This document shows, one piece after another, positions 1-64,000 of a stretch of DNA of 64,000 nucleotides. Within the stretch, counting starts at the first letter, position 1, and each line of letters starts with the position of its first letter. This DNA comes from Thermodesulfobacteriota bacterium (GTDB lineage: Bacteria; Desulfobacterota; BSN033; UBA1163), in contig JBEKUZ010000014.1 of the NCBI GenBank assembly GCA_049514515.1, forward strand, positions 2,955-66,954, written 5' to 3'. A program made the translations under genes and the position numbers. A model generated the notes under the pieces. The model saw only the letters and a list, made by a program, of their open reading frames with translations. It was not told the origin of the DNA and did no database searches.

Positions 1-257
1 TTGAAGCCGACCCAGCATTGAAGGATTTTAATACCATGATGGTCAAGACCCATTTGAGCCTGACTCATGATCCAGCTATCAAAGGAGTACCCAAGGGTTG
101 GATACTCCCGGTTCGTGATGTTTTAATCTTTGCCGGTGCAAAGTTCCTCTGTCCGATGACCGGAGCCATCAGCCTAATGCCAGGAACCAGCTCTGATCCC
201 GCGTTTAGAAGGGTGGATGTTGATGTGAATACCGGCAAAGTAACGGGGCTCTTCTAA
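1..257 (+). CDS. fhs: formate--tetrahydrofolate ligase, C-terminal fragment (gene starts upstream of window)
   Basis: The translation ...[41 protein letters not shown] matches the conserved FTHFS C-terminus (...ALTGAIMTMPGLPKVPAA..IDVDENGKI.GLF). The reading frame is open from the window edge. Confidence 0.75.
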
Positions 258-282
258 GAAGAGACTCCACTCATGATCAATC

Positions 283-332
283 CCTACCTCCCCCGCTTCT
301 ATAAGCGGGGGAGGTAGGGGATCTAAATTTTT
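283..332 (+). terminator. 17-bp perfect G/C-rich hairpin (CCCTACCTCCCCCGCTT-ctat-AAGCGGGGGAGGTAGGG) followed by a T-rich tract; putative intrinsic terminator of fhs
   Basis: Perfect inverted repeat at 283-299 and 304-320, then gatctaaattttt. Confidence 0.6.
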
Positions 333-352
333 CAATCCTTCCTCTATCGAAA

Positions 353-2401
353 TTGAGGCAGGATTGGGTTACAATTACTTTGTTAATGCCAAAGCATAAT
401 GTAGTCTTCCTACCCAGCGAAAGAAAAATTTCAGTAGATGAGGAGGAGAACCTGCTTCAAGCCGCTATGGAGGCAGGAATTCATATCAATGCCTCTTGCG
501 GCGGAAGTGCAACGTGTGGAAAGTGTAAAGTCAAAATTGTGAAAGGAGCCGTTGATTCCCCCAAACATCCAAAACTCACCCAGTGGGAATATGACCAAGG
601 ATTTCGTCTTGCCTGCCTGACACCGATTCGTGACGATATCGACGTCGAGATCCCCATCGAATCACAGGTTGACAGATCTGTCCTTGCCCTCAAAGGCGAT
701 CGAGAGGCTCATAAATACCTCCTCTCTCCGCAGGATATTTACCAACTGGTTAAAGGGTGGGATGTCGATCCAGCGGTATTCAAAAGATATGTCGAGCTTG
801 AACCTCCTTCACTTAAGAATAACGCAAGTGACCTGACCCGTCTGATCAATGCACTGGATCGACAGCATGGCATTGAAGGGATATCCGCTGACTTCCGTGT
901 GATCATGAAGTTGAGTCGCATCCTTCGGGAATCGGATTGGAAGGTCACGGCTACGCTGGTTCTAACAAAAAAGGGCTATAAATTAGTCAATGTGGAACCT
1001 GGAGACAACACCCATCAGAACTATTCGATCGTTTTGGACATCGGAACCACGACGATCTTTGGTCAACTCCTCGACCTCAACGGATGCGTGGTCTATGCCT
1101 GTCCGGGCGGCCTGTGTGATGGATCCACTCTCTTCGCCCTGGCTGAAGCATCGGATTACAATGCCCAGATCAGTTATGGAGAAGATGTGATCACGCGGAT
1201 CGTCTACTCCCAGAGGCCTGGAGGACTCAAGAAATTACAGGAGGTCGTTGTCTCCACCATCAACAAAATCATCCAGGAATTGCTCCAAATGAGCAAAATC
1301 GATCGATCTCTGATCTCCCATCTGGTGATTGCCGGCAATACCACGATGACCCAGCTCCTTTTGAGACTGGACCCGAAATATATTCGAGAAGCCCCCTATG
1401 TTCCGACAGCCAACTTCATCCCACCGGTGAGAGCCGTCCACCTTGGAATCAATATCGGGGATCATGTCCATGTCTATATTTTCCCGATGGTGGCGAGTTA
1501 CGTCGGCGGAGATATTGTGGCCGGGATTTTAGGCTCCGGGGTTTTTCAAAGGGAGACCCTCACCCTATATATGGATATCGGTACGAATGGAGAGATCGTT
1601 CTCGGGAATAAAGACTGGCTGGCCAGTGTCTCCTGCTCTGCCGGTCCTGCCTTCGAAGGCGCAGGGGTTAAGTTCGGGATGAGGGCCACTCGCGGAGCCA
1701 TTGAAGAGGTCAGCATCAACCCTCGGACTTACGAGCCGATGATCCTCACCATTGGAAGGACGAAACCCATCGGCATCTGCGGGTCGGGCCTGATCGACTC
1801 GGTGGCGGAGTTTCTGGAAGCAGGGATGATTGACCAGAATGGGAAGTTTAGAAGGGACCTGTCCACGGACCGTGTTCGAATGGGACCCGACGGCTATGAA
1901 TATGTCCTGGCGCGGAAAGAGGAGACGCTCATCCACGAGGACATCGTCCTGACCGAGATCGATATCGAAAACTTAATCCGTACCAAAGCCGCCATCTATG
2001 CCGGCTGTAAGGTCTTGTTGAGCAGTGTCGGACTGGATTTTAAGGACCTTGAGCAGGTCATCATTGCTGGCGGATTCGGACGCCATCTCGATTTGGAAAA
2101 GGCAATCTTCATTGGCCTCTTGCCGGAGATCGATATCGAGAAATTTATCTTTGTCGGCAACGGCTCCTTGCTCGGGGCAAGGCTCCTCTCCTTCTCTAAG
2201 AACCTCCTGAAGGAGACGGAGCGAATCGCGTTGATGATGACGAACCTCGAATTGAGCAACCACCCCACGTTTATGGGCGAATTCATTGGGGCGATGTTTC
2301 TCCCCCACACGGATGTCTCTGCCTTCCCGAAAGTGATGGAAAGGCTTTACCGGATGAAAAGGGAGGTTCAATCGGAGAGGACGGTTGAAGGACAACTTTG
2401 A
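353..2401 (+). CDS. acsV: corrinoid activation/regeneration protein (RACo-type): N-terminal [2Fe-2S] plant-type ferredoxin domain plus an ASKHA ATPase domain
   Basis: N-terminus ...INASCGGSATCGKCKVKIV ([2Fe-2S] ferredoxin) followed by a large ASKHA-fold region. Length is about 650-680 aa and the gene sits at the head of the acs operon. The ORF-track start at 353 is TTG; the ATG at 386 (MPKHNVV...) is the more likely start. Confidence 0.8.
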   Translation: MRQDWVTITLLMPKHNVVFLPSERKISVDEEENLLQAAMEAGIHINASCGGSATCGKCKVKIVKGAVDSPKHPKLTQWEYDQGFRLACLTPIRDDIDVEIPIESQVDRSVLALKGDREAHKYLLSPQDIYQLVKGWDVDPAVFKRYVELEPPSLKNNASDLTRLINALDRQHGIEGISADFRVIMKLSRILRESDWKVTATLVLTKKGYKLVNVEPGDNTHQNYSIVLDIGTTTIFGQLLDLNGCVVYACPGGLCDGSTLFALAEASDYNAQISYGEDVITRIVYSQRPGGLKKLQEVVVSTINKIIQELLQMSKIDRSLISHLVIAGNTTMTQLLLRLDPKYIREAPYVPTANFIPPVRAVHLGINIGDHVHVYIFPMVASYVGGDIVAGILGSGVFQRETLTLYMDIGTNGEIVLGNKDWLASVSCSAGPAFEGAGVKFGMRATRGAIEEVSINPRTYEPMILTIGRTKPIGICGSGLIDSVAEFLEAGMIDQNGKFRRDLSTDRVRMGPDGYEYVLARKEETLIHEDIVLTEIDIENLIRTKAAIYAGCKVLLSSVGLDFKDLEQVIIAGGFGRHLDLEKAIFIGLLPEIDIEKFIFVGNGSLLGARLLSFSKNLLKETERIALMMTNLELSNHPTFMGEFIGAMFLPHTDVSAFPKVMERLYRMKREVQSERTVEGQL

Positions 2402-3144
2402 GCTTTACGATTGCGGTCTCAGGAAAAGGAGGAACGGGCAAAACCACTCTGGCTGGAATGATCATTCGGTTTCTCTTGGACAAAGGGAAAGGCCCTATTC
2501 TGGCCGTGGATGCGGATTCGAATTCGAACCTCAACGAGGTTTTGGGCGTACAGATCAGGTCCACCATCGGCGAAACCCGTGAGACGATGAAGAAGGATGT
2601 CCCTGTTGGAATGACGAAAGACATCTGGTTTGAATACAAGGTCCAGGAAGCCCTGACCGAGGCCAGAGGATTCGACCTCATCGCGATGGGACGCCCGGAG
2701 GGTCCGGGCTGTTATTGTGCGGCGAATACCTTGGCCAGAAAATGTTTGGATCTATTGACTGGAAATTACCAATACATCGTGATCGATAACGAAGCGGGGA
2801 TGGAGCATTTCAGCCGACTGACGACCCGGGATGTCGATCTTCTTTTTATCCTCTCGGATTCCAGCCAGCGGGGTATCTTAACCGCCTCGCGGATTCGCGA
2901 CCTCATCCATGCGTTGGACCTCCGCATCGTCCGTGAGGTACTGGTCGTCAACCGGGTTCAGGGTGAACCTGGTTCTGAATTCTATGAGGAAGTCAAGAAA
3001 CAAAATCTCGAATTGGGAGGGGTCCTCCCTGTCGACGAAGAGGTGTACCGTTACGATTCGGAAGGCAAACCGACTTTTCAACTGCCCTTGGAGTCAAAGG
3101 CGGTTCAATCCGCCCGACGTATCTTTGAGAAATACATTCAGTAA
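2398..3144 (+). CDS. cooC: CO dehydrogenase/ACS nickel-insertion accessory ATPase (CooC/AcsF, MinD-type P-loop)
   Basis: Walker A motif SGKGGTGKTT and the DADSNSNL motif. The TTG start overlaps the acsV stop (TTGA), which suggests translational coupling. Confidence 0.85.
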   Translation: MSFTIAVSGKGGTGKTTLAGMIIRFLLDKGKGPILAVDADSNSNLNEVLGVQIRSTIGETRETMKKDVPVGMTKDIWFEYKVQEALTEARGFDLIAMGRPEGPGCYCAANTLARKCLDLLTGNYQYIVIDNEAGMEHFSRLTTRDVDLLFILSDSSQRGILTASRIRDLIHALDLRIVREVLVVNRVQGEPGSEFYEEVKKQNLELGGVLPVDEEVYRYDSEGKPTFQLPLESKAVQSARRIFEKYIQ

Positions 3145-3219
3145 GGCATGCGGAAGATTTTACGATTCACGAGGCACGTGATACGGATAACGATATCATC
3201 TTAAGGGGAGGTAAAAAAG

Positions 3220-4110
3220 ATGACGGCAAAATTGATCAATGGAAATGAAGTCGCTCAACAGATTCGGGAGGAACTCAAGCAGGAAACAGCTCGGCTCAAG
3301 GAAAAATACAATGTCATCCCAGGGTTGGTAACCATCCTCGTAGGCGAGAACCCTGCTTCGGTGAGTTACGTGACGGCAAAGCAGAAGACATCCAAGGAGT
3401 TGGGGTTCTACTCGATTCAGGATAACCAACCTGCCACCATTAAGGAAGAAGATTTGCTCAAATTGATCGACAAATATAATAAGGATCCTAAGATCCACGG
3501 CATCCTGGTCCAGCTTCCTCTGCCCAAGCACATCAATGAGACAAAAATCCTTTACGCCATCGATCCGAAAAAAGACGTGGATGGGTTCCATCCGGTCAAT
3601 GTCGGGAAATTGATGATTGGCGAAGCGGATTATCTCCCCTGCACGCCGGCAGGAATCCAACAGCTTCTGATTCGAGCCGGTACAAAGATCGACGGCGCAG
3701 AGGTCGTCGTCGTGGGAAGATCGAACATCGTGGGGAAACCTATTGCCAATATCCTCTTGCAAAAACAGAAAGGGGCCAACGCAACGGTGACGATATGCCA
3801 TACGGGTACAAAGGATATGGCATTTCATACGAAGAGAGCGGACATCCTCATCGTTGCCGCCGGAAAGCCCAAGGCGGTCACGGCGGATATGGTGAAGCAA
3901 GGGGCAGTGGTCATCGATGTGGGCGTCAACCGGATCGGAATGACCCCCGAAGGAAAGGCAAAACTCTGCGGTGATGTTGATTTTGAGGGAGTCAAGGAGA
4001 AGGCGAGTGCGATCACCCCGGTTCCCGGAGGAGTGGGGCCGATGACGATCACGATGCTGATGATGAATACCGTAAAGGCTGCCAAAGTGCATGCAGGAAT
4101 AACAAGTTAA
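3220..4110 (+). CDS. folD: bifunctional methylene-THF dehydrogenase/methenyl-THF cyclohydrolase
   Basis: Full-length FolD-like protein (296 aa) with conserved YVTAKQK, ILVQLPLP and DVDGFHP motifs. A strong SD (aaggggaggt) precedes the ATG. Confidence 0.9.
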   Translation: MTAKLINGNEVAQQIREELKQETARLKEKYNVIPGLVTILVGENPASVSYVTAKQKTSKELGFYSIQDNQPATIKEEDLLKLIDKYNKDPKIHGILVQLPLPKHINETKILYAIDPKKDVDGFHPVNVGKLMIGEADYLPCTPAGIQQLLIRAGTKIDGAEVVVVGRSNIVGKPIANILLQKQKGANATVTICHTGTKDMAFHTKRADILIVAAGKPKAVTADMVKQGAVVIDVGVNRIGMTPEGKAKLCGDVDFEGVKEKASAITPVPGGVGPMTITMLMMNTVKAAKVHAGITS

Positions 4111-4173
4111 GACTTATAAGTCAAGAGTTAGGAGTTAGGATTAAAATATTTTTTCTAGAAAGGAGGGTTCCGC

Positions 4174-4386
4174 GTGGCTGACCAATTCGAAGAAAAGGTG
4201 ACTTTCGACGGCAAGAAGGTAAAAGTATTGGGCCCCACTTTTGAGGATGGAAAACCCGAAACGCCCATCAACTGGAGGCAGAAGATGAGAAATCGGGATG
4301 AGATGCTCGCCTATCTCAAAACCGGGGAACGTTACTGGTTCAGCGAGGAATGGTTCGGTAGCGAAAAACGAAAGACGAAGGCCTAA
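4174..4386 (+). CDS. small hypothetical protein (70 aa) inside the acs operon
   Basis: GTG start preceded by aaaggaggg at ideal spacing. Placed between folD and acsD on the same strand. No recognisable motif. Confidence 0.5.
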   Translation: MADQFEEKVTFDGKKVKVLGPTFEDGKPETPINWRQKMRNRDEMLAYLKTGERYWFSEEWFGSEKRKTKA

Positions 4387-4404
4387 AAAAATAGTCAGAG
4401 GGAG

Positions 4405-5361
4405 GTGAGTGTCGTGGCATTTGAGATACCTAAAGTTACTTATACGGGAAAGATAAGAGAAGTCACGCTGGGAAAAGGACCAAAGGCTGTCACCGTGGGT
4501 GGAGAGACCTCCTACCCTTTTCACCTCTTTGAGGGAGCGATGCCCCATCCGCCCCGGATTGCCATGGAGGTTTATGACACGCCCCCGGAAGAATGGCCTG
4601 AAGCAGCCCTGGAACCCTTCAAGGATGTGGCCAAAGATCCTGTGGCCTGGGCCAAGAAATGTGTCCAGAGCTATGGGGCTGAGTTGATTGCTCTGCAACT
4701 CGTCAGCACCGATCCGAACGGCCTCAATCGTTCAAGCGACGAGGCCGCTCAAACAGCCAAGAAGGTGGCCAGCGCTGTGGATGTCCCGGTGATCGTATGG
4801 GGAAGCGGGAATGCCGATAAGGATGCAGACGTCCTCCGAAAAGTCGCTGAGACATGTGATGGGATGAATCTCGTCATCGGGCCCGTGGTGGAAGGAAACT
4901 ATAAACAGGTGGGCGCAGGAGCGATCGCATACAAACACACAGCAATCGCTTCCACTCCAATCGATATCAACCTGGCCAAACAGCTCAATATCCTCCTGGG
5001 AAATCTGGGCGTCCCGGATGGACAAATTATCGTCGACCCGACGACCGGCGGACTCGGATACGGGATCGAATATACCTATTCGGTCATGGAACGAGATCGG
5101 ATGGCTGCCCTCACACAACAAGACGAGAGGCTTCAATTCCCCATCCTCTGTAATATGGCCAAGGAGATTTGGAAGACGAAAGAAGCCAAGACAAAGACGG
5201 AAGATGCTCCCACTCTTGGCGACGCCAAGAAAAGAGGGATTCTCCTGGAGGCTGTTACCGCAGTCGTTCTTCTTTTGGCAGGGGCAGATGTTTTAGTGAT
5301 GAGACATCCTGAGGCCATCAAACTGGTCCGGGAGATGATCGCCGATTTTACGGCCAAATGA
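4405..5361 (+). CDS. acsD: corrinoid iron-sulfur protein small subunit (CdhD/AcsD, delta)
   Basis: 318-aa TIM-barrel-type CoFeSP small-subunit homolog in canonical position before cooS and acsB. The start may be the internal GTG at 4414, which has better SD spacing. Confidence 0.85.
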   Translation: MSVVAFEIPKVTYTGKIREVTLGKGPKAVTVGGETSYPFHLFEGAMPHPPRIAMEVYDTPPEEWPEAALEPFKDVAKDPVAWAKKCVQSYGAELIALQLVSTDPNGLNRSSDEAAQTAKKVASAVDVPVIVWGSGNADKDADVLRKVAETCDGMNLVIGPVVEGNYKQVGAGAIAYKHTAIASTPIDINLAKQLNILLGNLGVPDGQIIVDPTTGGLGYGIEYTYSVMERDRMAALTQQDERLQFPILCNMAKEIWKTKEAKTKTEDAPTLGDAKKRGILLEAVTAVVLLLAGADVLVMRHPEAIKLVREMIADFTAK

Positions 5362-5400
5362 TAATGATAAAGAGGGAGGGAAAAATAAGGAGGATAAAAA

Positions 5401-7368
5401 ATGTCAGACTTAGAGAAGAAAAGTATTGATCCAGCAACGATTAAAATGTTGAAGAAGGCTCAGGCGGACGGATGCGAGACGATCTTCGACCGGGCCGAAA
5501 CCATGAAGCCCTGTCCCATCGGTGCAGAGGGAAGTTGTTGTAAGAACTGCGCCATGGGACCCTGCCGAGTCCCCGCTCCTAAGAAAAAAGGAGAAACGGC
5601 TGCAGAAAAAACAAAACGGACGGGCCTCTGCGGTGCCACAGCAGAGACGATTTCAGCACGCAACTTCGCGCGAATGGTGGCAGCCGGGACAGCTGCCCAT
5701 TCAGACCATGCCCGCGGTATATCCGAAGTCTTTCTGGCGACCGCAAAGGGAGAGGTTCCCGGATTTCAGCTTAAAGACGAACAGAAACTCTACCAGGTTG
5801 CCATGGATTTCGGTGTGGAGATCGGTGACCGATCGATAAAAGACATCGCCGTCGACGTAGGTCATAAGGCCGTTGCCGAGTTTGGGCGGCAAGAGGGGGA
5901 GCCCCTCTTCATCAAAAGGGCCCCTCTAAAAAGGCAGGAGATCTGGAGAAAATTGGGAATCACCCCCCGGGGAATCGACCGAGAGGTCGTCGAACTCATG
6001 CACCGGACGCACATGGGGGTGGATCAAGATTATAGAAGTCTCTTGATGGCTGCCGCTCGCTGTGCCTTGGCCGATGGGTGGGGAGGTTCGATGATCTCAA
6101 CCGAGCTTCAGGACATCCTCTTTGGAAACCCGGTTCCCGTCTTTGGTCAGATCAATCTTGGAGTCTTGAAAAAGGACGAGGTGAACGTCGTCATTCACGG
6201 CCACGAGCCGCTACTTCCGGAAATTATGGCAGATGTGGTCCATGACCCTGACATTCAGCAGGCAGCCAAGGCTGTCGGGGCAAAGGGAGTTAATCTGGCC
6301 GGCATGTGCTGCTCTGCCAATGAGATCTTGATGCGCCACGGCATCCCTGTGGCGGGAAACTTTTTACAGCAAGAGTTAGCCATTGTCACGGGCGCTGTCG
6401 ATGCCATGGTGGTTGATGTCCAGTGTGAAATGCAGTCTTTGGCTCAGGTGGCCAAGTGCTACCACACCAAGTTGATCACCACCTCCGCCAAAGCCAAGAT
6501 CGACGGGGCCACCCACATTGAATTTGAAGAACACAATGCTCCCAATGTGGCGAAGAAGATTTTGATGGAGGGCATCCAGAACTTTAAGAACAGAAAACCA
6601 AACGTCGAGATCCCTTCCGACACTGCAGATCAGGTCGTGGGGTTTAGCCATGAAACGATCAACTACCTGCTGGGAGGGGTCTTCCGGGCCTCCTACCGGC
6701 CTCTTAACGACAATATTATTAACGGTCGTATCCGGGGAATCGCTGGCGTGGTGGGCTGCAACAATGCACGAGTGACCCACGACGATCCCAACCTCACCTT
6801 GATCAAGGAATTGATCAAGAATGACGTGATCGTTCTGGTCACCGGGTGCAGCGCCATGGCCTGCGGCAAAGCAGGGCTCCTCACCCCGGAAGCTGCCCGG
6901 CAATATGCAGGCGCCGGTCTCGCCTCGGTCTGTGAGGCCGTCGGCATTCCACCCGTTCTTCACATGGGTTCCTGCGTGGACAATAGCAGGATCCTCATGG
7001 CAGCCACCGCAGTCGTTAAAGATGGAGGGCTGGGAGACGATATTAGCGACCTTCCGGCAGCCGGTGCAGCCCTGGAGTGGATGAGCGAAAAAGCCGTGGC
7101 CATCGGCCATTACTTCGTCGCGTCAGGGGTCTTCACGGTATTTGGCACAACGTGGCCCACCACAGGTAGCGAAGAGGTGACCAAGCTTCTCTTCGAGGAG
7201 TTCGAGAATACCGTAAAAGGGAAATGGGGTTTCGAACCAGATCCAATCAAGGCTGCTAAATTGATGATCGAGCATATCGACAAGAAAAGGAAGGCTCTGG
7301 GCATCGACAAAGCCCGAGAACGTGTGCTCTTCGACATGGCCAAACGCCGCGAACTGGATGCGGCCTAA
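5401..7368 (+). CDS. cooS: Ni-Fe carbon monoxide dehydrogenase catalytic subunit (CooS/AcsA)
   Basis: 655 aa with the N-terminal Cys cluster (CPIGAEGSCCKNCAMGPC) and a TGLCGATAET-type motif. SD aaggagg precedes the ATG. Confidence 0.92.
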   Translation: MSDLEKKSIDPATIKMLKKAQADGCETIFDRAETMKPCPIGAEGSCCKNCAMGPCRVPAPKKKGETAAEKTKRTGLCGATAETISARNFARMVAAGTAAHSDHARGISEVFLATAKGEVPGFQLKDEQKLYQVAMDFGVEIGDRSIKDIAVDVGHKAVAEFGRQEGEPLFIKRAPLKRQEIWRKLGITPRGIDREVVELMHRTHMGVDQDYRSLLMAAARCALADGWGGSMISTELQDILFGNPVPVFGQINLGVLKKDEVNVVIHGHEPLLPEIMADVVHDPDIQQAAKAVGAKGVNLAGMCCSANEILMRHGIPVAGNFLQQELAIVTGAVDAMVVDVQCEMQSLAQVAKCYHTKLITTSAKAKIDGATHIEFEEHNAPNVAKKILMEGIQNFKNRKPNVEIPSDTADQVVGFSHETINYLLGGVFRASYRPLNDNIINGRIRGIAGVVGCNNARVTHDDPNLTLIKELIKNDVIVLVTGCSAMACGKAGLLTPEAARQYAGAGLASVCEAVGIPPVLHMGSCVDNSRILMAATAVVKDGGLGDDISDLPAAGAALEWMSEKAVAIGHYFVASGVFTVFGTTWPTTGSEEVTKLLFEEFENTVKGKWGFEPDPIKAAKLMIEHIDKKRKALGIDKARERVLFDMAKRRELDAA

Positions 7369-7380
7369 GATTCAAAAATA

Positions 7381-7451
7381 ACGTGTCCGTGCCCCGTGTC
7401 GCGTGTCCGTGATAAAAAAAACGGACACGGATAACGGACACGGTCACGAAT
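7381..7451. repeat. intercistronic hairpin built from 2x CGTGTCCGTG, an A8 loop, and 2x CGGACACGG(TCACG)
   Basis: cgtgtccgtg appears twice, then aaaaaaaa, then cggacacgg appears twice. Core copies occur again at 11143-11205, 25660-25692 and 27893-27955. Confidence 0.8.
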
Positions 7452-7471
7452 CATGGAAGGAGGAATAGAAC

Positions 7472-9679
7472 GTGTCAAAGATCATTGCATCTGCTGCCAT
7501 CAGAGGCGCTCATAAGATTGTGGAAAGGGCCGAAACGAAATATCAGGAGGCCCTTAAGAAATGGGGACCGGACCAGGAGGTGGGTTTTCCAAACACGGCT
7601 TACTATCTCCCCGTGATCTATGCGATCCTCGGAATCCCCGTCCAGAAGATAGCGGATATGAAGCCGGTGTTAGATCGTTGCCGGACCTTGCTACCCCCCC
7701 TCGTGAAAGAAAAGGTCGCCCTTCCCTACCTGGCACCTGCCCTCGACGCGGGAATGGCCACTTTCTTTGCGGAGGAGATCATCGAGTCCATCCGGTACCT
7801 GGAAACCCCCAACTTTTACACGAAACAGGAAGACCCCCTGCCCGAGAATATCTGGCTGGGAGCGGCCGACGATGTGATCTTCCGCAAACGTGGCGTTGAA
7901 TTCGTGGACGGAACAGCGCCCGGATTTGCTGCGATCGCAGGCGCCGCGCCCTCGCCGGAAGTAGCTAAAAAAATTGCCATCGAACTTCAGGAGAAGAACC
8001 TCTATATCTTCATGTGCGCGGAGAACGAAGGCAAGCGTTTCTCCCAACAGTTGGTCGAGGCAGGTGTTCAGATCGGATGGCCTACCCGTCTCGTCTCCTT
8101 TGGACCGGATATCAGCGCCGCGGTGTTTGCCATGGGGTTTGCCTGCCGGGTCGCCATGGCCTTTGGCGGTATCAAACCCGGAGATTTTCGAAAGAATTTG
8201 ATTTACAACAAGGACCGAACCTTCGCCTTTGTCATGCCCTTGGGATATGTCAACGATGAGTGGTATGCCAATGCCGCGGGCGCCATCAATTGGGGGTTCC
8301 CGACGATCGCAGATACCCCCATTCCGGAGGTTCTACCTTCCGGCATCTGTACATACGAACACGTGGTCTCCAACATCCCCCACGATCAGATCGTCCAGAG
8401 GGCCGTCGAGGTGAGAGGATTGAAGGTGACCGTCGCTTCTGTTCCCATCCCGGTCTCTTACGGTCCCGCCTTCGAAGGCGAGCGGGTCAGGGGAGAGGAT
8501 ATCTACCTGGAGTGTGGCGGGGGACGAACCCATGCCGTGGAATGGGTGACTTCCAAGAACATGGATGAGGTTGAGGACGGAAAGGTCGATGTGATCGGTC
8601 CTGATTTGGATAAGATAAAACCACCCGGTCAACTCCCCCTCGCGATTGTCGCGGAAGTCGCAGGCCGACAGATGCAGGAGGATTTCGAGCCAATTCTGGA
8701 GAGACAAATCCACCATCTCATCAACTATGCCCAGGGGATCATGCATATTGGTCAAAGGGACATCGCCTGGTTAAGAGTCGGTAAGGGATCGGTGGAAAAA
8801 GGATTTCGTCTCTCCCATCTCGGTAAGATTCTCCATGCAAAGTTCCATCAGGACTTTGGAGCCATCTTCGACAAAGTCCAGGTCAAAGTCTATACGGATA
8901 AAGAAAAAGTGGACGAAATGCTTGCCAAAGCAAGAGACGTCTACAGAAAACGAGATGCCCGCATCGAAGGAATGACCGACGAGACCACGGACATTTTCTA
9001 CTCCTGCACGCTTTGTCAATCCTTTGCACCCAACCATGTCTGTGTCATCAGTCCGGAAAGGACCGGGCTCTGCGGTGCTTACAACTGGATGGACTGCAAA
9101 GCTGCGTTTGAAATCAATCCCACCGGGCCGAATCAACCCGTCCAGAAGGGAGAGATGATCGATACAAAGCTTGGCCGGTGGAAGGGAGTCGACGAATTCG
9201 TGTTCAAGGCCTCCCGTCAGAAAATCGATCACTACAATTTCTATAGCCTAGTTTACGATCCGATGACCACCTGCGGTTGTTGCGAATGCATTGCCGCTGT
9301 GCTTCCGATGTGCAATGGGGTGATGACCGTTAATCGGGATTTTACAGGAATGACCCCATGCGGAATGAAGTTCACCACTCTGGCAGGTTCTGTCGGTGGC
9401 GGCGCGGTGACACCGGGGTTTGTGGGCCACAGTAAATACAATATTACTCAGAGAAAGTGGTTAGTCGGAGATGGCGGTCTCAAAAGACTGGTCTGGATAC
9501 CCAAAATCCTCAAAGAAGAGATTGGAGAACGGTTGAAGAAACGAGCTCAAGAGATCGGCATTCCAAACCTACTGGATATGATTGCAGATGAAACCATTGG
9601 GGTGACGGAAGAGGAAATTCTTCCCTTCCTGACCGAGAAGAATCATCCGGCCCTCTCAATGGATCCGATTCTCGGATAA
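7472..9679 (+). CDS. acsB: acetyl-CoA synthase (CODH/ACS beta subunit, A-cluster)
   Basis: 735 aa, the typical bacterial AcsB length. Follows cooS, with SD ggaaggagg before the GTG/ATG start region. Confidence 0.9.
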   Translation: MSKIIASAAIRGAHKIVERAETKYQEALKKWGPDQEVGFPNTAYYLPVIYAILGIPVQKIADMKPVLDRCRTLLPPLVKEKVALPYLAPALDAGMATFFAEEIIESIRYLETPNFYTKQEDPLPENIWLGAADDVIFRKRGVEFVDGTAPGFAAIAGAAPSPEVAKKIAIELQEKNLYIFMCAENEGKRFSQQLVEAGVQIGWPTRLVSFGPDISAAVFAMGFACRVAMAFGGIKPGDFRKNLIYNKDRTFAFVMPLGYVNDEWYANAAGAINWGFPTIADTPIPEVLPSGICTYEHVVSNIPHDQIVQRAVEVRGLKVTVASVPIPVSYGPAFEGERVRGEDIYLECGGGRTHAVEWVTSKNMDEVEDGKVDVIGPDLDKIKPPGQLPLAIVAEVAGRQMQEDFEPILERQIHHLINYAQGIMHIGQRDIAWLRVGKGSVEKGFRLSHLGKILHAKFHQDFGAIFDKVQVKVYTDKEKVDEMLAKARDVYRKRDARIEGMTDETTDIFYSCTLCQSFAPNHVCVISPERTGLCGAYNWMDCKAAFEINPTGPNQPVQKGEMIDTKLGRWKGVDEFVFKASRQKIDHYNFYSLVYDPMTTCGCCECIAAVLPMCNGVMTVNRDFTGMTPCGMKFTTLAGSVGGGAVTPGFVGHSKYNITQRKWLVGDGGLKRLVWIPKILKEEIGERLKKRAQEIGIPNLLDMIADETIGVTEEEILPFLTEKNHPALSMDPILG

Positions 9680-9687
9680 TTGAAGCA

Positions 9688-9768
9688 AAGCGCTAAGCGC
9701 AGAGCGCATAGCGTTAAATCCTTATTACGAGAAGTTCGCTATGCGCCATGCTCTATGCGCTATGCGAA
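9688..9768. repeat. intercistronic hairpin of GCGCTAAGCGCAGAGCGCATAGCG / CGCTATGCGC...CGCTATGCG repeats between acsB and acsC
   Basis: Inverted copies of the GCGCATAGCG unit flank a loop of about 25 nt. Confidence 0.7.
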
Positions 9769-9788
9769 ATTGGAAAGGAGCGACTATC

Positions 9789-11132
9789 ATGGGAATGACA
9801 GGGATCCAAATCTTTAAGCTATTACCTAAAACCAACTGTAAGGAGTGCGGCGTTCCAACCTGTCTCGCTTTTGCCATGAACCTGGCTGCCGGAAAAGCAG
9901 AATTGGCCTCCTGTCCCTATGTGTCTGAGGAGGCAAAAGCCATGCTCTCTGAAGCCGCGGCGCCGCCGATTCGACCCCTTGCCATTGGCGCGGGTGAAAA
10001 TGTGGTCAAGGTCGGTGGAGAAACGGTTTTGTTCCGTCATGAAAAGACCTTTGTCAACAAACCTGGTATTGCTATTCTGATCAGTGATACCATGCCGGAG
10101 GCAGAGGTCACTGCCCGCTTGAAGCGATTCAAGGAATTGAAATACGAAAGGGTCGGTCTGACCTTGCGGCCGGAGTTGATCGCGGTCAAGAACGAATCAG
10201 GCGACCCCGGAAAATTCGAAGCCTTGATCAAAAAGGTAAAAGGTGAAACCGATGCAGCCCTCATCCTGATGAGCGCCAAGGTGGATGCCTTGACGGCAGG
10301 CGTGAAGGCCTGCGCGGATCGTGTCCCGTTGATTTACGCGGCAACCGACGGCAATAGCGATGCCTTGGCCAATCTTGCCAAAGAAAACAAATGTCCGCTG
10401 GCGGTCAAAGCCGACAATCTTGATGCATTGCTCGCACTTTCTGACAAACTAACCGCCGCAGGCTTAAAAGACCTGGTCCTTGATTCCGGATCAAGGACCC
10501 TTCGCAAAGCCTTTGAGGACCAAATCTATATCCGCCGGGCAGCCCTCATCCAAAAAAGCCGCTCCCTCGGATTCCCAACCATTACCTTCCCTTGTGAAAT
10601 GACGAAAGATCCGATGAAAGAGGCCTTGATTGCAGCAACCTTTGTATCGAAATATGCAGGTATCATCGTTCTCTCGGACTTCCAGGGCGAAAGCGTCTTT
10701 CCCCTTCTCGTGGAACGGCTGAATATTTATACCGACCCTCAGCGGCCCATGATGATGCAACAAGGAATCTACCCCATTGGCACCCCGACAGACGCTTCTC
10801 CAGTGCTCATCACGACCAACTTCTCTCTCACCTATTTTATCGTCTCCGGTGAGGTTGAATCGAGTCGGGTGCCGAGCTGGCTTTTGGTGATGGATACCGA
10901 AGGGCTGTCGGTTCTGACCGCCTGGGCCGCAGGAAAGTTCGTGGGCGATGCAATCGGCGCATTCATCAAAAAGAGTGGCATCACCGAGAAAGTCAAGCAT
11001 CGTCGGGTGGTCATCCCCGGAGCGGTTGCAGCCGTAAGCGGCGACCTCGAAGAAGAGCTGGGTAAGGACTGGGAAGTCAAGATCGGACCCAGGGAAGCAG
11101 CTCACATACCCGCCTTTTTGAAGATGGGATAA
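9789..11132 (+). CDS. acsC: corrinoid iron-sulfur protein large subunit (AcsC/CdhE, gamma)
   Basis: N-terminal [4Fe-4S] motif CKECGVPTC...C followed by TIM-barrel and B12-binding regions. The ATG at 9789 has SD ggaaaggag; the ORF-track start at 9741 lacks an SD. Confidence 0.88.
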   Translation: MGMTGIQIFKLLPKTNCKECGVPTCLAFAMNLAAGKAELASCPYVSEEAKAMLSEAAAPPIRPLAIGAGENVVKVGGETVLFRHEKTFVNKPGIAILISDTMPEAEVTARLKRFKELKYERVGLTLRPELIAVKNESGDPGKFEALIKKVKGETDAALILMSAKVDALTAGVKACADRVPLIYAATDGNSDALANLAKENKCPLAVKADNLDALLALSDKLTAAGLKDLVLDSGSRTLRKAFEDQIYIRRAALIQKSRSLGFPTITFPCEMTKDPMKEALIAATFVSKYAGIIVLSDFQGESVFPLLVERLNIYTDPQRPMMMQQGIYPIGTPTDASPVLITTNFSLTYFIVSGEVESSRVPSWLLVMDTEGLSVLTAWAAGKFVGDAIGAFIKKSGITEKVKHRRVVIPGAVAAVSGDLEEELGKDWEVKIGPREAAHIPAFLKMG

Positions 11133-11142
11133 ACCGTTCGTG

Positions 11143-11205
11143 TCCGTGTCGGTTTTTCGTGTCCGTGGATGTTCCTTGATTGCCGACACAAGACACGGTC
11201 ACATT
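11143..11205. repeat. GTGTCCGTG/CCGACAC.GACACGGTCAC hairpin followed by a T6 run (terminator- or attenuator-like) between acsC and acsE
   Basis: cgtgtccgtgtcgg ... cgtgtccgtgg ... ccgacacaagacacggtcacattttttc. Confidence 0.65.
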
Positions 11206-11228
11206 TTTTCTGAAGAAGGAGGAAAATC

Positions 11229-12131
11229 ATGTTACGTGTTGGCGAAAACCTGAATGTGATGGTCAAGAAGATTGGAACTGCCATGAAGGACAGAGATCCC
11301 AAGCCTATCCAGGAGTTGGCCCTGGCGGAGGCTAAGGTGGGGGTCGATTTCATCGATATCAACCTCGGACCTGCCCGAAAGGGCGGAGGAGAGTTGATGG
11401 AGTGGATCGTCAAGGTCGTCCAGGAGGTGGTGGATACGCCTCTTTACCTCGATACGATCAATACGGAAGCCATCGAAGCCGGGCTCAAGGTTTACAAGAA
11501 CAAGAAAGGAAAGGCTGTGATCAATTCGATCATGGCCCGCCCCGAAAGCATGGACGCCAAGTTCCCCATCGCACAAAAACACAATGCGGGAATTGTTGCT
11601 CTTCTCTGGGGTCCCTCGGGCCTTCCCCGGGATGCAGACGAGAGAGGAGTCCTGGCAGCGGAGTTAATGCAAAAATGCTTAGAATTCGGGATCCCAGGCG
11701 AAGATGTCTGGATGGATCCCATTGTCACTCCGGTGACCAGCCCGCAGAGCCAGGTTCAGGTTCCGAGTTGTATCGAGTTTATGAAGATGTTCAAGGATCT
11801 CCAAGAAGTGCTCCCCGGGATGAGATCCACCTGCGGTCTTTCGAATGTTTCGAATGGAGCTCCGGAACACCTGAGGCCCATCCTCAATCAAACTTATATG
11901 ATGATGCTCGAACGATATGGGATGGCCTCGGCCATCGTCGATGCCTTTGACGAAGATCTGAAGAAATTTGCTTCGGGGGGAAGAGAGGATCTCAGAAAAC
12001 TCGTCTTCCGGGTCATGGACGGAGAAGAAGTTGATCTCAAGAAGCTGAGTAAAGAACAGGCCGATTATGCGAAGACCACCAGGGTCTTGATTGCCAAGAC
12101 GCTTTACTCCGATTCATGGCTGGAACTGTAA
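11229..12131 (+). CDS. acsE: methyl-THF:corrinoid iron-sulfur protein methyltransferase (pterin-binding, MeTr)
   Basis: 300-aa pterin-binding domain protein placed after acsC. SD gaaggagg precedes the ATG. Confidence 0.85.
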   Translation: MLRVGENLNVMVKKIGTAMKDRDPKPIQELALAEAKVGVDFIDINLGPARKGGGELMEWIVKVVQEVVDTPLYLDTINTEAIEAGLKVYKNKKGKAVINSIMARPESMDAKFPIAQKHNAGIVALLWGPSGLPRDADERGVLAAELMQKCLEFGIPGEDVWMDPIVTPVTSPQSQVQVPSCIEFMKMFKDLQEVLPGMRSTCGLSNVSNGAPEHLRPILNQTYMMMLERYGMASAIVDAFDEDLKKFASGGREDLRKLVFRVMDGEEVDLKKLSKEQADYAKTTRVLIAKTLYSDSWLEL

Positions 12132-12257
12132 TCACTGAGTTTTAGCATCCGCCATATAGGAATTGAGGGATTGCGAAAATGGATGGTCTTCATGAATCCT
12201 TAAATTCCAAAATCCCTGAATTCAAAAATTCTATTTCGTTTCAATGAGGAAGTGCCT

Positions 12258-13175
12258 ATGAAATCAGGAAGCCGTCTCGAGAGGGTCCTTGCAGCTGGAC
12301 ATTTTGCCTTCACCGGTGAACTCGGCCCACCCCAAGGAGCCAATGTGGAGGCGATCAAGAAAAAAGCAAATTATCTAAAGGGGATCACGGATGCGGTGAA
12401 CATCACAGACAACCAGACGGCTGTCGTACGAATGGCAAGTTGGGCGGCTGGCTTGATTGCCATCCAGGAAGGTTTGGAACCCAACTACCAGATGGTCTGC
12501 CGCGATCGTAACCGCATCGCCATGCAGAGCGATATCCTGGGAGCTTACGCTCATGGCATTCGAAATATGCTCTGCCTTTCGGGTGACCACCAACAATTTG
12601 GCAATCACCCTTTGACAAAAGGCGTGTTCGACATCGACTCCATCCAGCTGATCAACATGGTCAAAGGGATGAGGGACAACAAGAAATTTCTGAACGGGGA
12701 TGACATTGATGGGGCCCCGCAGTTATTCATCGGCGCTGCAGCCAACCCCTTTGCCGAACCTTTCGAATTCAGGGTGCACCGTTTGGCGAAAAAGGTCGCG
12801 GCGGGTGCCGATTTCATCCAGACCCAGTGTATCTACGACATGAAAAGGTTCCGAGAGTGGATGAAACAGGCCGACGATATGGGACTGACCGAGAAGGTCA
12901 ATATTCTGGCGGGAGTCACTCCTCTGAAATCAGGAGGTATGGCCCGGTATATGGCCAAGAACGTCTCCGGCATCATCATCCCCGATGAGATCATTGATCG
13001 AATTGTAAATGCCAAAAAAGCCTCAGAAGAAGGAATCAAACTCTGCGTTGAACAAATCGAAGAATTGAAAGAGATGAAGGGGGTTCGTGGCGTTCATCTG
13101 ATGGCCATTGAATGGGAACACAGGGTTCCAGAAATTGCGGAACGGGCTAAGTTGATACCCAGGCCTCAAGTTTAG
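12258..13175 (+). CDS. metF: 5,10-methylenetetrahydrofolate reductase, acetogen-type (copy 1)
   Basis: MetF-like TIM barrel; about 65% identity to the copy at 26965. SD gaggaag precedes the ATG at 12258; the ORF track uses the GTG at 12252. Confidence 0.88.
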   Translation: MKSGSRLERVLAAGHFAFTGELGPPQGANVEAIKKKANYLKGITDAVNITDNQTAVVRMASWAAGLIAIQEGLEPNYQMVCRDRNRIAMQSDILGAYAHGIRNMLCLSGDHQQFGNHPLTKGVFDIDSIQLINMVKGMRDNKKFLNGDDIDGAPQLFIGAAANPFAEPFEFRVHRLAKKVAAGADFIQTQCIYDMKRFREWMKQADDMGLTEKVNILAGVTPLKSGGMARYMAKNVSGIIIPDEIIDRIVNAKKASEEGIKLCVEQIEELKEMKGVRGVHLMAIEWEHRVPEIAERAKLIPRPQV

Positions 13176-13254
13176 GCAGTTAAATTAGCCTCCCGAAACT
13201 CGGAAGGCACACGAAGGGTGACGGCGGAGAAAGACTGAGAATGAGGAGAGATCC

Positions 13255-13914
13255 ATGTTGGCTTTTATTCGGGGACAGCTGATATCGATTGCTTTTGTTG
13301 TGTTTGTTCTAGGGCTGATATTCCATTTTATCCAATTTTTCAGATTGACCAGGAAAAAAGAATGGGCTTACCCTCCCCTGGAAATAAAGTCGCAAAAGAA
13401 AACACCGGGACAGTGGGTCACTTCCTGCCTGGCATCCCTTAACGGAACCCTCTGGAAAACCTATCCCGTTGTGACAGTCATGACTTCCGTTTTCCACGTC
13501 TTTTTGATCGGGGTGCCTCTTTTTCTGCTCGGCCATAATATGCTCCTGAGCCAATCCTGGGGTCTTAGCTTTTGGAGCTTGCGCGAATCTGTCACCGACG
13601 TCTTAACCGTCGTCGTTATCGTCTGTGCGGCCTTTTTCCTCGGCCGGCGATTATTCCTCGCCCGCGTTCGGGCCATCACGACGGCCTATGACTATCTCGT
13701 CCTGCTTATCGCGGTGGCCCCCTTTCTGACGGGGTACTTCGCATACCACCAGTGGTTTGATTATCGCACGGTGATGACCATCCACATTCTGTCGGGAGTG
13801 GTCATGCTTATCACGATCCCGTTTACGAAACTCGGCCACATGCTCTTTTTCTTTCTCTATCGATTCCTGATCGGAACCGAATACAGTTTCGCAAGGGGAG
13901 CCCGGGCCTGGTAA
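13255..13914 (+). CDS. NarI/HdrE/DsrM-type di-heme cytochrome b membrane subunit
   Basis: 219 aa with about 5 predicted TM helices and conserved His in helices 2 and 5 (FHVF..., HILSG...GHM). SD gaggag precedes the start. Confidence 0.7.
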   Translation: MLAFIRGQLISIAFVVFVLGLIFHFIQFFRLTRKKEWAYPPLEIKSQKKTPGQWVTSCLASLNGTLWKTYPVVTVMTSVFHVFLIGVPLFLLGHNMLLSQSWGLSFWSLRESVTDVLTVVVIVCAAFFLGRRLFLARVRAITTAYDYLVLLIAVAPFLTGYFAYHQWFDYRTVMTIHILSGVVMLITIPFTKLGHMLFFFLYRFLIGTEYSFARGARAW

Positions 13915-13944
13915 CGGAAAGAATCTTGCGGCATGGAGAACACT

Positions 13945-14346
13945 ATGTCTCATCAGGAATTGAAACCAGTCGACACAAAACAGATCCAAGGGATGCTCAG
14001 CCGGAAAAAGGGCAAAATGAAACGATTTTTGTCCTACTGTGCCCATTGCAGCCTTTGTGCCGAAAGCTGTTTTTTATACATGGAGCACCATAAGGATCCG
14101 CAATACATGCCCTCATATAAGGCGATCAATTCCTTGGGCAAATTATACAGAAAAAACGGTAAGGTAGACCGGAAGCTTTTGACGGAGATGAAGGGCATTG
14201 TCTGGAGAAACTGTGTGCTTTGCGGCCGTTGTTATTGCCCCATTGGGATTCATATCCCGAGCATGATTGCCTTTGCCAGAAGCATCCTCAGGTCCCAGGA
14301 TGTCTATCCTCAGCTGGATGAGGTTTCGTCGGAGAGCTGGTTGTAA
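13945..14346 (+). CDS. 2x[4Fe-4S] ferredoxin-like subunit (HdrC/HdrD-N/DsrK-N-like; no CCG domain)
   Basis: Motifs CAHCSLCAESC and CVLCGRCYCP. The start may be the ATG at 13933 or at 13945; the latter has a GGAG SD. Confidence 0.65.
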   Translation: MSHQELKPVDTKQIQGMLSRKKGKMKRFLSYCAHCSLCAESCFLYMEHHKDPQYMPSYKAINSLGKLYRKNGKVDRKLLTEMKGIVWRNCVLCGRCYCPIGIHIPSMIAFARSILRSQDVYPQLDEVSSESWL

Positions 14347-14377
14347 TACGGAGGGAAATTTGCGAAGGAGAAAGGGT

Positions 14378-14785
14378 ATGAAATGGACCGGCTGTAGCCT
14401 CTGGATGATCGCGTTTGCTGCTCTCCTGATGTTAAGCCACTCTCCCGTCAACGCACAGCCGGATAAGATGATATTGGATCTTTCGGCCATCTCCGGGAAG
14501 ACAACGAGACCCCCGGTGAGCTTTCCTCACAACCGCCACGTGGAAGCAGGCTTGTCCTGTAAGGACTGCCATCACATCTACGAAAACGGGAAAAACGTTC
14601 TGGACGAAAGTAAACTCGAGGAAGGAAATAAGGGCATCCGTTGCTCTGCCTGTCATGGTCCGAAATCCCAAGCCAATCTCGAACAGGCCTTTCACAATCA
14701 ATGCGTCGGCTGTCACACAAAATACGAGAAAGAAAAGAAGAAGACAGGTCCCCGGTACTGTGGGGAATGTCATATACGAAAATAG
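14378..14785 (+). CDS. periplasmic tetraheme cytochrome c3 (type I c3-like)
   Basis: Signal peptide MKWTGCSLWMIAFAALLMLSHSPVNAQP and four CxxCH motifs (CKDCHH, CSACHG, CVGCHT, CGECHI) within about 135 aa. Confidence 0.85.
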   Translation: MKWTGCSLWMIAFAALLMLSHSPVNAQPDKMILDLSAISGKTTRPPVSFPHNRHVEAGLSCKDCHHIYENGKNVLDESKLEEGNKGIRCSACHGPKSQANLEQAFHNQCVGCHTKYEKEKKKTGPRYCGECHIRK

Positions 14786-14804
14786 CGTAGCCGGAGGAAG
14801 AAAA

Positions 14805-15479
14805 ATGATTGTTGGGGAAAGAAAACCTTTTGACGAGATCAAGGAAATGATCAAGAGCTTCAAGAAGGTTCTGAATGTGGGTTGCGGGGGTTGTACATCC
14901 ATCTGCATGGCCGGCGGTCAAAGAGAAGTCGGACTCTTAAATGAGGAACTCCAGAACGCCTTCAAGCAGGAGGGAGCCTCGTCTCGGGTGGATGGGTTCA
15001 CCATTGAGCGACAGTGCAATGCCGATTTCTTCTCGGAGCTGGACGAGATCGTAAAAGAATATGATGGCTTGTTGTCCATGGCTTGTGGAGCCGGGGTCCA
15101 ATTCCTTGCCGACCGATACCCTCAAAAACCGGTGTTTCCCGCTTTGAACACCGTTTTCGTCGGCGTCGACCGGGATATCGGGTGGTTCGAGGAGAATTGC
15201 AGGACGTGCCGTGAGTGCGTCTTGGGAGAAACAGGAGGAATATGCCCTGTTACAAGGTGCGCCAAAAGTCTCTTCAACGGCCCCTGCGGAGGAACTTCTC
15301 GGGAGGGTAAATGCGAAGTGAGCAAGGATACTCCTTGCGCCTGGTTTGAGATCCATAAACGCCTGAAGGAACAAAACAGGCTGGAGAACATTCTGAGGCT
15401 GAAACCCGCAAGGGAATGGCGAAATCAAACTCAGGGAACCCTCGTTCAGGAAGCCTATAAGAAGAGATATGCGAAATGA
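14805..15479 (+). CDS. metV: MetV-type zinc/FeS small subunit of methylene-THF reductase (copy 1)
   Basis: Cys motifs GCGGCTSIC and CRTCRECV...CP.TRCAKSLFNGPCGG. Paralog of 26195-26863, with SD ggaggaag. Confidence 0.8.
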   Translation: MIVGERKPFDEIKEMIKSFKKVLNVGCGGCTSICMAGGQREVGLLNEELQNAFKQEGASSRVDGFTIERQCNADFFSELDEIVKEYDGLLSMACGAGVQFLADRYPQKPVFPALNTVFVGVDRDIGWFEENCRTCRECVLGETGGICPVTRCAKSLFNGPCGGTSREGKCEVSKDTPCAWFEIHKRLKEQNRLENILRLKPAREWRNQTQGTLVQEAYKKRYAK

Positions 15480-15562
15480 GACAGGCTGCTGAAAAGGGAA
15501 GCCCTTTCCCGGTTGAAAGCGTTCCCGTGCTTCAGGAGCCCATGTCAATTCTTCACAAGCCT

Positions 15563-15593
15563 TGACAGATTTTTCCCTGGGGTTTTATAATTT
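15563..15593 (+). promoter_or_regulatory. near-consensus sigma70 promoter (TTGACA, 17-18 nt spacer, TATAAT)
   Basis: cTTGACAgatttttccctggggttTTATAATtt, located about 330 nt upstream of the metF2 ATG. Confidence 0.55.
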
Positions 15594-15922
15594 AGTATTC
15601 TTATTCCTCACGCCCTTAAAAATACCCGTTCTTTTGGGCAATCGATTCATAAAATTAGAGCATTGGCGGTAGAGGGGACGATGTCTTGCACCGAGAAAGT
15701 CCTCGGTTCCGCATTATCCGCTTTTTCGCTCGGGGCGTCGGTCAGAATGTGATGTCCCCTGCCCCTCGAGAGGATTGGATAATGAAGCTTCCCGGCCACA
15801 GGCCGCGGCTTCCCGGGGAAGAAATATCGTTTTGATTGTGCCCCCTTGACCCCGCCTACAAGGCGGGGCTTACGGGGCACTTACCGGTCGCCTCCCTCAA
15901 ATTGGGAGAGAGGAGAAAGCCC

Positions 15923-16798
15923 ATGACATTTAAGGAACGATTGGATTCGGGAAAATTCGCAGTCGTCGTCGAGCTCCAGCCTCCTAAGGGAAGCGACGTC
16001 TCCGAGTTGTACGACTATGCCGAACTCTTCAAAGGGCGCGTGGATGCGATCAACGTGCCAGACCTCCAGAATGCCATCATGAGGCTGGGATCCCTTTCAG
16101 TATGCACCCTGCTAAAGGCAAAAAAGGGGATGGAGGTGATCTACAATCTCTCCTGTAGCGACCGGAACCGATTGGCACTGCAATCCGAACTCTTAAACGC
16201 CTCCACTCTGGGCCTCAAGAACCTCTTCCTCGTCCACGGCGATCAACCCTCTACCGGGGATCACTTCGAAGCCAAAGCGGTCTTTGATCTCGACGTCATG
16301 GGTTTGCTCGGCGCGGCCAAGCGTCTCCAAGAAGGCTACGACCTCGCAGGGAATGATCTTCAAGGAAAACCAAAATTCTGCGTAGGCACCCACATCAACG
16401 CCGCCGCGAAAGGTCATGTCCTCGACCTAGAGGTCATGGACATGGAGAAGAAGATACGGATGGGAGTTGATTTCTTCTTCACCCATTCGATCTACGATGC
16501 AAGCCTTTTTGAGGCCTTCGCCAAAAAAGTGGCACACTTCAAGGTCCCCATCATCGCTGGCATCACCCTGCTCAAATCAGTGGGCATGGCCCGCTATGTA
16601 AACAAGCATGTGGAGGGAGCTTCCATCCCGGATTCAGTCATCGACCGAATGATGAAGGCGTCGGATAAACAGCAGGCAAGCGTTGAGATCGCCGGGGGTC
16701 TGATCAAGGCGTTGAAACCACTCTGCCAAGGAGTCCAGATCATTCCCATCGGATGGGAAAAACAGGTCCCCGCGCTCCTGGATTATGCAGGACTGTAG
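15923..16798 (+). CDS. divergent MetF-family methylene-THF reductase-like protein (copy 2, orphan)
   Basis: 291 aa with a MetF fold but much lower identity to copies 1 and 3. SD gagaggag precedes the ATG at 15923. The upstream in-frame extension from 15836 has no SD and overlaps a structured leader. Confidence 0.75.
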   Translation: MTFKERLDSGKFAVVVELQPPKGSDVSELYDYAELFKGRVDAINVPDLQNAIMRLGSLSVCTLLKAKKGMEVIYNLSCSDRNRLALQSELLNASTLGLKNLFLVHGDQPSTGDHFEAKAVFDLDVMGLLGAAKRLQEGYDLAGNDLQGKPKFCVGTHINAAAKGHVLDLEVMDMEKKIRMGVDFFFTHSIYDASLFEAFAKKVAHFKVPIIAGITLLKSVGMARYVNKHVEGASIPDSVIDRMMKASDKQQASVEIAGGLIKALKPLCQGVQIIPIGWEKQVPALLDYAGL

Positions 16799-16847
16799 AA
16801 TACACACTCAGCGTCTCACTCTCCTCTCCCCGTAAGGGGGAAGGGCT

Positions 16848-19313
16848 ATGGAAGGGGTGAGGACCGAAGGGTTACCTTGTTTTCCTGTCAACCCGAAGGA
16901 AATAGGCTACCCCGGGACGGTTATGACTGTCAAAAAACCAACTGCGCCGACAAAAAGAAAGAAACCGCCCGAGCCACTTATCCTTGTCAAGAAGAAGGAG
17001 GTGGGCTCAGAGATGTTTCAATCCATCGCCGAATTGGGAAACGACGGGATCTTAGTATTTGATGATCGCTATCAGATCCAATTTGCAAATCGGATGGCTT
17101 CCGAAATCACCGGATATTCGAGCCGAGAGTTGCTGAAAATGTCGGTCCTCTCCCTTTTAGGCAAGCCCCATCCATCCTTTGTCGAAGACCTCTTCAGCCA
17201 TCCTGAACGTTATGGCGAGAAAACGTGCGCCGAGGTTCAGCTTTGCACCTCTCGTGAAGAGATCAAAGAGGTCGAGATTTGTATTGCCTTGGCGGAGGCA
17301 CCCCAAGGAGCCCGGAAGGGCTATGCCTACCTCCAAGATATTACGGAGTCGAAAAGAATGGAGCGGCGGATCCGGGAGGCCACCCAACAATTCGAGAAAA
17401 TCGCTGAGATGGGGGACGATGGAATCCTGGTCTTCGATCAGACGTTTAAGATCATTTTTGCCAATCAGATGGCCTCCGAAATCACCGGGATTCCCAAGAA
17501 AGAATTGATCGGAAGAAATTTCTTCTCGGTCATTGGAAAAGAGAACAAACAATTTCTTGAGGGAACGGTCACCCGCGGTGTGGGAATAGGCGAGAAGCTC
17601 TGCACCGAAATGAATATCCTGACCTCCCAGGGGCAGGTCAAGGATGCAGAGGTTTGTATTGCTTTGGCCGAGTCGGATACGGGAGAGGTTAAGACCTATG
17701 CGTACATCCGGGACATCACAGACCGGAAAAAATTCGAGAGGGACCTCAGGGATTCTGGGGAAAAACTCAGAGACCTCTTCGAAAGGGTGAGGCATGGTCT
17801 CTTCATCAGCTCGAAGGAGGGCAAGTTTTTGGACTGTAACCAGGCCCTGCTCGATATGCTGGGATATCCTACGAAAGAAGAATTTCTCAAAATAGATATC
17901 ACCCAGGATCTCTACGTCAACCCGGAGGATCGGAGAGCTTTTCAGGAGAGGATCGAAAGAGAGGGGCATGTCAAAGACTTGGAGGTGGAATTCAGAAAGG
18001 GGAACGGGGACAGGATCACCGTCTTGCTGACCTCTCACCCGATCAAGAATGAGAAGGGAGAGGTCGTCGGCTACCAGGGGATCAACCTGGATATCTCCGA
18101 GAGAAAGCGGATCGAGAATCAACTTCGCGAAGCCAATGAATTCTTCATGAACCTGATCGAGAGTTCCGTGGATGGGATCATCGCGGCGGACATGAAAGGC
18201 AATATCTTCATCTTTAACAAAGGAGCGGAGGCGCTGACCGGATACAAGGCAGAGGAGGTGATCGGCAAGCTCCATATTACCAAGATCTACAAAGAGGGCG
18301 TGGCGAAAGAAATCATGAAGAAACTCCGAAGCCAGGAATACGGGGGGGTAGGAAAATTTATTCCCACCCAGATGAACGCGGTCAATAAGTTTGGGAAAGA
18401 AATCCCCATTCAGCTCTCCGCCGCCCTCATCTATAACGGGAGCGGCCAGGAAATCGCCAGTGTGGGTATCTTTACGGATTTGAGACCCCGCCTGAACATG
18501 GAAAAGAAGCTCCAAGAGACCCACCTGCAACTAGTCAGTTCCGAGAAGATGGCGTCTCTCGGAAAACTGGCAGCGGGAATCGCCCATGAGATCAACAACC
18601 CTTTGGGTGGAATTCTTATTTACTCCAGTCTGATGATGGAGGACCTTCCCGAGACGGATTCGCGGCGGGCAGATTTGGTTCGAATCGTTCAGGAGGCAGG
18701 CCGCTGTAAGGAGATCGTCAAGAGCCTCCTTGAATTCGCTCGCCAAACCGAACCGAAGATGGAACCCACTGACATCAATCGAGCCATTACGGACGGACTC
18801 TTCTTCCTGGTGAATCAGGCTTTATTCCACAACATCCATATCGTGAAGAAACTCGACGCCTTCCTGCCCTTCGTCCGCGGAAATGCAAGCCAATTGAAAC
18901 AAGTCTTCATGAATATTATCGTGAATGCGGCAGAAGCGATGCGCGGCGGCGGAACGCTGACCATCACGACCTTCTGTGCCCCGGATCAGAAGACGGTCTT
19001 TGTGGAGTGTACCGATACCGGGGAGGGCATTCCCCCGGAGAACCTCACCCGAATCTTCGATCCCTTCTTCACCACCAAGGAGGTGGGAAAGGGGACGGGG
19101 CTGGGACTCGCCACTTCTTATGGAATCGTTGAGGACCACGGGGGAAAGATCAGCGTAAAAAGCCAGGCGGGTGAAGGCACCACGTTTACCATCGAGCTTC
19201 CCGTTCATCACGAAACGCAGGCGATCCTGGAAAACCCTTCCATTCAAGATCGAGGAGCATATGACGGAACTGAACGCACGGGAAAACCAGAAGGCAAATC
19301 CCTTCCTGTCTGA
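16848..19313 (+). CDS. cytoplasmic multi-PAS sensor histidine kinase (about 4 PAS, HisKA, HATPase_c)
   Basis: Repeated PAS blocks (GILVFD...FAN.MASEITG seen twice), an H-box AHEINNPLGGI, and G-boxes DTGEGI / GTGLGLA. No TM segment. The start is uncertain: 16848, 16923 or 17010. Confidence 0.8.
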   Translation: MEGVRTEGLPCFPVNPKEIGYPGTVMTVKKPTAPTKRKKPPEPLILVKKKEVGSEMFQSIAELGNDGILVFDDRYQIQFANRMASEITGYSSRELLKMSVLSLLGKPHPSFVEDLFSHPERYGEKTCAEVQLCTSREEIKEVEICIALAEAPQGARKGYAYLQDITESKRMERRIREATQQFEKIAEMGDDGILVFDQTFKIIFANQMASEITGIPKKELIGRNFFSVIGKENKQFLEGTVTRGVGIGEKLCTEMNILTSQGQVKDAEVCIALAESDTGEVKTYAYIRDITDRKKFERDLRDSGEKLRDLFERVRHGLFISSKEGKFLDCNQALLDMLGYPTKEEFLKIDITQDLYVNPEDRRAFQERIEREGHVKDLEVEFRKGNGDRITVLLTSHPIKNEKGEVVGYQGINLDISERKRIENQLREANEFFMNLIESSVDGIIAADMKGNIFIFNKGAEALTGYKAEEVIGKLHITKIYKEGVAKEIMKKLRSQEYGGVGKFIPTQMNAVNKFGKEIPIQLSAALIYNGSGQEIASVGIFTDLRPRLNMEKKLQETHLQLVSSEKMASLGKLAAGIAHEINNPLGGILIYSSLMMEDLPETDSRRADLVRIVQEAGRCKEIVKSLLEFARQTEPKMEPTDINRAITDGLFFLVNQALFHNIHIVKKLDAFLPFVRGNASQLKQVFMNIIVNAAEAMRGGGTLTITTFCAPDQKTVFVECTDTGEGIPPENLTRIFDPFFTTKEVGKGTGLGLATSYGIVEDHGGKISVKSQAGEGTTFTIELPVHHETQAILENPSIQDRGAYDGTERTGKPEGKSLPV

Positions 19314-19830
19314 AGTGGCTCAGGCCAGCGGCGAAAAAATTAGCGCCTGTTTTCAATGCCAGAAATGTTCGGCAGGATGTCCCATCGCTTATGCGATGGA
19401 TGTCCTCCCCAATCAAATGCTCCGTCACATCCAGTACGGCCATCGGGAAAAGGTCCTCACCTCAAACACGATTTGGATCTGCGCCTCCTGCTACACGTGC
19501 AGCGTTCGATGCCCGAATAACATCGATATTGCCAAAATCATGGATACATTAAGAGCGCTGGCCGTGCATTCTGAATTCAAACCCGGAGAAAAGGATATCC
19601 CCATTTTCCACTCCGCTTTTTTAGACACAATCAAATCAAGAGGCCGGATTCACGAGCTCAGCCTCATCCTCCAATTTAAATCCAAGACGAAAGATTTTTT
19701 TAAGGATGCTGCCTTGGGATGGAAGATGTACCGCAAGGGGAAGATTAAACTGCTGCCGTCGAAATTTTGCGGTGGAAAAAAAGAGGTTAAGGAGATTTTC
19801 AACGCTTTTGAGAAAGGAGCGAGACAATAA
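19261..19830 (+). CDS. hdrC: heterodisulfide reductase subunit C
   Basis: CFQCQKCSAGCP and CASCYTCSVRCP motifs in about 189 aa. SD gaggag precedes the ATG at 19261. The gene overlaps the 3' end of the histidine kinase gene by about 53 nt. Confidence 0.85.
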   Translation: MTELNARENQKANPFLSEVAQASGEKISACFQCQKCSAGCPIAYAMDVLPNQMLRHIQYGHREKVLTSNTIWICASCYTCSVRCPNNIDIAKIMDTLRALAVHSEFKPGEKDIPIFHSAFLDTIKSRGRIHELSLILQFKSKTKDFFKDAALGWKMYRKGKIKLLPSKFCGGKKEVKEIFNAFEKGARQ

Positions 19831-19975
19831 AGCACCAAATCCCAAGCACCAAACCCCAAACAATGACCAAAGCTCCAATGACCGAAATGTGTGGGTTGGG
19901 TCATTTGGGCATTGCTTATTGTAATTTATTTGGGATTTGGAATTTGGAGATTGGGATTTGAATTGCTGAGGAAGA
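19831..19975. repeat. long imperfect hairpin of CCAAATCCCAA / TTGGGATTTGG degenerate repeats (hdrC-hdrB spacer)
   Basis: The left arm is ccaaatcccaagcaccaaaccccaaa...aatgacc. The right arm is ggtcatt...atttgggatttggaatttggagattgggatttg. Confidence 0.75.
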
Positions 19976-19980
19976 TAAAA

Positions 19981-20832
19981 ATGAAAGAGGTCTCTTACTA
20001 TCCTGGATGCTCCCTTCACGGAACCGCCCGAGAGTACGATGATTCAATCCGAGGCGTATCCAAACTCCTCGATATTCAGCTCTACGAATTAGAGGATTGG
20101 ACCTGTTGCGGGGCGAGCTCAGCCCACTGCACGGATGAAAAGCTGGCCATCGATCTCGCCGCCCGGAATCTTGGTCTCGCCGAAAAGAACGATCGCGACT
20201 TGCTGGTCCCGTGTGTGGCATGCTACAGCCGATTTAAGGCAGCGGAGAAAGAGGTCAAGGAACACCCGGAAAAAGTCCATCTTTCCTACCACGGCAATGT
20301 CCCCATTCGATATGCACTGGACTTTTTCTGCGACGATGGCATCTTAGAAGAGGTGAAAAAAAAGCGCGCAAAGTCCCTCTCAGGGCTTAAGGTGGCTTGC
20401 TACTACGGTTGCCTTACCGTTCGACCTCCAAAAATGACAGGCGTGCGGGAATATGAGAACCCTCAACATATGGACCGATTGATGAAAACCCTGGGCGCTG
20501 ATCCTGTTCCATGGTGCTACAAAACCGATTGTTGTGGAGCCAGTCTCGTGATGACGCGGACAGACATCGTTAAGAAATTGAACGACCGCCTCCTCTCCAT
20601 GGCAATGGAGGCCGAGGCGGACTGTTTGGTCACGGGCTGTCCGATGTGTCAGGCCAATCTCGATACCCGCCAGGGAGAATTGGAGAAGGAGACGGGCAAG
20701 AGATACAATCTCCCCATCCTTTACTTTACGGAATTGATGGGGTTGGCCCTGGGTCATAAAGATGTCAGGAAATGGCTTCACCGGCACATCACAGACCCCA
20801 TGAAGATATTGAGTGCGAAGGGATTAATGTAA
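19981..20832 (+). CDS. hdrB: heterodisulfide reductase subunit B (two CCG domains)
   Basis: CCGAS motif present twice, in Cys-rich CCG-domain context. SD gaggaag precedes the ATG at 19981. Confidence 0.85.
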   Translation: MKEVSYYPGCSLHGTAREYDDSIRGVSKLLDIQLYELEDWTCCGASSAHCTDEKLAIDLAARNLGLAEKNDRDLLVPCVACYSRFKAAEKEVKEHPEKVHLSYHGNVPIRYALDFFCDDGILEEVKKKRAKSLSGLKVACYYGCLTVRPPKMTGVREYENPQHMDRLMKTLGADPVPWCYKTDCCGASLVMTRTDIVKKLNDRLLSMAMEAEADCLVTGCPMCQANLDTRQGELEKETGKRYNLPILYFTELMGLALGHKDVRKWLHRHITDPMKILSAKGLM

Positions 20833-20839
20833 TCAAATG

Positions 20840-20990
20840 CGTAAAATTCCAAGTACCAAGCACCAAATTCCAAATAAGCACCAATGTTCGAAATACGAAT
20901 TTACTAAACGAGAAAGTTTTGAATTTTGATATTGGAATTTGGGATTTGTTTGGGATTTGGAATTTGTGATTTGGAATTTAAAACGACCCA
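20840..20990. repeat. second CCAAAT(T/C)CCAA / TTGG(A/G)ATTTGG hairpin repeat block (hdrB-hdrA spacer)
   Basis: ccaagtaccaagcaccaaattccaaat ... attggaatttgggatttgtttgggatttggaatttgtgatttggaattt. Confidence 0.75.
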
Positions 20991-21013
20991 AAGAAAAGCC
21001 GCCGGAGTCAGGA

Positions 21014-24000
21014 ATGATGGGAGACCAAATGCAAGAAAAAGCTGGAGATAAAGTAGGAGCAGTGATGGTCGTCGGAGGTGGGATCGCCGGGATCCAAGCA
21101 TCCCTCGACCTCGCCGAATCTGGCTACTATGTCTATCTGGTGGAGTCGTCGCCTGCGATTGGCGGGGTGATGGCCCAATTGGATAAGACCTTCCCCACGA
21201 ACGACTGCTCCATGTGCATCATCTCTCCCAAGCTGGTCGAGGCAGGCCGTCATCTTAACATTCGTATCCTGACGGCCACCGATGTCGAAGGGATCTCAGG
21301 CGAGCCAGGAAATTTTACCGTCCGCCTTCATCAACATGCCCGCTTTGTGGACACGGCCAAATGCACGGGATGCGGTGATTGTGCAGCCGCCTGTCCCATC
21401 ATCCGTCCCGATGAGTTCAACGCCCTGCTCTCCACGCGCAAGGCGATCTACAAAAAATATCCCCAAGCCATCCCGAATGCCTTCGCCATCGAAAAACGTG
21501 GCGAAGCGCCATGCCGTAACGCCTGTCCGATTGAACAGCGCGCCATGGGCTATGTCGCACTCATCCGTGAGAAACGCTTTGCCGATGCGTACCGAACCAT
21601 CAAAGAAGATAACCCTTTCCCTTCCGTGTGCGGACGCGTATGCAACCACCGGTGTGAGGAGGCTTGCACGCGAACCGAGGTGGGAAGTGAACCCGTCAAC
21701 ATCATGCATTTCAAACGTTTTGTGAGCGACTGGGCATTCGCACATCCTGAAGAGATCCAGAAGGTGTACGCGTCGGGGGTCCAGAAAGCTCCGGATACCA
21801 GTGGAGCGGGGAAAAAAGTCGCCATTGTCGGCGCTGGTCCAGCGGGGTTGACCGCGGCCAACGACTTGATCCGTAAAGGTTACTCCGTGACCGTCTTCGA
21901 AGCGCTGCCTGCACCGGGTGGAATGATGCGCGTAGGCATCCCGGAATATCGCATGCCCTATGACTTGCTCCAATGTGAGATAGATGAAATCATCTCAAGA
22001 GGGGTGGAACTGAAGCTGAACCACCGCGTGCAAGATGTGACAGGGTTGCTCGAAGATTTTGACGCGGTCTTTGTTGCAGCAGGCGCTCATATTGGCATTA
22101 AGCTCCCTATCCCTGGAAATGACCTGCCCGATGTTCACATCACCACAGACTTCTTGCGCGAGGTCAGCCTTTCAGGAGCATCAAACATCAAATCAAAAAT
22201 TGCGAATAAACGCATCTTGGTCCTCGGTGGCGGGAATGTAGCCATTGATGCGGCTATGTCTTCAGTGCGAATGGGCGCAAGCTGGGTGGGCATGTCTTGC
22301 CTTGAGAGTCGAGAAAAAATGCCTGCCCACGATTGGGAAGTCCGTGACGCTCAGGATGAAGGCATTGATGTCTATCCCGGCCGAACGTTCAAGGAGGTAA
22401 CAAACAAAGACGGGTATATCACAGGCGTACGAACCGTCGACGTGGATTTCCGAGGCTTTATTGAAGGCCGGCCTGATTTTGACGAGATCCCCGGGACAGA
22501 GACAGTCATTCCTTGTGATGTGGTTATCTTTGCCATCGGCCAGAGGCCTGACCTTACTTTGTTGAGCAACAAGGTAGAGACGGTGCGCGGCCGGACAGTA
22601 GCGGCTGATAAAGACACACTTGCGACCAATGTGCCGGGGATTTTTGCTGGCGGCGATGTGGTCACGGGAACAACTTTTGTCGTGGATGCCATCTCTGCAG
22701 GACACAAGGCAGCGCGCTCGATTGAAGCCTACCTGAAACAGGAAGAGAAAGAAGCAAGGATATGGCCGCCGGTTTTAGAATCCATCGAAAAGCTCCCCGA
22801 GGCTAAACTCGAACCATCTCAGGCAAAACAGCTCATGGAGGTCAAGTCACAAGCTGCTCGTGCAGTCCCTAAAAAGCGTGAAGCGGGCGAGCGCAAGGGC
22901 GATTTTTCAGAAGTGGAATCAGGGCTGACCGAAGAAGAAGTGATCGAGGCAGCCAGGCGATGCCTGGAATGCGGCATCTGCTCCGAGTGTCTGCAGTGCG
23001 TCTTCGCCTGCCGTGCGGGGGCCGTCAATCATGATGACCGCGAGAAAATCGTTGACCTCCAGGTCGGAGCGGTCATTCTGACACCCGGGTTTAAAACCGT
23101 GGACGGAAATATTCGGCCCGAATTCGGCTACGGTGTCTACCCAAATGTCGTCACAAGCATCGAGTTCGAACGGATGCTCAGTGCCAGCGGCCCTTATGCC
23201 GGTGTGGTCCAGCGTCCTTCGGATGCAGGACACCCGCGAAAGATCGCTTTTATCCAGTGTGTCGGAAGCCGCGATATCTCTTGTGGACAGGATTACTGTT
23301 CATCCGTGTGCTGCATGTACGCGACGAAAGAGGCCATCATTGCCAAAGAACATGCCAATTTTGTCGAGCCCACCATCTTTTATATGGATGTCCGGGCTTA
23401 TGGGAAAGGGTTCGATGCGTATTATGAGAGAGCAAAATCCGAATACGGCGTCCGGTTCATCAAGTGTATGGTCTCCAGAATTAGGGAGCATTTTAAAACA
23501 AAAAATCTCCTGGTGACTTACCTGGATGAAGAAGCCAAGTTCGTGGAAGAGGAATTTGATTTGGTCGTTCTTTCTGTAGGCATGGTCCCATCCAAGGAAA
23601 CGGTTGAGATGGCGAAACGGATGGGCGTTGAGGTGGAGTCTCATGGATTCTGCAAGACAAAACCTTTCGAGCCCACCTCGACATCCAAACCAGGCGTCTA
23701 CGTCTGCGGGGTGTTTCAAGGGCCGAAAGACATCCCGGAAACGGTCTCTCAGGCAAGCGGTGCCGTGGCCGATGCCACAGGACTGATCGCTTCGGCACGG
23801 GGAACCATGGTCACCAAAAAAGAATATCCTCCCGAGGCGGATGTGACAGCGGAAGAACCCCGCATCGGCGTCTTCGTCTGCAATTGCGGCATCAACATCG
23901 GAGGCGTGGTCAATGTGCCTGAAGTCAGGGAGTACGCGAGGACACTGAAAAACGTCGTCCACGTTGAGGACAATCTCTACACCTGTTCCCAGGACACCCA

Positions 24001-25531
24001 GGGAAAAATCAAGAAAGCGATCGAAGAGAATCACCTGAATCGTGTCATTGTGGCCTCCTGTTCTCCAAGGACGCATGAACCGATGTTTAGAGAAACCTGC
24101 CGGGAGGCGGGATTAAATAAATACCTCTTTGAGATGGCAAACATCCGCGATCAATGTTCCTGGGTCCATATGCGGCAGAAGGATGAAGCGACGCTTAAGG
24201 CGAAGGACCTTGTCCGCATGGCCGTGGCCAACGCCCGCCTGATCCGAGCTCTCAGTGAAGTCGGATTGCCGGTGATCCAAAAAGGATTGGTCATCGGAGG
24301 AGGAGTGGCCGGGATGACCGCTGCGCTCAAGCTCGCAGAGCAAGGATACGAGATCTTCCTCCTCGAGAAAGAAGCCCAGTTAGGAGGAAATCTGAGAAAC
24401 CTTCACTATACCCTCGAAGGTCAAAATGTCCAGACCTTCTTAAAAGATTTGATTAACCGGGTCACGAACCATCCTCTGATCCATGTCATCACCAATGCCT
24501 TGGTGGTCGATTTCAGCGGCTCCAAAGGAAACTTCTCCACCGGAGTGATGGTGGCGCCTACCATGTATTACCGGAAGATTGAACATGGCATAACAATCTT
24601 GGCCACCGGCGCTCAAGAATGGAAACCAAACGAATACCTCTATGGCGAAGACCCGCGCGTTGTCACGCAGCTTGAATTAGAGAGTCGGATTGTCAATCAA
24701 CCCGAAGAGGTGGCCCGGGCCAATCACATTGTAATGATCCAATGTGTAGGGTCCCGGAACAAGGAGCGACCCAACTGCAGCCGAACTTGCTGCGCAACCG
24801 CCGTGAAGAATGCTCTTAAGATCAAAGAGCTGAACCCTAACGCCAATATCTCTATCCTCTACCGGGATGTGCGGACCTATGGCCTTGCAGAATCCTACTA
24901 CGCGAAAGCCCGGGAGCAAGGCATCCTGTTCATCCGATACGAACCGGAAGAGAAACCCGAAGTCAAGAAGGATGGGGAAGGTCTCCTTGTCTCCTATCTG
25001 GATAGAATCTTGAAAGAACGGATGGAGATAAGGCCTGACTTCGTGGTTCTTTCCGCAGCCACCATTCCGAGAGAGAATGAAGAATTGGCAACGATGCTGA
25101 AGGTCCCTCGTACGATGGAAGGTTTCTTTTTGGAAGCCCATATGAAGTTGAGGCCTGTTGACTTTGCAACCGATGGCATGTATCTTGCTGGTGGGGCCCA
25201 CGGACCGAAATTGATCAGCGAAACGATCACTCAGGCAAGTGCAGCAGCGTCTCGAGCCTGTACCATCTTATCCAAAGAGAAGATGCTGGTGGGCGGTGTG
25301 GTCGCCATGGTGGAGGGCGAGCGGTGTGCGGCCTGTTTGACGTGTGTAAGGGTTTGCCCTTATGAAGTCCCTGTGATCAATGTGAAGGGCGAGGCGGAGA
25401 TTGATCTGGCCAAGTGCAAAGGCTGCGGCAGTTGCGCGGCCGAGTGCCCGGCCAGAGCGATAGAGTTGATGCACTTCAGAGATCCCCAACTGTGGGCCAA
25501 GTGCGAAGCCCTTGTGGAAGCAAGTGTATGA
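21014..25531 (+). CDS. hdrA: giant HdrA-family flavoprotein: HdrA module, inserted GltD-like NAD(P)H:FeS oxidoreductase module, second HdrA module, C-terminal 2x[4Fe-4S]
   Basis: About 1505 aa. N-terminal VVGGGIAGIQASLDLA (FAD). GltD-like block PCRNACP...CGRVCNHRCEEAC / KVAIVGAGPAGL / ILVLGGGNVAIDAA. The HdrA Cys motif IQCVGSRD and a second copy (VIGGGVAGMTAALKLA ... IQCVGSRN). Terminal ferredoxin CxxCxxCxxxCP appears twice. Confidence 0.85.
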   Translation: MMGDQMQEKAGDKVGAVMVVGGGIAGIQASLDLAESGYYVYLVESSPAIGGVMAQLDKTFPTNDCSMCIISPKLVEAGRHLNIRILTATDVEGISGEPGNFTVRLHQHARFVDTAKCTGCGDCAAACPIIRPDEFNALLSTRKAIYKKYPQAIPNAFAIEKRGEAPCRNACPIEQRAMGYVALIREKRFADAYRTIKEDNPFPSVCGRVCNHRCEEACTRTEVGSEPVNIMHFKRFVSDWAFAHPEEIQKVYASGVQKAPDTSGAGKKVAIVGAGPAGLTAANDLIRKGYSVTVFEALPAPGGMMRVGIPEYRMPYDLLQCEIDEIISRGVELKLNHRVQDVTGLLEDFDAVFVAAGAHIGIKLPIPGNDLPDVHITTDFLREVSLSGASNIKSKIANKRILVLGGGNVAIDAAMSSVRMGASWVGMSCLESREKMPAHDWEVRDAQDEGIDVYPGRTFKEVTNKDGYITGVRTVDVDFRGFIEGRPDFDEIPGTETVIPCDVVIFAIGQRPDLTLLSNKVETVRGRTVAADKDTLATNVPGIFAGGDVVTGTTFVVDAISAGHKAARSIEAYLKQEEKEARIWPPVLESIEKLPEAKLEPSQAKQLMEVKSQAARAVPKKREAGERKGDFSEVESGLTEEEVIEAARRCLECGICSECLQCVFACRAGAVNHDDREKIVDLQVGAVILTPGFKTVDGNIRPEFGYGVYPNVVTSIEFERMLSASGPYAGVVQRPSDAGHPRKIAFIQCVGSRDISCGQDYCSSVCCMYATKEAIIAKEHANFVEPTIFYMDVRAYGKGFDAYYERAKSEYGVRFIKCMVSRIREHFKTKNLLVTYLDEEAKFVEEEFDLVVLSVGMVPSKETVEMAKRMGVEVESHGFCKTKPFEPTSTSKPGVYVCGVFQGPKDIPETVSQASGAVADATGLIASARGTMVTKKEYPPEADVTAEEPRIGVFVCNCGINIGGVVNVPEVREYARTLKNVVHVEDNLYTCSQDTQGKIKKAIEENHLNRVIVASCSPRTHEPMFRETCREAGLNKYLFEMANIRDQCSWVHMRQKDEATLKAKDLVRMAVANARLIRALSEVGLPVIQKGLVIGGGVAGMTAALKLAEQGYEIFLLEKEAQLGGNLRNLHYTLEGQNVQTFLKDLINRVTNHPLIHVITNALVVDFSGSKGNFSTGVMVAPTMYYRKIEHGITILATGAQEWKPNEYLYGEDPRVVTQLELESRIVNQPEEVARANHIVMIQCVGSRNKERPNCSRTCCATAVKNALKIKELNPNANISILYRDVRTYGLAESYYAKAREQGILFIRYEPEEKPEVKKDGEGLLVSYLDRILKERMEIRPDFVVLSAATIPRENEELATMLKVPRTMEGFFLEAHMKLRPVDFATDGMYLAGGAHGPKLISETITQASAAASRACTILSKEKMLVGGVVAMVEGERCAACLTCVRVCPYEVPVINVKGEAEIDLAKCKGCGSCAAECPARAIELMHFRDPQLWAKCEALVEASV

Positions 25532-25612
25532 GTTCGGAGTTCAGAGTTCGGAGTATCTGGTTTTGTCTCCGAACTCCGAGCTAAATTACTCCCAACTATA
25601 AATAGAGGGTTG
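25532..25612. repeat. about 80-nt hairpin element (GAGTTCGGAGTTCAGAGTTCGGAGT...TCTCCGAACTCCGAGC + CTAAATTACTCCCAACTAT); copy 1
   Basis: Near-identical copy at 26866-26960. The arms are inverted repeats. Confidence 0.8.
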
Positions 25613-25614
25613 AG

Positions 25615-26133
25615 ATGGAGGCAGTTCAGCGGAAAATGGAATCAGGGCACGGGCCGCAAAGGACGGACACGGATCACGGACACGGACACGTTTTTGAGCC
25701 CGAGGTCCTGGCCTTTTGCTGTGAGCATTGAGCCTACAGTGCGGCGGACCTGGCAGGTTCGATGAGGCTCAACTACCCTACGAACGTGAAGATTGTGAAG
25801 GTTCCCTGCACAGGGAGAGTGGATATCCTCCTCATTCTCCATGCCTTTGAATCAGGGGTGGATGGAGTTTACCTGGCAGGGTGCTTGGAGGGAGAGTGTC
25901 ATTTCTTGAGAGGTAATTTAAGGGCCAAGAAGAGAGTTCAGTATGCGAAGAAATTATTAGATGAGGTAGGATTAGGAGGGGCTCGACTAGAGATGTACAA
26001 CATGAGCTCGGCTCAAGGTCAGCGTTTTGCCGAGGTCGCCCGTGAGATGACAGAGAAAATAAAAGCCTTGGGGCCGTCACCCGTTAAGAACAGGGTCCGA
26101 GGGGTCCAGGATTCTAGGGGTCAAGTGAAGTAA
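25615..26133 (+). CDS. mvhD: MvhD/FlpD-family [2Fe-2S] protein with in-frame UGA (predicted selenocysteine) at 25729-25731
   Basis: The ORF track calls only 25762-26133, which begins inside the conserved MvhD core (NVKIVKVPCTGRVD...GCLEGECHF). Reading upstream in frame gives ...FEPEVLAFCCEH-TGA-AYSAADLAGS, which aligns with the MvhD N-terminal motif EPKIVGFLCNWCSYAGADLAG. The TGA falls on the conserved Cys. The ATG at 25615 has a GAGGG SD. Confidence 0.65.
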
Positions 26134-26172
26134 TTAAAAAAAAACTTGAACCCTCGAACCCTTGAATTCTTG
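26126..26172. repeat. tandem degenerate CTTGAA(C/T)CC repeats in the mvhD-metV2 spacer
   Basis: cttgaaccctcgaacccttgaattcttgaatcc. Confidence 0.6.
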
Positions 26173-26194
26173 AATCCTTTCATTGGAGGTTAGA

Positions 26195-26863
26195 ATGATC
26201 GTAGCGAATCGCAAATCACTGGAAGAAATCCTTAACATGCTCAAGCCCTACAAGAAGGTCCTTCTATTGGGTTGTAATGAGTGTGTGACAGTATGTGCCG
26301 CTGGGGGTGAAAGAGAGGTGGGGGTTCTGGCCTCAGAACTAAAGCTCTCCCGTGCCAAGGATGGCCAGGAGATCGAGATCAAAGAGCAGACCCTGGAGCG
26401 TCAATGTGACCATGAATACATTGACCAAGTCCGTCCTTTTGTGGGAGACTATGAGGTGATCTTATCGATAGCCTGTGGGGCTGGGATACAATATGTGGGA
26501 GAGAAATATCGGACGAAAATCGTCCTTCCTGGGGTCAACACGACCTTTCTTGGAGTCACCCTGGAGCAGGGGGTCTGGAGTGAGCGGTGTCAGGGGTGCG
26601 GGGAGTGTGTACTGCATATGACCGGAGGGGTCTGTCCGATCGCTCGGTGTGCGAAGAGTCTGCTCAACGGGCCTTGCGGGGGGTCTTCGAATGGGAAGTG
26701 CGAAGTGGACAAGGATCTGGACTGTGGTTGGCAGTTGATCATCGACAGGCTTAAGGAACTCAATCAATTGGATCGCTATGAGGAGATCATCCCGGTGAAG
26801 GATTGGACGACCTCTCGGGATGGGGGACCGCGCAAGAGGCTGAGAGAAGACTTGAGGTTATAA
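26195..26863 (+). CDS. metV: MetV-type small subunit of methylene-THF reductase (copy 2)
   Basis: Same Cys motifs as copy 1 (GCNECVTVC, CQGCGECV, CPIARCAKSLLNGPCGG). SD ggaggt precedes the ATG at 26195. Confidence 0.8.
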   Translation: MIVANRKSLEEILNMLKPYKKVLLLGCNECVTVCAAGGEREVGVLASELKLSRAKDGQEIEIKEQTLERQCDHEYIDQVRPFVGDYEVILSIACGAGIQYVGEKYRTKIVLPGVNTTFLGVTLEQGVWSERCQGCGECVLHMTGGVCPIARCAKSLLNGPCGGSSNGKCEVDKDLDCGWQLIIDRLKELNQLDRYEEIIPVKDWTTSRDGGPRKRLREDLRL

Positions 26864-26865
26864 GT

Positions 26866-26960
26866 TATGAGTTCGGAGTTCAGAGTTCGGAGTGAAGAAC
26901 TCAAAAAAATCAAAAACTCCGAACACCGAACTAAATTACCCCGAACTATCTTTAAGGGTA
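26866..26960. repeat. about 80-nt hairpin element, copy 2 (GAGTTCGGAGTTCAGAGTTCGGAGT ... AACTCCGAACACCGAACTAAATTACCCCGAACTAT)
   Basis: Duplicate of 25532-25612. Confidence 0.8.
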
Positions 26961-26964
26961 AAAG

Positions 26965-27888
26965 ATGAAGACGAAGTCGAACATTGAGCGAATATTAGAA
27001 AGTGGTGGGTTTGTGGTGACATCGGAGTGCGGGCCGCCGAGGGGAGCGGATCCGGAGGTAATCCGAAAAAAAGGGAATCTGCTCAAGGGGGTGGTGGATG
27101 CCGTCAATGTCACGGACAATCAGACCTCAGTGGTGAGAATGAGCTCCTTTTCATCCTGTATCATCCTCAAAGAGATGGGGTTTGATCCGATCCTGCAGAT
27201 GGTCTGTCGGGACCGGAACCGGATAGCGATCCAGAGTGACATCTTGGGGGCAGGGGCCTTGGGGATCAACAACATTCTCTGCCTCTCGGGGGACCATCAG
27301 AAATTTGGGGATCATCCGAAGGCAAAAAATGTCTTTGATATAGACTCCATCCAGTTAATCAATACGGTCAAGATCCTAAGAGATGATGGGAAATTTCTGG
27401 GGGGTGAGGAAGTCAAAGGAAAACCCGTACTCTTCATTGGGGCTGCGGAGAATCCCTTTGCGGACCCGTTTGAGATCCGGGCAGCGAGATTAGGGAAGAA
27501 AGTGAAGGCGGGGTGTGAATTTATCCAGACCCAGTGTATCTACAACATGGAAAAGTTTACCAAGTGGATGGAGATGGTGAGGGATCGGGGGCTACACGAG
27601 AGGTGTGCGATCCTGGCAGGGGTGACGCCGTTTAAGTCGGTCGGGATGGCGAAATACATGAAGAATTCGGTGCCCGGGATGGACGTGCCGGATGGGATGA
27701 TCGAGAGGATGAAGGGGGTGGCCAAGGAGAAGCAGTCGGAGGAAGGGATCAAGATCTGTGTGGAGACGATTCAGAAGCTGAGGGAGATCCCTGGGGTGCG
27801 GGGGATCCATATCATGGCGATCGAGTGGGAGGAGAAGGTGGCAGAGATCGCTCAGAGTGCAGGACTGCTGCCAAGACCGCAAGTATAA
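26965..27888 (+). CDS. metF: 5,10-methylenetetrahydrofolate reductase, acetogen-type (copy 3)
   Basis: 307 aa, about 65% identical to copy 1 over its full length. Follows metV2 as in the hdrCBA-mvhD-metVF arrangement. Confidence 0.88.
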   Translation: MKTKSNIERILESGGFVVTSECGPPRGADPEVIRKKGNLLKGVVDAVNVTDNQTSVVRMSSFSSCIILKEMGFDPILQMVCRDRNRIAIQSDILGAGALGINNILCLSGDHQKFGDHPKAKNVFDIDSIQLINTVKILRDDGKFLGGEEVKGKPVLFIGAAENPFADPFEIRAARLGKKVKAGCEFIQTQCIYNMEKFTKWMEMVRDRGLHERCAILAGVTPFKSVGMAKYMKNSVPGMDVPDGMIERMKGVAKEKQSEEGIKICVETIQKLREIPGVRGIHIMAIEWEEKVAEIAQSAGLLPRPQV

Positions 27889-27892
27889 ACAG

Positions 27893-27955
27893 ACGTGACC
27901 GTGGTACGTGTCACGTGTCCGCAAAAGATCAAACCCCACGGACACGGTCACGATG
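27893..27955. repeat. hairpin GACGTGACCGTG..CGTGTCACGTGTCCG / CGGACACGGTCACG (same family as 7381)
   Basis: gacgtgaccgtggtacgtgtcacgtgtccg...acggacacggtcacg. Confidence 0.7.
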
Positions 27956-27975
27956 AAAAAAGGAGGGGCAAAAAG

Positions 27976-28359
27976 ATGGCAAAGAAGATTTTGATCGTTG
28001 ATGATGATCCGGATTTGGTGGAAGCAGTAACCATGATCTTAGAATCTAAGAAATATGACGTGGCCGCTGCCTATGGCGGGATCGAGGGTCTTCAAAAAGC
28101 TAAGACCGAAAAACCGGACCTTATCGTTCTCGATGTCATGATGCCGGACAAAGATGGATACATCGTGTGCAAGGAATTGAAGGCCGATTCCAAGCTGAGC
28201 AAGATCCCGGTGCTTCTGCTGACGGCAGTGGTCTCCAAGATTTCTACGACCCGCTACACACAACAAATGGGAATGGAAACCGAAGCAGACGATTATATCG
28301 ACAAGCCCGTAGAGCCGGAAGTATTGGTGAAACGGATCGAAGCCCTTTTGTCGAAATGA
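27976..28359 (+). CDS. single-domain CheY-like response regulator (receiver only)
   Basis: MAKKILIVDDD...DVMMPDKDG...K with conserved Asp and Lys positions. SD aaaggagggg. Confidence 0.8.
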   Translation: MAKKILIVDDDPDLVEAVTMILESKKYDVAAAYGGIEGLQKAKTEKPDLIVLDVMMPDKDGYIVCKELKADSKLSKIPVLLLTAVVSKISTTRYTQQMGMETEADDYIDKPVEPEVLVKRIEALLSK

Positions 28360-28371
28360 AATGTCGAATGC

Positions 28372-28458
28372 CAAATTCCCTGCCTTCGCCGGAGCGCCTG
28401 CCCTCCGCAAGGCTTCTGGAGGCGGGGCTTCGCGCAGGCAGGCAAATGCCAAAGGAAT
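28372..28458. repeat. large imperfect palindrome flanked by AATGCCAAA (CCCTGCCTTCGC...GCGCAGGCAGG)
   Basis: Directly follows the response-regulator gene stop; may act as a terminator or operator. Confidence 0.5.
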
Positions 28459-28489
28459 GACAAATGTTTAAGTCTCAAGATACTTTTAA

Positions 28490-28552
28490 TTTGAACTTTG
28501 GAATTTGAACTCGGTTTGAACTTTGAGTTTTGACATTTGACATTTTGTATTG
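28490..28552. repeat. tandem TTTGAACT/TTTGACA degenerate repeats
   Basis: tttgaactttggaatttgaactcggtttgaactttgagttttgacatttgacatttt. Confidence 0.6.
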
Positions 28553-28561
28553 AGGCCGAAG

Positions 28562-30064
28562 ATGCCAGACCAGGCAAACATCCTCGTCATTGACGATGAG
28601 CAAATCATGAGGGATGGCTGCTCACGCATCCTCTCAAGAGACGGATGCTCTGTCCTCTGCGCTGATAACGGAAGCCAGGGATTGGAGGAGATCAAGAGCC
28701 ATCCCGAGAAGATGGATGTCATTCTCCTCGATCTCATGATGCCTGGCATGAGCGGAATGGAAGTGCTGGATCACATTCGGACTTTCGATCCCAACCTTCT
28801 CGTGATCGTCATCACCGGTTATGCCACCGTAGAATCGGCCGTGGAGGCGATGAAGAAGGGGGCTTACGATTTCATCCCCAAACCTTTCACGCCGGACCAG
28901 CTCCGCATCGTGGTCAGAAGGGCGTTGGAGAGGAGAACCCTCCAGAAAGAAACAGAGTTCCTGCGGAGAGAACGGGAGAAATCCCTTCGGGATATCGCCA
29001 CGGAAAAGTCGAAGATCAAAACCATCATCAATTGCATGGGCGACGGGGTCTTGGTGTGCGATCGGGACAGCTGCATTGTCCTCTCGAATCCAGCGGCCAG
29101 TCGGATGCTGAAGACCTCTGAGACTCTTCTGCTCGGAAATTACCTCAATCAGTGTAACCTCCCCTCTGAGTTGTCCAAGATCATGGAAGAAAGTCTTCAG
29201 GCAAAAGACATGAGCTATGCTTCTGTTTCGCAGGAATTGAGCGCCGGCGAGTCTGGAGATATCTTTCTCCGTGCCCATACAGCCCTTGTACGAAACGATA
29301 TCGGTGAGATTATGGGTTCTGTCACCGTGCTCCAAGACATCAGCCATCTCAAAGAACTCGATAGGATGAAATCAGAGTTTATTGCCATGGTCACCCACGA
29401 GCTTCGGGCCCCAATCGCCGCGGTCGAACAGCAGTTGACCGTCATCCTGAATAAAATGGCCGGCGACGTGACGGAGAAGCAGGAACAGCTTCTTTCCCGT
29501 GCCAAACAGAGAACAAGAGGTCTTCTCGACCTGATCAAAGATCTCCTGGATCTTTCCAAAATCGAAGCAGGAAAGATGGTCCAATACAAAGAGCCCCTCC
29601 TCCTTCAAGAGGTGATCCAAAGAGTGGTGGATTTGATGAGGGCCGAGGCGGAAAACAAAAAGATCGATCTTCAATTCTCCACGCCTCCCAAGTTATCCTT
29701 AATCAATGCAGATCGCAACAGTATGGAGGGAATCTTTACCAACCTCATCTCCAATGCCATCAAATATACCCCCGAGGGAGGAAAGGTTTGGGTCGCTCTC
29801 GGTGAAGAGGGCGGATTTGTGAAGGCGACCGTCTCTGACACAGGCATTGGCATTAAGAAAGGAGATCTTGGCAGAATCTTTGATAAATTTTACCGAGTGA
29901 AGTCCACAGAGACCCGTCAGATCGTCGGGACTGGTCTCGGACTTTCTATTGTCAAGAGCATCGTGGATGCCCATCTTGGATCTATCTCCGTTGAAAGCGA
30001 GGAGGGAAACGGAACCACCTTCATCCTCCTCCTGCCCAAAGAATTGAATCCGGCCCCTTGCTAA
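28562..30064 (+). CDS. hybrid sensor: N-terminal receiver (REC), PAS, HisKA and HATPase_c histidine kinase
   Basis: NILVIDDE...DLMMPGMSG (REC); H-box THELRAPI; ATP-lid GTGLGLSIV. Confidence 0.85.
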   Translation: MPDQANILVIDDEQIMRDGCSRILSRDGCSVLCADNGSQGLEEIKSHPEKMDVILLDLMMPGMSGMEVLDHIRTFDPNLLVIVITGYATVESAVEAMKKGAYDFIPKPFTPDQLRIVVRRALERRTLQKETEFLRREREKSLRDIATEKSKIKTIINCMGDGVLVCDRDSCIVLSNPAASRMLKTSETLLLGNYLNQCNLPSELSKIMEESLQAKDMSYASVSQELSAGESGDIFLRAHTALVRNDIGEIMGSVTVLQDISHLKELDRMKSEFIAMVTHELRAPIAAVEQQLTVILNKMAGDVTEKQEQLLSRAKQRTRGLLDLIKDLLDLSKIEAGKMVQYKEPLLLQEVIQRVVDLMRAEAENKKIDLQFSTPPKLSLINADRNSMEGIFTNLISNAIKYTPEGGKVWVALGEEGGFVKATVSDTGIGIKKGDLGRIFDKFYRVKSTETRQIVGTGLGLSIVKSIVDAHLGSISVESEEGNGTTFILLLPKELNPAPC

Positions 30065-30338
30065 CCCCGTTAGAAATTCGAGTGGGTACTAAACCCCGCC
30101 GCAATCATATTTACAATGTAATCCCGCTAGAGGAGGGCTCCGTAGGAGCTGCGCATTATTTCTAACGAGGTAAATACAAACAATCATAAAATCTGGATCC
30201 CTCAGAAGATACTTAGCGGTCAACTCTCGCAAGGTTCGGCGATCTGTTGGCCGGAGGTGGAGGATTCGAGAAAAAAAGATTAAGAGAACTCTTGTTTTTG
30301 GAGGCTGAATTCGTTATTTCAAATGAATCGAGGCAAAG

Positions 30339-30842
30339 GTGAACAACGAAGAAACAGAGATTAAAGAAAAAACCAGAGCCATCTTAGAGGGCTTAGAGAG
30401 CAATAGAGAAAATCTCATACCCATTCTGCAGAAGATCCAGGAAGAGTTGGGATATCTTCCTCCCTATGCCATGATCGAGGTGGCCCGGTTTCTTAACATA
30501 CCGGAGATCGATGTCTACAGTGTAGCTACCTTCTACAACCAGTTTCGTCTCACGCCTCCTGGTAAACATTCCATAAGAGTTTGCATGGGAACTGCCTGCC
30601 ATGTGAAGGGCGGCCACATCGCTTTAGCAGCCTGGCAAAGGAGATTGAAAATAGGTCCAGGCGAAACTTCCCCTGACCGCGAGTTTGACCTCGACACAGT
30701 GGCCTGTGTGGGCTGCTGCGCCATGGCACCCGTGACCGTTGTGGATAAGAAAGTGGAAGCCAAAGCCGATCCGACGAAGGTAGACGGAATCCTTCTCTCC
30801 TATCAGCTCCAAAAAGAAAAAGAAGAAAAGGAAAACAATTGA
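30339..30842 (+). CDS. NuoE/HoxE/HndA-like thioredoxin-fold [2Fe-2S] subunit
   Basis: Cys pattern C..GTACHVKG ... CVGCCAMAP. The GTG start is preceded by aggcaaagg. Confidence 0.8.
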   Translation: MNNEETEIKEKTRAILEGLESNRENLIPILQKIQEELGYLPPYAMIEVARFLNIPEIDVYSVATFYNQFRLTPPGKHSIRVCMGTACHVKGGHIALAAWQRRLKIGPGETSPDREFDLDTVACVGCCAMAPVTVVDKKVEAKADPTKVDGILLSYQLQKEKEEKENN

Positions 30843-32731
30843 AGTTCGAAGAAATAAAAATGCAGGCCCAATCTCGCTGGCAGGAGATCTGGAGTGGCCA
30901 AATGCCAGTGGTTCTGGTCGGGACGGCCACTTGCGGCAGAGCGGCTGGCGCACTCGAAGTCCTTCAGGCAATAAAAGACACAGTAAAAAAACAAAATCTC
31001 AACTGCCTCATCTATGAAGTGGGCTGCATGGGGCACTGTTATGCAGAACCTTTGATCATCCTCCGGAAACCGGGATTTCCTTCCATCTGCTACGGCCACG
31101 TCAGTCCCGTATTAGCTGAGAATTTGGTTACCAACCTTATCTTAAATGATGACCCATCCCTTGAATTTGTTCTCGGATCCCTGGAGGAGAACGATCTTAT
31201 CCCCAGTTTTTCTGATTTTCCGAGGTCAAAATATGAAAAACGAATCCTCCTAAAAAATTGCGGACACATCAACCCGGAAGAGATAGAGCATTATATTGCG
31301 AATGGTGGATATGAAAGTCTGTCAAAAGCTCTCCAGATGAAACCAGTGGAGATTGTATCGGAGGTCAAGCGGTCTAAGCTGCGCGGTCTGGGAGGTGCAG
31401 GGTTTCCGACCGGAGAGAAGTGGGATGTCTGCCGTCACTCAGAAGGAGAACCAAAATATCTGATCTGTAACGGCGATGAAGGCGATCCCGGGGCTTTCAT
31501 GGACCGGGCGATCCTGGAAAGCGACCCCCACTCCGTAATCGAGGGAATGGTCATTGCAGGCTATGCCATCGGGGCCCGTCATGGTTATATCTATGTTCGA
31601 GCTGAATATCCTCTGGCCGTGCAAAGGGTTCGGAATGCCCTGCTCCAGGCAGAAAAATACAAATTTCTTGGAGAAAATATTCTTGGGAGTGGCCTCAGCT
31701 TTGACATCAAACTCTTTCAAGGTTCAGGTGCTTTTGTCTGCGGGGAGGCAACGGCACTGATTGCCTCCATAGAGGGAAAACCTGGAATGCCCCGCCACCG
31801 CCCGCCACGCGTGGCCGTCCAAGGTCTTTTCGGAAAACCAACGATCCTCAATAATGTGAAAACCCTTGCCTATGTTCCTCACATCATCAAAAACGGGGCA
31901 GATTGGTTTTTACAAACGGGCACTGAGAGAAGTAAGGGCACAGCCGTCTTCGCCCTTGCAGGCAAAGTGGTCAATACAGGTTTAGTAGAAGTGCCTATGG
32001 GCACCACACTTCGCCAGCTCGTCTTCCAGGTGGGCGGCGGCATCACCAAAGGCAAACGTTTCAAGGCTGTTCAAATCGGCGGCCCCTCCGGCGGATGCCT
32101 TCCGGAGTCGGCTCTCGGTCTCCCGATTGATTTCGATTCATTGCAGGAAAGCGGAGCGATGATGGGTTCAGGAGGAATGGTCGTCCTTGATGAAGACGAC
32201 TGCATGGTTGAAGTCGCTCGCTATTTTCTCGACTTTACCCAAAAAGAGTCCTGCGGAAAGTGTACCTTATGTCGTCTTGGAACCAAGCAGATGCTCGACA
32301 TTCTCGAGGACATCACCAAGGGCCATGGGATGATGGAAGATCTCGAGACGCTCGAGCAATTGGCAGAGGACATCAAACAAGGATCACTCTGTGGCCTGGG
32401 CAGAACCGCACCCAACCCGGTGCTCACAACCCTGCGATATTTCCGGGAGGAATACGAGGCTCACATCAAAGAAGGACGCTGCCCGGCATTGATGTGCCAG
32501 ACCCTGATCGCATACTACATCCTCCCTGAAAAATGCGCACGCGGGTGCGATGCCTGCGTTGGGACTTGTACCGTTGAAGCGATCACTACCGACAAGAAGA
32601 GGAGAATCAAGGTCATCGACCAGGAAAAATGTGTCAAGTGCAATACATGCCTTGCTGCATGTCCTCCTCAATACGATGCGGTCGTCAGATTATCACCACC
32701 CGACAAGGTACCTAAGTCAGAGGGAAAGTAA
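30839..32731 (+). CDS. NuoF/HoxF/HndC-like NADH-binding FMN subunit with N-terminal [2Fe-2S] and C-terminal 2x[4Fe-4S] extensions
   Basis: GLGGAGFPTG (FMN/NADH site), CGKCTLCR, and terminal CxxCxxCxxxCP. The TTG start overlaps the upstream stop (TTGA); an alternative ATG is at 30860. Confidence 0.8.
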   Translation: MKFEEIKMQAQSRWQEIWSGQMPVVLVGTATCGRAAGALEVLQAIKDTVKKQNLNCLIYEVGCMGHCYAEPLIILRKPGFPSICYGHVSPVLAENLVTNLILNDDPSLEFVLGSLEENDLIPSFSDFPRSKYEKRILLKNCGHINPEEIEHYIANGGYESLSKALQMKPVEIVSEVKRSKLRGLGGAGFPTGEKWDVCRHSEGEPKYLICNGDEGDPGAFMDRAILESDPHSVIEGMVIAGYAIGARHGYIYVRAEYPLAVQRVRNALLQAEKYKFLGENILGSGLSFDIKLFQGSGAFVCGEATALIASIEGKPGMPRHRPPRVAVQGLFGKPTILNNVKTLAYVPHIIKNGADWFLQTGTERSKGTAVFALAGKVVNTGLVEVPMGTTLRQLVFQVGGGITKGKRFKAVQIGGPSGGCLPESALGLPIDFDSLQESGAMMGSGGMVVLDEDDCMVEVARYFLDFTQKESCGKCTLCRLGTKQMLDILEDITKGHGMMEDLETLEQLAEDIKQGSLCGLGRTAPNPVLTTLRYFREEYEAHIKEGRCPALMCQTLIAYYILPEKCARGCDACVGTCTVEAITTDKKRRIKVIDQEKCVKCNTCLAACPPQYDAVVRLSPPDKVPKSEGK

Positions 32732-32885
32732 TAATTTTGGTATTTTGAAAAGAGAAAGGAAGACATCATTCAGAGGTGCCATTCCTGCGGAAGCAGGAAT
32801 CCATTTCTTTAAAAACCTTTCTGGATTTCCACTGGAGTTTACCCCGTACTTGATACGGGGTGGGAAGGACACGATACAGCGACAA

Positions 32886-33557
32886 ATGAACAATATTTCC
32901 TTGACCATTGACGGTAAGAAAATTAAAGCTAAGGAAGGAGATAAAATCCTTTGGGTTGCGTTAAAGAACGGTATCTATATACCCAACCTCTGTGCCATTC
33001 AAGAAAAAGTGCAACCCTCCGCCTCGTGTCGCCTCTGTTTCGTAGAGGTCGAAGGTGAGAATGAACCTGTCGTTGCTTGCACCGAACCAGTACGAGAAGG
33101 CATGGTGATCAACATACGGGGGAAGAATGCTTTGAGACTTGCACGGACTTCTGCAGAGCTTCTTATAGCAAGCCATCCATTGGACTGCGGTCATTGTTTA
33201 AAGAATCGATCCTGTGAACTTCAGAAAATTGCCAAACATCTTGGCATAAAACTTAAGACAAAGCGATTCAGACGACTTGAAAGAAACCTTCCCGCAGACA
33301 AAAGCAGTGCTCTTTTTATCTACGACCCCAACAAATGTGTCCTCTGCGGCAAATGTGTGTGGGTATGCCAGGAGAAGTTAGGCATTGGAGCCATTGGTTT
33401 TACCCGAAGGGGCTTCAAACGAATGGTCTCCACCTTCCAAGACAAACCCATCGGTGAATCAACCTGTGGTCAATGCATTGAGTGCGTTAAAGTCTGCCCC
33501 GTCGGCTCCCTGGCATTCAAAGATAAAAACTTCCCTTCTCAGAAAGTAGCAAAATAA
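32886..33557 (+). CDS. HoxU/NuoG-N-terminal-like subunit ([2Fe-2S], His-ligated [4Fe-4S] and 2x[4Fe-4S]); no hydrogenase or Mo domain
   Basis: C..C..C 2Fe-2S motif, HPLDCGHCLKNRSC, CVLCGKCVWVC and CGQCIECVKVCP. The 336-nt in-frame extension in the ORF track overlaps the previous gene and is unlikely to be translated. Confidence 0.78.
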   Translation: MNNISLTIDGKKIKAKEGDKILWVALKNGIYIPNLCAIQEKVQPSASCRLCFVEVEGENEPVVACTEPVREGMVINIRGKNALRLARTSAELLIASHPLDCGHCLKNRSCELQKIAKHLGIKLKTKRFRRLERNLPADKSSALFIYDPNKCVLCGKCVWVCQEKLGIGAIGFTRRGFKRMVSTFQDKPIGESTCGQCIECVKVCPVGSLAFKDKNFPSQKVAK

Positions 33558-33670
33558 CCCAAACCCAACTTCTTTTTTCCCGTACTCGTGATTTCTAAAA
33601 TTTCCCTTCCATACAACCCTTCAGGTAGAAATGCGCAAGCTAAAATAATGTAGGATCTTGTTGCGATCTC

Positions 33671-35650
33671 TCACTTCAAACCCGCCTTGCGTAGTGCAGT
33701 CAGGCGCTTCTCAAGATGTTTCGGATCCCTGAAAGGCAGCGTTTTCCCCCAATTCTCTAATGAAAAGCTCGGGGCTATCTGGAGAATTTCTTTGGCTTGA
33801 GTGTGTGCCTCCTGAACTCGACCCATTTCCGAGTAAACTTCTGCAAGCCCGATGTGAGCGCTGAAAGGGTTGTAGGCTTCCTTCTGAGCACGTGTGAGAA
33901 CTTGTTTATATAACGCAAGTGCCTCTTCGTAACGCCCCCCCATGCGGTACGACCCTGCCAAGACATCCAGATACCAAAGGGGACAAAATGGATGGAGACG
34001 TACAGCCTGTTCACCCAGTGCAATCGCCTCATCGAAGTTACCTGCATAATCTAAGGTAATCGCTAGAACTGCATAATTGATGGCTATGCTTGGGCCTAGT
34101 TCAATTGATCTTCGGCCCATTTCGATTGCTCGCTCATATTGTCTCTGGTACAAATAGATACTCCCTAGCATGGCGGTTGCACAAAAGAGGCCGTTGTCGA
34201 GCTTCAGTGCCTTTTGATTAAGTTCAATCGCCTTCTGTAAATACTCCTTGGGGGATGCACACCATCCAAATACTACTGCATCGAAGTAGCTCCAAGCTAC
34301 AAGGGACCATGCGAATCCATACTGGGGATCCAATTTGACTGCTTGTTCTGCTAGTTCTTTCGCCCTCGCAACATCCTCCTTCGTGGCCCTTTGGATCACA
34401 TCCCAGGCTTGCGAAGCAAGGGCCCAAGCCTCCAGGTTCTTTGTCTCTCCGTGAAAAACCCTAGCTTGTTCCCCGTCGGTTAGTTTAATCTGGAGAGCGA
34501 CTGCAATATTACGAGTGACATCATCAAGAAGTGCAAAAAGATCTCTCTTGTCACGATCGTACTTTTCTGACCAAATATGGTGTCCAGAGGTTGCATCAAT
34601 CAACTGGGCGTTTATCCTAATACGCTCGCCCGACTTTTGGACACTACCTTCCAAGACGTACCTCACGCCAAGGTTCTCCGCAACTTTCTTTATGTCTACA
34701 GGCTTTCCCTTATATACGAGCACCGAATTGCGGGCGATAACAAAAAGCTCCGGAATCTTGGAGAGCGTGGTGGTAATATTTTCAGTCAACCCGTCGCAAA
34801 GGAATTCTTGCTTTGGGTCTCCGCTCAATTCTACAAACGGCAGCACGGCGATAGAGGGCTTATCCGGTAGTGGGAATGCCATCTTCTCCATAGAAGCAAC
34901 ATCGCCTGGACCAGGTTTTAAATAAGTTTTCCAGATTACCAATGTGATCGTTCCCAGAACGACCACGATCGCGGCCATCAGAGCCACCCAGCGATACCTG
35001 CTTGGCAATAATGTCGTCCTTTTTTCCAGCGGAGGGACTGCAACCTCAGGCTCTTCCGGAATAGGTTTATCAGGTTCTGCCTTCTTCTCTTTGAGACTTG
35101 ATAGGAACTTTTCCCAGGCCTCCGCGTTCAAGAAGTCCTCATAGACGATCACAACATCATCCAAGGTTGCTCCTATCCTATCGATTGCAAACTTCAGCCT
35201 GACATTCTCATGGCTCCCTTTGTACTCAAAAAGATTTGCCCAGCCATCTTTTTCAGCCTCGGTAAAGTGGTAGGTTTTACCCATCCCTTCCTCATAGCCC
35301 TTTTTCTTTCCGAGAACCATGAAAAGCGGGGCTTCTTCCAGGTTGGGCAGGGCGTGTTGCCATTTCATGTAAATCCTTGTCATCAAGTTCTCTGTCTCCG
35401 ATGATCCGGCAGAACCCCCAACGGTTTCGTTCAGCAAAGCGAGGAGGTCATGGTGTCCTTCCAGGGGGATGGATGTCATTTTCCCTTGTCTTTTCATCTC
35501 GTTAACAATAAGGGCTATCACGGAGAGGTAAAAGCGCCGGGAGGGCGAGTTGAAGTGAAGGGTCACTTCAATTCTTTTCTTGAGCTCAATATGGAGCTTG
35601 AATTGATTGAGGTCGATTGTGATGGGGTGAGGTTTCGTACTTTCCACCAT
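33671..35650 (-). CDS. membrane-anchored TPR-repeat protein with a TolB-N/CyaA-periplasmic-like domain and a cytoplasmic N-terminal domain of unknown function (about 220 aa)
   Basis: Single TM helix (WVALMAAIVVVLGTITLVIW). A IAVLPF..LSGDP...GVRYVLEGSV...IRINAQLIDA block. TPR-like helical repeats at the C-terminus. Confidence 0.7.
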   Translation of the reverse strand: MVESTKPHPITIDLNQFKLHIELKKRIEVTLHFNSPSRRFYLSVIALIVNEMKRQGKMTSIPLEGHHDLLALLNETVGGSAGSSETENLMTRIYMKWQHALPNLEEAPLFMVLGKKKGYEEGMGKTYHFTEAEKDGWANLFEYKGSHENVRLKFAIDRIGATLDDVVIVYEDFLNAEAWEKFLSSLKEKKAEPDKPIPEEPEVAVPPLEKRTTLLPSRYRWVALMAAIVVVLGTITLVIWKTYLKPGPGDVASMEKMAFPLPDKPSIAVLPFVELSGDPKQEFLCDGLTENITTTLSKIPELFVIARNSVLVYKGKPVDIKKVAENLGVRYVLEGSVQKSGERIRINAQLIDATSGHHIWSEKYDRDKRDLFALLDDVTRNIAVALQIKLTDGEQARVFHGETKNLEAWALASQAWDVIQRATKEDVARAKELAEQAVKLDPQYGFAWSLVAWSYFDAVVFGWCASPKEYLQKAIELNQKALKLDNGLFCATAMLGSIYLYQRQYERAIEMGRRSIELGPSIAINYAVLAITLDYAGNFDEAIALGEQAVRLHPFCPLWYLDVLAGSYRMGGRYEEALALYKQVLTRAQKEAYNPFSAHIGLAEVYSEMGRVQEAHTQAKEILQIAPSFSLENWGKTLPFRDPKHLEKRLTALRKAGLK

Positions 35651-35928
35651 TTTTTAAACCCCCAAAATCCCATTGAAAAGACAGGAGATTTTATTACAAC
35701 CGGAAGTAATTAAAAAAATGTAACGGTACGTACCGTTGCAAACCGTATCATATGCTTAAAATGGAGTCAATCTCAAAATGGAACTCTAAAAAAGCAGACC
35801 GTTACGCCACCCTGAAAGAAGGTGAGGTCTTATGGGCTAATCGAATTGGGAAGAAGGAGGATTATTATTCAGAAAAGCGGAACAACATCTATAAAAACGC
35901 CTTAAAGAGGAGCTGAAAGGAGGTTCAA

Positions 35929-36435
35929 ATGAAAGGAAATATTAAGAAGCTGGCTGTACTGGTGATTATCTTGGTTGCTTTTGGAACGGAGGCCAAGGCA
36001 CAAATTCCAAAGGAGGGTGCCATTTCAGAAACCTGCGCCTACAGCGGCACGTTTAAAGCCCTCCTCATGGGACAAGAACGTTTACAAATGACTTGGGAAT
36101 CAATGGGCATATCCCTCAGTGACACCGGTAAGGGTCTCCTTCACAACGCATCATTCCGCTGTCTCGGAGCGTTCCATGCCGTGAAAGGCGAGTACAATGA
36201 TGGTAGCGCTTCCTGCATCATGATCCGCCCGGACGGAGATCAAATATTCTTGACCATGAAAACCAGTGGCAAACTGGGAGGCGGGTCCAAAGGGACTCTT
36301 ACCATCGTCGGCGGCACAGGGAAATTGGTCGGCATACAAGGCAGCGCTGAATTTACCACATTCGATCTGCAGCCCGCTGCCGAAGGAACCTTCCAGGGCT
36401 ACAACAGATGGAAGGGCCAGTATAAGCTGCCATGA
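35929..36435 (+). CDS. secreted hypothetical protein (paralog of 37357)
   Basis: Signal peptide MKGNIKKLAVLVIILVAFGTEAKA and a shared GGTGK..GI.G motif. Confidence 0.6.
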   Translation: MKGNIKKLAVLVIILVAFGTEAKAQIPKEGAISETCAYSGTFKALLMGQERLQMTWESMGISLSDTGKGLLHNASFRCLGAFHAVKGEYNDGSASCIMIRPDGDQIFLTMKTSGKLGGGSKGTLTIVGGTGKLVGIQGSAEFTTFDLQPAAEGTFQGYNRWKGQYKLP

Positions 36436-36645
36436 GTGAACGAATGGAGGGACACTTCCCATCCTCTACGGTTAATCCTAAGCAACCCCTGACTTTTTTA
36501 ATATGGGGAATGTCCCTTCTACTCACATTTTTATTGAGAACCTATGTGGAGCTGGTTATGAAATGCAGTTTTTAAAAGATGCCTACCTGGTCAAATCATA
36601 TCAAAAGGTCTAACGAAAGGCTAAATAAGAGAGAGGAGGTAACGT

Positions 36646-37068
36646 ATGAAAACATCCGTTGTATTGGCAGTCAGCATTGTATTGGTGAGTATTTTCTTTT
36701 GTCATATGGTGATGGCTGTCCCTACTTTGCCGGCTGATCTTCAAATCGTCCAACCCGATCCTTCGTTACCAAAAGAACTATCAGCCTTTTTCGGTAAATG
36801 GGAGTGGATTTCCGACCCAGCGGAGTTCTTAATAATTGTAGAGAAAATTGACGCGGAAAAAGCAAGCCTTTATGTTTGGCGAAGTGGTTCCTGGCCACAA
36901 GGAACTCCAATGGGCTGGGAAAGAATTGAAGCCAAAGTAATCAAAAATCGTGGAAAATACAAACTTTCGTATCTTGCTCCTTATGGTAACGCTGAGTACA
37001 CCTTAATGGGAGAAGACTTAATTGGGTACTCTGGTTCAGACGGTTGGCAACTTAGAAAGGTCCCTTAA
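36646..37068 (+). CDS. secreted hypothetical protein
   Basis: Signal peptide and SD gagaggagg. The region is AT-rich. Confidence 0.55.
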   Translation: MKTSVVLAVSIVLVSIFFCHMVMAVPTLPADLQIVQPDPSLPKELSAFFGKWEWISDPAEFLIIVEKIDAEKASLYVWRSGSWPQGTPMGWERIEAKVIKNRGKYKLSYLAPYGNAEYTLMGEDLIGYSGSDGWQLRKVP

Positions 37069-37356
37069 GTTGAAGGAAAGACCCCTTGGGCAGGCTACTG
37101 AAAGAGGGTCCAAAGTGGCTCTGTGACGACCTCTGTGGTATTGAAAGCCAAAATCAAAAAACTGATATTGTTCCTCTATATTTTTATCCACAAGGTGTCC
37201 GTTTGGAGGGAGTTATGAAATGGAGTTTCCAGAAGATGCCCCTATTTAGGCTCCAAACGGATTCTTATGCCCCTTGGAGCCTTTCTGCCTTTCTTAAATT
37301 GCTCTTTCTTTATAAAAATTAGCTAAGTCTTCAAAACTAAAAAGGAGGAAACGATT

Positions 37357-37866
37357 ATGGCTGCAAAAAGGACGACATGGATTGTCTTGGGGATTTTCAT
37401 TATGGCTACTTGGCTTTTGGGTTCCGTTCCTCAAATAATGGCGGAAACCTTGAATGGGAAATATATCAACCGTGTTACGAAGATAGAATCTCTTCCAATT
37501 CCCGACGCTGAGGGACACTCGACCGGTATGACGGTGATAGAGGGAGCGTCCATATCTGAAAACGGAGAGTTGTCGTGGCAGAAGGTGGTTATCATTTTTG
37601 ACATGACTAAAGGAGTAGGACCTTTCTCCCAATATTGGACAAACACCTTCCAGGATGGATCAACAATGACAGGCTATAATAAAGGTATGGGTGACGGCGG
37701 CCCAACGGCCAAATGGACCAGTGAAATCATTAATGGAACGGGTCGATTCCAAGGGATCAAAGGAACAGTAACGAGCACCGCCAAGTTCTTTCCTCCTGAG
37801 AAAGGAGGGATAGGTTGGAAGACAGTTGGCGAATACACTATGACCTACACCCTCCCTTCCAAGTGA
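37357..37866 (+). CDS. secreted hypothetical protein (paralog of 35929)
   Basis: Signal peptide; SD aaaaggagg; C-terminal GTGRFQGIKGTVT motif. Confidence 0.6.
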   Translation: MAAKRTTWIVLGIFIMATWLLGSVPQIMAETLNGKYINRVTKIESLPIPDAEGHSTGMTVIEGASISENGELSWQKVVIIFDMTKGVGPFSQYWTNTFQDGSTMTGYNKGMGDGGPTAKWTSEIINGTGRFQGIKGTVTSTAKFFPPEKGGIGWKTVGEYTMTYTLPSK

Positions 37867-37895
37867 TTTTTGAGGATGAGGGGTAAGGGTAAGAG

Positions 37896-37934
37896 AAAAA
37901 GCCCAGGTTTAACGGCCTGGGCTTTCTATTTTGA
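37896..37934 (+). terminator. intrinsic terminator (GCCCAGG-tttaacgg-CCTGGGC followed by TTTCTATTTT)
   Basis: aagcccaggtttaacggcctgggctttctatttt. Confidence 0.65.
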
Positions 37935-38245
37935 GGATAATGATGAACGTTTCGTTTTCTGGTATATATGCTTTGTCTTCAGAAAGGCGAAAATGTCTCT
38001 ATATGATTTTCATCTATTGCATTGGGGATGAACAATTTCCATGGAAATCAGTAAGATAACACTTCGGTATTGCTTCCTTTTAAAAAACACCTGGTAAACA
38101 ATAAAGACTGTTTTCACAAGACACCGGTTGGTCAATTGCCCGATTAAGTTCAGAAATCGGAAAAAAGTATTGACATGGAAAATTGAAACAAATAATATTG
38201 CTTTTGATCAGGCAGGAAAGTTCATTACCCTAAAGGAGGTTTACC

Positions 38246-39505
38246 ATGAAGAGAAACCTTTTTCTAATTGGTATTTCATTCATTTGTCTGGCCATGATCG
38301 GAGAAGTGGGGATTGCCCAAGCACAGTCAACCGAACCCATCAAAATCGGATTTATGGGTAACCTCTCAGCCCCGTCCTCTATCAGCGCTAAAGCGGCGGC
38401 GATGATGGCAGTCGATGAGATGAATCAGGCCGGAGGTATTTTAGGCAGACAGATTAAGTTGATCGTTGAGGATACGAAGGGGGAAATTCCGAAATGTGTG
38501 GAAATATACAAGAAGCTGGTGATGGTGGACCGGGTCCTGGCTGTGTTCATCGGGGAAAAAGTTGAAATGGGGGTTGCTGGAATGGAAATCGGCGCTGAAT
38601 TATATCCGGAGTACCCCCACATTTTTTTCAGCACCATCGGGTCTGGGGACGACATCTGGCATCACGTAAGGGACAATTATAAAAAATATAAATTCGGATT
38701 TCAGACGTACTACTTCATTTCGACAAATTACTTGAAGATCTTGAGCGAGCTTAATAGCGAAGTGTTCAAGAAACTGATCAAGGCCAAGAAGGTGGCCATC
38801 GTGTACGAAGATATGGAATGGACCAAGCCCTTGCGCAAGGGGTTAAAAGATGTCTCCCCGCGTTTAGCCGAGGTTTACAAAAAGAACGGCCTGGAAGTGG
38901 TTTATGAAACGACCGTATCCTTGGACCAAAAAATGTTTTCTTCCGTGTTTGAAGAGATCGCGGCTTCCGGTGCAGGGGTAGTTGACTGTACCGTAGGGTA
39001 CATCGACGAAGCTGCCTTTATAAAGCAGTGGTCCCAATCGAGCGCCAGGAATATCCCGGTATCCCTCTGGGGAGGTCTTGCCGGCATGCCCCCGGCCTGG
39101 AAGATGACCGAAGGCAAAGTGGTCGGAGTCATGATTGGTTCCTCGATGGTGAAAGTTCCGATTACGAAAAAAACGATCCCCTTTATGGATAACCTTATGG
39201 CAAAATATAAAGTTGGACCCATTTTCGGGTCGCATACGACCTATGACAGCCTGTACGGATTTAAGAAGGCGATAGAAAAGGCAGGGGGCATCGGCAACAT
39301 CGAGGCCCTCATCAAGCAGTTAGAACAGGTGGAAGAGGTTGCTGTGCTGGGAACCATCGGATGGGAACCTCGCTACCATTACAATCTGCCCTACCCTAAG
39401 TACATCACCCCTATCGTGCAATGGCAAAAAGGGGAGATGAAAGTCATCTTTCCCTTACAGTTTAAGCAGGCAGATTATATCCCTCCAGATGATTTGAGGC
39501 GTTAA
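38246..39505 (+). CDS. ABC transporter periplasmic substrate-binding protein, branched-chain amino acid (LivK/LivJ) family
   Basis: Signal peptide, a PBP type-1 fold, and SD aaggagg. Confidence 0.8.
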   Translation: MKRNLFLIGISFICLAMIGEVGIAQAQSTEPIKIGFMGNLSAPSSISAKAAAMMAVDEMNQAGGILGRQIKLIVEDTKGEIPKCVEIYKKLVMVDRVLAVFIGEKVEMGVAGMEIGAELYPEYPHIFFSTIGSGDDIWHHVRDNYKKYKFGFQTYYFISTNYLKILSELNSEVFKKLIKAKKVAIVYEDMEWTKPLRKGLKDVSPRLAEVYKKNGLEVVYETTVSLDQKMFSSVFEEIAASGAGVVDCTVGYIDEAAFIKQWSQSSARNIPVSLWGGLAGMPPAWKMTEGKVVGVMIGSSMVKVPITKKTIPFMDNLMAKYKVGPIFGSHTTYDSLYGFKKAIEKAGGIGNIEALIKQLEQVEEVAVLGTIGWEPRYHYNLPYPKYITPIVQWQKGEMKVIFPLQFKQADYIPPDDLRR

Positions 39506-39633
39506 AGAAATCCGTCGCAGAAATCTCCCTCCTCCCTCCGGGGTTTAAGTTTCTTCTACTGGGAAACAGACCTTGGAAGCTTCGGCTTGACCATAGAAGG
39601 AGGAAAGATGCTCAACCATGTTGAGGGACTGAC

Positions 39634-40509
39634 ATGAGTTCCACCCTGCAATCGATCCTCGTCTATACTTTTATCTGGGGTTCCATCTACCTTTTAATCT
39701 CCCTGGGGTTTTCCCTGATTTGCGGAGTTTTGCGGATTTTCCACTTAGGATACGGAGTCATCTTTGTTATTGCCGCCTACGGGACATGGATGTTTATGGA
39801 GGACGTGGGGTTGGGATTCATCCCCAGTGTCCTCTTGATGCTTCTCGTGCAAATCGGAATCGCCGTGGTGGTATTCTATCGAGGGGTCTTTCAGCGATAC
39901 CTCGAAGAAGAGGAAATTCTTCTGACGTTATCTGTGCTCATCTCCATCGCCCTGATGCATCTGGCTAATTATCTGTATCCGGTCACGGCGGGCGTTAGCA
40001 TTCCTTCCACCATCATCGACGCTATGCTGAAGATCGGTGCCGTAAGGATCTCCTATCAAATGCTCCTGGCCGCCTTTGTGGGGATTGTCGTTACGTTCGT
40101 CTTTGTGCTGATGTTCTTGAAAACCAGAATCGGCCTGATCGTCCGGGCGATTAGCCAGAATCTGGAGGCGGCGACGTTGATGGGTGCGAATGTGACCAAA
40201 ATGTATTACCTGGCCATCATCTTATCCGTGATCCCTCCGACGATCTGCATGCTCATGATCGCCCCTTTCTGGGGGGTAGACCCTTTCATGGGATCTCCTT
40301 TACTCATGACCGCCATGCTCATCGCCATCCTGGGTGGATTGGGCAATTTAAAGGGAAGTATTGTTGCTTCCTACATGATTGGCTTTATCCATGCCACAGT
40401 TAGTTTCCTCTATGTTTCCCGGTTTATGGGGCTGGCGGCCTTAATCATCACCCTCATCGTGCTGATGATTAAGCGGGGGGGATTATTTGCCGGAGAGACA
40501 TTATGGTGA
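39634..40509 (+). CDS. livH: branched-chain amino acid ABC transporter permease (LivH-like)
   Basis: Multi-TM permease in operon context. Confidence 0.75.
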   Translation: MSSTLQSILVYTFIWGSIYLLISLGFSLICGVLRIFHLGYGVIFVIAAYGTWMFMEDVGLGFIPSVLLMLLVQIGIAVVVFYRGVFQRYLEEEEILLTLSVLISIALMHLANYLYPVTAGVSIPSTIIDAMLKIGAVRISYQMLLAAFVGIVVTFVFVLMFLKTRIGLIVRAISQNLEAATLMGANVTKMYYLAIILSVIPPTICMLMIAPFWGVDPFMGSPLLMTAMLIAILGGLGNLKGSIVASYMIGFIHATVSFLYVSRFMGLAALIITLIVLMIKRGGLFAGETLW

Positions 40510-41543
40510 GACTGGAATTCAGACGGGATCGGATCTTACTGCGCTGGGGAGAGCAGAAATATGAATGGGTGATCGAACCCCGGTATTGGAGGAACCCGGC
40601 TATTGGGGTTTTTCTTCTGGCGATTATCCCCTTATTCATCCTTCCCTACCCAAACATCTTAACCATGCTCACGAGTGCCAACCTATATGCCGCCATTGCC
40701 ATCCCTCTGGGCCTACAAATGATCGGTACGGCACGAGTGAATTTCGGGCCACAGCTCTATTTGGGATTAGGGGGATATACCTCTGCCTTGCTGAACTTGC
40801 ATCTCGGTTGGAGTCCGATCCCAACCCTCGGGGCCACGATTCTGGTTTGCGCCGCCGTAGCTCTCCTGCTCAGTCCCACCACGTTTATCGCCAAGGGGCT
40901 GTACTTTTCCCTCATCACACTGATCCTCCCCTTGACTTTCTTAGACGTCACCTTCCTCTATGGGGATATTTTCCGGGGCGAGGTTGGCTTGGTGGGAATG
41001 AGCCCGCTCTTCAACTTTGGCAAAGTCAAATGGAACTACCTCGGTTATTTCTATTTCTCTCTGCTGCTCATGCTCCTTTATCTATTTGTATCCGATAAAA
41101 TTAGTCGGTCGAGATTCGGAGTCACCTTAGCAGCCATTAATGAAAATGAGGATGTCGCCCGCATGATGGGCGTCGATGTCACCAAGTATAAAGTTTTTTA
41201 TTACGTTTTTCCTTCCATCCTGACGGGAATCGTCGCCTGGTTTATTGTCCATACCTTTCGAACTTTTGCAGGCATCACCTACCTTCCCCTCGATTTCATG
41301 ATCAAGATTCTGATCATCGTCATTATCGGAGGACGGGCTTTTGTATACGGAGCAGTGCCAGGTGCCTATCTCATCGCCGTGGTGGAGGACTCTTTGCGGG
41401 GGCTCGGTCCCATTAATTACTTTGTCTTTCCCCTTGTCTTAATTGGAGCCATTCTGATCCTCCCTCGCGGCGAAGGACTATGGGGTCTATACCACAAACG
41501 GCATCATCGAGATTATTTCCCTACCCTCCATGTGCGGAGATAG
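40503..41543 (+). CDS. livM: branched-chain amino acid ABC transporter permease (LivM-like)
   Basis: Multi-TM permease overlapping the upstream gene. Confidence 0.72.
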   Translation: MVRLEFRRDRILLRWGEQKYEWVIEPRYWRNPAIGVFLLAIIPLFILPYPNILTMLTSANLYAAIAIPLGLQMIGTARVNFGPQLYLGLGGYTSALLNLHLGWSPIPTLGATILVCAAVALLLSPTTFIAKGLYFSLITLILPLTFLDVTFLYGDIFRGEVGLVGMSPLFNFGKVKWNYLGYFYFSLLLMLLYLFVSDKISRSRFGVTLAAINENEDVARMMGVDVTKYKVFYYVFPSILTGIVAWFIVHTFRTFAGITYLPLDFMIKILIIVIIGGRAFVYGAVPGAYLIAVVEDSLRGLGPINYFVFPLVLIGAILILPRGEGLWGLYHKRHHRDYFPTLHVRR

Positions 41544-41547
41544 ATAC

Positions 41548-42291
41548 ATGTTAGAAGTAAGGGATGTCACCAAGCATTTTGGCGGGTTATGCGCGGTCAA
41601 TGAAGTGAGCTTCTCTGTGAAAGAAGGGGCGGTCGTGGGGCTCATCGGACCAAACGGAGCGGGCAAAACGACCCTTCTGAACCTTATCTGTGGAATTTAC
41701 AAACCGGACGCAGGAACCATTCGTTTTGCGGAAAAGGATATTACTGGCATGCCTTCCAATAGGATATGTCGCTTGGGCGTATCCAGAACCTATCAAATCC
41801 CGCAGCCCTTCTATGCGATGACCACCTTAACCGGGGTTGCGGTCAGTGTCATTCATGGGAAAAAACGACCGCACATGAGTCTGTCAGATGCGATCCTCGA
41901 AGCTTCTTACTACCTCGAGTTTGTCGGGTTGTTTTCTAAACGGGATACGCTCGCCCGGGAGTTAACCATATACGAATTGAGAATGCTCGAACTGGCAAGA
42001 GCGCTCGCGACAACTCCCAAGCTGTTGTTGCTTGACGAAGTCATGGCGGGTTTGAACCCGGCCGAATCCTCGAAGGCCTTAGAAATGATCTGGAATGCCC
42101 AAGAGCAATTCGACATCACCATCCTTTGGATAGAGCACATCATGAAAATCATCATGAATGCGGCCCAGCAAATCGTCGTTCTCCATTATGGCCAGAAAAT
42201 TGCTGAAGGAACTCCGCAAGAAATTGCCAACGATGCAAAAGTTATTGAGGCTTATTTGGGAGGTCAGTATGCTCAAAGTGGGCGACCTTAA
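41548..42291 (+). CDS. livG: ABC transporter ATP-binding protein (LivG-like)
   Basis: Walker A GPNGAGKTT, plus signature and Walker B (LLLDEVMAG). Confidence 0.8.
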   Translation: MLEVRDVTKHFGGLCAVNEVSFSVKEGAVVGLIGPNGAGKTTLLNLICGIYKPDAGTIRFAEKDITGMPSNRICRLGVSRTYQIPQPFYAMTTLTGVAVSVIHGKKRPHMSLSDAILEASYYLEFVGLFSKRDTLARELTIYELRMLELARALATTPKLLLLDEVMAGLNPAESSKALEMIWNAQEQFDITILWIEHIMKIIMNAAQQIVVLHYGQKIAEGTPQEIANDAKVIEAYLGGQYAQSGRP

Positions 42292-42973
42292 CGTCGCTTA
42301 TGGGGTAGTTCCTGTCCTTCATCAAGTAAGCCTCAAGGTAGAAGAGGATGAGATTGTGGCTCTCCTCGGTTCCAATGGAGCGGGCAAGACCACCCTGCTG
42401 AACACGATCTCCGGGCTGCTCAAATGTGCCTCCGGGGAAATCTCATTCATGGGCAAGTCCATAGAAAATTTACGTCCCCACCAGATCGTCGCTTCAGGAA
42501 TTGTCCAGGTCCCGGAGGGTAGAAAAATCTTCCCCTATCTCACCGTGAGGGAAAATCTTCTTATGGGATCTTGCCTGCCTCAAACCTGGAGGAGGAGAAA
42601 CAGCTTGTTGGAGAAGGTCTGTAGCATTTTCCCCATTTTGAAAGAACGGAGCCACCAGCGAGCCAGCCTCATGAGTGGAGGAGAGCAGCAGATGCTCGTC
42701 GTCGCCAGGGGTTTAATGGCCCAGCCCAGGTTGCTCATGATCGATGAGCCATCCTTGGGGTTGAGTCCATTGATGATGTCCCAGATCTATGGAGTGATGA
42801 GAACGTTTCCTCAGGAGCGAATCACCGTTTTGCTTTCCGAACAGAATGCACAACAGGCCCTGGAGATGGCCAATAGAGGCTATGTTCTGCAGGACGGCCA
42901 TGTGGTTTTGGAAGGGCCCAGCGAAAAACTTCTCAGCAGCGAGTTTGTAAAAAAGGCTTACGTGGGGATATAG
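42269..42973 (+). CDS. livF: ABC transporter ATP-binding protein (LivF-like)
   Basis: Walker A GSNGAGKTT, LSGGEQQML and LLMIDEPS. SD ggaggt. Confidence 0.8.
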   Translation: MLKVGDLNVAYGVVPVLHQVSLKVEEDEIVALLGSNGAGKTTLLNTISGLLKCASGEISFMGKSIENLRPHQIVASGIVQVPEGRKIFPYLTVRENLLMGSCLPQTWRRRNSLLEKVCSIFPILKERSHQRASLMSGGEQQMLVVARGLMAQPRLLMIDEPSLGLSPLMMSQIYGVMRTFPQERITVLLSEQNAQQALEMANRGYVLQDGHVVLEGPSEKLLSSEFVKKAYVGI

Positions 42974-42975
42974 AA

Positions 42976-44334
42976 ATGCCCGAGGATTATTTTTCTTTCA
43001 CCCAAAGAATGTTTGACGCTCGCAAGGCGCAGGAAAAGCCAGAAGCCCTGAAGGGGATTCGAGTTCTCGATCTCTCCCATATGATTTTTGGTCCGATTGC
43101 CGCCAAATTCCTCGCCCAATTTGGAGCGGAAGTGATTAAGGTTGAGGTTCCGTATCAGGGCGATCATTGGAGAGGGGCCACCTATTGGGGGAAGTACTGG
43201 AAACATTCCAACCCATTGTGGAATTTTATCAACCACAGCAAGTATTTCGTGGCGATCGATGTGAAGAAACCCAAAGGAAAAGAGTTAATCTTAAAATTGG
43301 CTGAAAAATCGGACGTGGTGATTGAGAATTTTACTTCCGGGACCGTGGAGGCATGGGGAATCGGGTATACCCAGGTGAGGAAGAAGAACCCAGGAGTCAT
43401 CTATGCCGGCCTGAGCACTTTCGGGCAATATGGGCCGTTCCGCTTCTTCCCGGGATGGGATCTTCTGGCTCAGGGGGCGAGCGGAATGTTAAGTTTGACG
43501 GGACATCCAGAGACAGACCGATTTTTTAAAATACCTGATTTCTACGGTGATTTTTTGCCGGGGTTTTTCGCCGGCATGATGATTATGATGGCCCTGCACC
43601 ATCGCCTGAAGACAGGAGAAGGGCAATATCTCGACGCCTGCCAGGCAGAGATTTTGATGCGCGGATTATTTCATTTCACCTACCAGTCTGTGACGAAGGA
43701 TGAGCTTGGGCGAACCGGCAATATGGATCCTGCGGCAGCCCCCTCTGGAATTTTCAAGACCCGCGACCAGAAGTTTATCGCCTTGGCCATTGCTACGGAT
43801 AAGCAGTTTGAGCACCTGTGCGAAGCGATGGATCGAACCGACCTGTTGGATGACGAAAGGTTCAAGAAGGCCTTCACCCGGCTCAAGAAAGAGAATGCCA
43901 CACATTTGCAAAAGATAGTCAACGTATGGGTAAGGTCTAAGGATGAAAAGGAACTTGTGGAGACTGCCAAACAATATGGTTTCCCGCTATCACCGGTTAT
44001 GGACGACCTGCAAATCTGCCAGGATGAGTGGCGAAGGGATCGGGGAAGTGTGCTCCTTCACGATGATGAGATGTACAAGAAACTGGCTCTGGCAGGACCT
44101 TTGGCCATGTTGAGTAAAACGCCCGCCAGGATTAAATGGCTCACCCGCCCCCTCGGTTACCATAATCGCTATATTTTTAAGAAACTACTGAAATTATCAG
44201 AAAAGGAGATAAAGGCTCTGGAGAAAGAAGGCGTGGTGGGCTATTGGGATTACCGGGTTGGCCAAAGGCCTCCTGTGTATTATGACATGGGTAAAGATCG
44301 GATTTTCAATTATGAAGGGAGTGAAGAACATTAA
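42976..44334 (+). CDS. family III CoA-transferase (CaiB/BaiF/Frc-like), subunit 1
   Basis: Characteristic N-terminus GIRVLDLSHMIFGPIAAKFLAQFGAEVIKVE. Confidence 0.8.
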   Translation: MPEDYFSFTQRMFDARKAQEKPEALKGIRVLDLSHMIFGPIAAKFLAQFGAEVIKVEVPYQGDHWRGATYWGKYWKHSNPLWNFINHSKYFVAIDVKKPKGKELILKLAEKSDVVIENFTSGTVEAWGIGYTQVRKKNPGVIYAGLSTFGQYGPFRFFPGWDLLAQGASGMLSLTGHPETDRFFKIPDFYGDFLPGFFAGMMIMMALHHRLKTGEGQYLDACQAEILMRGLFHFTYQSVTKDELGRTGNMDPAAAPSGIFKTRDQKFIALAIATDKQFEHLCEAMDRTDLLDDERFKKAFTRLKKENATHLQKIVNVWVRSKDEKELVETAKQYGFPLSPVMDDLQICQDEWRRDRGSVLLHDDEMYKKLALAGPLAMLSKTPARIKWLTRPLGYHNRYIFKKLLKLSEKEIKALEKEGVVGYWDYRVGQRPPVYYDMGKDRIFNYEGSEEH

Positions 44335-44413
44335 AGAGAGGACTTATTCGCGATATCTCCAAAAGAAAGGAGCAGGGAAGAGGATTTCCGAATGGAGCCA
44401 GTTTTTGACGGAA

Positions 44414-45667
44414 ATGACCTCTGCGGAGGGGAAACCAGAAGCTCTTGAAAACGCGGTGGTCCTCGATCTCAGCTATGCGAATTTCGCGGGCATCATGGCG
44501 GCAAGTTTTCTGGCTGAAGCAGGAGCGGAGGTGATCAAGGTTGAACCCCCTGAAGGCGATCCTTCAAGAGTGATGAGCCCGTTCGGTGTCAACCTGAAAG
44601 GAGTGGGGATTCCCTATCTGACGGAGAGTCGAAATAAGCGCCACATCACCCTGCAGTTGAATGAAGAGCGGGATCGAGAAAATCTCAAGAAAATGGCTGT
44701 CAAAGCGGATGTGCTCATCGAAACTTTTGCACCGGGAGAAATGGATTCCCTCGGAATTGGGTATCGGCAATTGAGTGAGCTAAACCCAAGCTTGGTTTAC
44801 GTGGCCATAACACCTTATGGTCATTTTACCTCGAAGGCCAAGAAATTTTCAAAAATACCCTGGGCTGATCTTACCAGCCAAGCCGAGTCCGGGCTTGCTG
44901 CCCTGATCGGGGACCTTCCCGATACCCCGGAGCCGTTTAACTGGCCCACGCGGGCCGGTTTTTACGCCGCCGGATATGCGACTGCTGTAGGAGCTGCCGG
45001 CGGAGCCCTGGTCGCTCTATTTCACCAGCGAATAACGGGGGAGGGGCAGATGGTAGATATAGCCTCCGCAGATGCCTATGCGTCCTGTGTGGGGTTTCCC
45101 TCGACCATTGGCTATGTATGGAAAAAACCGCGCCCGCGATATGGTACCCTCGATTACGGGTTATGCCCGTATGGTTTTTTCAAATGCCAGGATGGTTTTA
45201 TCGCGATCGCTTGTTTTCGAGATCAAGATTTCCGGGCTGCCTTGAAAATTTTGAGGCTTTGGAAATTGGAAGAAGATTGGAGGTCGCTGCTCGACAGGAT
45301 CACGGATGATATCGACAAAGTGAAGGAGCTAAACCGCAAAATAGAAGAAGCCGTAGCCCAGTACACCTATAAGGAAATATTTGAAAAGTTTTCCGCTTAC
45401 AGTGTAAAAGCAGCGCGCTCCAAATGGAGAGGCGGGGGACTGCCTGTGACCACAAAAATGCTGACCCCGAAGGAGGTCTTAGAGTCAGAACATTGGCGGG
45501 TGCGGCATACTTTCCATACCATAAACCATCCCACCTTCGGAATATTTACCGTTCCCGTCACGGGGAAAATGTCCAAAACCCCGATGCGGATTAAATGGGT
45601 TTCAGCAAATGTGGGGGAGGACAACGAATACATCTTCAAAAAATACGGCCTGAAGACGGGAGCTTAA
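44414..45667 (+). CDS. family III CoA-transferase, subunit 2 (paralog)
   Basis: VVLDLSYANFAGIMAASFLAEAGAEVIKVE. The start is chosen downstream of the upstream gene's stop; the ORF-track start at 44258 overlaps. Confidence 0.72.
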   Translation: MTSAEGKPEALENAVVLDLSYANFAGIMAASFLAEAGAEVIKVEPPEGDPSRVMSPFGVNLKGVGIPYLTESRNKRHITLQLNEERDRENLKKMAVKADVLIETFAPGEMDSLGIGYRQLSELNPSLVYVAITPYGHFTSKAKKFSKIPWADLTSQAESGLAALIGDLPDTPEPFNWPTRAGFYAAGYATAVGAAGGALVALFHQRITGEGQMVDIASADAYASCVGFPSTIGYVWKKPRPRYGTLDYGLCPYGFFKCQDGFIAIACFRDQDFRAALKILRLWKLEEDWRSLLDRITDDIDKVKELNRKIEEAVAQYTYKEIFEKFSAYSVKAARSKWRGGGLPVTTKMLTPKEVLESEHWRVRHTFHTINHPTFGIFTVPVTGKMSKTPMRIKWVSANVGEDNEYIFKKYGLKTGA

Positions 45668-45769
45668 ACCTGGGAAACCCAAGCATGTGTGGAAGCGTTG
45701 AATTCGAAAAAAGCCAGAAATTTTCCAGTAAAAAACGAGGATTCCTTCCTGCAGAAGGAGGAGGAAATT

Positions 45770-46849
45770 ATGCTCAAAATAATATCCATAATATTTTTGT
45801 TTATCCTAACATTTTCCGGTACCGGCTTATCGTTTGACAAAATGGAAATACCGATTTCTAGTGTATTTGGCGAGAATCTATTCACTGATAACCAATCGAA
45901 AATACTATTTGTTGACGGCTTTAAGGGTTTGTATTCAATTGATCTGGCAAGTAAGAAAGTTAACCGGATTGGAAACTATAAGATGGTTACAGGAATTTAT
46001 TCAACACCTAAGGGAATATTCTTGATCTATGATAAATATAATAAATCTGAGCGTAAGGGTGTATCACGTCTATCTGTTTTGGGGGACGGATACCATGAAG
46101 TATTCCAGAGAGAATACACGAGGTGGTATGGTCATGCCTATCCGATGGCTGCGCCGGACGGGAGACATATTGCTTTAACCGAGTATATTGCCACTTCTGG
46201 TAGCCTGGATCTAATAATTATGGATACGGATGGCAAAGAGGAAAAACACGTGTCAGGTTTGGAAAGCAAACATACTTTACCAACATTTTTGTGGAGTGGT
46301 GATAGTAATTTATTATACTTGCTGAGATCGAATGGGAATAATACGGAATTCTGCATGTATGATATTCGCGATGGCACAATAAAAACCATTCATGACGAAG
46401 CGAACATGGAAGTATCTTACACTTTCCCAAAATTATTGAAAAACGGACATATATTGTTCCTGGGAAAAGATTCGAACGGGGGACTTATAATTGGCAAATA
46501 TGACCTGATGCTTTCTTTGACTACGGTAAAAAAAATTGATATGAGCGATGATTATGATGATTTCATGATGTCCATATCAGAATTGCCTGACAATTTATAT
46601 TTATGTGAAGTAGTAAGAGCTTCGAACAAACATAAATTGTCGGTAGATAAACATACGTTGATATTATTTGATGACTCATTGGAAATAAAAAAAGTTATTG
46701 AGATAACCGCGAAAAACTTAACACCAATAGCCTACAACCAAATGCTCAAGGAAATGTTATTTTTTAGAAATGAAAGGGAGCTTATCGGAATGGACTTTGG
46801 AAGGGAAGAGAACGGCCAACCCTTGATAGAGGTCATCGTAAAAAAATAG
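45770..46849 (+). CDS. secreted TolB-like beta-propeller (PD40-repeat) protein, low-GC gene
   Basis: Signal peptide MLKIISIIFLFILTFSGTGLS and SD gaaggaggagg. The gene is AT-rich compared with its neighbours. Confidence 0.6.
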   Translation: MLKIISIIFLFILTFSGTGLSFDKMEIPISSVFGENLFTDNQSKILFVDGFKGLYSIDLASKKVNRIGNYKMVTGIYSTPKGIFLIYDKYNKSERKGVSRLSVLGDGYHEVFQREYTRWYGHAYPMAAPDGRHIALTEYIATSGSLDLIIMDTDGKEEKHVSGLESKHTLPTFLWSGDSNLLYLLRSNGNNTEFCMYDIRDGTIKTIHDEANMEVSYTFPKLLKNGHILFLGKDSNGGLIIGKYDLMLSLTTVKKIDMSDDYDDFMMSISELPDNLYLCEVVRASNKHKLSVDKHTLILFDDSLEIKKVIEITAKNLTPIAYNQMLKEMLFFRNERELIGMDFGREENGQPLIEVIVKK

Positions 46850-47110
46850 TTGGCCCCTTGGTTTCAAGCGTTGAATGCCGATGCTTGATTTCCATCGTAA
46901 TCGTTGAACCTACGAATCGTTTCAGAGCAAGACTTGCAGGTGTACTCCTCAATTTATGACAAGTCACGCCCACCCATGACCCCTAAAGGTATATTTCAAG
47001 TCGACAATTTTTCTCGCCGCAGCTTGGTTATTCGGTTATATTTATTTCAACCTTGTCGCACAAGATTGCAAGAAAAATCCGCAGCAGCATCCGGTTTAAG
47101 GAGAGCGTGA

Positions 47111-49216
47111 ATGACAAAGGGGATCAGCCGTCGAGGGTTTTTGAAGGGTAGCATTGCCGGGGTCTGCCTGTCCTTTTTTAATCCCTTTCAAAGAGTAGCA
47201 AAGGGCCAAGCAACTCCGTCCAGTCCTCTCTTCTGGATTCAGGATATTCCTGTTCAATCCTTTCCTTCGGAAGACAGCAATCATCATGCCGGACTCGACG
47301 CTCTTCTTCAATTGATGGGAGGGAATGGCTTAAAATTCTACCGCTCTGCTCAAGAAACACCTCTCAGCGGCCCTTCGGGCATGATCGAGCCTGACGATGT
47401 CGTTTTAATTAAAGTGAATGCCCAATGGAAATATCGGGGCTGCACAAACAGTGATCTCATCCGGGGACTGATCCAGGCGATCCTGGACCACCCTGATGGG
47501 TTCTCGGGTGAAATTGTCATTTTCGATAACGGCCAGGGCCGGGGAAGCCTCAATTGCGATACGAGTTCGGGCTATCCGAATGGCGCTGTCCATGCCAACG
47601 CCAATAACGAGAACCAGAGTTTCCTTTACCTCGTCAATACTGTTTTCAATGATCCCCGGCTTTCCGCGTATCTGCTCGACCGCATCGGAGGCACCTTCAT
47701 TGGAGCCAACGATCACGTGAAGGATGGTTATCGGATATATGAAAAAGTCTCCTATCCCTGTTTTACCACAGACGGGGGACACCGGGTCGAATTGAGGGAA
47801 GGTCTTTGGCAGGGAAACGCGTACAGCCAAAAACTCAAATTGATTAATGTCCCGGTCCTTAAAACTCACGGCGGCTCGAACATGACTGCCTCTCTTAAAC
47901 ATTTTTACGGAGTGGTTTCAATGAATGATGGCAATAGCGACTTCCGTCATTACGATGGCCTTGGACAGACCACCGGAAAGATGATGGTCTCGGTCCGGAC
48001 GCCGGTGTTGAATATCATTGATGCGATCTGGGTCTCTTTTTCATCTCTATCGGGATATCCAGCCAATGCGACCTTTCAGGCCAGTCAAATCCTGGCAAGC
48101 CAGGACCCTGTCGCCCTCGACTACTGGGCGGCCAAATATATCCTCTATCCCATCAGCCAGAACTCCGGTCACTTCCCAGCCCCGGGAGGCATTATCGACA
48201 AATGGCTGACCGATGCCCGAGATCTCATCAATGGGCGTGGAGGCCTATCTAATCCTGATGCCGGAATCTTGATCGAGGCTGTCACAAAAGATGAGCAGCA
48301 GATGTTGACCCATGTATTCGCTTTAGCCGATTCCGTCTCAATCCCTAATACTCCGCAAGGATCTGCCAACGGACTGACAGGCACGATTTACACCTATACC
48401 ACAGGTGGATCAATATCCAGCACAGGTAACCCGGTTCAGTATCTATTTGACTGGGGGGATGGGACGAACTCGGGTTGGCTTCCGGCTGGCCAATCTATGG
48501 CGTCCAAATCCTGGGCCTCGGCTGGCATGTATCAGGTAAAGGTCCAAGCCCGATGCGCCTATCAGACAACGGGTCTGTCCCCTTGGTCCGAGACTCTTTC
48601 GGTCACAATAACTCCAATCAGCGTCTCTGTTGTCTCACCCAACGGAGCGGAGACCTGGCCAGCAGGTTCGACCCAGACGATTCGCTGGAGTTGCAACGGG
48701 AATATAGGATCTTATGTAAAAATAGAGTTGCTGAAACCGGGAACTGCAAATCACACCATCGTCTCCTCGGTCTCTGCACGAAGCGGCTCATATAAATGGA
48801 AAATTCCTTCCGACCAGGCTTTGGGAGGCGATTATAGTATTAAAGTAACCAGCAAGAGCAACAGCTCTTATACCGATACCAGCAATAACACCTTCGCCAT
48901 TATCGGGCCTCCGCCCCCAGCGATCACGGTTGTCTCTCCGAATGGAGGAGATACCTGGTCCGCAGGTACAACGCAAAAGATTCAATGGAGTTATACGGGG
49001 AATATTGGAGGTTTTGTAAAGATTGAGCTTCTCAAGCCAGGGGTAAAAAATCAAACGATCGCTTCTTTTGCTTCGATCGGAAGTGGAGGGAATGGCTCGT
49101 ATAATTGGAGGATTCCTCCAAAGCAGGCGTCGGGGTCAAACTATACGATTCGGGTGACGAGCAAAAGCAATACGGGTTGTACAGATACCAGCGGTGGCGA
49201 TTTCAGCATTAATTAA
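47111..49216 (+). CDS. Tat-exported DUF362-domain protein with a PKD domain and two Ser/Thr-rich Kre9/KNH-like surface repeats
   Basis: SRRGFLKG twin-arginine motif; PKD-like YLFDWGDGT; two repeats of about 93 aa (VVSPNG.ETW.AG.TQ.I.WS..GNIG..VKIELLKPG...). Confidence 0.7.
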   Translation: MTKGISRRGFLKGSIAGVCLSFFNPFQRVAKGQATPSSPLFWIQDIPVQSFPSEDSNHHAGLDALLQLMGGNGLKFYRSAQETPLSGPSGMIEPDDVVLIKVNAQWKYRGCTNSDLIRGLIQAILDHPDGFSGEIVIFDNGQGRGSLNCDTSSGYPNGAVHANANNENQSFLYLVNTVFNDPRLSAYLLDRIGGTFIGANDHVKDGYRIYEKVSYPCFTTDGGHRVELREGLWQGNAYSQKLKLINVPVLKTHGGSNMTASLKHFYGVVSMNDGNSDFRHYDGLGQTTGKMMVSVRTPVLNIIDAIWVSFSSLSGYPANATFQASQILASQDPVALDYWAAKYILYPISQNSGHFPAPGGIIDKWLTDARDLINGRGGLSNPDAGILIEAVTKDEQQMLTHVFALADSVSIPNTPQGSANGLTGTIYTYTTGGSISSTGNPVQYLFDWGDGTNSGWLPAGQSMASKSWASAGMYQVKVQARCAYQTTGLSPWSETLSVTITPISVSVVSPNGAETWPAGSTQTIRWSCNGNIGSYVKIELLKPGTANHTIVSSVSARSGSYKWKIPSDQALGGDYSIKVTSKSNSSYTDTSNNTFAIIGPPPPAITVVSPNGGDTWSAGTTQKIQWSYTGNIGGFVKIELLKPGVKNQTIASFASIGSGGNGSYNWRIPPKQASGSNYTIRVTSKSNTGCTDTSGGDFSIN

Positions 49217-49623
49217 CTCCCCATGTCAAAGCATTGGTTGCAGCTTGTGTAGTTCATTCAACACTTCTTTGCATTATTTCTAAAGCCGTCATTCCCGATC
49301 GGTATCAGATACGGGGTATCCGGTCCCGCCTTCGGTGGGATTGAAAAGACTGGATTCTGGATCAAGTCCGGAATGACAACCAAAGCGAATGGACTTTTGG
49401 CACATAACACTGATTGGTGGAACCTCTTTAGGGTCGTTGGCTAATCGACTCCCATCATGATATAGAGGTTCATTCGGCAGTCGTATTTCCACAATTTCAG
49501 CATGAAACATCGTTCACATGTTTTGTTCTTTTTGCCTGACATAAGACTTTGTTCTGCATATATTCAGTCGTAACTTTAAAGGTATCATTCTCGCCCGTTA
49601 TGAGCCGAAAGGAGGTGCGATTT

Positions 49624-49758
49624 TATGAATCGAAGCATAGTATTCTTGGTTTCACTGTTTTTGGTTGTAGGCATGTCGTTTGTTGGTGCGGCTGCAGAAG
49701 TGAACATCAAAATCAACGTCCCCCCCTCCCCCGCCCCTGGAATTTCCAGCCCCCCCTG
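49624..49758 (+). CDS. signal-peptide-only ORF ending in a poly-C tract; probably the frameshifted 5' part of 49764-50222
   Basis: MNRSIVFLVSLFLVVGMSFVGAAAEV... followed by C7/C5/C4/C7 runs and then a stop. Confidence 0.4.
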
Positions 49759-49763
49759 ATGTA

Positions 49764-50222
49764 GTGGTAGTTCCCAGTGAGCAAAACGATGTCTATTGGG
49801 TGCCGGGCACGGTAGGTCTTTATTTTTTCGGAGGCTTCTGGTATCGCTTCCACGAAGGCTACTGGTATAGGGCTGCCCATTATCGAGGACCCTGGGTAAC
49901 TATTTATGAAAACCTTGTTCCCAGACCTATCGTGGTTATACCCCCTGATTATATCCTCAGTTTGCCCCCAGGATACCACCGGATACACTATGGTGAATTC
50001 CATAGCCATTGGAGGGATTGGGGTCGTGATCACTACTGGGGCAGAAAGCCTTGGTATAGAGAACACGCCGAGCATCATTGGGGAGGCAGAGAATTCCATA
50101 GGCCGCCGGCTGGTGCAGGACCGAAAGTGGAAGGAGAGAAAGGGTCAAAAACCGCAGGCCCTGAGGCTGGGAAACCAGCTGGTGAACATCCGAAAACTGG
50201 TCATCCAGCGAAGCCCGAGTGA
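49764..50222 (+). CDS. His/Trp/Tyr/Arg-rich secreted hypothetical protein (mature part)
   Basis: GTG-initiated ORF with no signal peptide of its own. It lies immediately after the signal-peptide ORF, in another frame. Confidence 0.45.
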   Translation: MVVPSEQNDVYWVPGTVGLYFFGGFWYRFHEGYWYRAAHYRGPWVTIYENLVPRPIVVIPPDYILSLPPGYHRIHYGEFHSHWRDWGRDHYWGRKPWYREHAEHHWGGREFHRPPAGAGPKVEGEKGSKTAGPEAGKPAGEHPKTGHPAKPE

Positions 50223-50421
50223 CTTGTTTCAACATAGATGTACCCGTAGACTATTAAGTCCTTGTCCCTGTTTGGGGCAAGGACTTTTTTATTGCCAACA
50301 AACCTCGGGGCGGGCTTGCGAATCTCAAAAGATACAACCCTATGGCCTTAAGATTCAGTCTGTCTTTGACTCGTTGCTAAAATGAGGTATAATTCATACC
50401 AAAAGGAAAGGAGGAGAAAAT

Positions 50422-50844
50422 ATGAGAAAAATATGTTTTATCGTCATGTTGGTTTTAATCTCCACTTCTGTTTTTGCAGCCGAGCCCGAATCGCCGAGAT
50501 CCAAGGCGGAGAACTTCCTTGCCTTGTTGCAGCAGGGGAGCATAGGCACAGCCTACGATCAACTATTCAAGGGGTCGAGCATCGCGACGGACAGACCCCA
50601 AGTGGTGACACTGCTTATGCAGCAGACACAGTCGGGTTTGGCGTCGTACGGAAAGGTGCTTGGTTACGAAATAGTGCATGAGGAACAATTGGGCAGTTCG
50701 GTAGTACGATTGGTTTATTTCTTGAAATCCGAAAAGGCTCCGACGACCTGGGAGTTCTATTTTTATAAACCAAAATCCACCTGGTTTCTTGCGAATGTGA
50801 CGTTTAATGATCAGTTTCAGTTTTTGGACAAAAAGAGTAGATAG
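50422..50844 (+). CDS. secreted hypothetical protein (140 aa)
   Basis: Signal peptide and SD aaaggaggag. Confidence 0.6.
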   Translation: MRKICFIVMLVLISTSVFAAEPESPRSKAENFLALLQQGSIGTAYDQLFKGSSIATDRPQVVTLLMQQTQSGLASYGKVLGYEIVHEEQLGSSVVRLVYFLKSEKAPTTWEFYFYKPKSTWFLANVTFNDQFQFLDKKSR

Positions 50845-51129
50845 CGTGGATTTTAAGTCTTAGTAAGATAGAGGGGATAAAGGCTGTCCCGGATTATTTT
50901 CGAAATTTCCAGGCGGCAACCCACTATTGGGAGACAGTTTCGCACTCCCATTTTTTCTCTGACTGGAGGGTAACTTGCTTAAGGCCAGCGACTCCCCTCC
51001 TCCTTGACTTCAGGCTAAAGCTAATCATATTCTAAATGAAGGTCTCCCATCACGTCTATTCTGTTGGAGTAGATAGCCAAAAAGAGCAGATTTCCCACAA
51101 ATCAAATCTCTGAAAAGGGAGGTCGCGCC

Positions 51130-51711
51130 ATGAAGAAAGGAGTGACGGGTACGAGAAAAAGAGGTTTCGGGACGTTGGTTCTCGCCGCATGTCTCACACT
51201 TGCCACCGGAATTTTTTCCGTCACGATTTCCTCTGCCAAAACGGCCAAGGAGATCAATTCAGAGGTCGATGCGGCCCTGGAACTTTTTCTTCAGCACGTA
51301 AAAGGTGGGAAGGAGTTCCTCAACGCGGCCAAAGGTGTGCTTGTTATTCCGAACATTGTAAAGGCAGGGGTGGGAGTAGGCGGCGAGTATGGCGAGGGTG
51401 CCATGAGGATTGGAGGAAAGACGGTTGAATATTATAGCATCGCAGCCGGCTCTGTCGGCTTTCAAATCGGAGCCCAGAAGACAAACTTGATCCTTGTATT
51501 TAAGCAGGACGGGGCCCTTAATAATTTTCGGAAGAGTTCCGGCTGGAAGGCGGGTGTGGACGGGTCAGTAACCTTTATCGACGTCGGGGCGGGAAAATCC
51601 CTCGACACGATCAACATTAAGGACCCTATTGTCGCCTTCATGTACGGTCAGAGGGGTTTGATGGCAAGCGCAACCATCGAAGGCGCGAAGTTTACCAAAT
51701 TGGTGAGATAA
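51130..51711 (+). CDS. secreted SYLF (DUF500) domain lipid-binding-like protein
   Basis: GGEYGEGAM...GAQKTNLILVF...GWKAGVDGSV pattern typical of SYLF domains; SD aagggaggt. Confidence 0.6.
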   Translation: MKKGVTGTRKRGFGTLVLAACLTLATGIFSVTISSAKTAKEINSEVDAALELFLQHVKGGKEFLNAAKGVLVIPNIVKAGVGVGGEYGEGAMRIGGKTVEYYSIAAGSVGFQIGAQKTNLILVFKQDGALNNFRKSSGWKAGVDGSVTFIDVGAGKSLDTINIKDPIVAFMYGQRGLMASATIEGAKFTKLVR

Positions 51712-51731
51712 TATTCTGGAAGCCGTATGCT

Positions 51732-52322
51732 TTAATCGATCCATACCGCTGCCGGTTTCCTCGGCCTTTTGGGTCCCTCCTCGAGAACGAGCAGTCCAAA
51801 GAGAGTAATCCTAACACTGGCAAGACCGAGGGGCGCGCGCCGCGTAGGGAAATGGAGAGATTCTACCCGCCCACTCAAACCGGGGGCGGGAAAATGTACA
51901 ATGGGTTCGCGCGGAATCAAGAGAGCTGCCACTCTTATAGAGCCATAGATCATCCAGACTGAGGCAAATTCCACCAATCCCAAAAGACCTGTTTCCAACC
52001 ACCCGACATCGTAACGAAACCCAAAGCTGTACTGAACCCCATCCTTCAATATCTCGTCTTTTTTGCTAACAATCATTTTTCTCAACTGGCTTCTGATTCT
52101 TAACTGTTTGATCCGAGATAGCAGAAAGAAGGCTTCGTTCTTTGATAAAAGCCCGTCAAGACTGTCCAACTTTTCCTGGGTGGACATTCGTTTCCAGTTA
52201 TCGGGAAGAGTGACATCGACTTCGTTCTTGTCAAAAAACCACTCGTGATAGAGGATGGGAATCGCTCCGGCAAGAATAGATGATACTAATGCGAATCCAA
52301 GAACAACTTTTCGCATATTCAT
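51732..52322 (-). CDS. hypothetical exported protein
   Basis: N-terminal hydrophobic segment; no recognised motif. Confidence 0.45.
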   Translation of the reverse strand: MNMRKVVLGFALVSSILAGAIPILYHEWFFDKNEVDVTLPDNWKRMSTQEKLDSLDGLLSKNEAFFLLSRIKQLRIRSQLRKMIVSKKDEILKDGVQYSFGFRYDVGWLETGLLGLVEFASVWMIYGSIRVAALLIPREPIVHFPAPGLSGRVESLHFPTRRAPLGLASVRITLFGLLVLEEGPKRPRKPAAVWID

Positions 52323-52407
52323 TCTTCAAAACTCCCGCCGCTACCCCGGTTACCTTCAAAATGTCTTTCGCCGGTCACTTCAACCTATGGATTCTTCTTT
52401 CACCCTT

Positions 52408-53214
52408 TCAAACCTTCATCCCAGGCAGGTTCAGGGAGGCCGTGTTGCCGCCGTCAACAGGAAGAGCCTGGCCCGTAATATAACTGGCTTCATCGCTGGC
52501 CAGGAAGAGAATTGCATAAGCCACCTCCTCCGGCAAGCCATAGCGCCGCAGCTCGCAGCGGCTGCCCAATTTTTCCTCCTTCCCCGCCTTACGGGCATAG
52601 TCAAAGACGGGTTTGGTCATGCCGGTCTCGATCAGACCGGGGCAGACCGCGTTCACCCGGACATTGAACCCTCCAAGGTCGCAAGCTGCGGTCTGGGTGA
52701 AGTTGATAATGGCTGCCTTACTGGCGCTATAGGAATTGGCCCCGGCCCCTGACCGGATTCCAGCCACCGAAGCCATATTCACAATCGCCCCCGACCTGCG
52801 TTCCTGCATATGTTTGGCCACATGTTTCGTCCCATAGACGGCGCCCAAGACGTTGATCTCGTAAATTCTCTTCCACTCCTCTGGGGATTGCTCTTCCAAC
52901 GTAGAGACCTGCGCCGTTACGCCTGCGATGTTGCAAAGAATATCGATTTTGGAATACGTCTTGAGAGCTAAGTCAATCAGTTCCTTGACTTCCTCTTCAA
53001 CAGCCACACTCGTCTTTTTTATGAACGCCTCTCCCCCTTCCTGCTCGACCAGCTTCAGCGTTTCCTTTAGCCCATCGATATTCTTATCCGTCGCCAGAGC
53101 GAGTTTGGCTCCTTCTCTTGCAAAAACGACTGCCGTAGCCCGGCCAATCCCGCTGGCAGCCCCTGTGATCACAGCAACTTTTCCTTCCAAGCGACCCTTT
53201 CTATCGACCTTCAT
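52408..53214 (-). CDS. SDR-family short-chain dehydrogenase/reductase
   Basis: TGAASGIGRA (NAD(P) binding) and YSASKAA catalytic motif. Confidence 0.85.
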   Translation of the reverse strand: MKVDRKGRLEGKVAVITGAASGIGRATAVVFAREGAKLALATDKNIDGLKETLKLVEQEGGEAFIKKTSVAVEEEVKELIDLALKTYSKIDILCNIAGVTAQVSTLEEQSPEEWKRIYEINVLGAVYGTKHVAKHMQERRSGAIVNMASVAGIRSGAGANSYSASKAAIINFTQTAACDLGGFNVRVNAVCPGLIETGMTKPVFDYARKAGKEEKLGSRCELRRYGLPEEVAYAILFLASDEASYITGQALPVDGGNTASLNLPGMKV

Positions 53215-53382
53215 GATGTCACCTCCAGAATGGTTTTGTTTTTGTTAGTCTGCTCGTTTCAGAGATCATCCGTAGCATTTTTTTTTAAAATATTTAAGAA
53301 AAGTTTTCAATCTGGTATTACAGGGGAACGGCCAATGGACTTACTGAAGAGGCTGTCCAAGGTAACAGGTTACCCCAATAGC

Positions 53383-56241
53383 TTACTCATAGAGTTCTTG
53401 AAGAAGCTCCAGGATCTTCTGCTGGCTCGGAGTAGTGGGATCCGTGGCCATGTTCACCGCATCCCTCGAGGTATAGAAGGCAATTTTCTTCAGGTCTTCT
53501 TTTGGAACACCCAGGGCCTTTAAACTGACGGAAATATCGAGCTTCCGATAGAACTCCAGAAGGCTCGCCTCCAGATCATTGGAGCGGTTCAGCAGTTGCG
53601 CCATGTCCATAAACTGCTCTTTGCAAGTCTCTTTATTCGCCCTCACAAAACAGAGAAGTCCGTACGTGGCTGCGCGGCCGTGGGGCATATGGTAATGAGC
53701 ACCGAGAACGTGTGTAATCGCATGTCCCATGCCTAACCCTTTCAAGAAGGCGAGGCCGCCGCAGACTGCCGACATGCACATATCGGTCCGTGCGGCGATA
53801 TCATTCCCGTTCTGATATGCCCGAGGGAGACTTCGTCCAATCAACTTTATTCCGTAAACGGCGTAGGACTCAAAATAAGGATGATAGGGGGTTGCCAATG
53901 AGACGTACCCCTCAATGCAATGAGCCAGCGCGTCGATTCCCGATTCGACGGTGAGGCCGGCTGGCATCGTCTTACAGTAGACGGGATCAATCACCGCTAG
54001 TTTGGGAATCAAATAATTATTCATTAATACAATTTTTAGGTCCCTCTCCTTATCCGTTACCACGGCGCAAGGATTCACCTCGCTTCCTGTTCCCGAAGTC
54101 GTTGGGATGCAGATGATCGGCGGGAGAATTGGTTTAATCTTGCCCCCTCCGCCCACAATACCTTCAAACTCTCTCATTTCACCGGGGTGGGATACCCTAA
54201 GCCCAACTGTTTTTGCGGTATCCATCGAACTCCCGCCCCCGAGGCCCACGATTCCGTCGCAACCATTTTCCTGATAAATCTTCCCAGCCCGCTCGATGAG
54301 CTCGATGGAAGGATCAGGCTCCACCTCCGAAAAAATAACCGTGGATATGCCACTCGACTCCAAAATCTTGCGAACGTCGTCAGCCCTTCCCAATGAGAAC
54401 ATGACAGGATCGGTTGTCAGGAATACTTTTTTGACCTTCATCTGACGGATCCGCTGGCCCATATTCTCCGCAACCCCTGCGCCAAACATAATGTCAGGCA
54501 GCGGCGGGATGCGGACTTCCCAAGCTTTCTCCTTCTCCTGGTACGAATCCAGTCCCCTCCAGATGTTTTTTATCTCCGCATCATCCACATCAAAAACCTG
54601 ATCCGTCGGAGTAATGGCCTCCTCCCGGACAAAAACAACGGCTTTTGCATCCATTTTGCCGAATTCGGTCTTTTCATTGAAAGCAATCTGATCTCGCAGC
54701 GTCTGCTTGCCAATTTCCATGATATCCGCGGGGGTCAACTGGAGCCCATACCTCGCATTCATGAGATCTGCAAAAAATTGATAAACGGATGCACGGCCGC
54801 CAGGAACGGAATTCAGACAGTAGCCAAATGCGTCGCAGGTGGCAGCCTGAATCTGAGATCGAAGCGAATTTTCAGCCTGCTTGTCTTTGTTCTTGGGAAT
54901 CCGGTAAGTCAGTCCTGCCGTGTGATCCGCCCCCATGGGGCTCGTGAAATAGGTAACGCCCGTCCCCTTTACCGACCTGGGATCGTGGCCGGGTATGGCT
55001 TGCCCCCTATAAGCCGGTACACGGCTTACGTTCAAATATTTCGCAGTGGCTACCACACCGTTGGCCAAGGCCACGCCAAGCGGCGTTTCCTCTTCGATCT
55101 CACCCAAGAGTCGGGCAGCGGATTCCCAATCTCCAAACGACATTTTCCCGGCATCCGCAGCGACACCAAGGCTGCTTCCTGTTTCTATGGCATCGACGCC
55201 AAGATCGTCACACATGAACTTGAGCCGCGCAATCGCATCATTATCGATAATGCCCAGATTGGTTCCAAGCAATGCTATCGTTTCGTATTCGTAGGCAGAG
55301 CAGAGCCGTTTCCCATTCTTGTCCGGATAGATGATGGAGCACTGAACAACACAGCCGGGCATGCAGCCGTGCATCTTGCCGCCGCGTTCAAAGAGAATCT
55401 CTTGTATTCTATTGCCGCTCACGGCAATGAAGTTGTTCGGTGTGCCCGAACGGTAGTTATTCGACACCAGGGTTCCTTGGTTGGCGGAATTGTTGATAGC
55501 AAACGGGGTGCCGAAACGGGAATACAAGCTGCAGCTCACATCATGTTTCAGGGTATCGATCCACGACTTCACGACCTTTCGAAATTCCTCCGGATGGACC
55601 ATATCAACCTGCCCAGCCTGGGAAGGATCAATGATTATCGCCTTGAGTCCTTTCGAACCCATCACCGCACCGAGTCCACCTCTCGCCGCATTCCGCGATG
55701 GATCTCCAAAAATATCCGTAAAGGAGACCGACGCTCCTTTGTATCCCCGTTCTCCGGCTATTCCAGTGGAGATAACCGCTATTTTTTCACCGTATCGTCT
55801 CCGTAGCCTGTCCACCAATTCATAATTCTTCATTTGGCGGTATTCATCCGCTGGAATCAATACGGTCTTTTCCTTGGAGATCAATAGGCAGTATAAGCGA
55901 TGAGCCTGAGGCGCACCCTCAACGATAATCGCGCGGATCCCCAGCCGGTCGAGGATTTGCGCAGCCGGGCCTCCTGAGTTTGCCTCTTTGATTCCCAGTG
56001 TCAAGGGACTTTTTGCGCCAACGGAAATCCGTCCAAGTTGTGGAGCGCCAGTGCCCGCCAGAGGGCCTACAGCAATAATAAAACGATTGTCAGGGCCGAG
56101 TGGGTTCGCAGCCGGGGGAACCTCTTTGTTCACGATCTTAGCAATGAAGGCGCTGCCGCCGATGGTCTTCCACGCTTCCTCCATATTTTCGAACTTGATC
56201 TTTTCACTTTGCACGTCCACCCTTAGAATCTTCACATCCAT
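53383..56241 (-). CDS. fusion protein: tungsten-type aldehyde:ferredoxin oxidoreductase (AOR, N-terminal about 580 aa) + iron-containing (class III) alcohol dehydrogenase (C-terminal about 370 aa)
   Basis: AOR N-domain (FIIAVGPLAGTGAPQLGRISVGAKSP), AOR [4Fe-4S] motif GCMPGCVVQC, then Fe-ADH motifs GGGSSMDTAKT, TTSGTGSE, ALAHCIEGY and GMGHAITH. A continuous 952-codon frame. Confidence 0.8.
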   Translation of the reverse strand: MDVKILRVDVQSEKIKFENMEEAWKTIGGSAFIAKIVNKEVPPAANPLGPDNRFIIAVGPLAGTGAPQLGRISVGAKSPLTLGIKEANSGGPAAQILDRLGIRAIIVEGAPQAHRLYCLLISKEKTVLIPADEYRQMKNYELVDRLRRRYGEKIAVISTGIAGERGYKGASVSFTDIFGDPSRNAARGGLGAVMGSKGLKAIIIDPSQAGQVDMVHPEEFRKVVKSWIDTLKHDVSCSLYSRFGTPFAINNSANQGTLVSNNYRSGTPNNFIAVSGNRIQEILFERGGKMHGCMPGCVVQCSIIYPDKNGKRLCSAYEYETIALLGTNLGIIDNDAIARLKFMCDDLGVDAIETGSSLGVAADAGKMSFGDWESAARLLGEIEEETPLGVALANGVVATAKYLNVSRVPAYRGQAIPGHDPRSVKGTGVTYFTSPMGADHTAGLTYRIPKNKDKQAENSLRSQIQAATCDAFGYCLNSVPGGRASVYQFFADLMNARYGLQLTPADIMEIGKQTLRDQIAFNEKTEFGKMDAKAVVFVREEAITPTDQVFDVDDAEIKNIWRGLDSYQEKEKAWEVRIPPLPDIMFGAGVAENMGQRIRQMKVKKVFLTTDPVMFSLGRADDVRKILESSGISTVIFSEVEPDPSIELIERAGKIYQENGCDGIVGLGGGSSMDTAKTVGLRVSHPGEMREFEGIVGGGGKIKPILPPIICIPTTSGTGSEVNPCAVVTDKERDLKIVLMNNYLIPKLAVIDPVYCKTMPAGLTVESGIDALAHCIEGYVSLATPYHPYFESYAVYGIKLIGRSLPRAYQNGNDIAARTDMCMSAVCGGLAFLKGLGMGHAITHVLGAHYHMPHGRAATYGLLCFVRANKETCKEQFMDMAQLLNRSNDLEASLLEFYRKLDISVSLKALGVPKEDLKKIAFYTSRDAVNMATDPTTPSQQKILELLQELYE

Positions 56242-56334
56242 CTCTCCTCTTTGCCCGGCTCAAAACGATATCTTTATTGGCTTAAGTGTAACATAGAAGA
56301 AGGTGTGCATCTACCCTTATGAAAAGGCTCCAAA

Positions 56335-57147
56335 TTAACGGCTGGGGCATACGAACCATGGATAGCGGGTAAATTCCTTGTATCCCATTCTCTTATAGAC
56401 GGGCTCACCATATAGGCTCGCTTGCAAAATAACACAGCGAGCACCGAGCTTGAAGGCAGCATTTCCAACCGTTCGTGTGCAGTGTTCCGCTAAGCCCATT
56501 CCACGTGCCGCCTCAACCGTTCCTACATAATAAATGCCCGCGATGCCGTGACTCATCAGGGCCAAAGCGCAGGAAGCGGGCTTGTTATCTCGATATGCCA
56601 CAACAGCATAAAGATGGGGCACGAGAAAAGCATTCGGGGCGCTGAAGACGCTTCTACCCACAGTCTCAGGCAACCCAAGCGCGGTGTAGCTAAGCGCTAC
56701 CACCTCAGCAAAGTCATTGACCATCGCCTCATCCGTAACATGCCGTAATGTGGCGCCGTCAGGCAACGGCCTGTCTTCAAGCATCCCTTCGATGAACATA
56801 CCGGGCAAGTTTGATATCTGATAGAGTTTAAGCTCTTCGCATTGATCGAGCAGATCCTTGTCAATATGGGTTCGAACAATGATGGTGAAAGATCGCTTCC
56901 GTTTTCCAAAAAACTCCTTCGCCTGAGCAATAAGCTTGTCAGGGGATGATTTCAATTGCCTGCCAACCCTGATGACGAAGTTAACTGCTGGAAAGGTGTT
57001 CGCCCCGCAAACAAAAAGAATATCCCCTTGTTCAGCCATATCCGTATTTGGATTCCACCTGGAAATCTCACGGTGGGATTCCGCCAGGTTTAGATCAGCT
57101 AATTGAAGTAATTCATCTTGGTTCATCTCGTTTTTCCTCGATAACAA
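56335..57147 (-). CDS. GNAT-family acetyltransferase-like protein
   Basis: Weak acyl-CoA N-acyltransferase-like pattern. Same strand, 93 nt upstream of the AOR-ADH gene. Confidence 0.45.
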   Translation of the reverse strand: MLSRKNEMNQDELLQLADLNLAESHREISRWNPNTDMAEQGDILFVCGANTFPAVNFVIRVGRQLKSSPDKLIAQAKEFFGKRKRSFTIIVRTHIDKDLLDQCEELKLYQISNLPGMFIEGMLEDRPLPDGATLRHVTDEAMVNDFAEVVALSYTALGLPETVGRSVFSAPNAFLVPHLYAVVAYRDNKPASCALALMSHGIAGIYYVGTVEAARGMGLAEHCTRTVGNAAFKLGARCVILQASLYGEPVYKRMGYKEFTRYPWFVCPSR

Positions 57148-57335
57148 TGAACACCATCATACTTTAATAACAGAAGAAAGCCGGTAACTTTCTCCAAAAT
57201 TAAACAACTTATTGCACGCACAGAGCGTTCTGTCAAGAAGGCTTTAGGCGGCAGAAATTGACACTAACTGGTATGGATGTGAACCCCGTCAGAAAGCGAG
57301 CAGGGGGTAAAATCCTGTCGGAATTATTCTGAAGA

Positions 57336-57788
57336 CTACTCCTCTTTCGCAGAGCAGGAGGCATCCTTTCTAACGGGGCGAAGAGGGAACCTCTTGCCAT
57401 CAATTTCAACGGTTGTTTTTGAATAGGTCAGTTTTCTGACGATCTTTCCGTCTTGAAAGTGAAGGATATCGACGCCCCTTCGTTTTTCACGCTTTCCTTC
57501 ACAGCCTTTTTCGGACGACGGCCATTCAAGTCGCCACCGGTAAAGGACTTTTTGCTCCTTATCGTCAATAAAAGTCTCTTCCTCGGTGAAATGAAACCCT
57601 CCGTGGTTCGTAAACCACGGTGCCCATGCTTTCCTCAGAGCTTCCTTACCCTCGGCTTTTCCACCTGTCCAGTTGTCAAATACGATTTCGTCGTGAAAGA
57701 GTTTCATGACCCCTTCCAGATCATGGTTCTCCCACGCAAGGTGCCATTGCTTCAGAGCATCCTTCATCTGTTCTCTTGAAAGTGACAT
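57336..57788 (-). CDS. SnoaL/NTF2-like (ketosteroid isomerase-fold) protein
   Basis: About 150 aa with a DUF4440/NTF2-like pattern (WHLAWENHDLEGVMKLFHDEIVF). Confidence 0.55.
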   Translation of the reverse strand: MSLSREQMKDALKQWHLAWENHDLEGVMKLFHDEIVFDNWTGGKAEGKEALRKAWAPWFTNHGGFHFTEEETFIDDKEQKVLYRWRLEWPSSEKGCEGKREKRRGVDILHFQDGKIVRKLTYSKTTVEIDGKRFPLRPVRKDASCSAKEE

Positions 57789-58060
57789 AAGTTACTCCTC
57801 GTCTGGATCTAGACCGCGAATCATGACCGATTTTTTTTGGGCTCCCGTCCTCCGACCATTTCATTCTCCGGGACAGGAAGTTTTCTGTTTTAGAACGGAA
57901 TTTACATCTTTTGTGAAAGCCTGTCAAGACAGATAGACAGATAGGAAATCCGCAGTCAAAATTGCACATTTTAGGCTCCGGGTACTCACAGCCTAAAAGC
58001 TGCGCCCACCCTCCCTGGACCCACGACCCTCAAATTTGCTGAGATTCGATTTCTCGTCTC

Positions 58061-58867
58061 TTATTTGCTAAAAATGTTCTTCAAAAACTCTTTCAGCTCA
58101 CCCCAGGACTTTCTGTCGGCCTCAGCATTGTAAGCGATTGGCATATTAAACTTCTTTCCCAATTCAGTGGCTTCTGGGTTGGTGAAGCTGTGCGTAGCAT
58201 CAGGATAGGAGACAAATTTAAAATCGGCGCCTGCGGATTTCATTTCTTGCTTGAACGCCTCGATCTGCTCCGGAGTGATAAACTTATCGGCCCCGCCGTG
58301 GAGCACAAGGATTTTTGCTTTGACGCTGCCGGGCTGGGCTGGTTTAACCGCAGTCAAGCTTCCATGAAAGCTTGCAACCCCTCTGAGATCCACACCCTGC
58401 CTCGCCATATTTAAAACCACGCCACCCCCGAAACAATAGCCGATGGCCGCAATACGATTCGGGTCGACACTGGGCTGTTCTTTCAAAAAGTCCGTCGCTG
58501 CCATAAAACGCGCCTTGGCAACTTCAGAATTCTTCATCACTTCTGACGAGAGCTTCCCTGCATCATCAGGAGTCGTTACCGCCTTGCCGTCGCCATACAT
58601 GTCCACGGCGAGAGCAGTGTATCCCAACTCCGCCAGCATCCGCGCCCTCTTGCGCGCGTAATCATTCAGCCCCCACCATTCAGGAACCACCAACACACCT
58701 GGCCGCTTCCCGGCGATGTTCTCGTCGTACGTTAGGTAACCCTTCATTACTACTCCCTGCGCACTGTAGTCTACCGTCTTCCCCACGATTCTCGGTTCTG
58801 CTGTTGCAACGCTTACTATCCCTAGCACCAACGTAAATACAGCAAGTTTTATTAATAAGTTTCTCAT
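58061..58867 (-). CDS. secreted dienelactone hydrolase-family protein
   Basis: Signal peptide MRNLLIKLAVFTLVLGIVSVATA and GYCFGG nucleophile elbow. SD aaggaggg precedes the ATG (MRN...). Confidence 0.75.
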   Translation of the reverse strand: MRNLLIKLAVFTLVLGIVSVATAEPRIVGKTVDYSAQGVVMKGYLTYDENIAGKRPGVLVVPEWWGLNDYARKRARMLAELGYTALAVDMYGDGKAVTTPDDAGKLSSEVMKNSEVAKARFMAATDFLKEQPSVDPNRIAAIGYCFGGGVVLNMARQGVDLRGVASFHGSLTAVKPAQPGSVKAKILVLHGGADKFITPEQIEAFKQEMKSAGADFKFVSYPDATHSFTNPEATELGKKFNMPIAYNAEADRKSWGELKEFLKNIFSK

Positions 58868-59043
58868 GGTACCCTCCTTTAGACTTAATTTCATCAACTT
58901 TTCTCTTTTAATCAAGAATAATTATCGCTCCGGCAATCTTCAATGTAATTACGCAAGGCCTGGGCTTCCCCCGGACGATGAAACGTTCTGACTCATTAAT
59001 TAATACAAACGCGTTAAATATTATTACATTTCATCGAATTGCC

Positions 59044-59092
59044 CCTCACCCCATCCCTCTCCCCAGCGGGGAGAGGGGAGGGTGAGGGGGCC
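59044..59092. repeat. near-perfect 22-bp G/C-rich palindrome CCCTCACCCCATCCCTCTCCCC-agc-GGGGAGAGGGGAGGGTGAGGG in a divergent promoter region
   Basis: Seen directly in sequence. Its composition resembles the palindrome at 283-320. Confidence 0.8.
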
Positions 59093-59249
59093 TCCGTGTC
59101 AAAGTATTAAATGCGTTTGTTTTAGAGTTTCCTGACGCTTTGCGCTATGCCTTCGCGGTTTTACAAACGGAGAAGGAATGATTATATTTAAGTCTAAAGG
59201 TAGGGAGGAAGAAGAAGAAATTGAAAAGTGAGCCGTTTTAAGGAGGCCT

Positions 59250-59522
59250 ATGATGGATAAAGAACTTTATTGTAAAGACATGGGTTTGCAATGTGATTTT
59301 TTAGCCTGCGGGGAGACCGAGGAGGAAGCGCTTAGCAAGCTGGGGCAACATGTGTTGGCCATGCACGGCATCGAGGGATTTTCAAAGGAGTTCTACGATA
59401 AAGCACGATCAGCCATTCGCGAGGGATACTGCGACTTTTACGACGCCGAGGAAATGGTCTCCGAAGATTGCAGTGCGTGTTACGAATCGTGCTTTGACTG
59501 CGCCGACGAGTGCTGTTGTTAG
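59250..59522 (+). CDS. DUF1059-family small protein with a C-terminal Cys-rich tail
   Basis: DUF1059-like N-terminus (CKDMGLQCDF.ACGETEEE) plus ...CSACYESCFDCADECCC. SD aaggagg. Confidence 0.6.
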   Translation: MMDKELYCKDMGLQCDFLACGETEEEALSKLGQHVLAMHGIEGFSKEFYDKARSAIREGYCDFYDAEEMVSEDCSACYESCFDCADECCC

Positions 59523-59536
59523 CGTCTACCCGGCTC

Positions 59537-60502
59537 CTACCCTTTTTCTTTCATTCGCTTTATGGCCAGACGGATGCTTTCCTGCATTCGTTTGATCGCG
59601 AGGGCAAGCTCCCCGATTTCATCCTGTGATCCGATTTCCATTATCTTGGCATCTAAATCGCCAACACTGATCCGGTCGGCAACATCGGTCAAGGACTTAA
59701 TTCTTCCTGTCAACCTGTAACCATACAGAGCGACCGTAAGGCCAATAAGGATCAGTGTGCCAGCCAGGATGCCAATCACAATATTCCTCGTTTTCAAAGC
59801 AAACTGGGCGGCACTTTTTTGCATAAATTTTGCTGCTTCGGTAAATTCCTCAAGGGGGGCCGTGGCAGCAAGGACATAGGTCGTTCCCTCAACGGGAATG
59901 CACACCATGAACTTGTCTCGCAGAATGCCGTCTGTATCCCGCCATTTGTAGTAACCCTGGGACTCCTTTCCCCCTTTTACACCGGTATAAATCTTCCAGA
60001 ATCCGGGGAAACCCTCCCCGAGGGACTCTTTGAGCGTGCTCGTATCGATGCCGACCACATCAGGGTTGACGTGGGTCCATAGACGCCAGATTCCGTCCGG
60101 TCCCGGCGTCTCATAGATGGCGGTATAACCCGTTACGCCTATCCTCTGCACCGCTATCCTTTTGAACTTCAGATCATAGTTAAAAAACGCCCTTTTCAAC
60201 TCCGGGTGGGTGATAAGATAGACCTTGCACTGTGAAGCAACCTCTCTTCCCCTCTGAGCCACCACTTCTTCGGTCACCCTGGCCACCGTATCTGTACTTT
60301 TTTGGGCAAGGTGAGAGGAAAGCGCATTTAATTGCTTCATATAGAGCAAGCTCGCAGCGAGGATAAGACTAATCGGAATAAAAAAGAAAAGGACGAACAT
60401 CTTACCCCTCAGGCCGAACCCTTTCCTTTGAGGGGCGCTCGATGGGCCTGCCGACTTTTCGGGTTTACCGGTCGTTCTCATGGTTTCATCTCCTGTGCTC
60501 AT
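59537..60502 (-). CDS. membrane sensor with a periplasmic (Cache-like) domain and a cytoplasmic HAMP domain, no output domain
   Basis: Two TM segments flanking a periplasmic region of about 190 aa; the HAMP sequence ends the protein. Confidence 0.6.
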   Translation of the reverse strand: MSTGDETMRTTGKPEKSAGPSSAPQRKGFGLRGKMFVLFFFIPISLILAASLLYMKQLNALSSHLAQKSTDTVARVTEEVVAQRGREVASQCKVYLITHPELKRAFFNYDLKFKRIAVQRIGVTGYTAIYETPGPDGIWRLWTHVNPDVVGIDTSTLKESLGEGFPGFWKIYTGVKGGKESQGYYKWRDTDGILRDKFMVCIPVEGTTYVLAATAPLEEFTEAAKFMQKSAAQFALKTRNIVIGILAGTLILIGLTVALYGYRLTGRIKSLTDVADRISVGDLDAKIMEIGSQDEIGELALAIKRMQESIRLAIKRMKEKG

Positions 60503-61518
60503 TGCATGTTATTCAGAGTGTTGATCGTAAAATTGACGATCTCCTCACCCTTCAGTCCTTTTTCATCCAGAGATTTTCCATAACCATCGATGATGGGAGC
60601 AATTGCAGCCTTCCAGCGCGCGGCCTCGCTGCTCTCAAGACCAATCAGCTGACCCCCGTGGGCCAGGAAAAATTGCATGCCCTCCATGTCGCTGGTATCC
60701 CAAGCCTCGCCGTGCTGCAGCAGCCATTCGTTGTTAATCTCTTCAAAGATCACCTTGATATCCTGTGGTAACGCTTCCCATTTCTCTTTATTCATGACCA
60801 CAAAAAAGGTCGTTGTATAGGCAATGGAATAGGCCGCCGTAAGATAGTTCTCCACCTCTGCCAGCTTCCATCCCTTAAGGGACTCCACGGGATGTGTGGA
60901 ACCATCCGCCTTGCCGCTTCTGATCAGTTGATGGCATTCCGGCATGGGTGCGGAGACCGCCATTCCGCCCAGGGCCGTTATAACCTGCGCAGCGGCTCCG
61001 GTCGTCCTCAACCTGAGCCCTCTCATATCCTCCAATCTCTTCACTGCTTTTCCCCTCGTGTTTATTAGGGCCGGACCGTGGGCATGCAGATACATCACCC
61101 TGGTATCGCTGAGTTCCTTCGGCCTAAATTTCCGATAAACCTCATTGGCGACGGCCGTGGCCACCTTTCCGCTGGTATAACCGAGGGGGAGATCCACCGT
61201 CCCCATCACCGGAAATCTGTCCGAGGTGTACGACAGGGCTGAAAGCCCGAGGTCAGAGCGTCCTTTCACGACACCTTCGTAACATTCGGCAGCCTTCGTC
61301 AAGGTCTGGCCAGGGTAGTGTTTTATGCTGACCCTACCTTTCGTTCGGGTTTCAACCTCCTTGCACCAGGAATCAACCAGCTGGCTCTGAATGTGCGCCG
61401 GGGGGAAAAAATTGCTATAGGTGAGTTTTATGGATGCGGTCTTCGCTTCAGGGGGACCTAACGCAAACAATACCAACCCTATACATGCTGCCGTCAACAC
61501 GAAGCAAACTTTCCTCAT
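60499..61518 (-). CDS. TRAP-type (DctP family) periplasmic solute-binding protein
   Basis: Signal peptide and a DctP-like fold. Its 3' end overlaps the HAMP sensor gene start by 4 nt. Confidence 0.7.
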   Translation of the reverse strand: MRKVCFVLTAACIGLVLFALGPPEAKTASIKLTYSNFFPPAHIQSQLVDSWCKEVETRTKGRVSIKHYPGQTLTKAAECYEGVVKGRSDLGLSALSYTSDRFPVMGTVDLPLGYTSGKVATAVANEVYRKFRPKELSDTRVMYLHAHGPALINTRGKAVKRLEDMRGLRLRTTGAAAQVITALGGMAVSAPMPECHQLIRSGKADGSTHPVESLKGWKLAEVENYLTAAYSIAYTTTFFVVMNKEKWEALPQDIKVIFEEINNEWLLQHGEAWDTSDMEGMQFFLAHGGQLIGLESSEAARWKAAIAPIIDGYGKSLDEKGLKGEEIVNFTINTLNNMQ

Positions 61519-61831
61519 CGCTGAGACCTCCTCTTTTCTGTATCTCTCTTTGCTCAGAGAGTTTTCAATATCTTTTTATGAACCCTTAGTTCTCTAAGTT
61601 CTATACCGGCGATTTATACCAAAAACTTATTTCAGCAACTTCTATGCCCCCACAGGGCAATCCTTTCCAATCTGTGTTTTTCCCCTTAGAATTTACGGAT
61701 ATTTGCATCTGTTCGTATGTGACACAAAGTCACAATAACGCCGTTTTTCGGTAAGACAGAACCCTTTCACCCCTCCTCTCTGCACACCAAGACTGCGTCA
61801 CATCAAAATTTCAAATGTATCCGGTTGAGCT

Positions 61832-62629
61832 TCAGTTCGCCTTCCTGTCCGTTAAGAGATAATCCGTCATCGCCCTGAGGAACTCCTTTTTCATATAGTC
61901 ATCAGAAATTTCTTCACTCAGTGCCTGGACGAAAGGAGAGATCTGGTCTTGGGCAAAAGAATCTTTTGTCGCACCCATATCAGAGAGTTTATCGCTGATG
62001 ACAAACGGAGCCATGGGGCCGATCACCTTTTTCAATTCGGTTTCGACCGTATGAAAAAAACCATTTGAAATGAGCTTTTTCTTGATGGGCTTCCGGTCCT
62101 CTCCCCTCTCCAACAAGCCCAGCTGGACGAGTTGGAAGATGGTCTTGGATGTTTTGAATTCATCCCACTTAAGGGCTTCACAGATTTCTGAGACGGTCTT
62201 CATCCCGTTACATAGAGCTGATACGTTCCATTGTTCACCGGTCAGACTGATACTTTCCGGATTCTCCTGGGGGAGGGCCCGAAAAATCGCGTTGGCCGAA
62301 GGAACGACTTCTTTGATCTTGTTCCATTGTTTCTGGGATGACCAATTCAAAATGAGTTGTTCAGTCAAGATAGAGATCGTTCTCTCTGACGGGACTTCAT
62401 CCGGCTCGAACGAAGCCTTTCCAGCCTTTACTCCCATCAGCGTGGAGAAGGCGAATTCTCCCACAGAATTATCGGTTTTGGCGTGAGTAATATTTCCGAG
62501 CTCTAAATACAACTCTCCACGCTCTTCCCCCCTGATAAGGATCTTTCCGGTTCTTTTATCGATGAAAAGGGGCTTGAGAATATCGAAGAGTTTAACTTCT
62601 GCCAGATCGCCGAGAAATGTTTCAGGCAT
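61832..62629 (-). CDS. DUF4388 domain-containing protein
   Basis: N-terminal L..VKLFDILKPLF...TGKILI...GELYLELGNITHA matches the DUF4388 pattern. Confidence 0.55.
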   Translation of the reverse strand: MPETFLGDLAEVKLFDILKPLFIDKRTGKILIRGEERGELYLELGNITHAKTDNSVGEFAFSTLMGVKAGKASFEPDEVPSERTISILTEQLILNWSSQKQWNKIKEVVPSANAIFRALPQENPESISLTGEQWNVSALCNGMKTVSEICEALKWDEFKTSKTIFQLVQLGLLERGEDRKPIKKKLISNGFFHTVETELKKVIGPMAPFVISDKLSDMGATKDSFAQDQISPFVQALSEEISDDYMKKEFLRAMTDYLLTDRKAN

Positions 62630-62818
62630 AAAACACCTTGAACCTTCTTCTCCAAGATTGAAGAAAGCAAGTTTGATGCCAAATTTTGGAAGGTATCTCG
62701 GTTCAGCGGATCCAATTCTGGCTTGTGAATAACCGAACAGGAAAATCCGAGCGGGCTGTAATTACCTTAATTATTACCAGGAGCATAAAATAGTCCGCAT
62801 TAGGAACCACAAAAAGTT

Positions 62819-62889
62819 GTCATTGCGAGCCCGAAGGGCGTGGCAATCTCGCTTTGAGATTGCTTCGTCGTTGCACTCCTCGCAATGAC
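62819..62889. repeat. 71-nt element bounded by 11-bp perfect inverted repeats (GTCATTGCGAG...CTCGCAATGAC) with internal sub-hairpins; sRNA- or MITE-like
   Basis: Internal GCCC-gaa-GGGC and GCAATCTC-gcttt-GAGATTGC stems. Flanked by imperfect direct repeats (TAGTCCGCATTAGG / TGCTCCGCCTAATA). Confidence 0.6.
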
Positions 62890-63068
62890 CCACTGGGGTT
62901 AATGCAAGCTATAATATGCTCCGCCTAATATTTGCTTCACCAAATCCTACTTTGGTTTCACAGAACAGTTTTTCAATTCGGTTCGACCCTCCATCTCGAC
63001 GGAGGCGTTTGTCCTTTAATCCAAAGCGTCGTGCTTCCGTCGATATATTTTTCGAGTTGCATGACTTT

Positions 63069-63695
63069 TCACGATCCCGATTTGGCCAGTTCGGCAGCCT
63101 TTTCAAAAGCCTTATCCATGTTAGGCAGATGGGTCATTTCCGGAACCACCTGAATATATGGAACGATTCCCGTACGGTCCACAACGATTACAGAACGTGC
63201 GAAAAGCATCATCCCATCTGTTAAAAGGCCAGCGGCACGCGCAAAGTCTCCCTGTTTCTAGTCCGACAGATATTGAAGGTTCGTCAGCTTAGCCTCCTTA
63301 GCAAACCGTTTCTGAGCAAAGGGAGTATCGCGGCTGATAACAATCCTGCTAACACTCAGAGGTAAATTATTCCCCTTTTCTCCTAAATAATGAGTCTGTG
63401 CCTCACAAACCGGAGTGTCGAGGGATGGAACAATGCTGAGGAGAAGGACAGAGCCTCTTTCTTTGTACAGATCCACATTACTCATCGTCATTGCATCGAC
63501 CAAGTCAACGGACGGAAGTGGTTTTCCGATTGAGATCGGAGGACCGAGGAGCTTCACAGGTTTGCCCTGGAACATGACCTGATCCCCTGGCTGAGCAGAG
63601 GCCATATCCACCGGAATCTTCGGCTGACTCGTAGCACACCCGAATACCAAGAGCACAAAAGAAAATACAACATACAGAAGTCTTTTCGAGATCAT
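63069..63695 (-). pseudogene. tpx: thiol peroxidase (Tpx, atypical 2-Cys peroxiredoxin) lipoprotein gene interrupted by an in-frame TAG at 63258-63260
   Basis: The N-terminal part (ORF 63258-63746) carries the Tpx active site SIVPSLDTPVCEAQT. The same frame continues past the TAG as KQGDFARAAGLL...RSVIVVDRTGIVPYIQVVPEMTHLPNMDKAFEKAA, the conserved Tpx C-terminus. Confidence 0.7.
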
Positions 63696-63755
63696 TTGAA
63701 TACCTCCTATGGAACATATAATCACTCCACAAGTCGATTTCAACAAAAGATCTCG

Positions 63756-64000
63756 CTACGGTTCGATCTTCGTCCCCAGCACTTTCAGGAATTTCGCTAA
63801 CCACTCAGGATGGGCCGGCCAAGCAGGTGCGCTAACCAGGTTGCCGTCTACATGGGCCTTATCCGCCGGTATGTCAACGAACTTACCACCTGCAATTTTC
63901 ACATCGGGTCCTACCGCCGGATACGCCGAACACGATTTGCCTGAAACCACTCCCGCTGCTGCGAGTACTTGCGCGCCATGGCAAATGGAGGCAATAGGCT
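63756..64000 (-). CDS. DJ-1/PfpI-family protein, C-terminal part (gene continues beyond the window)
   Basis: ...AIASICHGAQVLAAAGVVSGKSCSAYPAVGPDV... carries the ICHG nucleophile-elbow motif of the DJ-1/PfpI class. Confidence 0.65.
   Translation of the reverse strand, partial: PIASICHGAQVLAAAGVVSGKSCSAYPAVGPDVKIAGGKFVDIPADKAHVDGNLVSAPAWPAHPEWLAKFLKVLGTKIEP

Follow-up and report, generated by a model that had tools for sequence, protein, structure and literature searches.

The five genes at positions 12258-15479 of the 64,000-nucleotide stretch of Thermodesulfobacteriota DNA analyzed here (the window) probably encode, with a probability that we put at roughly 0.6, a single membrane-bound MetFV complex, in which a conduit of the Tmc/Hmc family carries MetV–MetF as its catalytic head. 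The CCG domain of TmcB/HmcF would have been lost from this conduit, and MetFV would stand in its place on the cytoplasmic side. What is new here is a variant that combines two known kinds of system, a MetFV-type methylene-THF reductase (MTHFR) and a Tmc-family complex; the five-gene architecture was not found described in the literature searched. The physical complex, the electron path, its direction, and its energy coupling are what we infer, and they are worded conditionally throughout.

Organization of the five-gene unit

All five genes were found on the + strand, where the preliminary description had placed them: metF1 at 12258-13175 (Pfam PF02219, 134.8 bits, E 5e-39, cut-off 24), a di-haem, TmcC/HmcE-like cytochrome b of 219 aa with a NarI fold at 13255-13914 (NCBIfam TmcC/HmcE matches), a short 2x[4Fe-4S] protein of 133 aa at 13945-14346 (Pfam Fer4_8/Fer4_17), a TmcA-like tetrahaem cytochrome c3 at 14378-14785 (Pfam PF02085, E 1.1e-14), and metV at 14805-15479 (Pfam PF12225, 117.5 bits, E 2.1e-34, cut-off 23). 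They are separated by 79, 30, 31, and 19 nt, the second gap being 18 nt if counted from an alternative ATG of the FeS gene at 13933; the last three values agree with those first given, and the first was 1 nt too long (80). Since all gaps are of 79 nt or less, no extra ORF fits between metF1 and metV, and inspection of the gaps revealed no TmcD gene inside this cluster. A GGAG-type ribosome-binding site can be read 5-9 nt upstream of each of the five starts, and the gap sizes and ribosome-binding sites together point to an operon-like structure of the metF1–metV unit, short gaps between module genes being also found in related loci.

The acsE gene (methyl-THF:corrinoid methyltransferase; 11229-12131, + strand, Pfam PF00809) lies directly upstream and ties the module to the Wood–Ljungdahl gene cluster, the order acsB-acsC-acsE-module being conserved in many loci. 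On the other side, a predicted sigma-70 consensus promoter (TTGACA-18-TATAAT, 15562-15591, + strand, 12/12 match) probably delimits the five-gene unit at its 3' end and opens the transcription unit of metF2; its motif recurs in the metV–metF2 interval of 15 related loci. The metF2 gene itself (15923-16798, + strand; Pfam PF02219, E 1.6e-25) encodes a divergent MetF paralogue with 35% identity to MetF1 and follows metV in Syntrophales-type loci only; we treat it as a context gene that may or may not belong to the module. Further downstream is a PAS-domain sensor histidine kinase (16848-19313, + strand, named from the Pfam domains annotated in locus L002, which is 98-99% identical), which is possibly a regulator of the module and also comes after it in locus L001, Desulfoluna limicola (L084), and Desulfatiferula olefinivorans (L085). 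The module is not the sole route in the window, because a complete Hdr-linked MetVF set (6S-type), with its own metV2 and metF3, is also encoded downstream at 19171-27888.

MetF1 matches MTHFR structures in the PDB, and its conserved E (TGELGPP), D (LSGD), and TQ motifs can be read from the sequence; MetV harbors an FNGPCGG motif (the NGPCGG definition is that of PMC8515935) and 13 Cys, including CxxCxxxC and CxxCxxC. In canonical MetFV systems, metV is located directly upstream of metF and often overlaps it, whereas here three genes separate metF1 from metV. MetF1 has an identity of 70-76% with the module-linked MetF of other orders but of only 62% with MetF3, its Hdr-linked counterpart in the window, and for MetV1 the values are 52-70% with module-linked MetV from other loci and 46% with MetV2, which is Hdr-linked; the module-linked MetF and MetV of other orders are themselves 59-65% and 39-48% identical to MetF3 and MetV2, respectively. 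As judged from these sequences, module-linked MetF and MetV form an orthologous subfamily of their own, distinct from the Hdr-linked MetFV of the window. The proposed complex is also plausible in biochemical terms: the MetFV purified from C. ljungdahlii is reduced by ferredoxin, and two [4Fe-4S] clusters are located in its MetV (PMC8515935).

The three genes between metF1 and metV

Profile searches assigned the cytochrome b to TmcC/HmcE, the FeS protein to HmcF/TmcB (and weakly to DsrK), and the cytochrome c3, as TmcA-like, to PF02085, so that the earlier designation of the three middle genes as a minimal Tmc/Hmc-type conduit stands, and they are best described as a diverged Tmc/Hmc-type module. 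The cytochrome b scores 190.9 bits against TmcC (E 2e-56), under the NF045723 equivalog cut-off of 240, when the genuine TmcC of locus L052 reaches 330 bits; its match to HmcE has an E of 1e-51, and that to Pfam NarI (PF02665, Nitrate_red_gam) stays at 16.6 bits, under the cut-off of 22.9. Five TM helices with a positive-inside pattern are predicted, and H81, H94, H177, and H195, which are invariant among 26 and among 28 diverse homologues in two alignments, align with H56, H66, H187, and H205, the haem ligands of NarI, in agreement with the di-haem NarI-type cytochrome b initially proposed. The AF2 model (pLDDT 74.7) matches NarI chains only in a fold search (prob 1.00, TM 0.51-0.54). The likeness to NarI, the nitrate reductase gamma subunit, thus extends to the fold and to the four haem-ligating His positions, but not to the partner subunits, which are unrelated, nor to the Q-site Lys86, which aligns with R110 here and with mostly Pro in homologues.

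The NarI fold and NarI-type haem ligands would also suit a quinone-coupled variant, in which the cytochrome b acts like DsrM/HdrE/NarI, the complex is a methyl-THF:menaquinone oxidoreductase, and the cytochrome c is an accessory or an alternative entry; as menaquinone lies at about -74 mV, the oxidative direction of this variant would be exergonic. We nevertheless consider it unlikely, since the nearest characterized relatives are TmcC/HmcE rather than DsrM/NarI and Lys86 is not conserved.

The short FeS protein contains exactly 8 Cys, arranged in two cluster motifs (CxxCxxCxxxC and CxxCxxCxCP), as expected of the small 2x[4Fe-4S] protein first recognized. Its matches cover only profile positions 38-154 of 457 in NCBIfam HmcF (E 6.4e-30), 23-137 of 430 in TmcB (E 5.7e-24, 84.5 bits versus a cut-off of 735, which the genuine TmcB of L052, carrying the CCG part, exceeds with 741 bits), and, weakly, 30-149 of 453 in DsrK (E 9.7e-9); these alignments reach the N-terminal part only, and the CCG domain is absent from the 133-aa protein. 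Sequence prediction found neither a TM helix nor a signal peptide, which is consistent with a cytoplasmic location; the AF2 model, with a pLDDT of 52, was unusable. The subunit is the counterpart of the ferredoxin region at the N-terminus of TmcB/HmcF/DsrK and has no catalytic site of its own.

Because it resembles a truncated TmcB, and because all three Tmc-like proteins fall under curated NCBIfam equivalog cut-offs, one could suspect a coincidental adjacency, or a decaying Tmc remnant bearing no functional relation to MetFV. This seems very improbable to us: the short FeS protein belongs to a large conserved family (the best 120 of 468 database matches are all of 133-145 aa, with Fer4 domains only and without CCG, and the family alignment has 61 invariant columns), the haem and cluster ligands are all invariant, and the gene set is conserved over several orders and gene orders.

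The cytochrome c3 combines a PF02085 match, four CxxCH motifs, 8 His in its mature sequence, and a hydrophobic leader at the N-terminus (MKWTGCSLWMIAFAALLMLSHSPVNA, ending in VNA immediately before Q), and the announced signal-peptide-bearing cytochrome c3 is therefore recovered; this predicted leader supports a periplasmic location. Its best NCBIfam match is TmcA (E 1.7e-23, 82.8 bits, under the cut-off of 114), its PDB matches are HmcA domains and the cytochrome c3 entry 3cao, and the mature protein is not acidic, given its calculated pI of 8.8.

Conservation of the gene neighborhood

We compared 81 non-redundant genome loci. Of the 372 genome hits, the best 80 in order of their similarity to the query were used, and this ranking enriches the MetVF-linked type. 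Within this set, metV and/or metF occurs within 4 kb and on the same strand in 66/67 loci with a short-FeS/cytochrome b pair, the one exception being cut by a contig end, and in none of the 11 loci with a full-length TmcB/HmcF (long FeS); the association is strong (Fisher p = 1.5e-12), albeit between loci that are phylogenetically non-independent. Conservation of the neighborhood, on which the preliminary description had made its proposal depend, is thus pronounced, and since dozens of genomes of sulfate reducers and syntrophs carry the gene set, as do the two named species cited above, D. limicola and D. olefinivorans, the arrangement goes far beyond chance. In a neighbor-joining tree of the cytochrome b, the canonical long-FeS loci form a single clade with every MetVF-linked sequence outside of it, and the clades match gene order.

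The same gene set is kept through at least five gene orders, so that the insertion between metF and metV originally described holds for the lineage of the window but not for other lineages, which use orders such as c3-metV-cytb-FeS-metF or cytb-FeS-metV-metF-(16-haem cytochrome). A multihaem cytochrome c is present in 57/68 MetVF-linked loci, one group of related loci having a 16-17-haem HmcA-like cytochrome in this role, and is missing in 11/68, including a whole clade; in addition, no metF is adjacent in the seven loci of a "cytb-FeS-metV" clade. On these grounds, co-location is not universal for the periplasmic partner, nor even for the catalytic subunit. For the quinone-coupled variant, these figures cut both ways: quinone is the obvious partner in the 11 loci that lack cytochrome c, but the cytochrome is retained in all the others.

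The variable gene order and the non-adjacent metF of one clade would also be compatible with a self-standing mini-Tmc conduit, whose FeS subunit would exchange electrons with diffusible ferredoxin or flavodoxin, MetFV being co-regulated with it and sharing its carrier pool, such that the coupling would be functional rather than physical; free ferredoxin and flavodoxin, when reduced, do serve MetFV enzymes as electron donors (PMC8515935). However, the link to metV is near-absolute, also in the clade without adjacent metF, the module is inherited together with a MetF/MetV subfamily dedicated to it, and loss of the CCG domain coincides exactly with the appearance of MetVF, which fits subunit replacement better than the sharing of a soluble pool. 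We accordingly regard this explanation as quite improbable and retain the membrane-bound MetFV complex as the preferred reading.

Relation to known systems and proposed electron path

TmcABCD, a type II cytochrome c3 complex of Desulfovibrio vulgaris, shares with the module a periplasmic tetrahaem c3, a di-haem cytochrome b, and the FeS N-terminus, but its TmcB carries CCG domains, thought to act on DsrC, which the FeS subunit of the module lacks; the module encodes MetV/MetF instead of this catalytic domain, its cluster is without TmcD, and its gene order is different. Tmc is presumed to conduct electrons across the membrane, linking the cytochrome pool of the periplasm with a reaction in the cytoplasm, and the fact that it is described as leading from periplasm to cytoplasm, with cytochrome c3 as its feeder, speaks against quinone coupling (PMC5109826). 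From HmcABCDEF, whose HmcE and HmcF provide the best or second-best profiles for the cytochrome b and FeS protein, the module differs by having no HmcB, HmcC, or HmcD (NrfC/NrfD-type), a shortened FeS protein, and an attached MetVF. DsrMK(JOP) and HdrDE likewise pair a NarI-type di-haem cytochrome b with a cytoplasmic subunit having an N-terminal 2x[4Fe-4S] domain, but the substrates of DsrK and HdrD are (hetero)disulfides, and both have a catalytic CCG domain, which sets them apart from the CCG-less subunit of the module.

Among MTHFRs, the MetVF-HdrABC-MvhD type of Sporomusa ovata and Moorella thermoacetica ("6S", type III) shares the MetFV core, which is there fed via an HdrC-like di-cluster ferredoxin module. 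Profile searches found no HdrA, HdrB, or MvhD within 12258-15479, and the module is therefore without a flavin-based bifurcation site. The S. ovata MetVF-HdrCBA-MvhD complex is membrane-attached, in a chain from H2 via cytochrome b to methylene-THF whose membrane partner is unidentified (PMC9430772), whereas the membrane partner of the module (cytochrome b and c3) is encoded within its operon. Thermacetogenium phaeum faces the same problem of disposing of -200 mV methyl-THF electrons via the membrane and a periplasmic enzyme; its membranes show a quinone-analogue-dependent MTHFR activity, and reversed electron transport was postulated (PMC6895022), but this Gram-positive organism is without c3, and a link via HdrABC was hypothesized, no membrane anchor having been identified. 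The earlier statement that all known MTHFR architectures are soluble is contradicted by these two cases, and the AQDS-dependent MTHFR activity reported for membranes of T. phaeum and S. ovata (PMC6895022, PMC9430772) counts in favor of the quinone-coupled variant. A NuoEFG-linked "X type" MTHFR has also been proposed (PMC8515935).

In the membrane-bound MetFV complex that we favor, the periplasmic tetrahaem c3 would form the outer end of the conduit, replaced by a 16-17-haem HmcA-like cytochrome in some lineages and by no cytochrome in others, where the partner may be the quinone pool. Electrons would then pass through the distal haem b (H94/H177), the proximal haem b (H81/H195), the short FeS subunit with its two [4Fe-4S] clusters, which would serve as a ferredoxin tethered to the membrane, the two [4Fe-4S] clusters of MetV, and the MetF flavin, up to methylene-THF/methyl-THF. 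The conduit would be reversible. In the reductive direction (H2/formate + CO2), periplasmic oxidation of H2 or formate would drive the cytoplasmic reduction of methylene-THF, and a proton gradient would be built from scalar protons. In the oxidative direction, when sulfate reducers or syntrophs oxidize acetyl-CoA, methyl-THF electrons would be delivered to the periplasmic cytochrome pool, a movement of negative charge outward that the membrane potential would assist. The methylene-THF/methyl-THF couple has an E0' of about -200 mV, and typical c3 haem potentials, of roughly -200 to -400 mV, lie at or below it, so that the oxidative direction would need the membrane potential or product removal. 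We propose, as a tentative scheme somewhat short of an even bet, either a "methylene-THF respiration" via c3, the haems b, FeS, and MetVF, or a potential-driven export of methyl-THF electrons.

If this were true, such an export would explain how complete-oxidizing sulfate reducers and syntrophic Syntrophales overcome the barrier of methyl-THF oxidation with neither NAD+ nor ferredoxin, and MetFV together with cytochrome b, FeS, and cytochrome c would constitute a new and widespread MTHFR class in Desulfobacterota. In any case, the gene set offers a concrete and testable candidate for the way in which the methylene-THF reductase step may be wired to the cell membrane.

Make-up of the five-gene region

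The plus strand of the window carries a large Wood–Ljungdahl super-locus, with genes for RACo, a CooC-like ATPase, FolD, AcsD and CODH placed in that order 5′ of those for AcsB (7472–9679), AcsC (9741–11132) and AcsE (11229–12131). Its continuation is a region of five genes on the same strand: metF1 (12258–13175), a cytochrome b-like membrane protein of 219 aa (13255–13914), an iron–sulfur (FeS) protein of 133 aa (13945–14346, or 137 aa from an alternative ATG at 13933), a cytochrome c3 of 135 aa (14378–14785), and metV (14805–15479). The gaps between them measure 79, 30 (or 18 from the alternative ATG), 31 and 19 nt, and a GGAG-type ribosome-binding site can be read 5′ of all five start codons. 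The coordinates, gap lengths and domain calls of the preliminary description agree with the ORFs, the profile matches and the sequence. Where sources give a name to the three proteins encoded between metF1 and metV, it is “hypothetical protein”, “respiratory nitrate reductase subunit gamma”, “Fe-S oxidoreductase” or “heterodisulfide reductase subunit C”.

The cytochrome b is under-called by Pfam alone, where its NarI match is sub-threshold (16.6 bits for a cut-off of 22.9), and its identity requires NCBIfam, in which it matches TmcC (E = 2e-56; 190.9 bits, below the curated equivalog cut-off of 240) and HmcE (E = 1e-51). For comparison, the bona fide Tmc of one of the compared genome loci (L052) lies above the curated cut-offs, with 330 bits for TmcC and 741 bits for TmcB. 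Five transmembrane helices are predicted, and the Lys/Arg-rich loops 27–71, 131–139 and 191–219 point to an outer N-terminus and an inner C-terminus, as in NarI. The NarI haem ligands H56, H66, H187 and H205 align with H81, H94, H177 and H195, which are invariant in two independent homologue sets (n = 26 and n = 28; 32–91% identity to the window protein), and the AF2 model (pLDDT 74.7) retrieved NarI chains only from the PDB (probability 1.00, TM 0.51–0.54). Lys86 of the NarI Q-site, checked as a quinone-binding marker, was uninformative, the aligned position varying among homologues.

The FeS protein matches HmcF (E = 6.4e-30) over profile positions 38–154 of 457 only, and TmcB (E = 5.7e-24) over positions 23–137 of 430 only, its TmcB score of 84.5 bits being far below the equivalog cut-off of 735. 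It contains exactly eight cysteines (C32xxC35xxC38xxxC42 and C90xxC93xxC96xC98P), enough for two predicted [4Fe-4S] clusters, and lacks the CCG domain. That it might be a truncated pseudogene is ruled out by the conservation of its family: the best 120 of 468 homologues in the database are all 133–145 aa long with Fer4_8/Fer4_17 only, and 61 columns are invariant in a 27-sequence alignment, which argues for a genuine short protein. PDB sequence searches with this protein and with MetV gave no meaningful match, and the AF2 model of the FeS monomer, built from the same 27-sequence alignment, reached a pLDDT of only 52. The cytochrome c3 matches TmcA (E = 1.7e-23; 82.8 bits, below the equivalog cut-off of 114), carries four CxxCH motifs, eight histidines in its mature part and a leader ending in VNA|Q, and its PDB matches are HmcA domains and cytochrome c3 structures. 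Sequence prediction finds neither transmembrane segment nor signal peptide in the FeS protein and an N-terminal leader in the c3, as expected if the former is cytoplasmic and the latter periplasmic, the topology envisaged at the outset. Profile searches place the three proteins, first read as a Tmc/Hmc/DsrMK-type conduit, with TmcC/HmcE, HmcF/TmcB and TmcA; the module they form with metF1 and metV is below all three curated cut-offs and is without the CCG domain and TmcD, yet is clearly derived from the Tmc family.

The FeS protein also has a distinctive C-terminus (14320–14346): 27 of 27 aligned Syntrophales-type homologues end in E-S/T-W-L (ESWL in 26, ETWL in one), with E, W and L invariant, and the FeS protein of L074 likewise terminates in ESWL, when Desulfobacterales versions terminate instead in QYD(R)E. 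This tail may be a docking element.

Conservation and probable dedicated partners

To assess the conservation of the neighbourhood, one genome per GTDB species was scanned with an 8-sequence cytochrome b alignment, which gave 372 confirmed loci; the best 80 were compared, their ORFs being defined by simple longest-ORF calling and then matched to the window proteins. The source lineage of the window is an uncultured member of the Thermodesulfobacteriota, of Syntrophales/Syntrophaceae type, and the closest among these 80 (L004) encodes a cytochrome b 95% identical to that of the window. After the 81 cytochrome b copies from non-redundant loci comes, in 67 cases, a short FeS gene (≤200 aa), and 66 of these 67 have metV and/or metF no more than 4 kb away in the same orientation, the lone exception (L041) being interrupted by a contig end. 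A long FeS gene (213–465 aa), identified as TmcB/HmcF by profile search, is next in 11 of the 81, a number in which canonical Tmc/Hmc are under-sampled because only the best-scoring 80 of 372 loci were compared, and none of these 11 has metV or metF beside it (Fisher p = 1.5e-12, with relatedness ignored). The neighbourhood, whose conservation the preliminary description had proposed to check, is therefore conserved across genomes, and a chance adjacency of these genes with metFV, or their decay, is contradicted by these data.

The survival of the gene set through rearrangement is a stronger argument than this p-value. Among the main gene orders, and with the caveat that MAG taxonomy labels may be unreliable, metF-cytb-FeS-c3-metV(-metF2) occurs in Syntrophales-type genomes, some Desulfobacterales and Ca. 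Anaeroferrophillacea, and c3-metV-cytb-FeS-metF in MAGs labelled Desulfobacula, Desulfotignum and Desulfosudis oleivorans and in the named species Desulfoluna limicola and Desulfatiferula olefinivorans. Several loci have (acsBCE-)cytb-FeS-metV-metF followed by a 16–17-haem HmcA-like cytochrome, several others cytb-FeS-c3-metV(-metF), and seven cytb-FeS-metV alone. These orders track clades in a neighbour-joining tree of cytochrome b, in which the canonical long-FeS copies form one clade and all MetVF-linked copies fall outside it, a pattern that, in a distance-based, midpoint-rooted tree, is indicative only.

A multihaem cytochrome c is present in 57 of the 68 MetVF-linked loci. In one group of related loci (L028–L031, L043, L051, L071) the place of the periplasmic tetrahaem c3 is taken by an HmcA-like protein of 500–650 aa with 16–17 CxxCH motifs, encoded downstream of metF and usually signal-peptide-like at its N-terminus, a parallel to the split between Tmc and Hmc. 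The seven loci with cytb-FeS-metV alone (L032, L036, L038, L039, L057, L067, L078; MAGs labelled Desulfohalobiaceae) form a clade without cytochrome c or metF within 4.5 kb, implying that MetF is encoded elsewhere or that MetV has another partner. The missing cytochrome c suggests that, at least in this clade, the cytochrome b may exchange electrons with the quinone pool; for the complex at large, a quinone-coupled mode resembling HdrDE/DsrMK is a mechanistic variant that seems rather improbable to us.

The window has three genes for MetF proteins and two for MetV. MetF1 and MetV1 are the module copies, and MetF2 (15923–16798, plus strand) is a divergent paralogue with 35% identity to MetF1, in which FFFTHSIYD stands for the FIQTQCIY of MetF1 and MetF3, a His replacing the Gln of the conserved TQ. 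A classical Hdr-linked set lies downstream of the module (19171–27888, plus strand), with hdrC (19171–19830), hdrB with its CCG domain (19891–20832), a 1530-aa fusion of a GltD/NfnB-like and two HdrA-like modules (20939–25531), the FlpD-like mvhD (25762–26133), metV2 (26183–26863) and metF3 (26965–27888), so that a single locus provides the organism with both a membrane-type and a soluble bifurcation-type methylene-THF reductase (MTHFR) system. Whatever the gene order, module-linked proteins of other orders are closer to the module copies of the window (MetF, 70–76% identity to MetF1 vs 59–65% to MetF3; MetV, 52–70% to MetV1 vs 39–48% to MetV2). The Hdr-linked MetV of three loci (L001, L008, L027) is closer to MetV2 than to MetV1, and the MetF beside it is about equidistant (54–58% to MetF1 vs 50–56% to MetF3). 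This identity pattern suggests that the module travels with its own MetFV subfamily, as would be expected of a dedicated complex and not of a casual co-location.

Gaps within the five-gene unit are short in relatives too, and metF1-cytb-FeS-c3-metV probably forms a single transcription unit, possibly continuing from acsE across a gap of 126 nt. A generic promoter/terminator scan returned overall no more sites than in shuffled sequence, and only one site was retained, on account of its conservation: a perfect in silico sigma-70 consensus (TTGACA-18-TATAAT, 15562–15591) between metV and metF2, kept in 15 related loci with a flanking spacer of varying length. Some 330 nt of leader separate it from metF2, which would open a new transcription unit. 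A riboswitch in this spacer was considered, and Rfam gave no match there at a relaxed threshold and none across the window. A PAS histidine kinase gene lies 3′ of the module in the window (16848–19313, plus strand) and also in distant carriers whose gene order differs, Desulfoluna limicola (L084, 9370–12712) and Desulfatiferula olefinivorans (L085, 9433–12397), often accompanied by a further gene for a hybrid kinase or a response regulator, which suggests that the module has a two-component regulator of its own.

Other genes of the window deserve mention in their own right. Shortly 3′ of metV2-metF3 and two response-regulator genes, NuoF-like (Complex1_51K, NADH_4Fe-4S) and NuoG-like (Fer2_4, NADH-G_4Fe-4S_3) genes (30839–33557, plus strand) bring to mind the “X-type” MTHFR, linked to NuoEFG, that PMC8515935 puts forward. 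A pair of neighbouring family III CoA-transferase genes (42976–45667, plus strand), 3′ of a branched-chain-amino-acid-type ABC transporter cluster, is unrelated to the module. Finally, a 952-aa ORF (53383–56241, minus strand) presents an unusual fusion of aldehyde:ferredoxin oxidoreductase (AOR; AFOR_N/AFOR_C) with an iron-containing alcohol dehydrogenase, of interest because in T. phaeum AOR has been put forward as a means of activating acetate without ATP (PMC6895022).

A putative wire between MetFV and the periplasm

Tmc is regarded as a conduit through which c3 hands electrons from H2 oxidised in the periplasm to a reaction in the cytoplasm (PMC5109826), and DsrC is the presumed target of the CCG domain of TmcB (PMC10553843). 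MetFV consists of a flavin subunit (MetF) and a 2x[4Fe-4S] subunit (MetV) and has reduced ferredoxin, and not NAD(P)H, as its electron donor (PMC8515935). Here the absence of the CCG head coincides exactly with the presence of MetVF. The simplest model would be a subunit replacement, with MetVF in place of that head. While the parts, their ligands, the sidedness signals and the genomic linkage of the module are matters of observation, what we infer about its contacts, electron path, direction and energetics is the following. By homology to TmcB, DsrK and HdrD, the short FeS protein would sit on the cytoplasmic face of cytochrome b and serve as a tethered ferredoxin for MetV, such that electrons could run between periplasmic c3, two haems b, 2x[4Fe-4S], MetV, the MetF flavin and the methylene-THF/methyl-THF couple. 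A free-standing mini-Tmc that shares a soluble carrier with MetFV is a less likely reading of the conduit genes, in view of their near-absolute linkage to metVF, of the lost CCG domain and of a MetFV subfamily dedicated to the module.

The replacement model could operate in either direction. In the reductive one, H2 or formate would be oxidised outside and methylene-THF reduced inside, and scalar protons would yield a proton-motive force; in the oxidative one, the membrane potential would assist the exit of electrons from the cytoplasm, and methyl-THF electrons would, in sulfate reducers, reach the periplasmic cytochrome pool. The haems of c3 have potentials of about −200 to −400 mV, and menaquinone has an E0′ of about −74 mV. 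The E0′ values quoted for the folate couple and for H2 are −200 and −414 mV (PMC9430772, PMC6895022), and a reversed electron transport like that of the oxidative direction has been postulated for T. phaeum (PMC6895022).

Place among methylene-THF reductases

Published MTHFR classes comprise the E. coli type, 2S (MetFV), 3S (with RnfC2), 6S (with HdrABC-MvhD) and a speculative X (with NuoEFG) (PMC8515935). None has cytochromes or a membrane subunit, whereas the module, whose MetF and MetV pass the family tests for a MetFV-type enzyme, has both. It would represent a fifth or sixth MTHFR architecture as well as a conduit of the Tmc family whose catalytic head has been exchanged, and the membrane-coupled MetFV first proposed for this region is supported to the limit of genomics. 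A full-text literature search found no description of MetFV tied to a Tmc-like module, an earlier mention elsewhere being possible: the D. autotrophicum genome paper names “MetF-ABC” and two TmcBCA clusters without an explicit link, and papers on D. multivorans, D. phosphitoxidans and ANME-partner SRB discuss Tmc without MetF.

For acetogens (PMC9430772, PMC8515935) as for acetate oxidisers (PMC6895022), the literature leaves open which physiological electron partner serves the methylene-THF/methyl-THF step and whether the step conserves energy, and work on the best-studied membrane-associated MTHFR, that of Sporomusa ovata, did not succeed in identifying its membrane-integral partner (PMC9430772). 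The genes of the window locus and of its ~65 relatives spell out a membrane partner for MetFV, composed of a Tmc-type cytochrome b, an adaptor resembling ferredoxin and a cytochrome c in the periplasm. Because Desulfoluna limicola and Desulfatiferula olefinivorans, both named species, carry the operon, this hypothesis is testable now, and with it a long-standing bioenergetic question becomes accessible to experiments on existing cultures. If confirmed, it would add a new class to the published MTHFR scheme, imply that the cytoplasmic catalytic head of Tmc/Hmc-type conduits is swappable, and provide complete-oxidising sulfate reducers and syntrophs with a route to dispose of methyl-THF electrons or, alternatively, with a form of methylene-THF respiration.

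Follow-up and report, generated by a model that had tools for sequence, protein, structure and literature searches.

Moorella thermoacetica HdrA (Moth_1194) is a subunit of the HdrCBA-MvhD-MetVF type IV methylene-tetrahydrofolate (methylene-THF) reductase (Mock et al. 2014; Kremp, Roth and Mueller 2022, PMC9430772). In this protein of 1487 aa and 162.8 kDa, the N-terminal ferredoxin (Fd) and thioredoxin-reductase (TrxR)-like domains are interrupted by a GltD domain, residues 922–1487 comprise MvhD-like, TrxR-like, and C-terminal Fd domains without an inserted Fd domain, and each TrxR domain bears one E/K "bifurcating flavin" pair, E696/K750 and E1204/K1246 (PMC9430772). Experiments place the NADH site in HdrA and the methylene-THF site in MetF (PMC8760232), and the overall reaction from NADH to methylene-THF has never been reconstituted with the Moorella complex.

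The class was named HdrL in 2009 in Desulfobacterium autotrophicum HRM2 (Strittmatter et al. 2009, PMC2702500). HdrLs from this organism and Syntrophobacter fumaroxidans are large HdrA-related proteins with a glutamate-synthase-like NADH-binding module (PMC2702500, PMC5947623), and in Desulfobacterota they are followed by mvhD, often a selenoprotein gene (PMC2702500; Sedano-Nunez et al. 2018, PMC5947623). The HdrL loci described adjoin dsrABC, fdh, or hdrABC genes, whereas metVF is the neighbor here. Some HdrLs themselves hold selenocysteine or a fumarate-reductase-like region, and they are likened to the giant HdrA by description. [quoted passage not shown] 2022, PMC9012536), and in fused ANME HdrA3/4 the N-terminal domain and Cys197 are complementary, implying an intramolecular heterodimer (PMC9012536); these proteins are linked to FdhAB/HdrBC rather than MetVF. 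MetF(V)-HdrABC clusters have already been noted in Wood-Ljungdahl loci of Desulfobacterota (PMC10553843). The novelty implied by the initial annotation of the giant HdrA examined here therefore falls away, as its architecture had been described for Moorella HdrA (PMC9430772), HdrL (PMC2702500), and ANME-1 HdrA (PMC9012536).

Operon context and domain layout

The window, meaning the whole stretch of 64,000 nucleotides that was analysed, comes from a peat Thermodesulfobacteriota MAG, whereas Moorella belongs to the Bacillota. Pfam bears out the proposed operon hdrC-hdrB-hdrA-mvhD-metV-metF (Table 1), the same six genes as in Moorella, and a Wood-Ljungdahl cluster (acsABCDE, folD, cooC, RACo) surrounds it. 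The hdrB gene had been called from GTG 19891, but 19891–19965 falls within an intergenic hairpin (sequence of 19825–20000), and the ATG at 19981, which follows GAGGAAG, yields a protein of 283 aa, the length seen in relatives (L005 and L009). mvhD had been called as 123 aa from 25762; an in-frame TGA lies upstream at 25729–25731, and its position is Cys in 47 of 65 homologous loci and TGA in 17. Judged from these codons, MvhD probably carries selenocysteine, which would set the complex apart from that of Moorella. NCBI names the metF product [quoted passage not shown].

Table 1. Operon genes and parts of the giant HdrA, in window coordinates
Feature	Position	Strand	Basis
hdrC-like gene (189 aa)	19261..19830	+	Pfam Fer4_17, Fer4_8; gene call in L001-L004
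hdrB-like gene, two CCG domains	19981..20832	+	Pfam CCG with 2 stretches
hdrA (giant, 1505 aa), whole gene including stop codon	21014..25531	+	open frame and translation
HdrA module 1, first part (aa 14-159)	21053..21490	+	NCBIfam HdrA2 model positions 139-285
NfnB/GltD-like NAD(P)H:FAD/[4Fe-4S] module (aa 160-653)	21491..22972	+	Pfam, NCBIfam, PDB, Foldseek
Permuted segment (aa 616-653, ...RKGDFSEVESGLTEEEVIEAARRCLEC)	22859..22972	+	profile and PDB alignments
HdrA module 1, second part (aa 654-944)	22973..23845	+	HdrA2 positions 284-562; 5odc_A alignment
HdrA module 2, N-terminal (MvhD-like) domain (aa 945-1085)	23846..24268	+	HdrA2 positions 1-132; 5odc_A residues 2-140
HdrA module 2, TrxR-like FAD domain (aa 1086-1425)	24269..25288	+	HdrA2 positions 133-233, 315 onward
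C-terminal 2x[4Fe-4S] ferredoxin domain (aa 1426-1505)	25289..25528	+	Pfam Fer4_7, Fer4, Fer4_10; 5odc_A residues 567-649
mvhD, probable selenoprotein gene (172 aa)	25615..26133	+	Pfam FlpD; read-through translation
metV (222 aa)	26195..26863	+	Pfam DUF5981 / MTHFR C-terminal; gene call
metF (307 aa)	26965..27888	+	Pfam MTHFR 138.9 bits

The giant HdrA has three flavin modules, and about nine motifs for Fe-S clusters can be counted in it; it scores below every HdrA equivalog cut-off in NCBIfam. The four domains, FAD site, E356/K409, Cys197, and cluster cysteines of methanogen HdrA (Methanothermococcus thermolithotrophicus, 5odc_A) map onto it residue by residue, but within a single chain that divides them between two non-identical modules. 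The first part of module 1 aligns to 5odc_A residues 146–290 (offset +129) and contains the FAD motif GxGxxG (aa 21–26; GGGIAGIQASLD, aa 21–32) and DCSMC, whose C68 corresponds to Cys197 of the methanogen protein, as well as the first half of the inserted ferredoxin domain (CTGCGDCAAACP, aa 117–128). The second part supplies the other half of that domain (C656–C666), the remainder of the TrxR-like FAD domain, cluster cysteines C749/C762/C766/C767, and E719/K772, the equivalents of E356/K409.

Residues 945–1085, between the two HdrA cores, are the N-terminal domain of module 2, with C956, C958, C991, and C1016 invariant. The FAD domain that follows (VIGGGVAGMTAALKLA, aa 1093–1108; IQCVGSRN, aa 1242–1249) retains C1244/C1255/C1259/C1260 and E1223/K1265. 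Module 2 lacks the inserted ferredoxin domain and the Cys197 equivalent: HdrA2 model positions ~234–314 are missing and the alignment skips 5odc_A residues 236–319. The only inserted ferredoxin domain thus sits in module 1 and the only C-terminal one in module 2 (C1438–C1448 and C1468–C1478, within two CxxCxxCxxxCP motifs at aa 1438–1479). Complementarity of Cys197 and the N-terminal domain fits the rule for fused HdrAs (PMC9012536), and the protein is an intramolecular version of the methanogen HdrA homodimer. An AF2 model of aa 1–1200 is confident (pLDDT 85.8, pTM 0.79); its fold match to methanogen HdrA reaches a TMt of 0.95, the value found against the HdrA core 8rwn_A over 920 alignment columns spanning the insertion. 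HdrA cluster cysteines and flavin/NAD motifs are all invariant across phyla. We infer which cysteines belong to which cluster, and the motif count allows nine [4Fe-4S] clusters as against eight stated for Moorella HdrA (PMC9430772).

Both proteins are of one size class (1487 vs 1505 aa), with a GltD domain interrupting the N-terminal Fd and TrxR-like part. The counterpart of Moorella residues 922–1487 is aa 945–1505, likewise without an inserted Fd domain, and E719/K772 and E1223/K1265 correspond to E696/K750 and E1204/K1246. This likeness to Moth_1194 is drawn from the domain coordinates in the literature and from homologues in the Bacillota, among them that of Desulfotruncus arcticus (49% identity, collinear).

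The NfnB/GltD-like module

An HdrA part, a GltD-like part, and a second HdrA part had been proposed to follow one another in hdrA. All three are present in the one ORF, as are all the motifs that had been quoted, including the terminal 2x[4Fe-4S], but the linear order is wrong. The GltD-like module is nested in the inserted ferredoxin domain of module 1, between CTGCGDCAAACP and CSECLQCVFAC (aa 656–666), and IQCVGSRD (aa 747–754), assigned to the first part, instead lies ~140 residues past the end of the GltD block.

The module contains Fer4_20 at aa 163–243 (Pfam, 75.5 bits), with PCRNACP at aa 166–172 and CGRVCNHRCEEAC at aa 206–218, as well as Pyr_redox_2 (Pfam, 186.9 bits); against NCBIfam PRK12771 it scores 512.5 bits (cut-off 516). 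PDB matches include NfnB 4ylf_B, 5jca_L, StnC 8oh5_C, and 9bov_A, and Foldseek gives the AF2 model a TMt of 0.77–0.80 to NfnB. NfnB and the large subunits of StnABC/NfnABC share its Fer4_20 and FAD/NAD(P)H fold at 33–36% identity and an rmsd of 3.0–3.6 Å. NfnB is a free subunit with an NfnA-type partner, whereas the module here is fused and has no such partner. Its FAD motifs (G273xG275xxG278, E296, and G547-D548; KVAIVGAGPAGL at aa 268–279, GG-D at aa 546–548) and NAD(P)H motif (G405xG407xxA410; ILVLGGGNVAIDAA at aa 401–414) are complete and do not vary among 82 homologues. Loss of these binding residues, which would have counted against the initial annotation, is thus not seen, and a pyridine-nucleotide site within the HdrA of an hdrCBA-mvhD-metVF operon, on a single polypeptide, is supported.

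Relative to NfnB/GltD the block is permuted. A segment matching the N-terminal ~45 residues of NfnB/GltD (RRNFEEV...RCLQC) stands past the flavin core at aa 616–653, where it aligns to 4ylf_B residues 4–42 and 5vj7_A residues 11–47, and to Fer4_20 profile positions 2–31 and TIGR01317 positions 10–50. The same order, with an RCLxC segment after the core, is collinear in 9bov_A, 8oh5_C, and 9n5u_A. After the second Rossmann strand the giant HdrA family has C429-L-E431-S (at least 90% conserved), with an acidic E431. Because this stands where NfnB (4ylf_B) has Y-R-R-T, whose Arg-Arg we take to contact the NADPH 2'-phosphate, the cofactor is probably NADH rather than NAD(P)H in general.

Proposed function and electron path

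The gene product is very probably HdrA of a methylene-THF reductase of the Moorella type (type IV, Hdr-type), HdrCBA-MvhD-MetVF, encoded in a Wood-Ljungdahl cluster. This assignment draws on the NCBIfam/Pfam domain map with residue alignments to 5odc_A and 4ylf_B, on the match of the model of aa 1–1200 to 8rwn_A and NfnB, on point-by-point agreement with the published M. thermoacetica HdrA (PMC9430772), and on the operon order conserved in relatives, the Wood-Ljungdahl context, and the invariant cysteines and motifs. By homology to the Moorella enzyme, HdrA would oxidise NADH and MetF would reduce methylene-THF.

The inserted ferredoxin domain of methanogen HdrA is the branch delivering electrons to ferredoxin; here this exit is capped by a spliced-in GltD-like FAD/NADH module with two [4Fe-4S] clusters, and MetVF would take the place of CoM-S-S-CoB as partner. 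We hypothesize that NADH reduces the GltD-module FAD, from which electrons would reach an HdrA FAD via the module's own two clusters, the two inserted-ferredoxin clusters, and that of the N-terminal domain. They could then arrive at the MetF flavin and methylene-THF by way of the TrxR-domain cluster, HdrC, HdrB, and MetV. A putative third redox partner may be linked through the C-terminal ferredoxin domain and the probably selenocysteine-containing MvhD, an arrangement that would make the reaction a flavin-based bifurcation or confurcation. Ferredoxin coupling of the MTHFR, as initially predicted, was tested for the Moorella enzyme and not found.

Since reduction of methylene-THF by NADH is exergonic and needs no coupling, the complex might function like the RnfC2-MetVF type III enzyme, as a simple non-bifurcating NADH:methylene-THF oxidoreductase in which the HdrA modules only conduct electrons. 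Work since 2014 has yielded no third partner, and HdrA homologues without bifurcation exist. Such an enzyme nonetheless seems unlikely given that the Moorella complex showed no methylene-THF-dependent NADH oxidation (PMC8760232) and that the E/K signature is kept at both HdrA FAD sites.

Giant HdrA is not exclusive to MTHFR, because metVF is missing nearby in 14 of the 35 full-length loci whose flanks are adequate (about 40%), which have hdrA-mvhD, often with hdrCB (e.g., Smithella sp. SCADC (L061), L008, and L011). These loci, the two CCG domains kept in HdrB, and the role proposed for HdrL in DsrC or sulfite reduction in sulfate reducers would suit an NADH:acceptor (disulfide or DsrC) oxidoreductase of a general HdrL type, which would act on a thiol/disulfide substrate together with HdrBC; metVF would then be adjacent without taking part in a physical MTHFR complex. 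We give this little credence here, where metV and metF directly follow mvhD on the same strand within an acs/folD cluster; the identical six-gene order recurs across phyla, and Hdr-like subunits physically interact with MetVF in Moorella and Sporomusa.

Gene integrity and distribution among relatives

The claim of a single HdrA ORF holds. One frame is unbroken from 20939 to 25531, with the ATG at 21014 placed 6 nt downstream of GGAG (21004–21007) and 1505 codons without internal stop up to the TGA at 25529–25531. The identical 1505-aa product, with the same neighbors, is called on 20 contigs in four independent assemblies (two JGI peat metagenomes and two NCBI MAGs). Giant HdrA is also intact on megabase-scale contigs or chromosomes (a 6.9 Mb contig, OY761459.1, and OY762209.1) and in complete genomes of cultured Desulfoscipio, Desulforamulus, and Desulfotomaculum, which answers the concern over assembly joins and frameshifts. 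Merging of hdrA, gltD-like, and hdrA genes by such an error has nothing in its favor beyond the general caution due to a metagenome-type assembly, and is scarcely credible in view of these genomes, the >120 clusters of 1485–1550-aa homologues, and a GltD block nested inside a domain, which a simple gene join cannot yield. The 1505-residue hdrA gene is real and intact.

Full-length homologues (~1500 aa) were found in 54 of 80 species-level loci from many phyla; mvhD is adjacent in 48 of these 54, and metV and metF lie at most 4 kb away in 23. A GltD-less double-HdrA paralogue in L009, which precedes mvhD-metV, shares 73–83% identity with the window protein when the GltD block is left out; its module 1 parts are directly joined and its inserted ferredoxin domain is continuous. 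The same backbone with a continuous inserted domain and no GltD module occurs in Sporomusa ovata HdrA (942 aa).

The giant HdrA described here is an unremarkable representative of a class that was known before and is very widespread. Moorella is acetogenic, whereas the physiological direction in this organism may be oxidative, and during acetyl-CoA oxidation the electron flow proposed above would be reversed.

Integrity and domain architecture of the giant HdrA

The initial annotation placed the giant HdrA in a single ORF at 21014–25531. This is confirmed by a frame open without interruption across 20939–25531 (+), a start at ATG 21014 six bases past GGAG that yields 1505 residues, and recovery of exactly this product, beside the same neighbouring genes, on 20 contigs, among them contigs of two JGI peat metagenomes and two NCBI MAGs. 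All motifs quoted at that stage are found in the translation. Full-length homologues (1485–1550 aa, 56–96% identity) were present in more than 110 of the best 120 clusters of a protein search, with named sources among the Acidobacteriota, Smithellaceae, Syntrophales, Chloroflexota and Thermodesulfobacteriota. Giant HdrAs are intact on megabase contigs and chromosomes and in cultured Desulfoscipio, Desulforamulus, Desulfotomaculum, Pelotomaculum and Desulfotruncus. The identical product across assemblies, the full-length homologues and the intact genes on chromosomes and in cultured species rule out a frameshift or assembly artefact. Placement in the Thermodesulfobacteriota derives from the NCBI names of 90% cluster members of the giant HdrA and the adjacent MetF.

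The observation is real and was in part mis-described. A linear order of HdrA, GltD and HdrA had been proposed, and profile and structure-based alignments instead put the GltD block within the first HdrA half (module 1). Matches to the HdrA model break off at aa 159 and resume at aa 654, so the GltD-like module sits within the inserted ferredoxin domain that belongs to module 1. The insertion point is pinned by a GltD-less paralogue at locus L009, the closest species-level relative, which reads uninterrupted as ...YPQAIPKVFLIDREKCIGCGLCERVC... there. The FAD GxGxxG, the DCSMC motif and the first CxxCxxCxxxCP of the inserted ferredoxin domain lie ahead of the insertion; the second ferredoxin motif (C656–C666), IQCVGSRD and C749/C762/C766/C767 lie behind it. 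In module 2, 5odc_A residues 236–319, the inserted ferredoxin domain of the methanogen HdrA structure, have no counterpart in aa 1086–1505. Pfam FlpD (MvhD) was considered as the identity of aa 945–1085 and rejected, as the region gave no Pfam match and fits the start of the HdrA model.

Domains of the giant HdrA (aa) and features of the surrounding DNA (nt)
Feature	Position	Strand	Content
Module 1, first part	aa 14–159		HdrA2 model positions 139–285; 5odc_A residues 146–290
NfnB/GltD-like module	aa 160–653		Fer4_20 aa 163–243; FAD Rossmann G273xGxxG278, E296; NAD(P)H Rossmann G405xGxxA410; GG-D aa 546–548
Module 1, second part	aa 654–944		HdrA resumes at model position ~284
Module 2, N-terminal domain	aa 945–1085		HdrA2 positions 1–132; 5odc_A residues 2–140
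Module 2, rest	aa 1086–1505		second thioredoxin-reductase-like FAD domain, then C-terminal 2x[4Fe-4S] domain
hdrC	19261–19830	+	upstream of hdrA (Pfam)
hdrB		+	upstream of hdrA; two CCG domains (Pfam)
mvhD	25615–26133	+	TGA 25729–25731 in frame; 172 aa by read-through
Hairpins/repeat runs	19828–19965, 20840–20985, 25529–25600, 26140–26185, 26866–26945; also 12201, 28365–28507		
Second MTHFR-related set	12252–16798	+	metF-1 to metF-2
Histidine kinase	16848–19313	+	PAS-rich
Response regulator and hybrid kinase	27895–30064	+	after metF
NuoE-, NuoF-, NuoG-like genes	30339–33557	+	after the two-component genes
AFOR–Fe-ADH fusion	53383–56241	-	952-aa ORF

The GltD block is permuted relative to NfnB. 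Its last segment, aa 616–653 (...FSEVESGLTEEEVIEAARRCLEC), aligns to the N-terminal residues 4–42 of NfnB (4ylf_B) and matches the first ~30–50 positions of Fer4_20 and of GltD-family profiles, so that the RCLxC segment, which precedes the flavin core in canonical GltD, lies past it here. This permuted order is collinear with the large subunits of solved NfnABC/StnABC complexes (9bov_A, 8oh5_C, 9n5u_A). An AlphaFold2 model of aa 1–1200 was confident (pLDDT 85.8, pTM 0.79) and matched the folds of NfnB (TM 0.77–0.80) and of the HdrA core 8rwn_A (TM 0.95 over 920 alignment columns, spanning the insertion). The PDB copy searched held no solved giant HdrA structure.

The two HdrA halves are complementary. 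Module 1 lacks an N-terminal domain and carries C68, the aligned counterpart of methanogen HdrA Cys197 (5odc_A, offset +129); module 2 has an N-terminal domain with four invariant cysteines and, in the 5odc_A alignment, no cysteine at positions 194/197. Methanogen HdrA is a dimer in which Cys197 reaches across to ligate the N-terminal-domain cluster of the partner protomer, and fused or tandem HdrAs show the same complementarity (PMC9012536). Among ten homologues of different phyla, 37 of 38 conserved cysteines are invariant and C206 is kept in 9/10; those within aa 1–1200 are likewise kept in 82 homologues (C206 in at least 90%). By motif count these cysteines could hold as many as nine [4Fe-4S] clusters. 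The glutamate/lysine pair E356/K409, a mark used to recognise bifurcating HdrA flavins (PMC9430772), has counterparts in both thioredoxin-reductase-like (TrxR-like) domains, E719/K772 and E1223/K1265 in the 5odc_A alignment. In the ten-sequence alignment E719, E1223 and K1265 occur without exception and K772 almost without; across 82 sequences E719 is invariant and K772 kept in at least 90%.

The nucleotide site and relation to known enzymes

The GltD block exceeds the Pfam gathering scores for Fer4_20 (75.5 bits, cut-off 25.8) and Pyr_redox_2 (186.9 bits, cut-off 26.1) and falls below the GltD/NfnB equivalog scores (TIGR01316, 312.6 vs 471.75; TIGR01317, 237.4 vs 447.7; PRK12771, 512.5 vs 516). 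A degenerate module is ruled out: its glycine, acidic and GD motifs are conserved, as are the eight cluster cysteines. The initial annotation had allowed that the block might lack FAD- or NAD(P)H-binding residues; this is not the case, because the dinucleotide-binding motifs G273xGxxG278, E296, G405xGxxA410 and G547-D548 are invariant in 82 homologues. Its proposal of an NADH site fused in cis stands, with the block in the same chain and these motifs intact.

The Arg-Arg motif past the second Rossmann strand, which we take to be the NADPH 2'-phosphate binding site of the NfnB fold, is absent from the block. In its place C429-L-E431-S aligns to Y-R-R-T of 4ylf_B, and chains 9bov_A, 9n5u_A and 5vj7_A read YRRT, YRRS and YRRG. 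At least 90% of the 82 homologues keep this segment, E431 included, and an acidic residue past the second Rossmann strand favours NADH over NADPH. These residues point to NADH rather than NADPH as the nucleotide, a predicted preference that agrees with the NADH activity of Moorella HdrA.

HdrA of Moorella thermoacetica, encoded within hdrCBA-mvhD-metVF, is a 162.8-kDa protein (Kremp, Roth and Mueller, PMC9430772). Compared by published description, every item matches the protein studied here: N-terminal ferredoxin and TrxR-like domains interrupted by a GltD domain, a C-terminal MvhD-like, TrxR-like and ferredoxin part without an inserted ferredoxin domain, and the E/K pair in both TrxR domains (PMC9430772). 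As a stand-in for the Moorella sequence Moth_1194, the homologue of Desulfotruncus arcticus DSM 17038 is 49% identical and collinear over 1491 aa. No Moorella sequence occurred among the best 80 loci or the top 120 matches of searches seeded with either protein; the D. arcticus-seeded search returned many Desulfotomaculia among its top 120. The protein also corresponds to the definition of HdrL, a large HdrA-related chain that includes a GltD-type NADH-binding domain and is followed by mvhD (Strittmatter 2009, PMC2702500). For ANME-1 HdrA, too, an inserted ferredoxin domain interrupted by NfnB has been described (PMC9012536). Scores lie below the methanogenic HdrA equivalogs of NCBIfam (HdrA2, 969.4 vs 1100; others, 706.2 vs 1400 and 665 vs 1300), by which the protein is classed as HdrA-like and no heterodisulfide-reductase equivalog.

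Operon, distribution and neighbouring genes

The methylene-THF reductase (MTHFR) context proposed initially was borne out by Pfam assignment of each ORF: hdrC and hdrB lie upstream and mvhD, metV and metF downstream on the + strand, separated by gaps of 60–230 nt. The same six-gene order occurs in homologous loci L001–L005 and many GTDB loci. The operon sits within a Wood–Ljungdahl cluster (RACo, cooC, folD, acsD, acsA, acsB, acsC, acsE), and MetF(V)-HdrABC clusters have been noted in Wood–Ljungdahl loci of Desulfobacterota (PMC10553843). The 230-nt 'gap' past hdrA arises because the mvhD call (123 aa) starts late, at 25762. Reading from ATG 25615 gives ...FEPEVLAFCCEH-U-AYSAADLAGSMRLNYP..., and across 65 homologous loci the TGA position holds Cys in 47, TGA in 17 and Ser in one, so mvhD probably encodes a 172-residue selenoprotein truncated by gene callers. 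A SECIS-like hairpin 3' of the TGA was indistinguishable from shuffled sequence (z -0.47). An Rfam scan of 11000–31000 gave no match, and promoter and terminator scans of the operon gave background level only.

Each intercistronic gap of the operon other than that past mvhD holds a long hairpin of ~7-nt periodic motifs (GGAATTT/GGGATTT, or GAGTTCG), with MFE down to -48 kcal/mol and z-scores of -3.8 to -7.0; past mvhD the repeat run was seen in the sequence, folding having covered the other gaps. The elements past hdrA and past metV share their first 27 nt. With at most 2 mismatches, 10 copies of the motif GGAATTTGGNATTTG were counted where 1.04 would be expected. Nine are intergenic within the acs/MTHFR cluster, the one at 20857 being the complementary arm of the hdrB–hdrA hairpin; the tenth (28365) lies on the stop codon of the downstream response-regulator gene. 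The called GTG start of hdrB (19891, 313 aa) falls inside the hdrC–hdrB hairpin, its first 30 codons translating the repeat, while ATG 19981 after GAGGAAG would give 283 aa, as for HdrB of L005 and L009.

Our survey of species-representative genomes considered the best 80 loci of at least 600 matches. A collinear full-length protein was recovered in one alignment at 54 of these 80; mvhD adjoins the giant hdrA in 48 of the 54, and metV and metF lie within 4 kb in 23. Where flanks were adequate (35 full-length loci among the best 80), metVF was present in 18 and absent from 14. Loci such as L008, L011, L014 and L061 (Smithella sp. SCADC) have mvhD, often with hdrCB downstream, and no metVF. The giant HdrA apparently also serves acceptor modules other than metVF.

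Locus L009 (uncultured delta proteobacterium MFD04408.bin.2.108, 5451–16704) has two hdrA genes in its operon, followed by Sec-mvhD and metV. One encodes a 1480-aa giant HdrA with a GltD module (52% identity to our protein, only 42% in the GltD part), the other a 1016-aa GltD-less double HdrA that is 73–83% identical to our backbone outside the insertion. Because both forms occur together with these identities, the NADH module seems to have undergone recent gain, loss or exchange.

Directly upstream of the operon, a second MTHFR-related set begins with metF-1 (307 aa) and continues with a 219-aa protein of about five hydrophobic helices (weak NarI-like Pfam match, E 0.006), a 137-aa HdrC-like 2x[4Fe-4S] protein, a 135-aa exported tetrahaem cytochrome c3 (signal peptide, four CxxCH), a metV-like gene (239 aa) and metF-2 (291 aa). 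With these, the cluster totals three metF and two metV copies. The upstream genes may specify an MTHFR linked to the membrane or to a cytochrome. A histidine kinase precedes the operon and a response regulator and hybrid kinase follow it (a response regulator also follows metF in L005), which suggests dedicated two-component control. Beyond them, NuoE-like (2Fe-2S thioredoxin-like), NuoF-like (Complex1_51K) and NuoG-N-terminal-like genes may form an NAD(P)H-linked diaphorase module like those of hydrogenases or formate dehydrogenases. Elsewhere in the window, an aldehyde:ferredoxin oxidoreductase (AFOR_N, AFOR_C) is fused to an iron-containing alcohol dehydrogenase (Fe-ADH, ADH_Fe_C).

Proposed electron flow and significance for Moorella-type MTHFR

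In Moorella, NADH is oxidised at the HdrA subunit and the methylene-THF site is on MetF; the complex alone does not couple the two (PMC8760232). NADH oxidation in the benzyl viologen assay and subunit co-purification or interaction have been reported for Moorella and Sporomusa only (PMC9430772; PMC8760232). Homology shows the corresponding sites here: NADH would be oxidised on HdrA and methylene-THF reduced on MetF. The ferredoxin coupling initially predicted found no support, as a ferredoxin role could not be confirmed for the Moorella enzyme, and no third partner of this type IV MTHFR had been identified by 2026 (PMC8760232; PMC13040438).

The low-potential branch of methanogen HdrA starts at the bifurcating FAD and passes the N-terminal-domain cluster and the inserted ferredoxin domain before reaching ferredoxin or polyferredoxin (PMC13518236; PMC9012536). 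The giant HdrA has just a single N-terminal cluster and a single inserted ferredoxin domain. Since the latter carries the NADH module, pyridine nucleotide would be wired into what is the ferredoxin branch of other HdrAs, entering, on this anatomy, where ferredoxin is served in the methanogen protein. HdrC and HdrB would lead to MetV and MetF, and MvhD with the single C-terminal ferredoxin domain would be the port for the third partner. Bifurcation may occur at the flavin of the NfnB-like module, at one of HdrA type, or in both places. A single chain could conceivably carry out two bifurcation or confurcation steps in succession, because all three flavins, the NfnB-like FAD and the two E/K-pair HdrA FADs, would have bifurcation-type environments; we consider this rather improbable. 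On that reading the partner could be encoded nearby, by the upstream membrane protein/HdrC-like/cytochrome c3 module or the downstream NuoEFG-like genes. If so, either would link methylene-THF reduction to the quinone or cytochrome pool.

The giant HdrA is not new, since its architecture, NADH-oxidising role and operon context are published; the class is known from hundreds of genomes, including cultured Desulfotomaculia. Its structural logic is that the NADH module caps the branch that is the ferredoxin exit in methanogen HdrA, and that the two HdrA halves complete one another as the subunits of an obligate heterodimer would. The Moorella-type enzyme reaches beyond acetogens into Thermodesulfobacteriota, Acidobacteriota, Chloroflexota, Planctomycetota and others, and naturally occurring pairs, of which one member has the GltD module and the other lacks it (~80% backbone identity), could guide work on the type IV MTHFR reaction.

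Follow-up and report, generated by a model that had tools for sequence, protein, structure and literature searches.

Gene organization of the locus

The mvhD gene described here lies within a Wood-Ljungdahl island of the 64-kb window, i.e., the whole stretch of DNA that was analyzed. By Pfam annotation, this island comprises genes for the corrinoid Fe-S protein activase RACo (353-2401), CooC (2398-3144), FolD (3220-4110), AcsD (4405-5361), CooS (5401-7368), AcsB (7472-9679), AcsC (9741-11132), AcsE (11229-12131), MetF (12252-13175), MetV (14655-15479), a further MetF (15836-16798) and a PAS histidine kinase (16848-19313). Positions 19171-27888 then hold, on one strand, the Pfam-supported gene order hdrC-hdrB-hdrA(large)-mvhD-metV-metF. 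A response regulator with a hybrid kinase (27895-30064) and NuoE/F/G-like proteins (30339-33557) were annotated beyond this cluster, also by Pfam.

All six genes of the cluster are on the plus strand. The hdrC-like 4Fe-4S dicluster protein (19171-19830; Pfam Fer4_17 / Fer4_8) is called as 189 aa in identical contigs, and its true start is probably later than 19171, since the open reading frame overlaps the upstream histidine kinase gene. It is followed by an hdrB-like protein with two copies of the CCG domain (19891-20832) and by a large HdrA-like protein of the HdrL type (20939-25531; 1505-1530 aa), which was assigned with Pfam and PDB alignments. The large HdrA aligns with methanogen HdrA (5odc_A / 8rvu_a) in four blocks, and a GltD/NfnB-like NAD(P)H module, which aligns with NfnA, GltD and the small chain of dihydropyrimidine dehydrogenase (DPD), is inserted at residues ~159-663. 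It keeps a DCSMC pair (nt 21203-21217) equivalent to Cys202/Cys205 of Methanothermobacter marburgensis HdrA. The gene ends at an ordinary TGA (25529-25531) at the expected C-terminus, which indicates that TGA normally terminates translation in this genome. An hdrA-mvhD fusion through read-through of this TGA was considered and rejected, as the two genes (starts 20939 and 25615) are in different frames. Downstream of mvhD, Pfam identified metV (26183-26863; PF12225, DUF5981, the methylene-tetrahydrofolate reductase C-terminal domain) and metF (26965-27888; methylenetetrahydrofolate reductase, MTHFR).

Reading frame and domain coverage of mvhD

Between the large hdrA and metV, mvhD occupies 25615-26133 of the plus strand as a single reading frame, the sole interruption of which is a TGA at 25729-25731. 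The full-length coding sequence has 172 codons, with the predicted selenocysteine (Sec) at codon 39 and a TAA stop at 26131-26133, and on the upstream side the frame is bounded by a TAG at 25603-25605, which lies in the same frame. Its translation reads MEAVQRKMESGHGPQRTDTDHGHGHVFEPEVLAFCCEH up to the TGA and continues after it with AYSAADLAGSMRLNYP..., so that the residues immediately around the UGA are CCEH-U-AYSAADLAGSMR.

The original prediction had pointed out that the list of open reading frames starts mvhD at 25762. This shorter frame of 123 aa (25762-26133, plus strand), which automatic gene callers report, begins at a conserved internal methionine, Met50. The frame had also been proposed to stay open upstream of this point and to encode the MvhD N-terminus, and the profile search bore this out. 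When the TGA was read as Cys, the product covered positions 1-123 of 123 of the Pfam FlpD profile (PF02662) with residues 31-153 (E = 6.8e-49). Read-through of the TGA is needed for this full coverage, and the 25762 frame thus misses profile positions 1 to ~19, with the CCxxC motif among them. In Cys-type homologues (FEPxIVAFCCxYCAY), the third Cys of this motif stands where mvhD has the TGA.

The same truncation is widespread in public protein sets. In a large protein collection, all of the closest relatives (83-95% identity) have a length of 116-149 residues and start at the same internal methionine (MRLNYP...), and about one quarter of the best 120 database relatives begin at the same methionine as the 25762 frame. 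The exact 123-residue short product is recorded in 73 blocks of the collection; these records include GCA_002311635.1 (contig DBZJ01000244.1, matching the compared ~20-kb stretch) as well as several metagenome samples from JGI/ENA. At 62-77% identity, the more distant relatives are no longer cut short: these full-length proteins carry the sequence FEPxIVAFCCxYCAYxAADLAGSMRL, in which a Cys takes the place of the TGA; Moorellaceae MvhD is amongst these full-length Cys-type matches, at 62-63% identity in the alignment. Altogether, mvhD is almost certainly 49 codons longer than the gene callers report, and this branch of MvhD is systematically miscalled in public protein sets as a protein of 123-132 residues.

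The most likely translation start of the full-length gene, judged from sequence, is the ATG at 25615. A Shine-Dalgarno-like GAGGG, already pointed out in the original prediction, is present on the plus strand at 25605-25609, 5 nt before this ATG, and most of the mvhD orthologues displayed have a GAGG-like motif ahead of their first ATG. The ATG at 25615 had been described as the only start in frame; a second in-frame ATG was found at 25636 (Met8). The first position is favored over the second because the orthologues keep an MxEAVQ-type start and because the closest orthologue of mvhD (L007) has Ile where Met8 stands. Many TGA-form orthologues begin with MEAVQ, MAEAV or MTEAV and continue with a linker of low complexity and variable sequence. 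Across the TGA-forms, the Sec codon lies 14 to 64 codons after the first ATG. The start at 25615 brings an ACGGAC tandem repeat into the coding sequence, as had been anticipated (25663-25690, plus strand; period 6 and 4.5 copies by TRF; encoding TDTDHGHGH). This repeat is merely a part of the variable N-terminal linker, and the N-terminal extension as a whole is restricted to the clade.

Conservation of the TGA codon and selection on the flanking codons

Orthologues of mvhD were collected from one genome per species, which gave 80 loci, mostly from metagenome-assembled genomes (MAGs) labelled Thermodesulfobacteriota, Deltaproteobacteria, Syntrophaceae, Syntrophorhabdales or Acidobacteriota; a single isolate, Desulfoferrobacter suflitae DRH4, was amongst them. 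The aligned codon was TGA in 73 loci and TGT or TGC in six, and the remaining locus (L069) was unmatched by the motif scan. Complete or nearly complete genomes with the TGA form include OY762209.1, OY761556.1, CAVXWK010000001.1 and the isolate D. suflitae DRH4 (NZ_JAIBKA01), in which the residues around the codon are AFCCSY-U-AYSAADLAGSMR. A scan of metagenomes with a Cys-type query (P0002), meant to enlarge the set of Cys-forms, added 71 further distinct sequences, all of the TGA form, leaving a Cys control set of six sequences. The combined set consisted of 146 distinct TGA-form and six Cys-form (TGT/TGC) sequences from Thermodesulfobacteriota and Acidobacteriota. Across the 146 orthologous sequences, the stop codon at this position was always TGA and never TAA or TAG. 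The six Cys-forms and the full-length database relatives place a Cys at this position, in agreement with the original prediction that the TGA sits where a conserved Cys belongs.

Selection was assessed with Nei-Gojobori-style counts over 3000 randomly drawn pairs of TGA-forms. Purifying selection acts on the 12 codons before the TGA (-12 to -1), where pS is 0.74, pN 0.075 and pN/pS 0.10. These codons therefore evolve as coding sequence translated in the same frame, which excludes a decaying remnant. Values were also obtained for codons +1 to +4 after the TGA (pS 0.84, pN 0.055, pN/pS 0.07), +12 to +40 (pS 0.69, pN 0.115, pN/pS 0.17) and +41 to +100 (pS 0.77, pN 0.118, pN/pS 0.15). Codons +5 to +10, which hold the hairpin described below, gave pS 0.03, pN 0.000 and pN/pS 0.00.

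A SECIS-like hairpin downstream of the TGA

The original prediction placed a short hairpin about 15 nt downstream of the UGA and suggested that it could serve as a bacterial SECIS element. A hairpin with the sequence CGGACCU-GGC-AGGUUCG was indeed located at 25745-25761 of the plus strand, 13 nt after the UGA; it spans 17 nt and consists of 7 bp and a GGC loop. With the U of the UGA counted as position 1, it occupies positions 17-33 and pairs as C-G, G-C, G-U, A-U, C-G, C-G and U-A. It can alternatively be drawn with 6 bp and a 5-nt UGGCA loop, in which the U-A pair is open.

Folding the region, which had been proposed as a check, gave a divided answer. The bare hairpin folds at -6.9 kcal/mol (z = -2.7) and a 47-nt window around the TGA reaches z = -2.1, while windows of 62-131 nt around the TGA gave z = -0.06 to -0.47 and were no better than shuffles, so that single-sequence folding by itself is a weak argument. 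Additionally, Rfam returned no match for the whole window at gathering thresholds, nor for 25650-25850 at E <= 10. The support for the hairpin comes from the comparative data and not from folding energy.

In the TGA-forms, all seven pairs are kept in 143 of 146 sequences and six of seven in the other three. The variation consists of U-A changed to U-G in 11 sequences and of the terminal C-G pair lost in three, with nothing else, and the GGC loop is invariant (146/146). The six codons of the hairpin, GCG GAC CTG GCA GGT TCG, are essentially fixed; for the neighboring Ala, Leu and Pro residues, in contrast, between three and six synonymous codons occur. Expressed as rates, synonymous sites at the hairpin show a pS of 0.03 against 0.69-0.84 in all other segments. 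In the six Cys-forms the encoded amino acids do not differ here, yet the hairpin synonymous sites vary and only three to four of the seven pairs are retained. The RNA is therefore constrained exactly when the codon is TGA, as would be expected of a bacterial SECIS element, and this strengthens the earlier suggestion. Pairing was judged from a per-pair table and from contrasts in synonymous rate. As the hairpin hardly varies, almost no compensatory double changes are available, and the case for pairing rests on conservation and compatible single changes. The occurrence of the same TGA and the same hairpin in 146 distinct orthologues is far beyond chance. We regard the hairpin at 25745-25761 as a candidate SECIS element, which would act by binding SelB, by analogy with known bacterial elements.

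Correspondence to a known selenocysteine position

A phmmer search of the PDB with the read-through product returned MvhD/VhuD chains with E = 1e-34 to 1e-42, aligned from residue 27. The best match was chain 9sfi_K, the VhuD of the Hdr-Vhu-Fwd assembly of Methanococcus maripaludis (E = 1.8e-42, residues 27-158). The mvhD TGA aligns with an X in this chain, which is the published CxxU Sec position, i.e., the first Sec of M. maripaludis VhuD, and the second X aligns with Cys90 of the mvhD product. In M. marburgensis MvhD (9sw2_D), the aligned residue is Cys16. The alignment with VhuD/MvhD that had been suggested as a check thus put the UGA on the Sec of VhuD and on Cys16 of MvhD.

The Sec-MvhD family is already known in both archaea and Desulfobacterota. 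MvhD/VhuD (PF02662) is listed with the motif CxxU as a prokaryotic selenoprotein family in a 2026 review (PMC13188914), and the mvhD motif C36-E-H-U39 fits it. Four Sec-mvhD genes, each adjoining hdrA or the large hdrL, have been described in Desulfobacterium autotrophicum HRM2 (PMC2702500). Together with 9sfi_K, these reports agree with the original statement that Sec-containing MvhD and VhuD occur in methanococci and Desulfobacterota. The Geobacter MvhD homologue BamF carries Sec19 at this site, for which a selenenylsulfide intermediate has been proposed (bioRxiv 10.64898/2026.04.10.717634), and recent cryo-EM work counts Cys16 of M. marburgensis MvhD amongst the candidates for mediating electron transfer. 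In addition, Deltaproteobacteria are typically rich in selenoproteins (PMC9312934).

Search for Sec machinery and other recoding in the window

Searches of the 64-kb window for the Sec machinery were negative: selA, selB and selD were not found among its ~45 Pfam-annotated open reading frames, and ARAGORN identified no tRNA, hence no tRNA-Sec. A search of the window for other TGA-interrupted genes gave no convincing case, and only the mvhD site looks real. Separately, an in-frame TAG in a thiol peroxidase gene (63258-63260, minus strand) was considered as a candidate for pyrrolysine recoding and rejected, as full-length relatives of 97-98% identity have Tyr at this position.

Interpretation of the interrupted frame

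The sequence evidence points to mvhD being a selenoprotein gene in which the UGA at 25729-25731 is decoded as Sec by means of the downstream hairpin, a reading to which we assign a probability of roughly 0.93. Other explanations of an interrupted frame need to be weighed against it. The gene could be truncated or pseudogenized, with translation from the ATG at 25762 and the upstream frame left as a decaying remnant. The choice of 25762 by gene callers and an AGGU 3 nt ahead of this ATG would fit such an event. However, the AGGU falls within, and belongs to, the conserved hairpin, and Met50 is not a start signal, since it is conserved in the Cys-forms as well. The product would also lack FlpD positions ~1-19, including the CC..C motif, and, over 146 sequences in which synonymous change is saturated, the 12 codons ahead of the TGA show a pN/pS of 0.10, making truncation extremely unlikely. 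Continued selection on both sides of the TGA would be expected too of a split protein, in which the UGA ends a 38-residue peptide, reinitiation at the ATG at 25762, only 30 nt past the UGA, yields a 123-residue part, and the two halves assemble. Yet the solved MvhD/VhuD chains are all single polypeptides, continuous across the equivalent junction, and a split would leave without reason both a hairpin that is frozen only in the TGA-forms and the invariable use of TGA, never TAA or TAG, in 146 sequences. A split gene is therefore exceedingly improbable.

It is also conceivable that the UGA is decoded without selenium as Trp, Gly or Cys, either through a reassigned code or through near-cognate read-through; the frame is clearly read through, and homologues have Cys at the position. 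Against this stand the adjacent hdrA-like gene, which stops at TGA with the expected C-terminus, and the window, which holds no other gene with an internal TGA. Moreover, a frozen hairpin limited to the TGA-forms is a signature of SECIS-dependent decoding, and the aligned position is Sec in the structurally characterized VhuD and BamF. We consider a standard amino acid at this codon very unlikely.

With decoding of the UGA as Sec as the preferred explanation, the following sequence of events can be proposed. Translation would begin at the ATG at 25615, to which both the Shine-Dalgarno-like motif and the conserved MxEAVQ start point. For the UGA at 25729-25731, the bacterial SECIS would be the hairpin at 25745-25761, which, by analogy with the SelB-SECIS systems of E. 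coli and Moorella, would bring SelB-GTP-Sec-tRNA(Sec) to the ribosome and thereby lead to the insertion of Sec in place of termination. The product would be a 172-residue MvhD with the motif C36-x-x-U39, in which U39 matches Cys16 of M. marburgensis MvhD by alignment. A likely role for U39 is that of a redox-active selenol beside the [2Fe-2S] cluster, where it may help electrons to move between this cluster and, in the large HdrA-like subunit, the CxxC pair/FAD. The transfer would presumably take place in an HdrCB-HdrA(large)-MvhD-MetVF complex, an Hdr-type methylene-THF reductase of the Wood-Ljungdahl pathway.

Distribution of the clade and implications

The genomic context of the Sec-mvhD clade is conserved across loci: HdrA is encoded upstream in 117 of 121 loci, a MetV homologue downstream in 113 of the 115 loci with enough flank, and MetF downstream in all loci with enough flank (59/59). 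The clade thus belongs to the HdrCBA-MvhD-MetVF cluster of the Moorella type.

The hosts are uncultured Thermodesulfobacteriota and Acidobacteriota MAGs, many of them labelled Syntrophales/Syntrophaceae or Syntrophorhabdales, and several come from peat, soil and groundwater. Two paralogous Sec-mvhD loci are often present per genome, and the tie to hdrA-mvhD-metV-metF clusters is almost without exception.

What is new is that a large and consistently miscalled clade joins a known selenoprotein family; knowledge of selenoprotein families as such is unchanged. The added value is modest and lies in the tight tie of Sec-mvhD to the methylene-THF reductase cluster of uncultured bacteria from peat and soil, Acidobacteriota among them, and in the placement of Sec at a site that current work considers as a relay for electrons during HdrA-type bifurcation. 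[quoted passage not shown] A Sec-MvhD at the methylene-THF reductase step would link the C1 metabolism of uncultured syntroph-like bacteria to selenium availability, and metabolic reconstructions of MAGs from peat, soil and groundwater miss the selenium need of this MvhD branch.

It is possible, though we hold it as a tentative and rather doubtful idea, that the clade defines a selenium-dependent version of the Hdr-type methylene-THF reductase in which the selenol at the non-ligand, Cys16-equivalent site is functionally important. If the selenol does matter in the one-to-two-electron hand-over between the [2Fe-2S] cluster of MvhD and the CxxC/FAD of HdrA, the supply of selenium would set a condition for flux through the Wood-Ljungdahl pathway in these organisms, and the thiol/selenol relay model of HdrA-type electron bifurcation could be tested on the natural Sec/Cys pair that the clade offers.

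Comparison with known systems

The candidate SECIS resembles the bacterial elements of the E. coli fdhF and Moorella type in being a stem-loop within the coding sequence, soon after the UGA, with invariant G residues in the apical loop. The E. coli SECIS begins 11 nt after the UGA, compared with a spacing of 13 nt here. The element described here also differs in its 3-nt loop (5 nt if the U-A pair opens) and in having no obvious bulged U; a loop of 3 nt is at the small end of the range for bacterial SECIS elements.

M. maripaludis VhuD and the mvhD product share PF02662 and a Sec at the same aligned CxxU position, and VhuD partners with HdrA, as the mvhD product is predicted to do. VhuD carries a second Sec where the mvhD product has Cys90, lacks the N-terminal extension and functions in a hydrogenase-Hdr complex, whereas mvhD has the extension and lies in a MetVF cluster. 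As VhuD is archaeal, its SECIS is located in an untranslated region and not within the coding sequence. BamF of Geobacter metallireducens, from the class II benzoyl-CoA reductase, is a similar MvhD-homologous adaptor with a [2Fe-2S] cluster and Sec at this site, where a relay to the bifurcating FAD through a selenenylsulfide has been suggested (bioRxiv 10.64898/2026.04.10.717634). BamF exceeds the mvhD product in length by over 100 residues, carries additional Rossmann and winged helix-turn-helix (wHTH) domains, and belongs to the BamB-I complex for aromatic ring reduction, in contrast to the C1-metabolism cluster that contains mvhD.

Closer in gene context are mvhD1, 2, 3 and 5 of D. autotrophicum HRM2, which also encode a bacterial Sec-MvhD directly downstream of HdrA or of HdrL, a large HdrA/glutamate-synthase fusion (PMC2702500). 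The hdrA/hdrL partners in D. autotrophicum are often selenoproteins, whereas the large HdrA here has Cys (DCSMC) and no internal TGA. The downstream partners differ as well, being dsr, fdh and mvhAG in D. autotrophicum and metV-metF here, the two systems being likened by description only. The HdrCBA-MvhD-MetVF clusters of Moorella thermoacetica and Sporomusa ovata have the same gene order as the cluster in the window, and the unusually large HdrA of ~1505 aa is comparable in size to the 162.8-kDa HdrA of M. thermoacetica (PMC9430772). The Moorella/Sporomusa Hdr-MetVF complex is only partly characterized, and the Moorella and Sporomusa accounts leave selenium in MvhD unmentioned (PMC9430772). 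The Moorellaceae homologues recovered in the protein search have Cys at the codon that is TGA in the clade described here.

Distribution and duplication of Sec-mvhD loci

Among the 80 mvhD loci found by scanning one genome per species, two distinct copies of Sec-mvhD, the mvhD gene in which selenocysteine would be read at an in-frame TGA, were located on separate contigs in many MAGs (pairs L008/L010, L009/L018, L013/L025, L014/L019, L017/L024, L020/L022, L031/L032, L035/L038 and L037/L039), with the TGA and the downstream SECIS-like hairpin common to both loci of each pair. It follows that genomes frequently hold this selenoprotein cluster in duplicate. The same TGA was also observed in loci from MAGs labelled Acidobacteriota (L049, L056, L058-L060, L064, L077 and L080), including the closed 6.9-Mb chromosome OY761556.1, and the hairpins of these loci were nucleotide-identical to those of Thermodesulfobacteriota. 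This identity suggests that the cluster may have been transferred laterally or, alternatively, that very strong constraint is at work.

Genomic surroundings of mvhD

Both spacers flanking mvhD contain tandem repeats. The hdrA-mvhD intergenic region (25531-25597, + strand), with a GAGTTCG tandem repeat at 25530-25554, is predicted to form a hairpin of very high stability (-29.1 kcal/mol, z = -5.2), which was equalled by 0 of 200 shuffles. No T-run was found 3' of this hairpin, which may act as an intra-operon mRNA-stabilising or processing structure. The mvhD-metV spacer carries a CTTGAATC-like tandem repeat (26145-26179, + strand; period 8, 4.4 copies) preceded by an A-run, and folding of this repeat gave no significant predicted structure.

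Three MetF paralogues (12252-13175, 15836-16798 and 26965-27888) and two MetV paralogues (14655-15479 and 26183-26863) were identified within one 28-kb Wood-Ljungdahl island, where just one MetV/MetF set adjoins hdrCBA-mvhD. The island also includes a 219-residue ORF (13255-13914, + strand), which, like a 386-residue ORF adjoining two CoA-transferase genes (45689-46849, + strand), had no match in a Pfam search.

Other genes in the window

A thiol-peroxidase (Tpx/Redoxin) lipoprotein gene (63069-63746, minus strand) is interrupted by an in-frame TAG at 63258-63260, at a codon that specifies a conserved Tyr in relatives, and its frame stays open downstream for 62 further Tpx-like codons. In the public collection searched for exact protein products, the truncated protein of 145 aa appears in 70 blocks. 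Recoding of the TAG was considered and rejected, given that relatives sharing 97-98% identity encode the complete protein (208 aa), in which this position is Tyr. The TAG is a population-specific nonsense mutation, representing a pseudogene or a polymorphism.

Lastly, a single 952-residue ORF (53383-56241, minus strand) encodes both an iron-containing alcohol dehydrogenase (Fe-ADH) and an aldehyde:ferredoxin oxidoreductase (AFOR), the latter represented by its AFOR_N and AFOR_C domains. By its predicted domain content, this is an unusual fusion that would combine two consecutive steps of acid-to-alcohol reduction.
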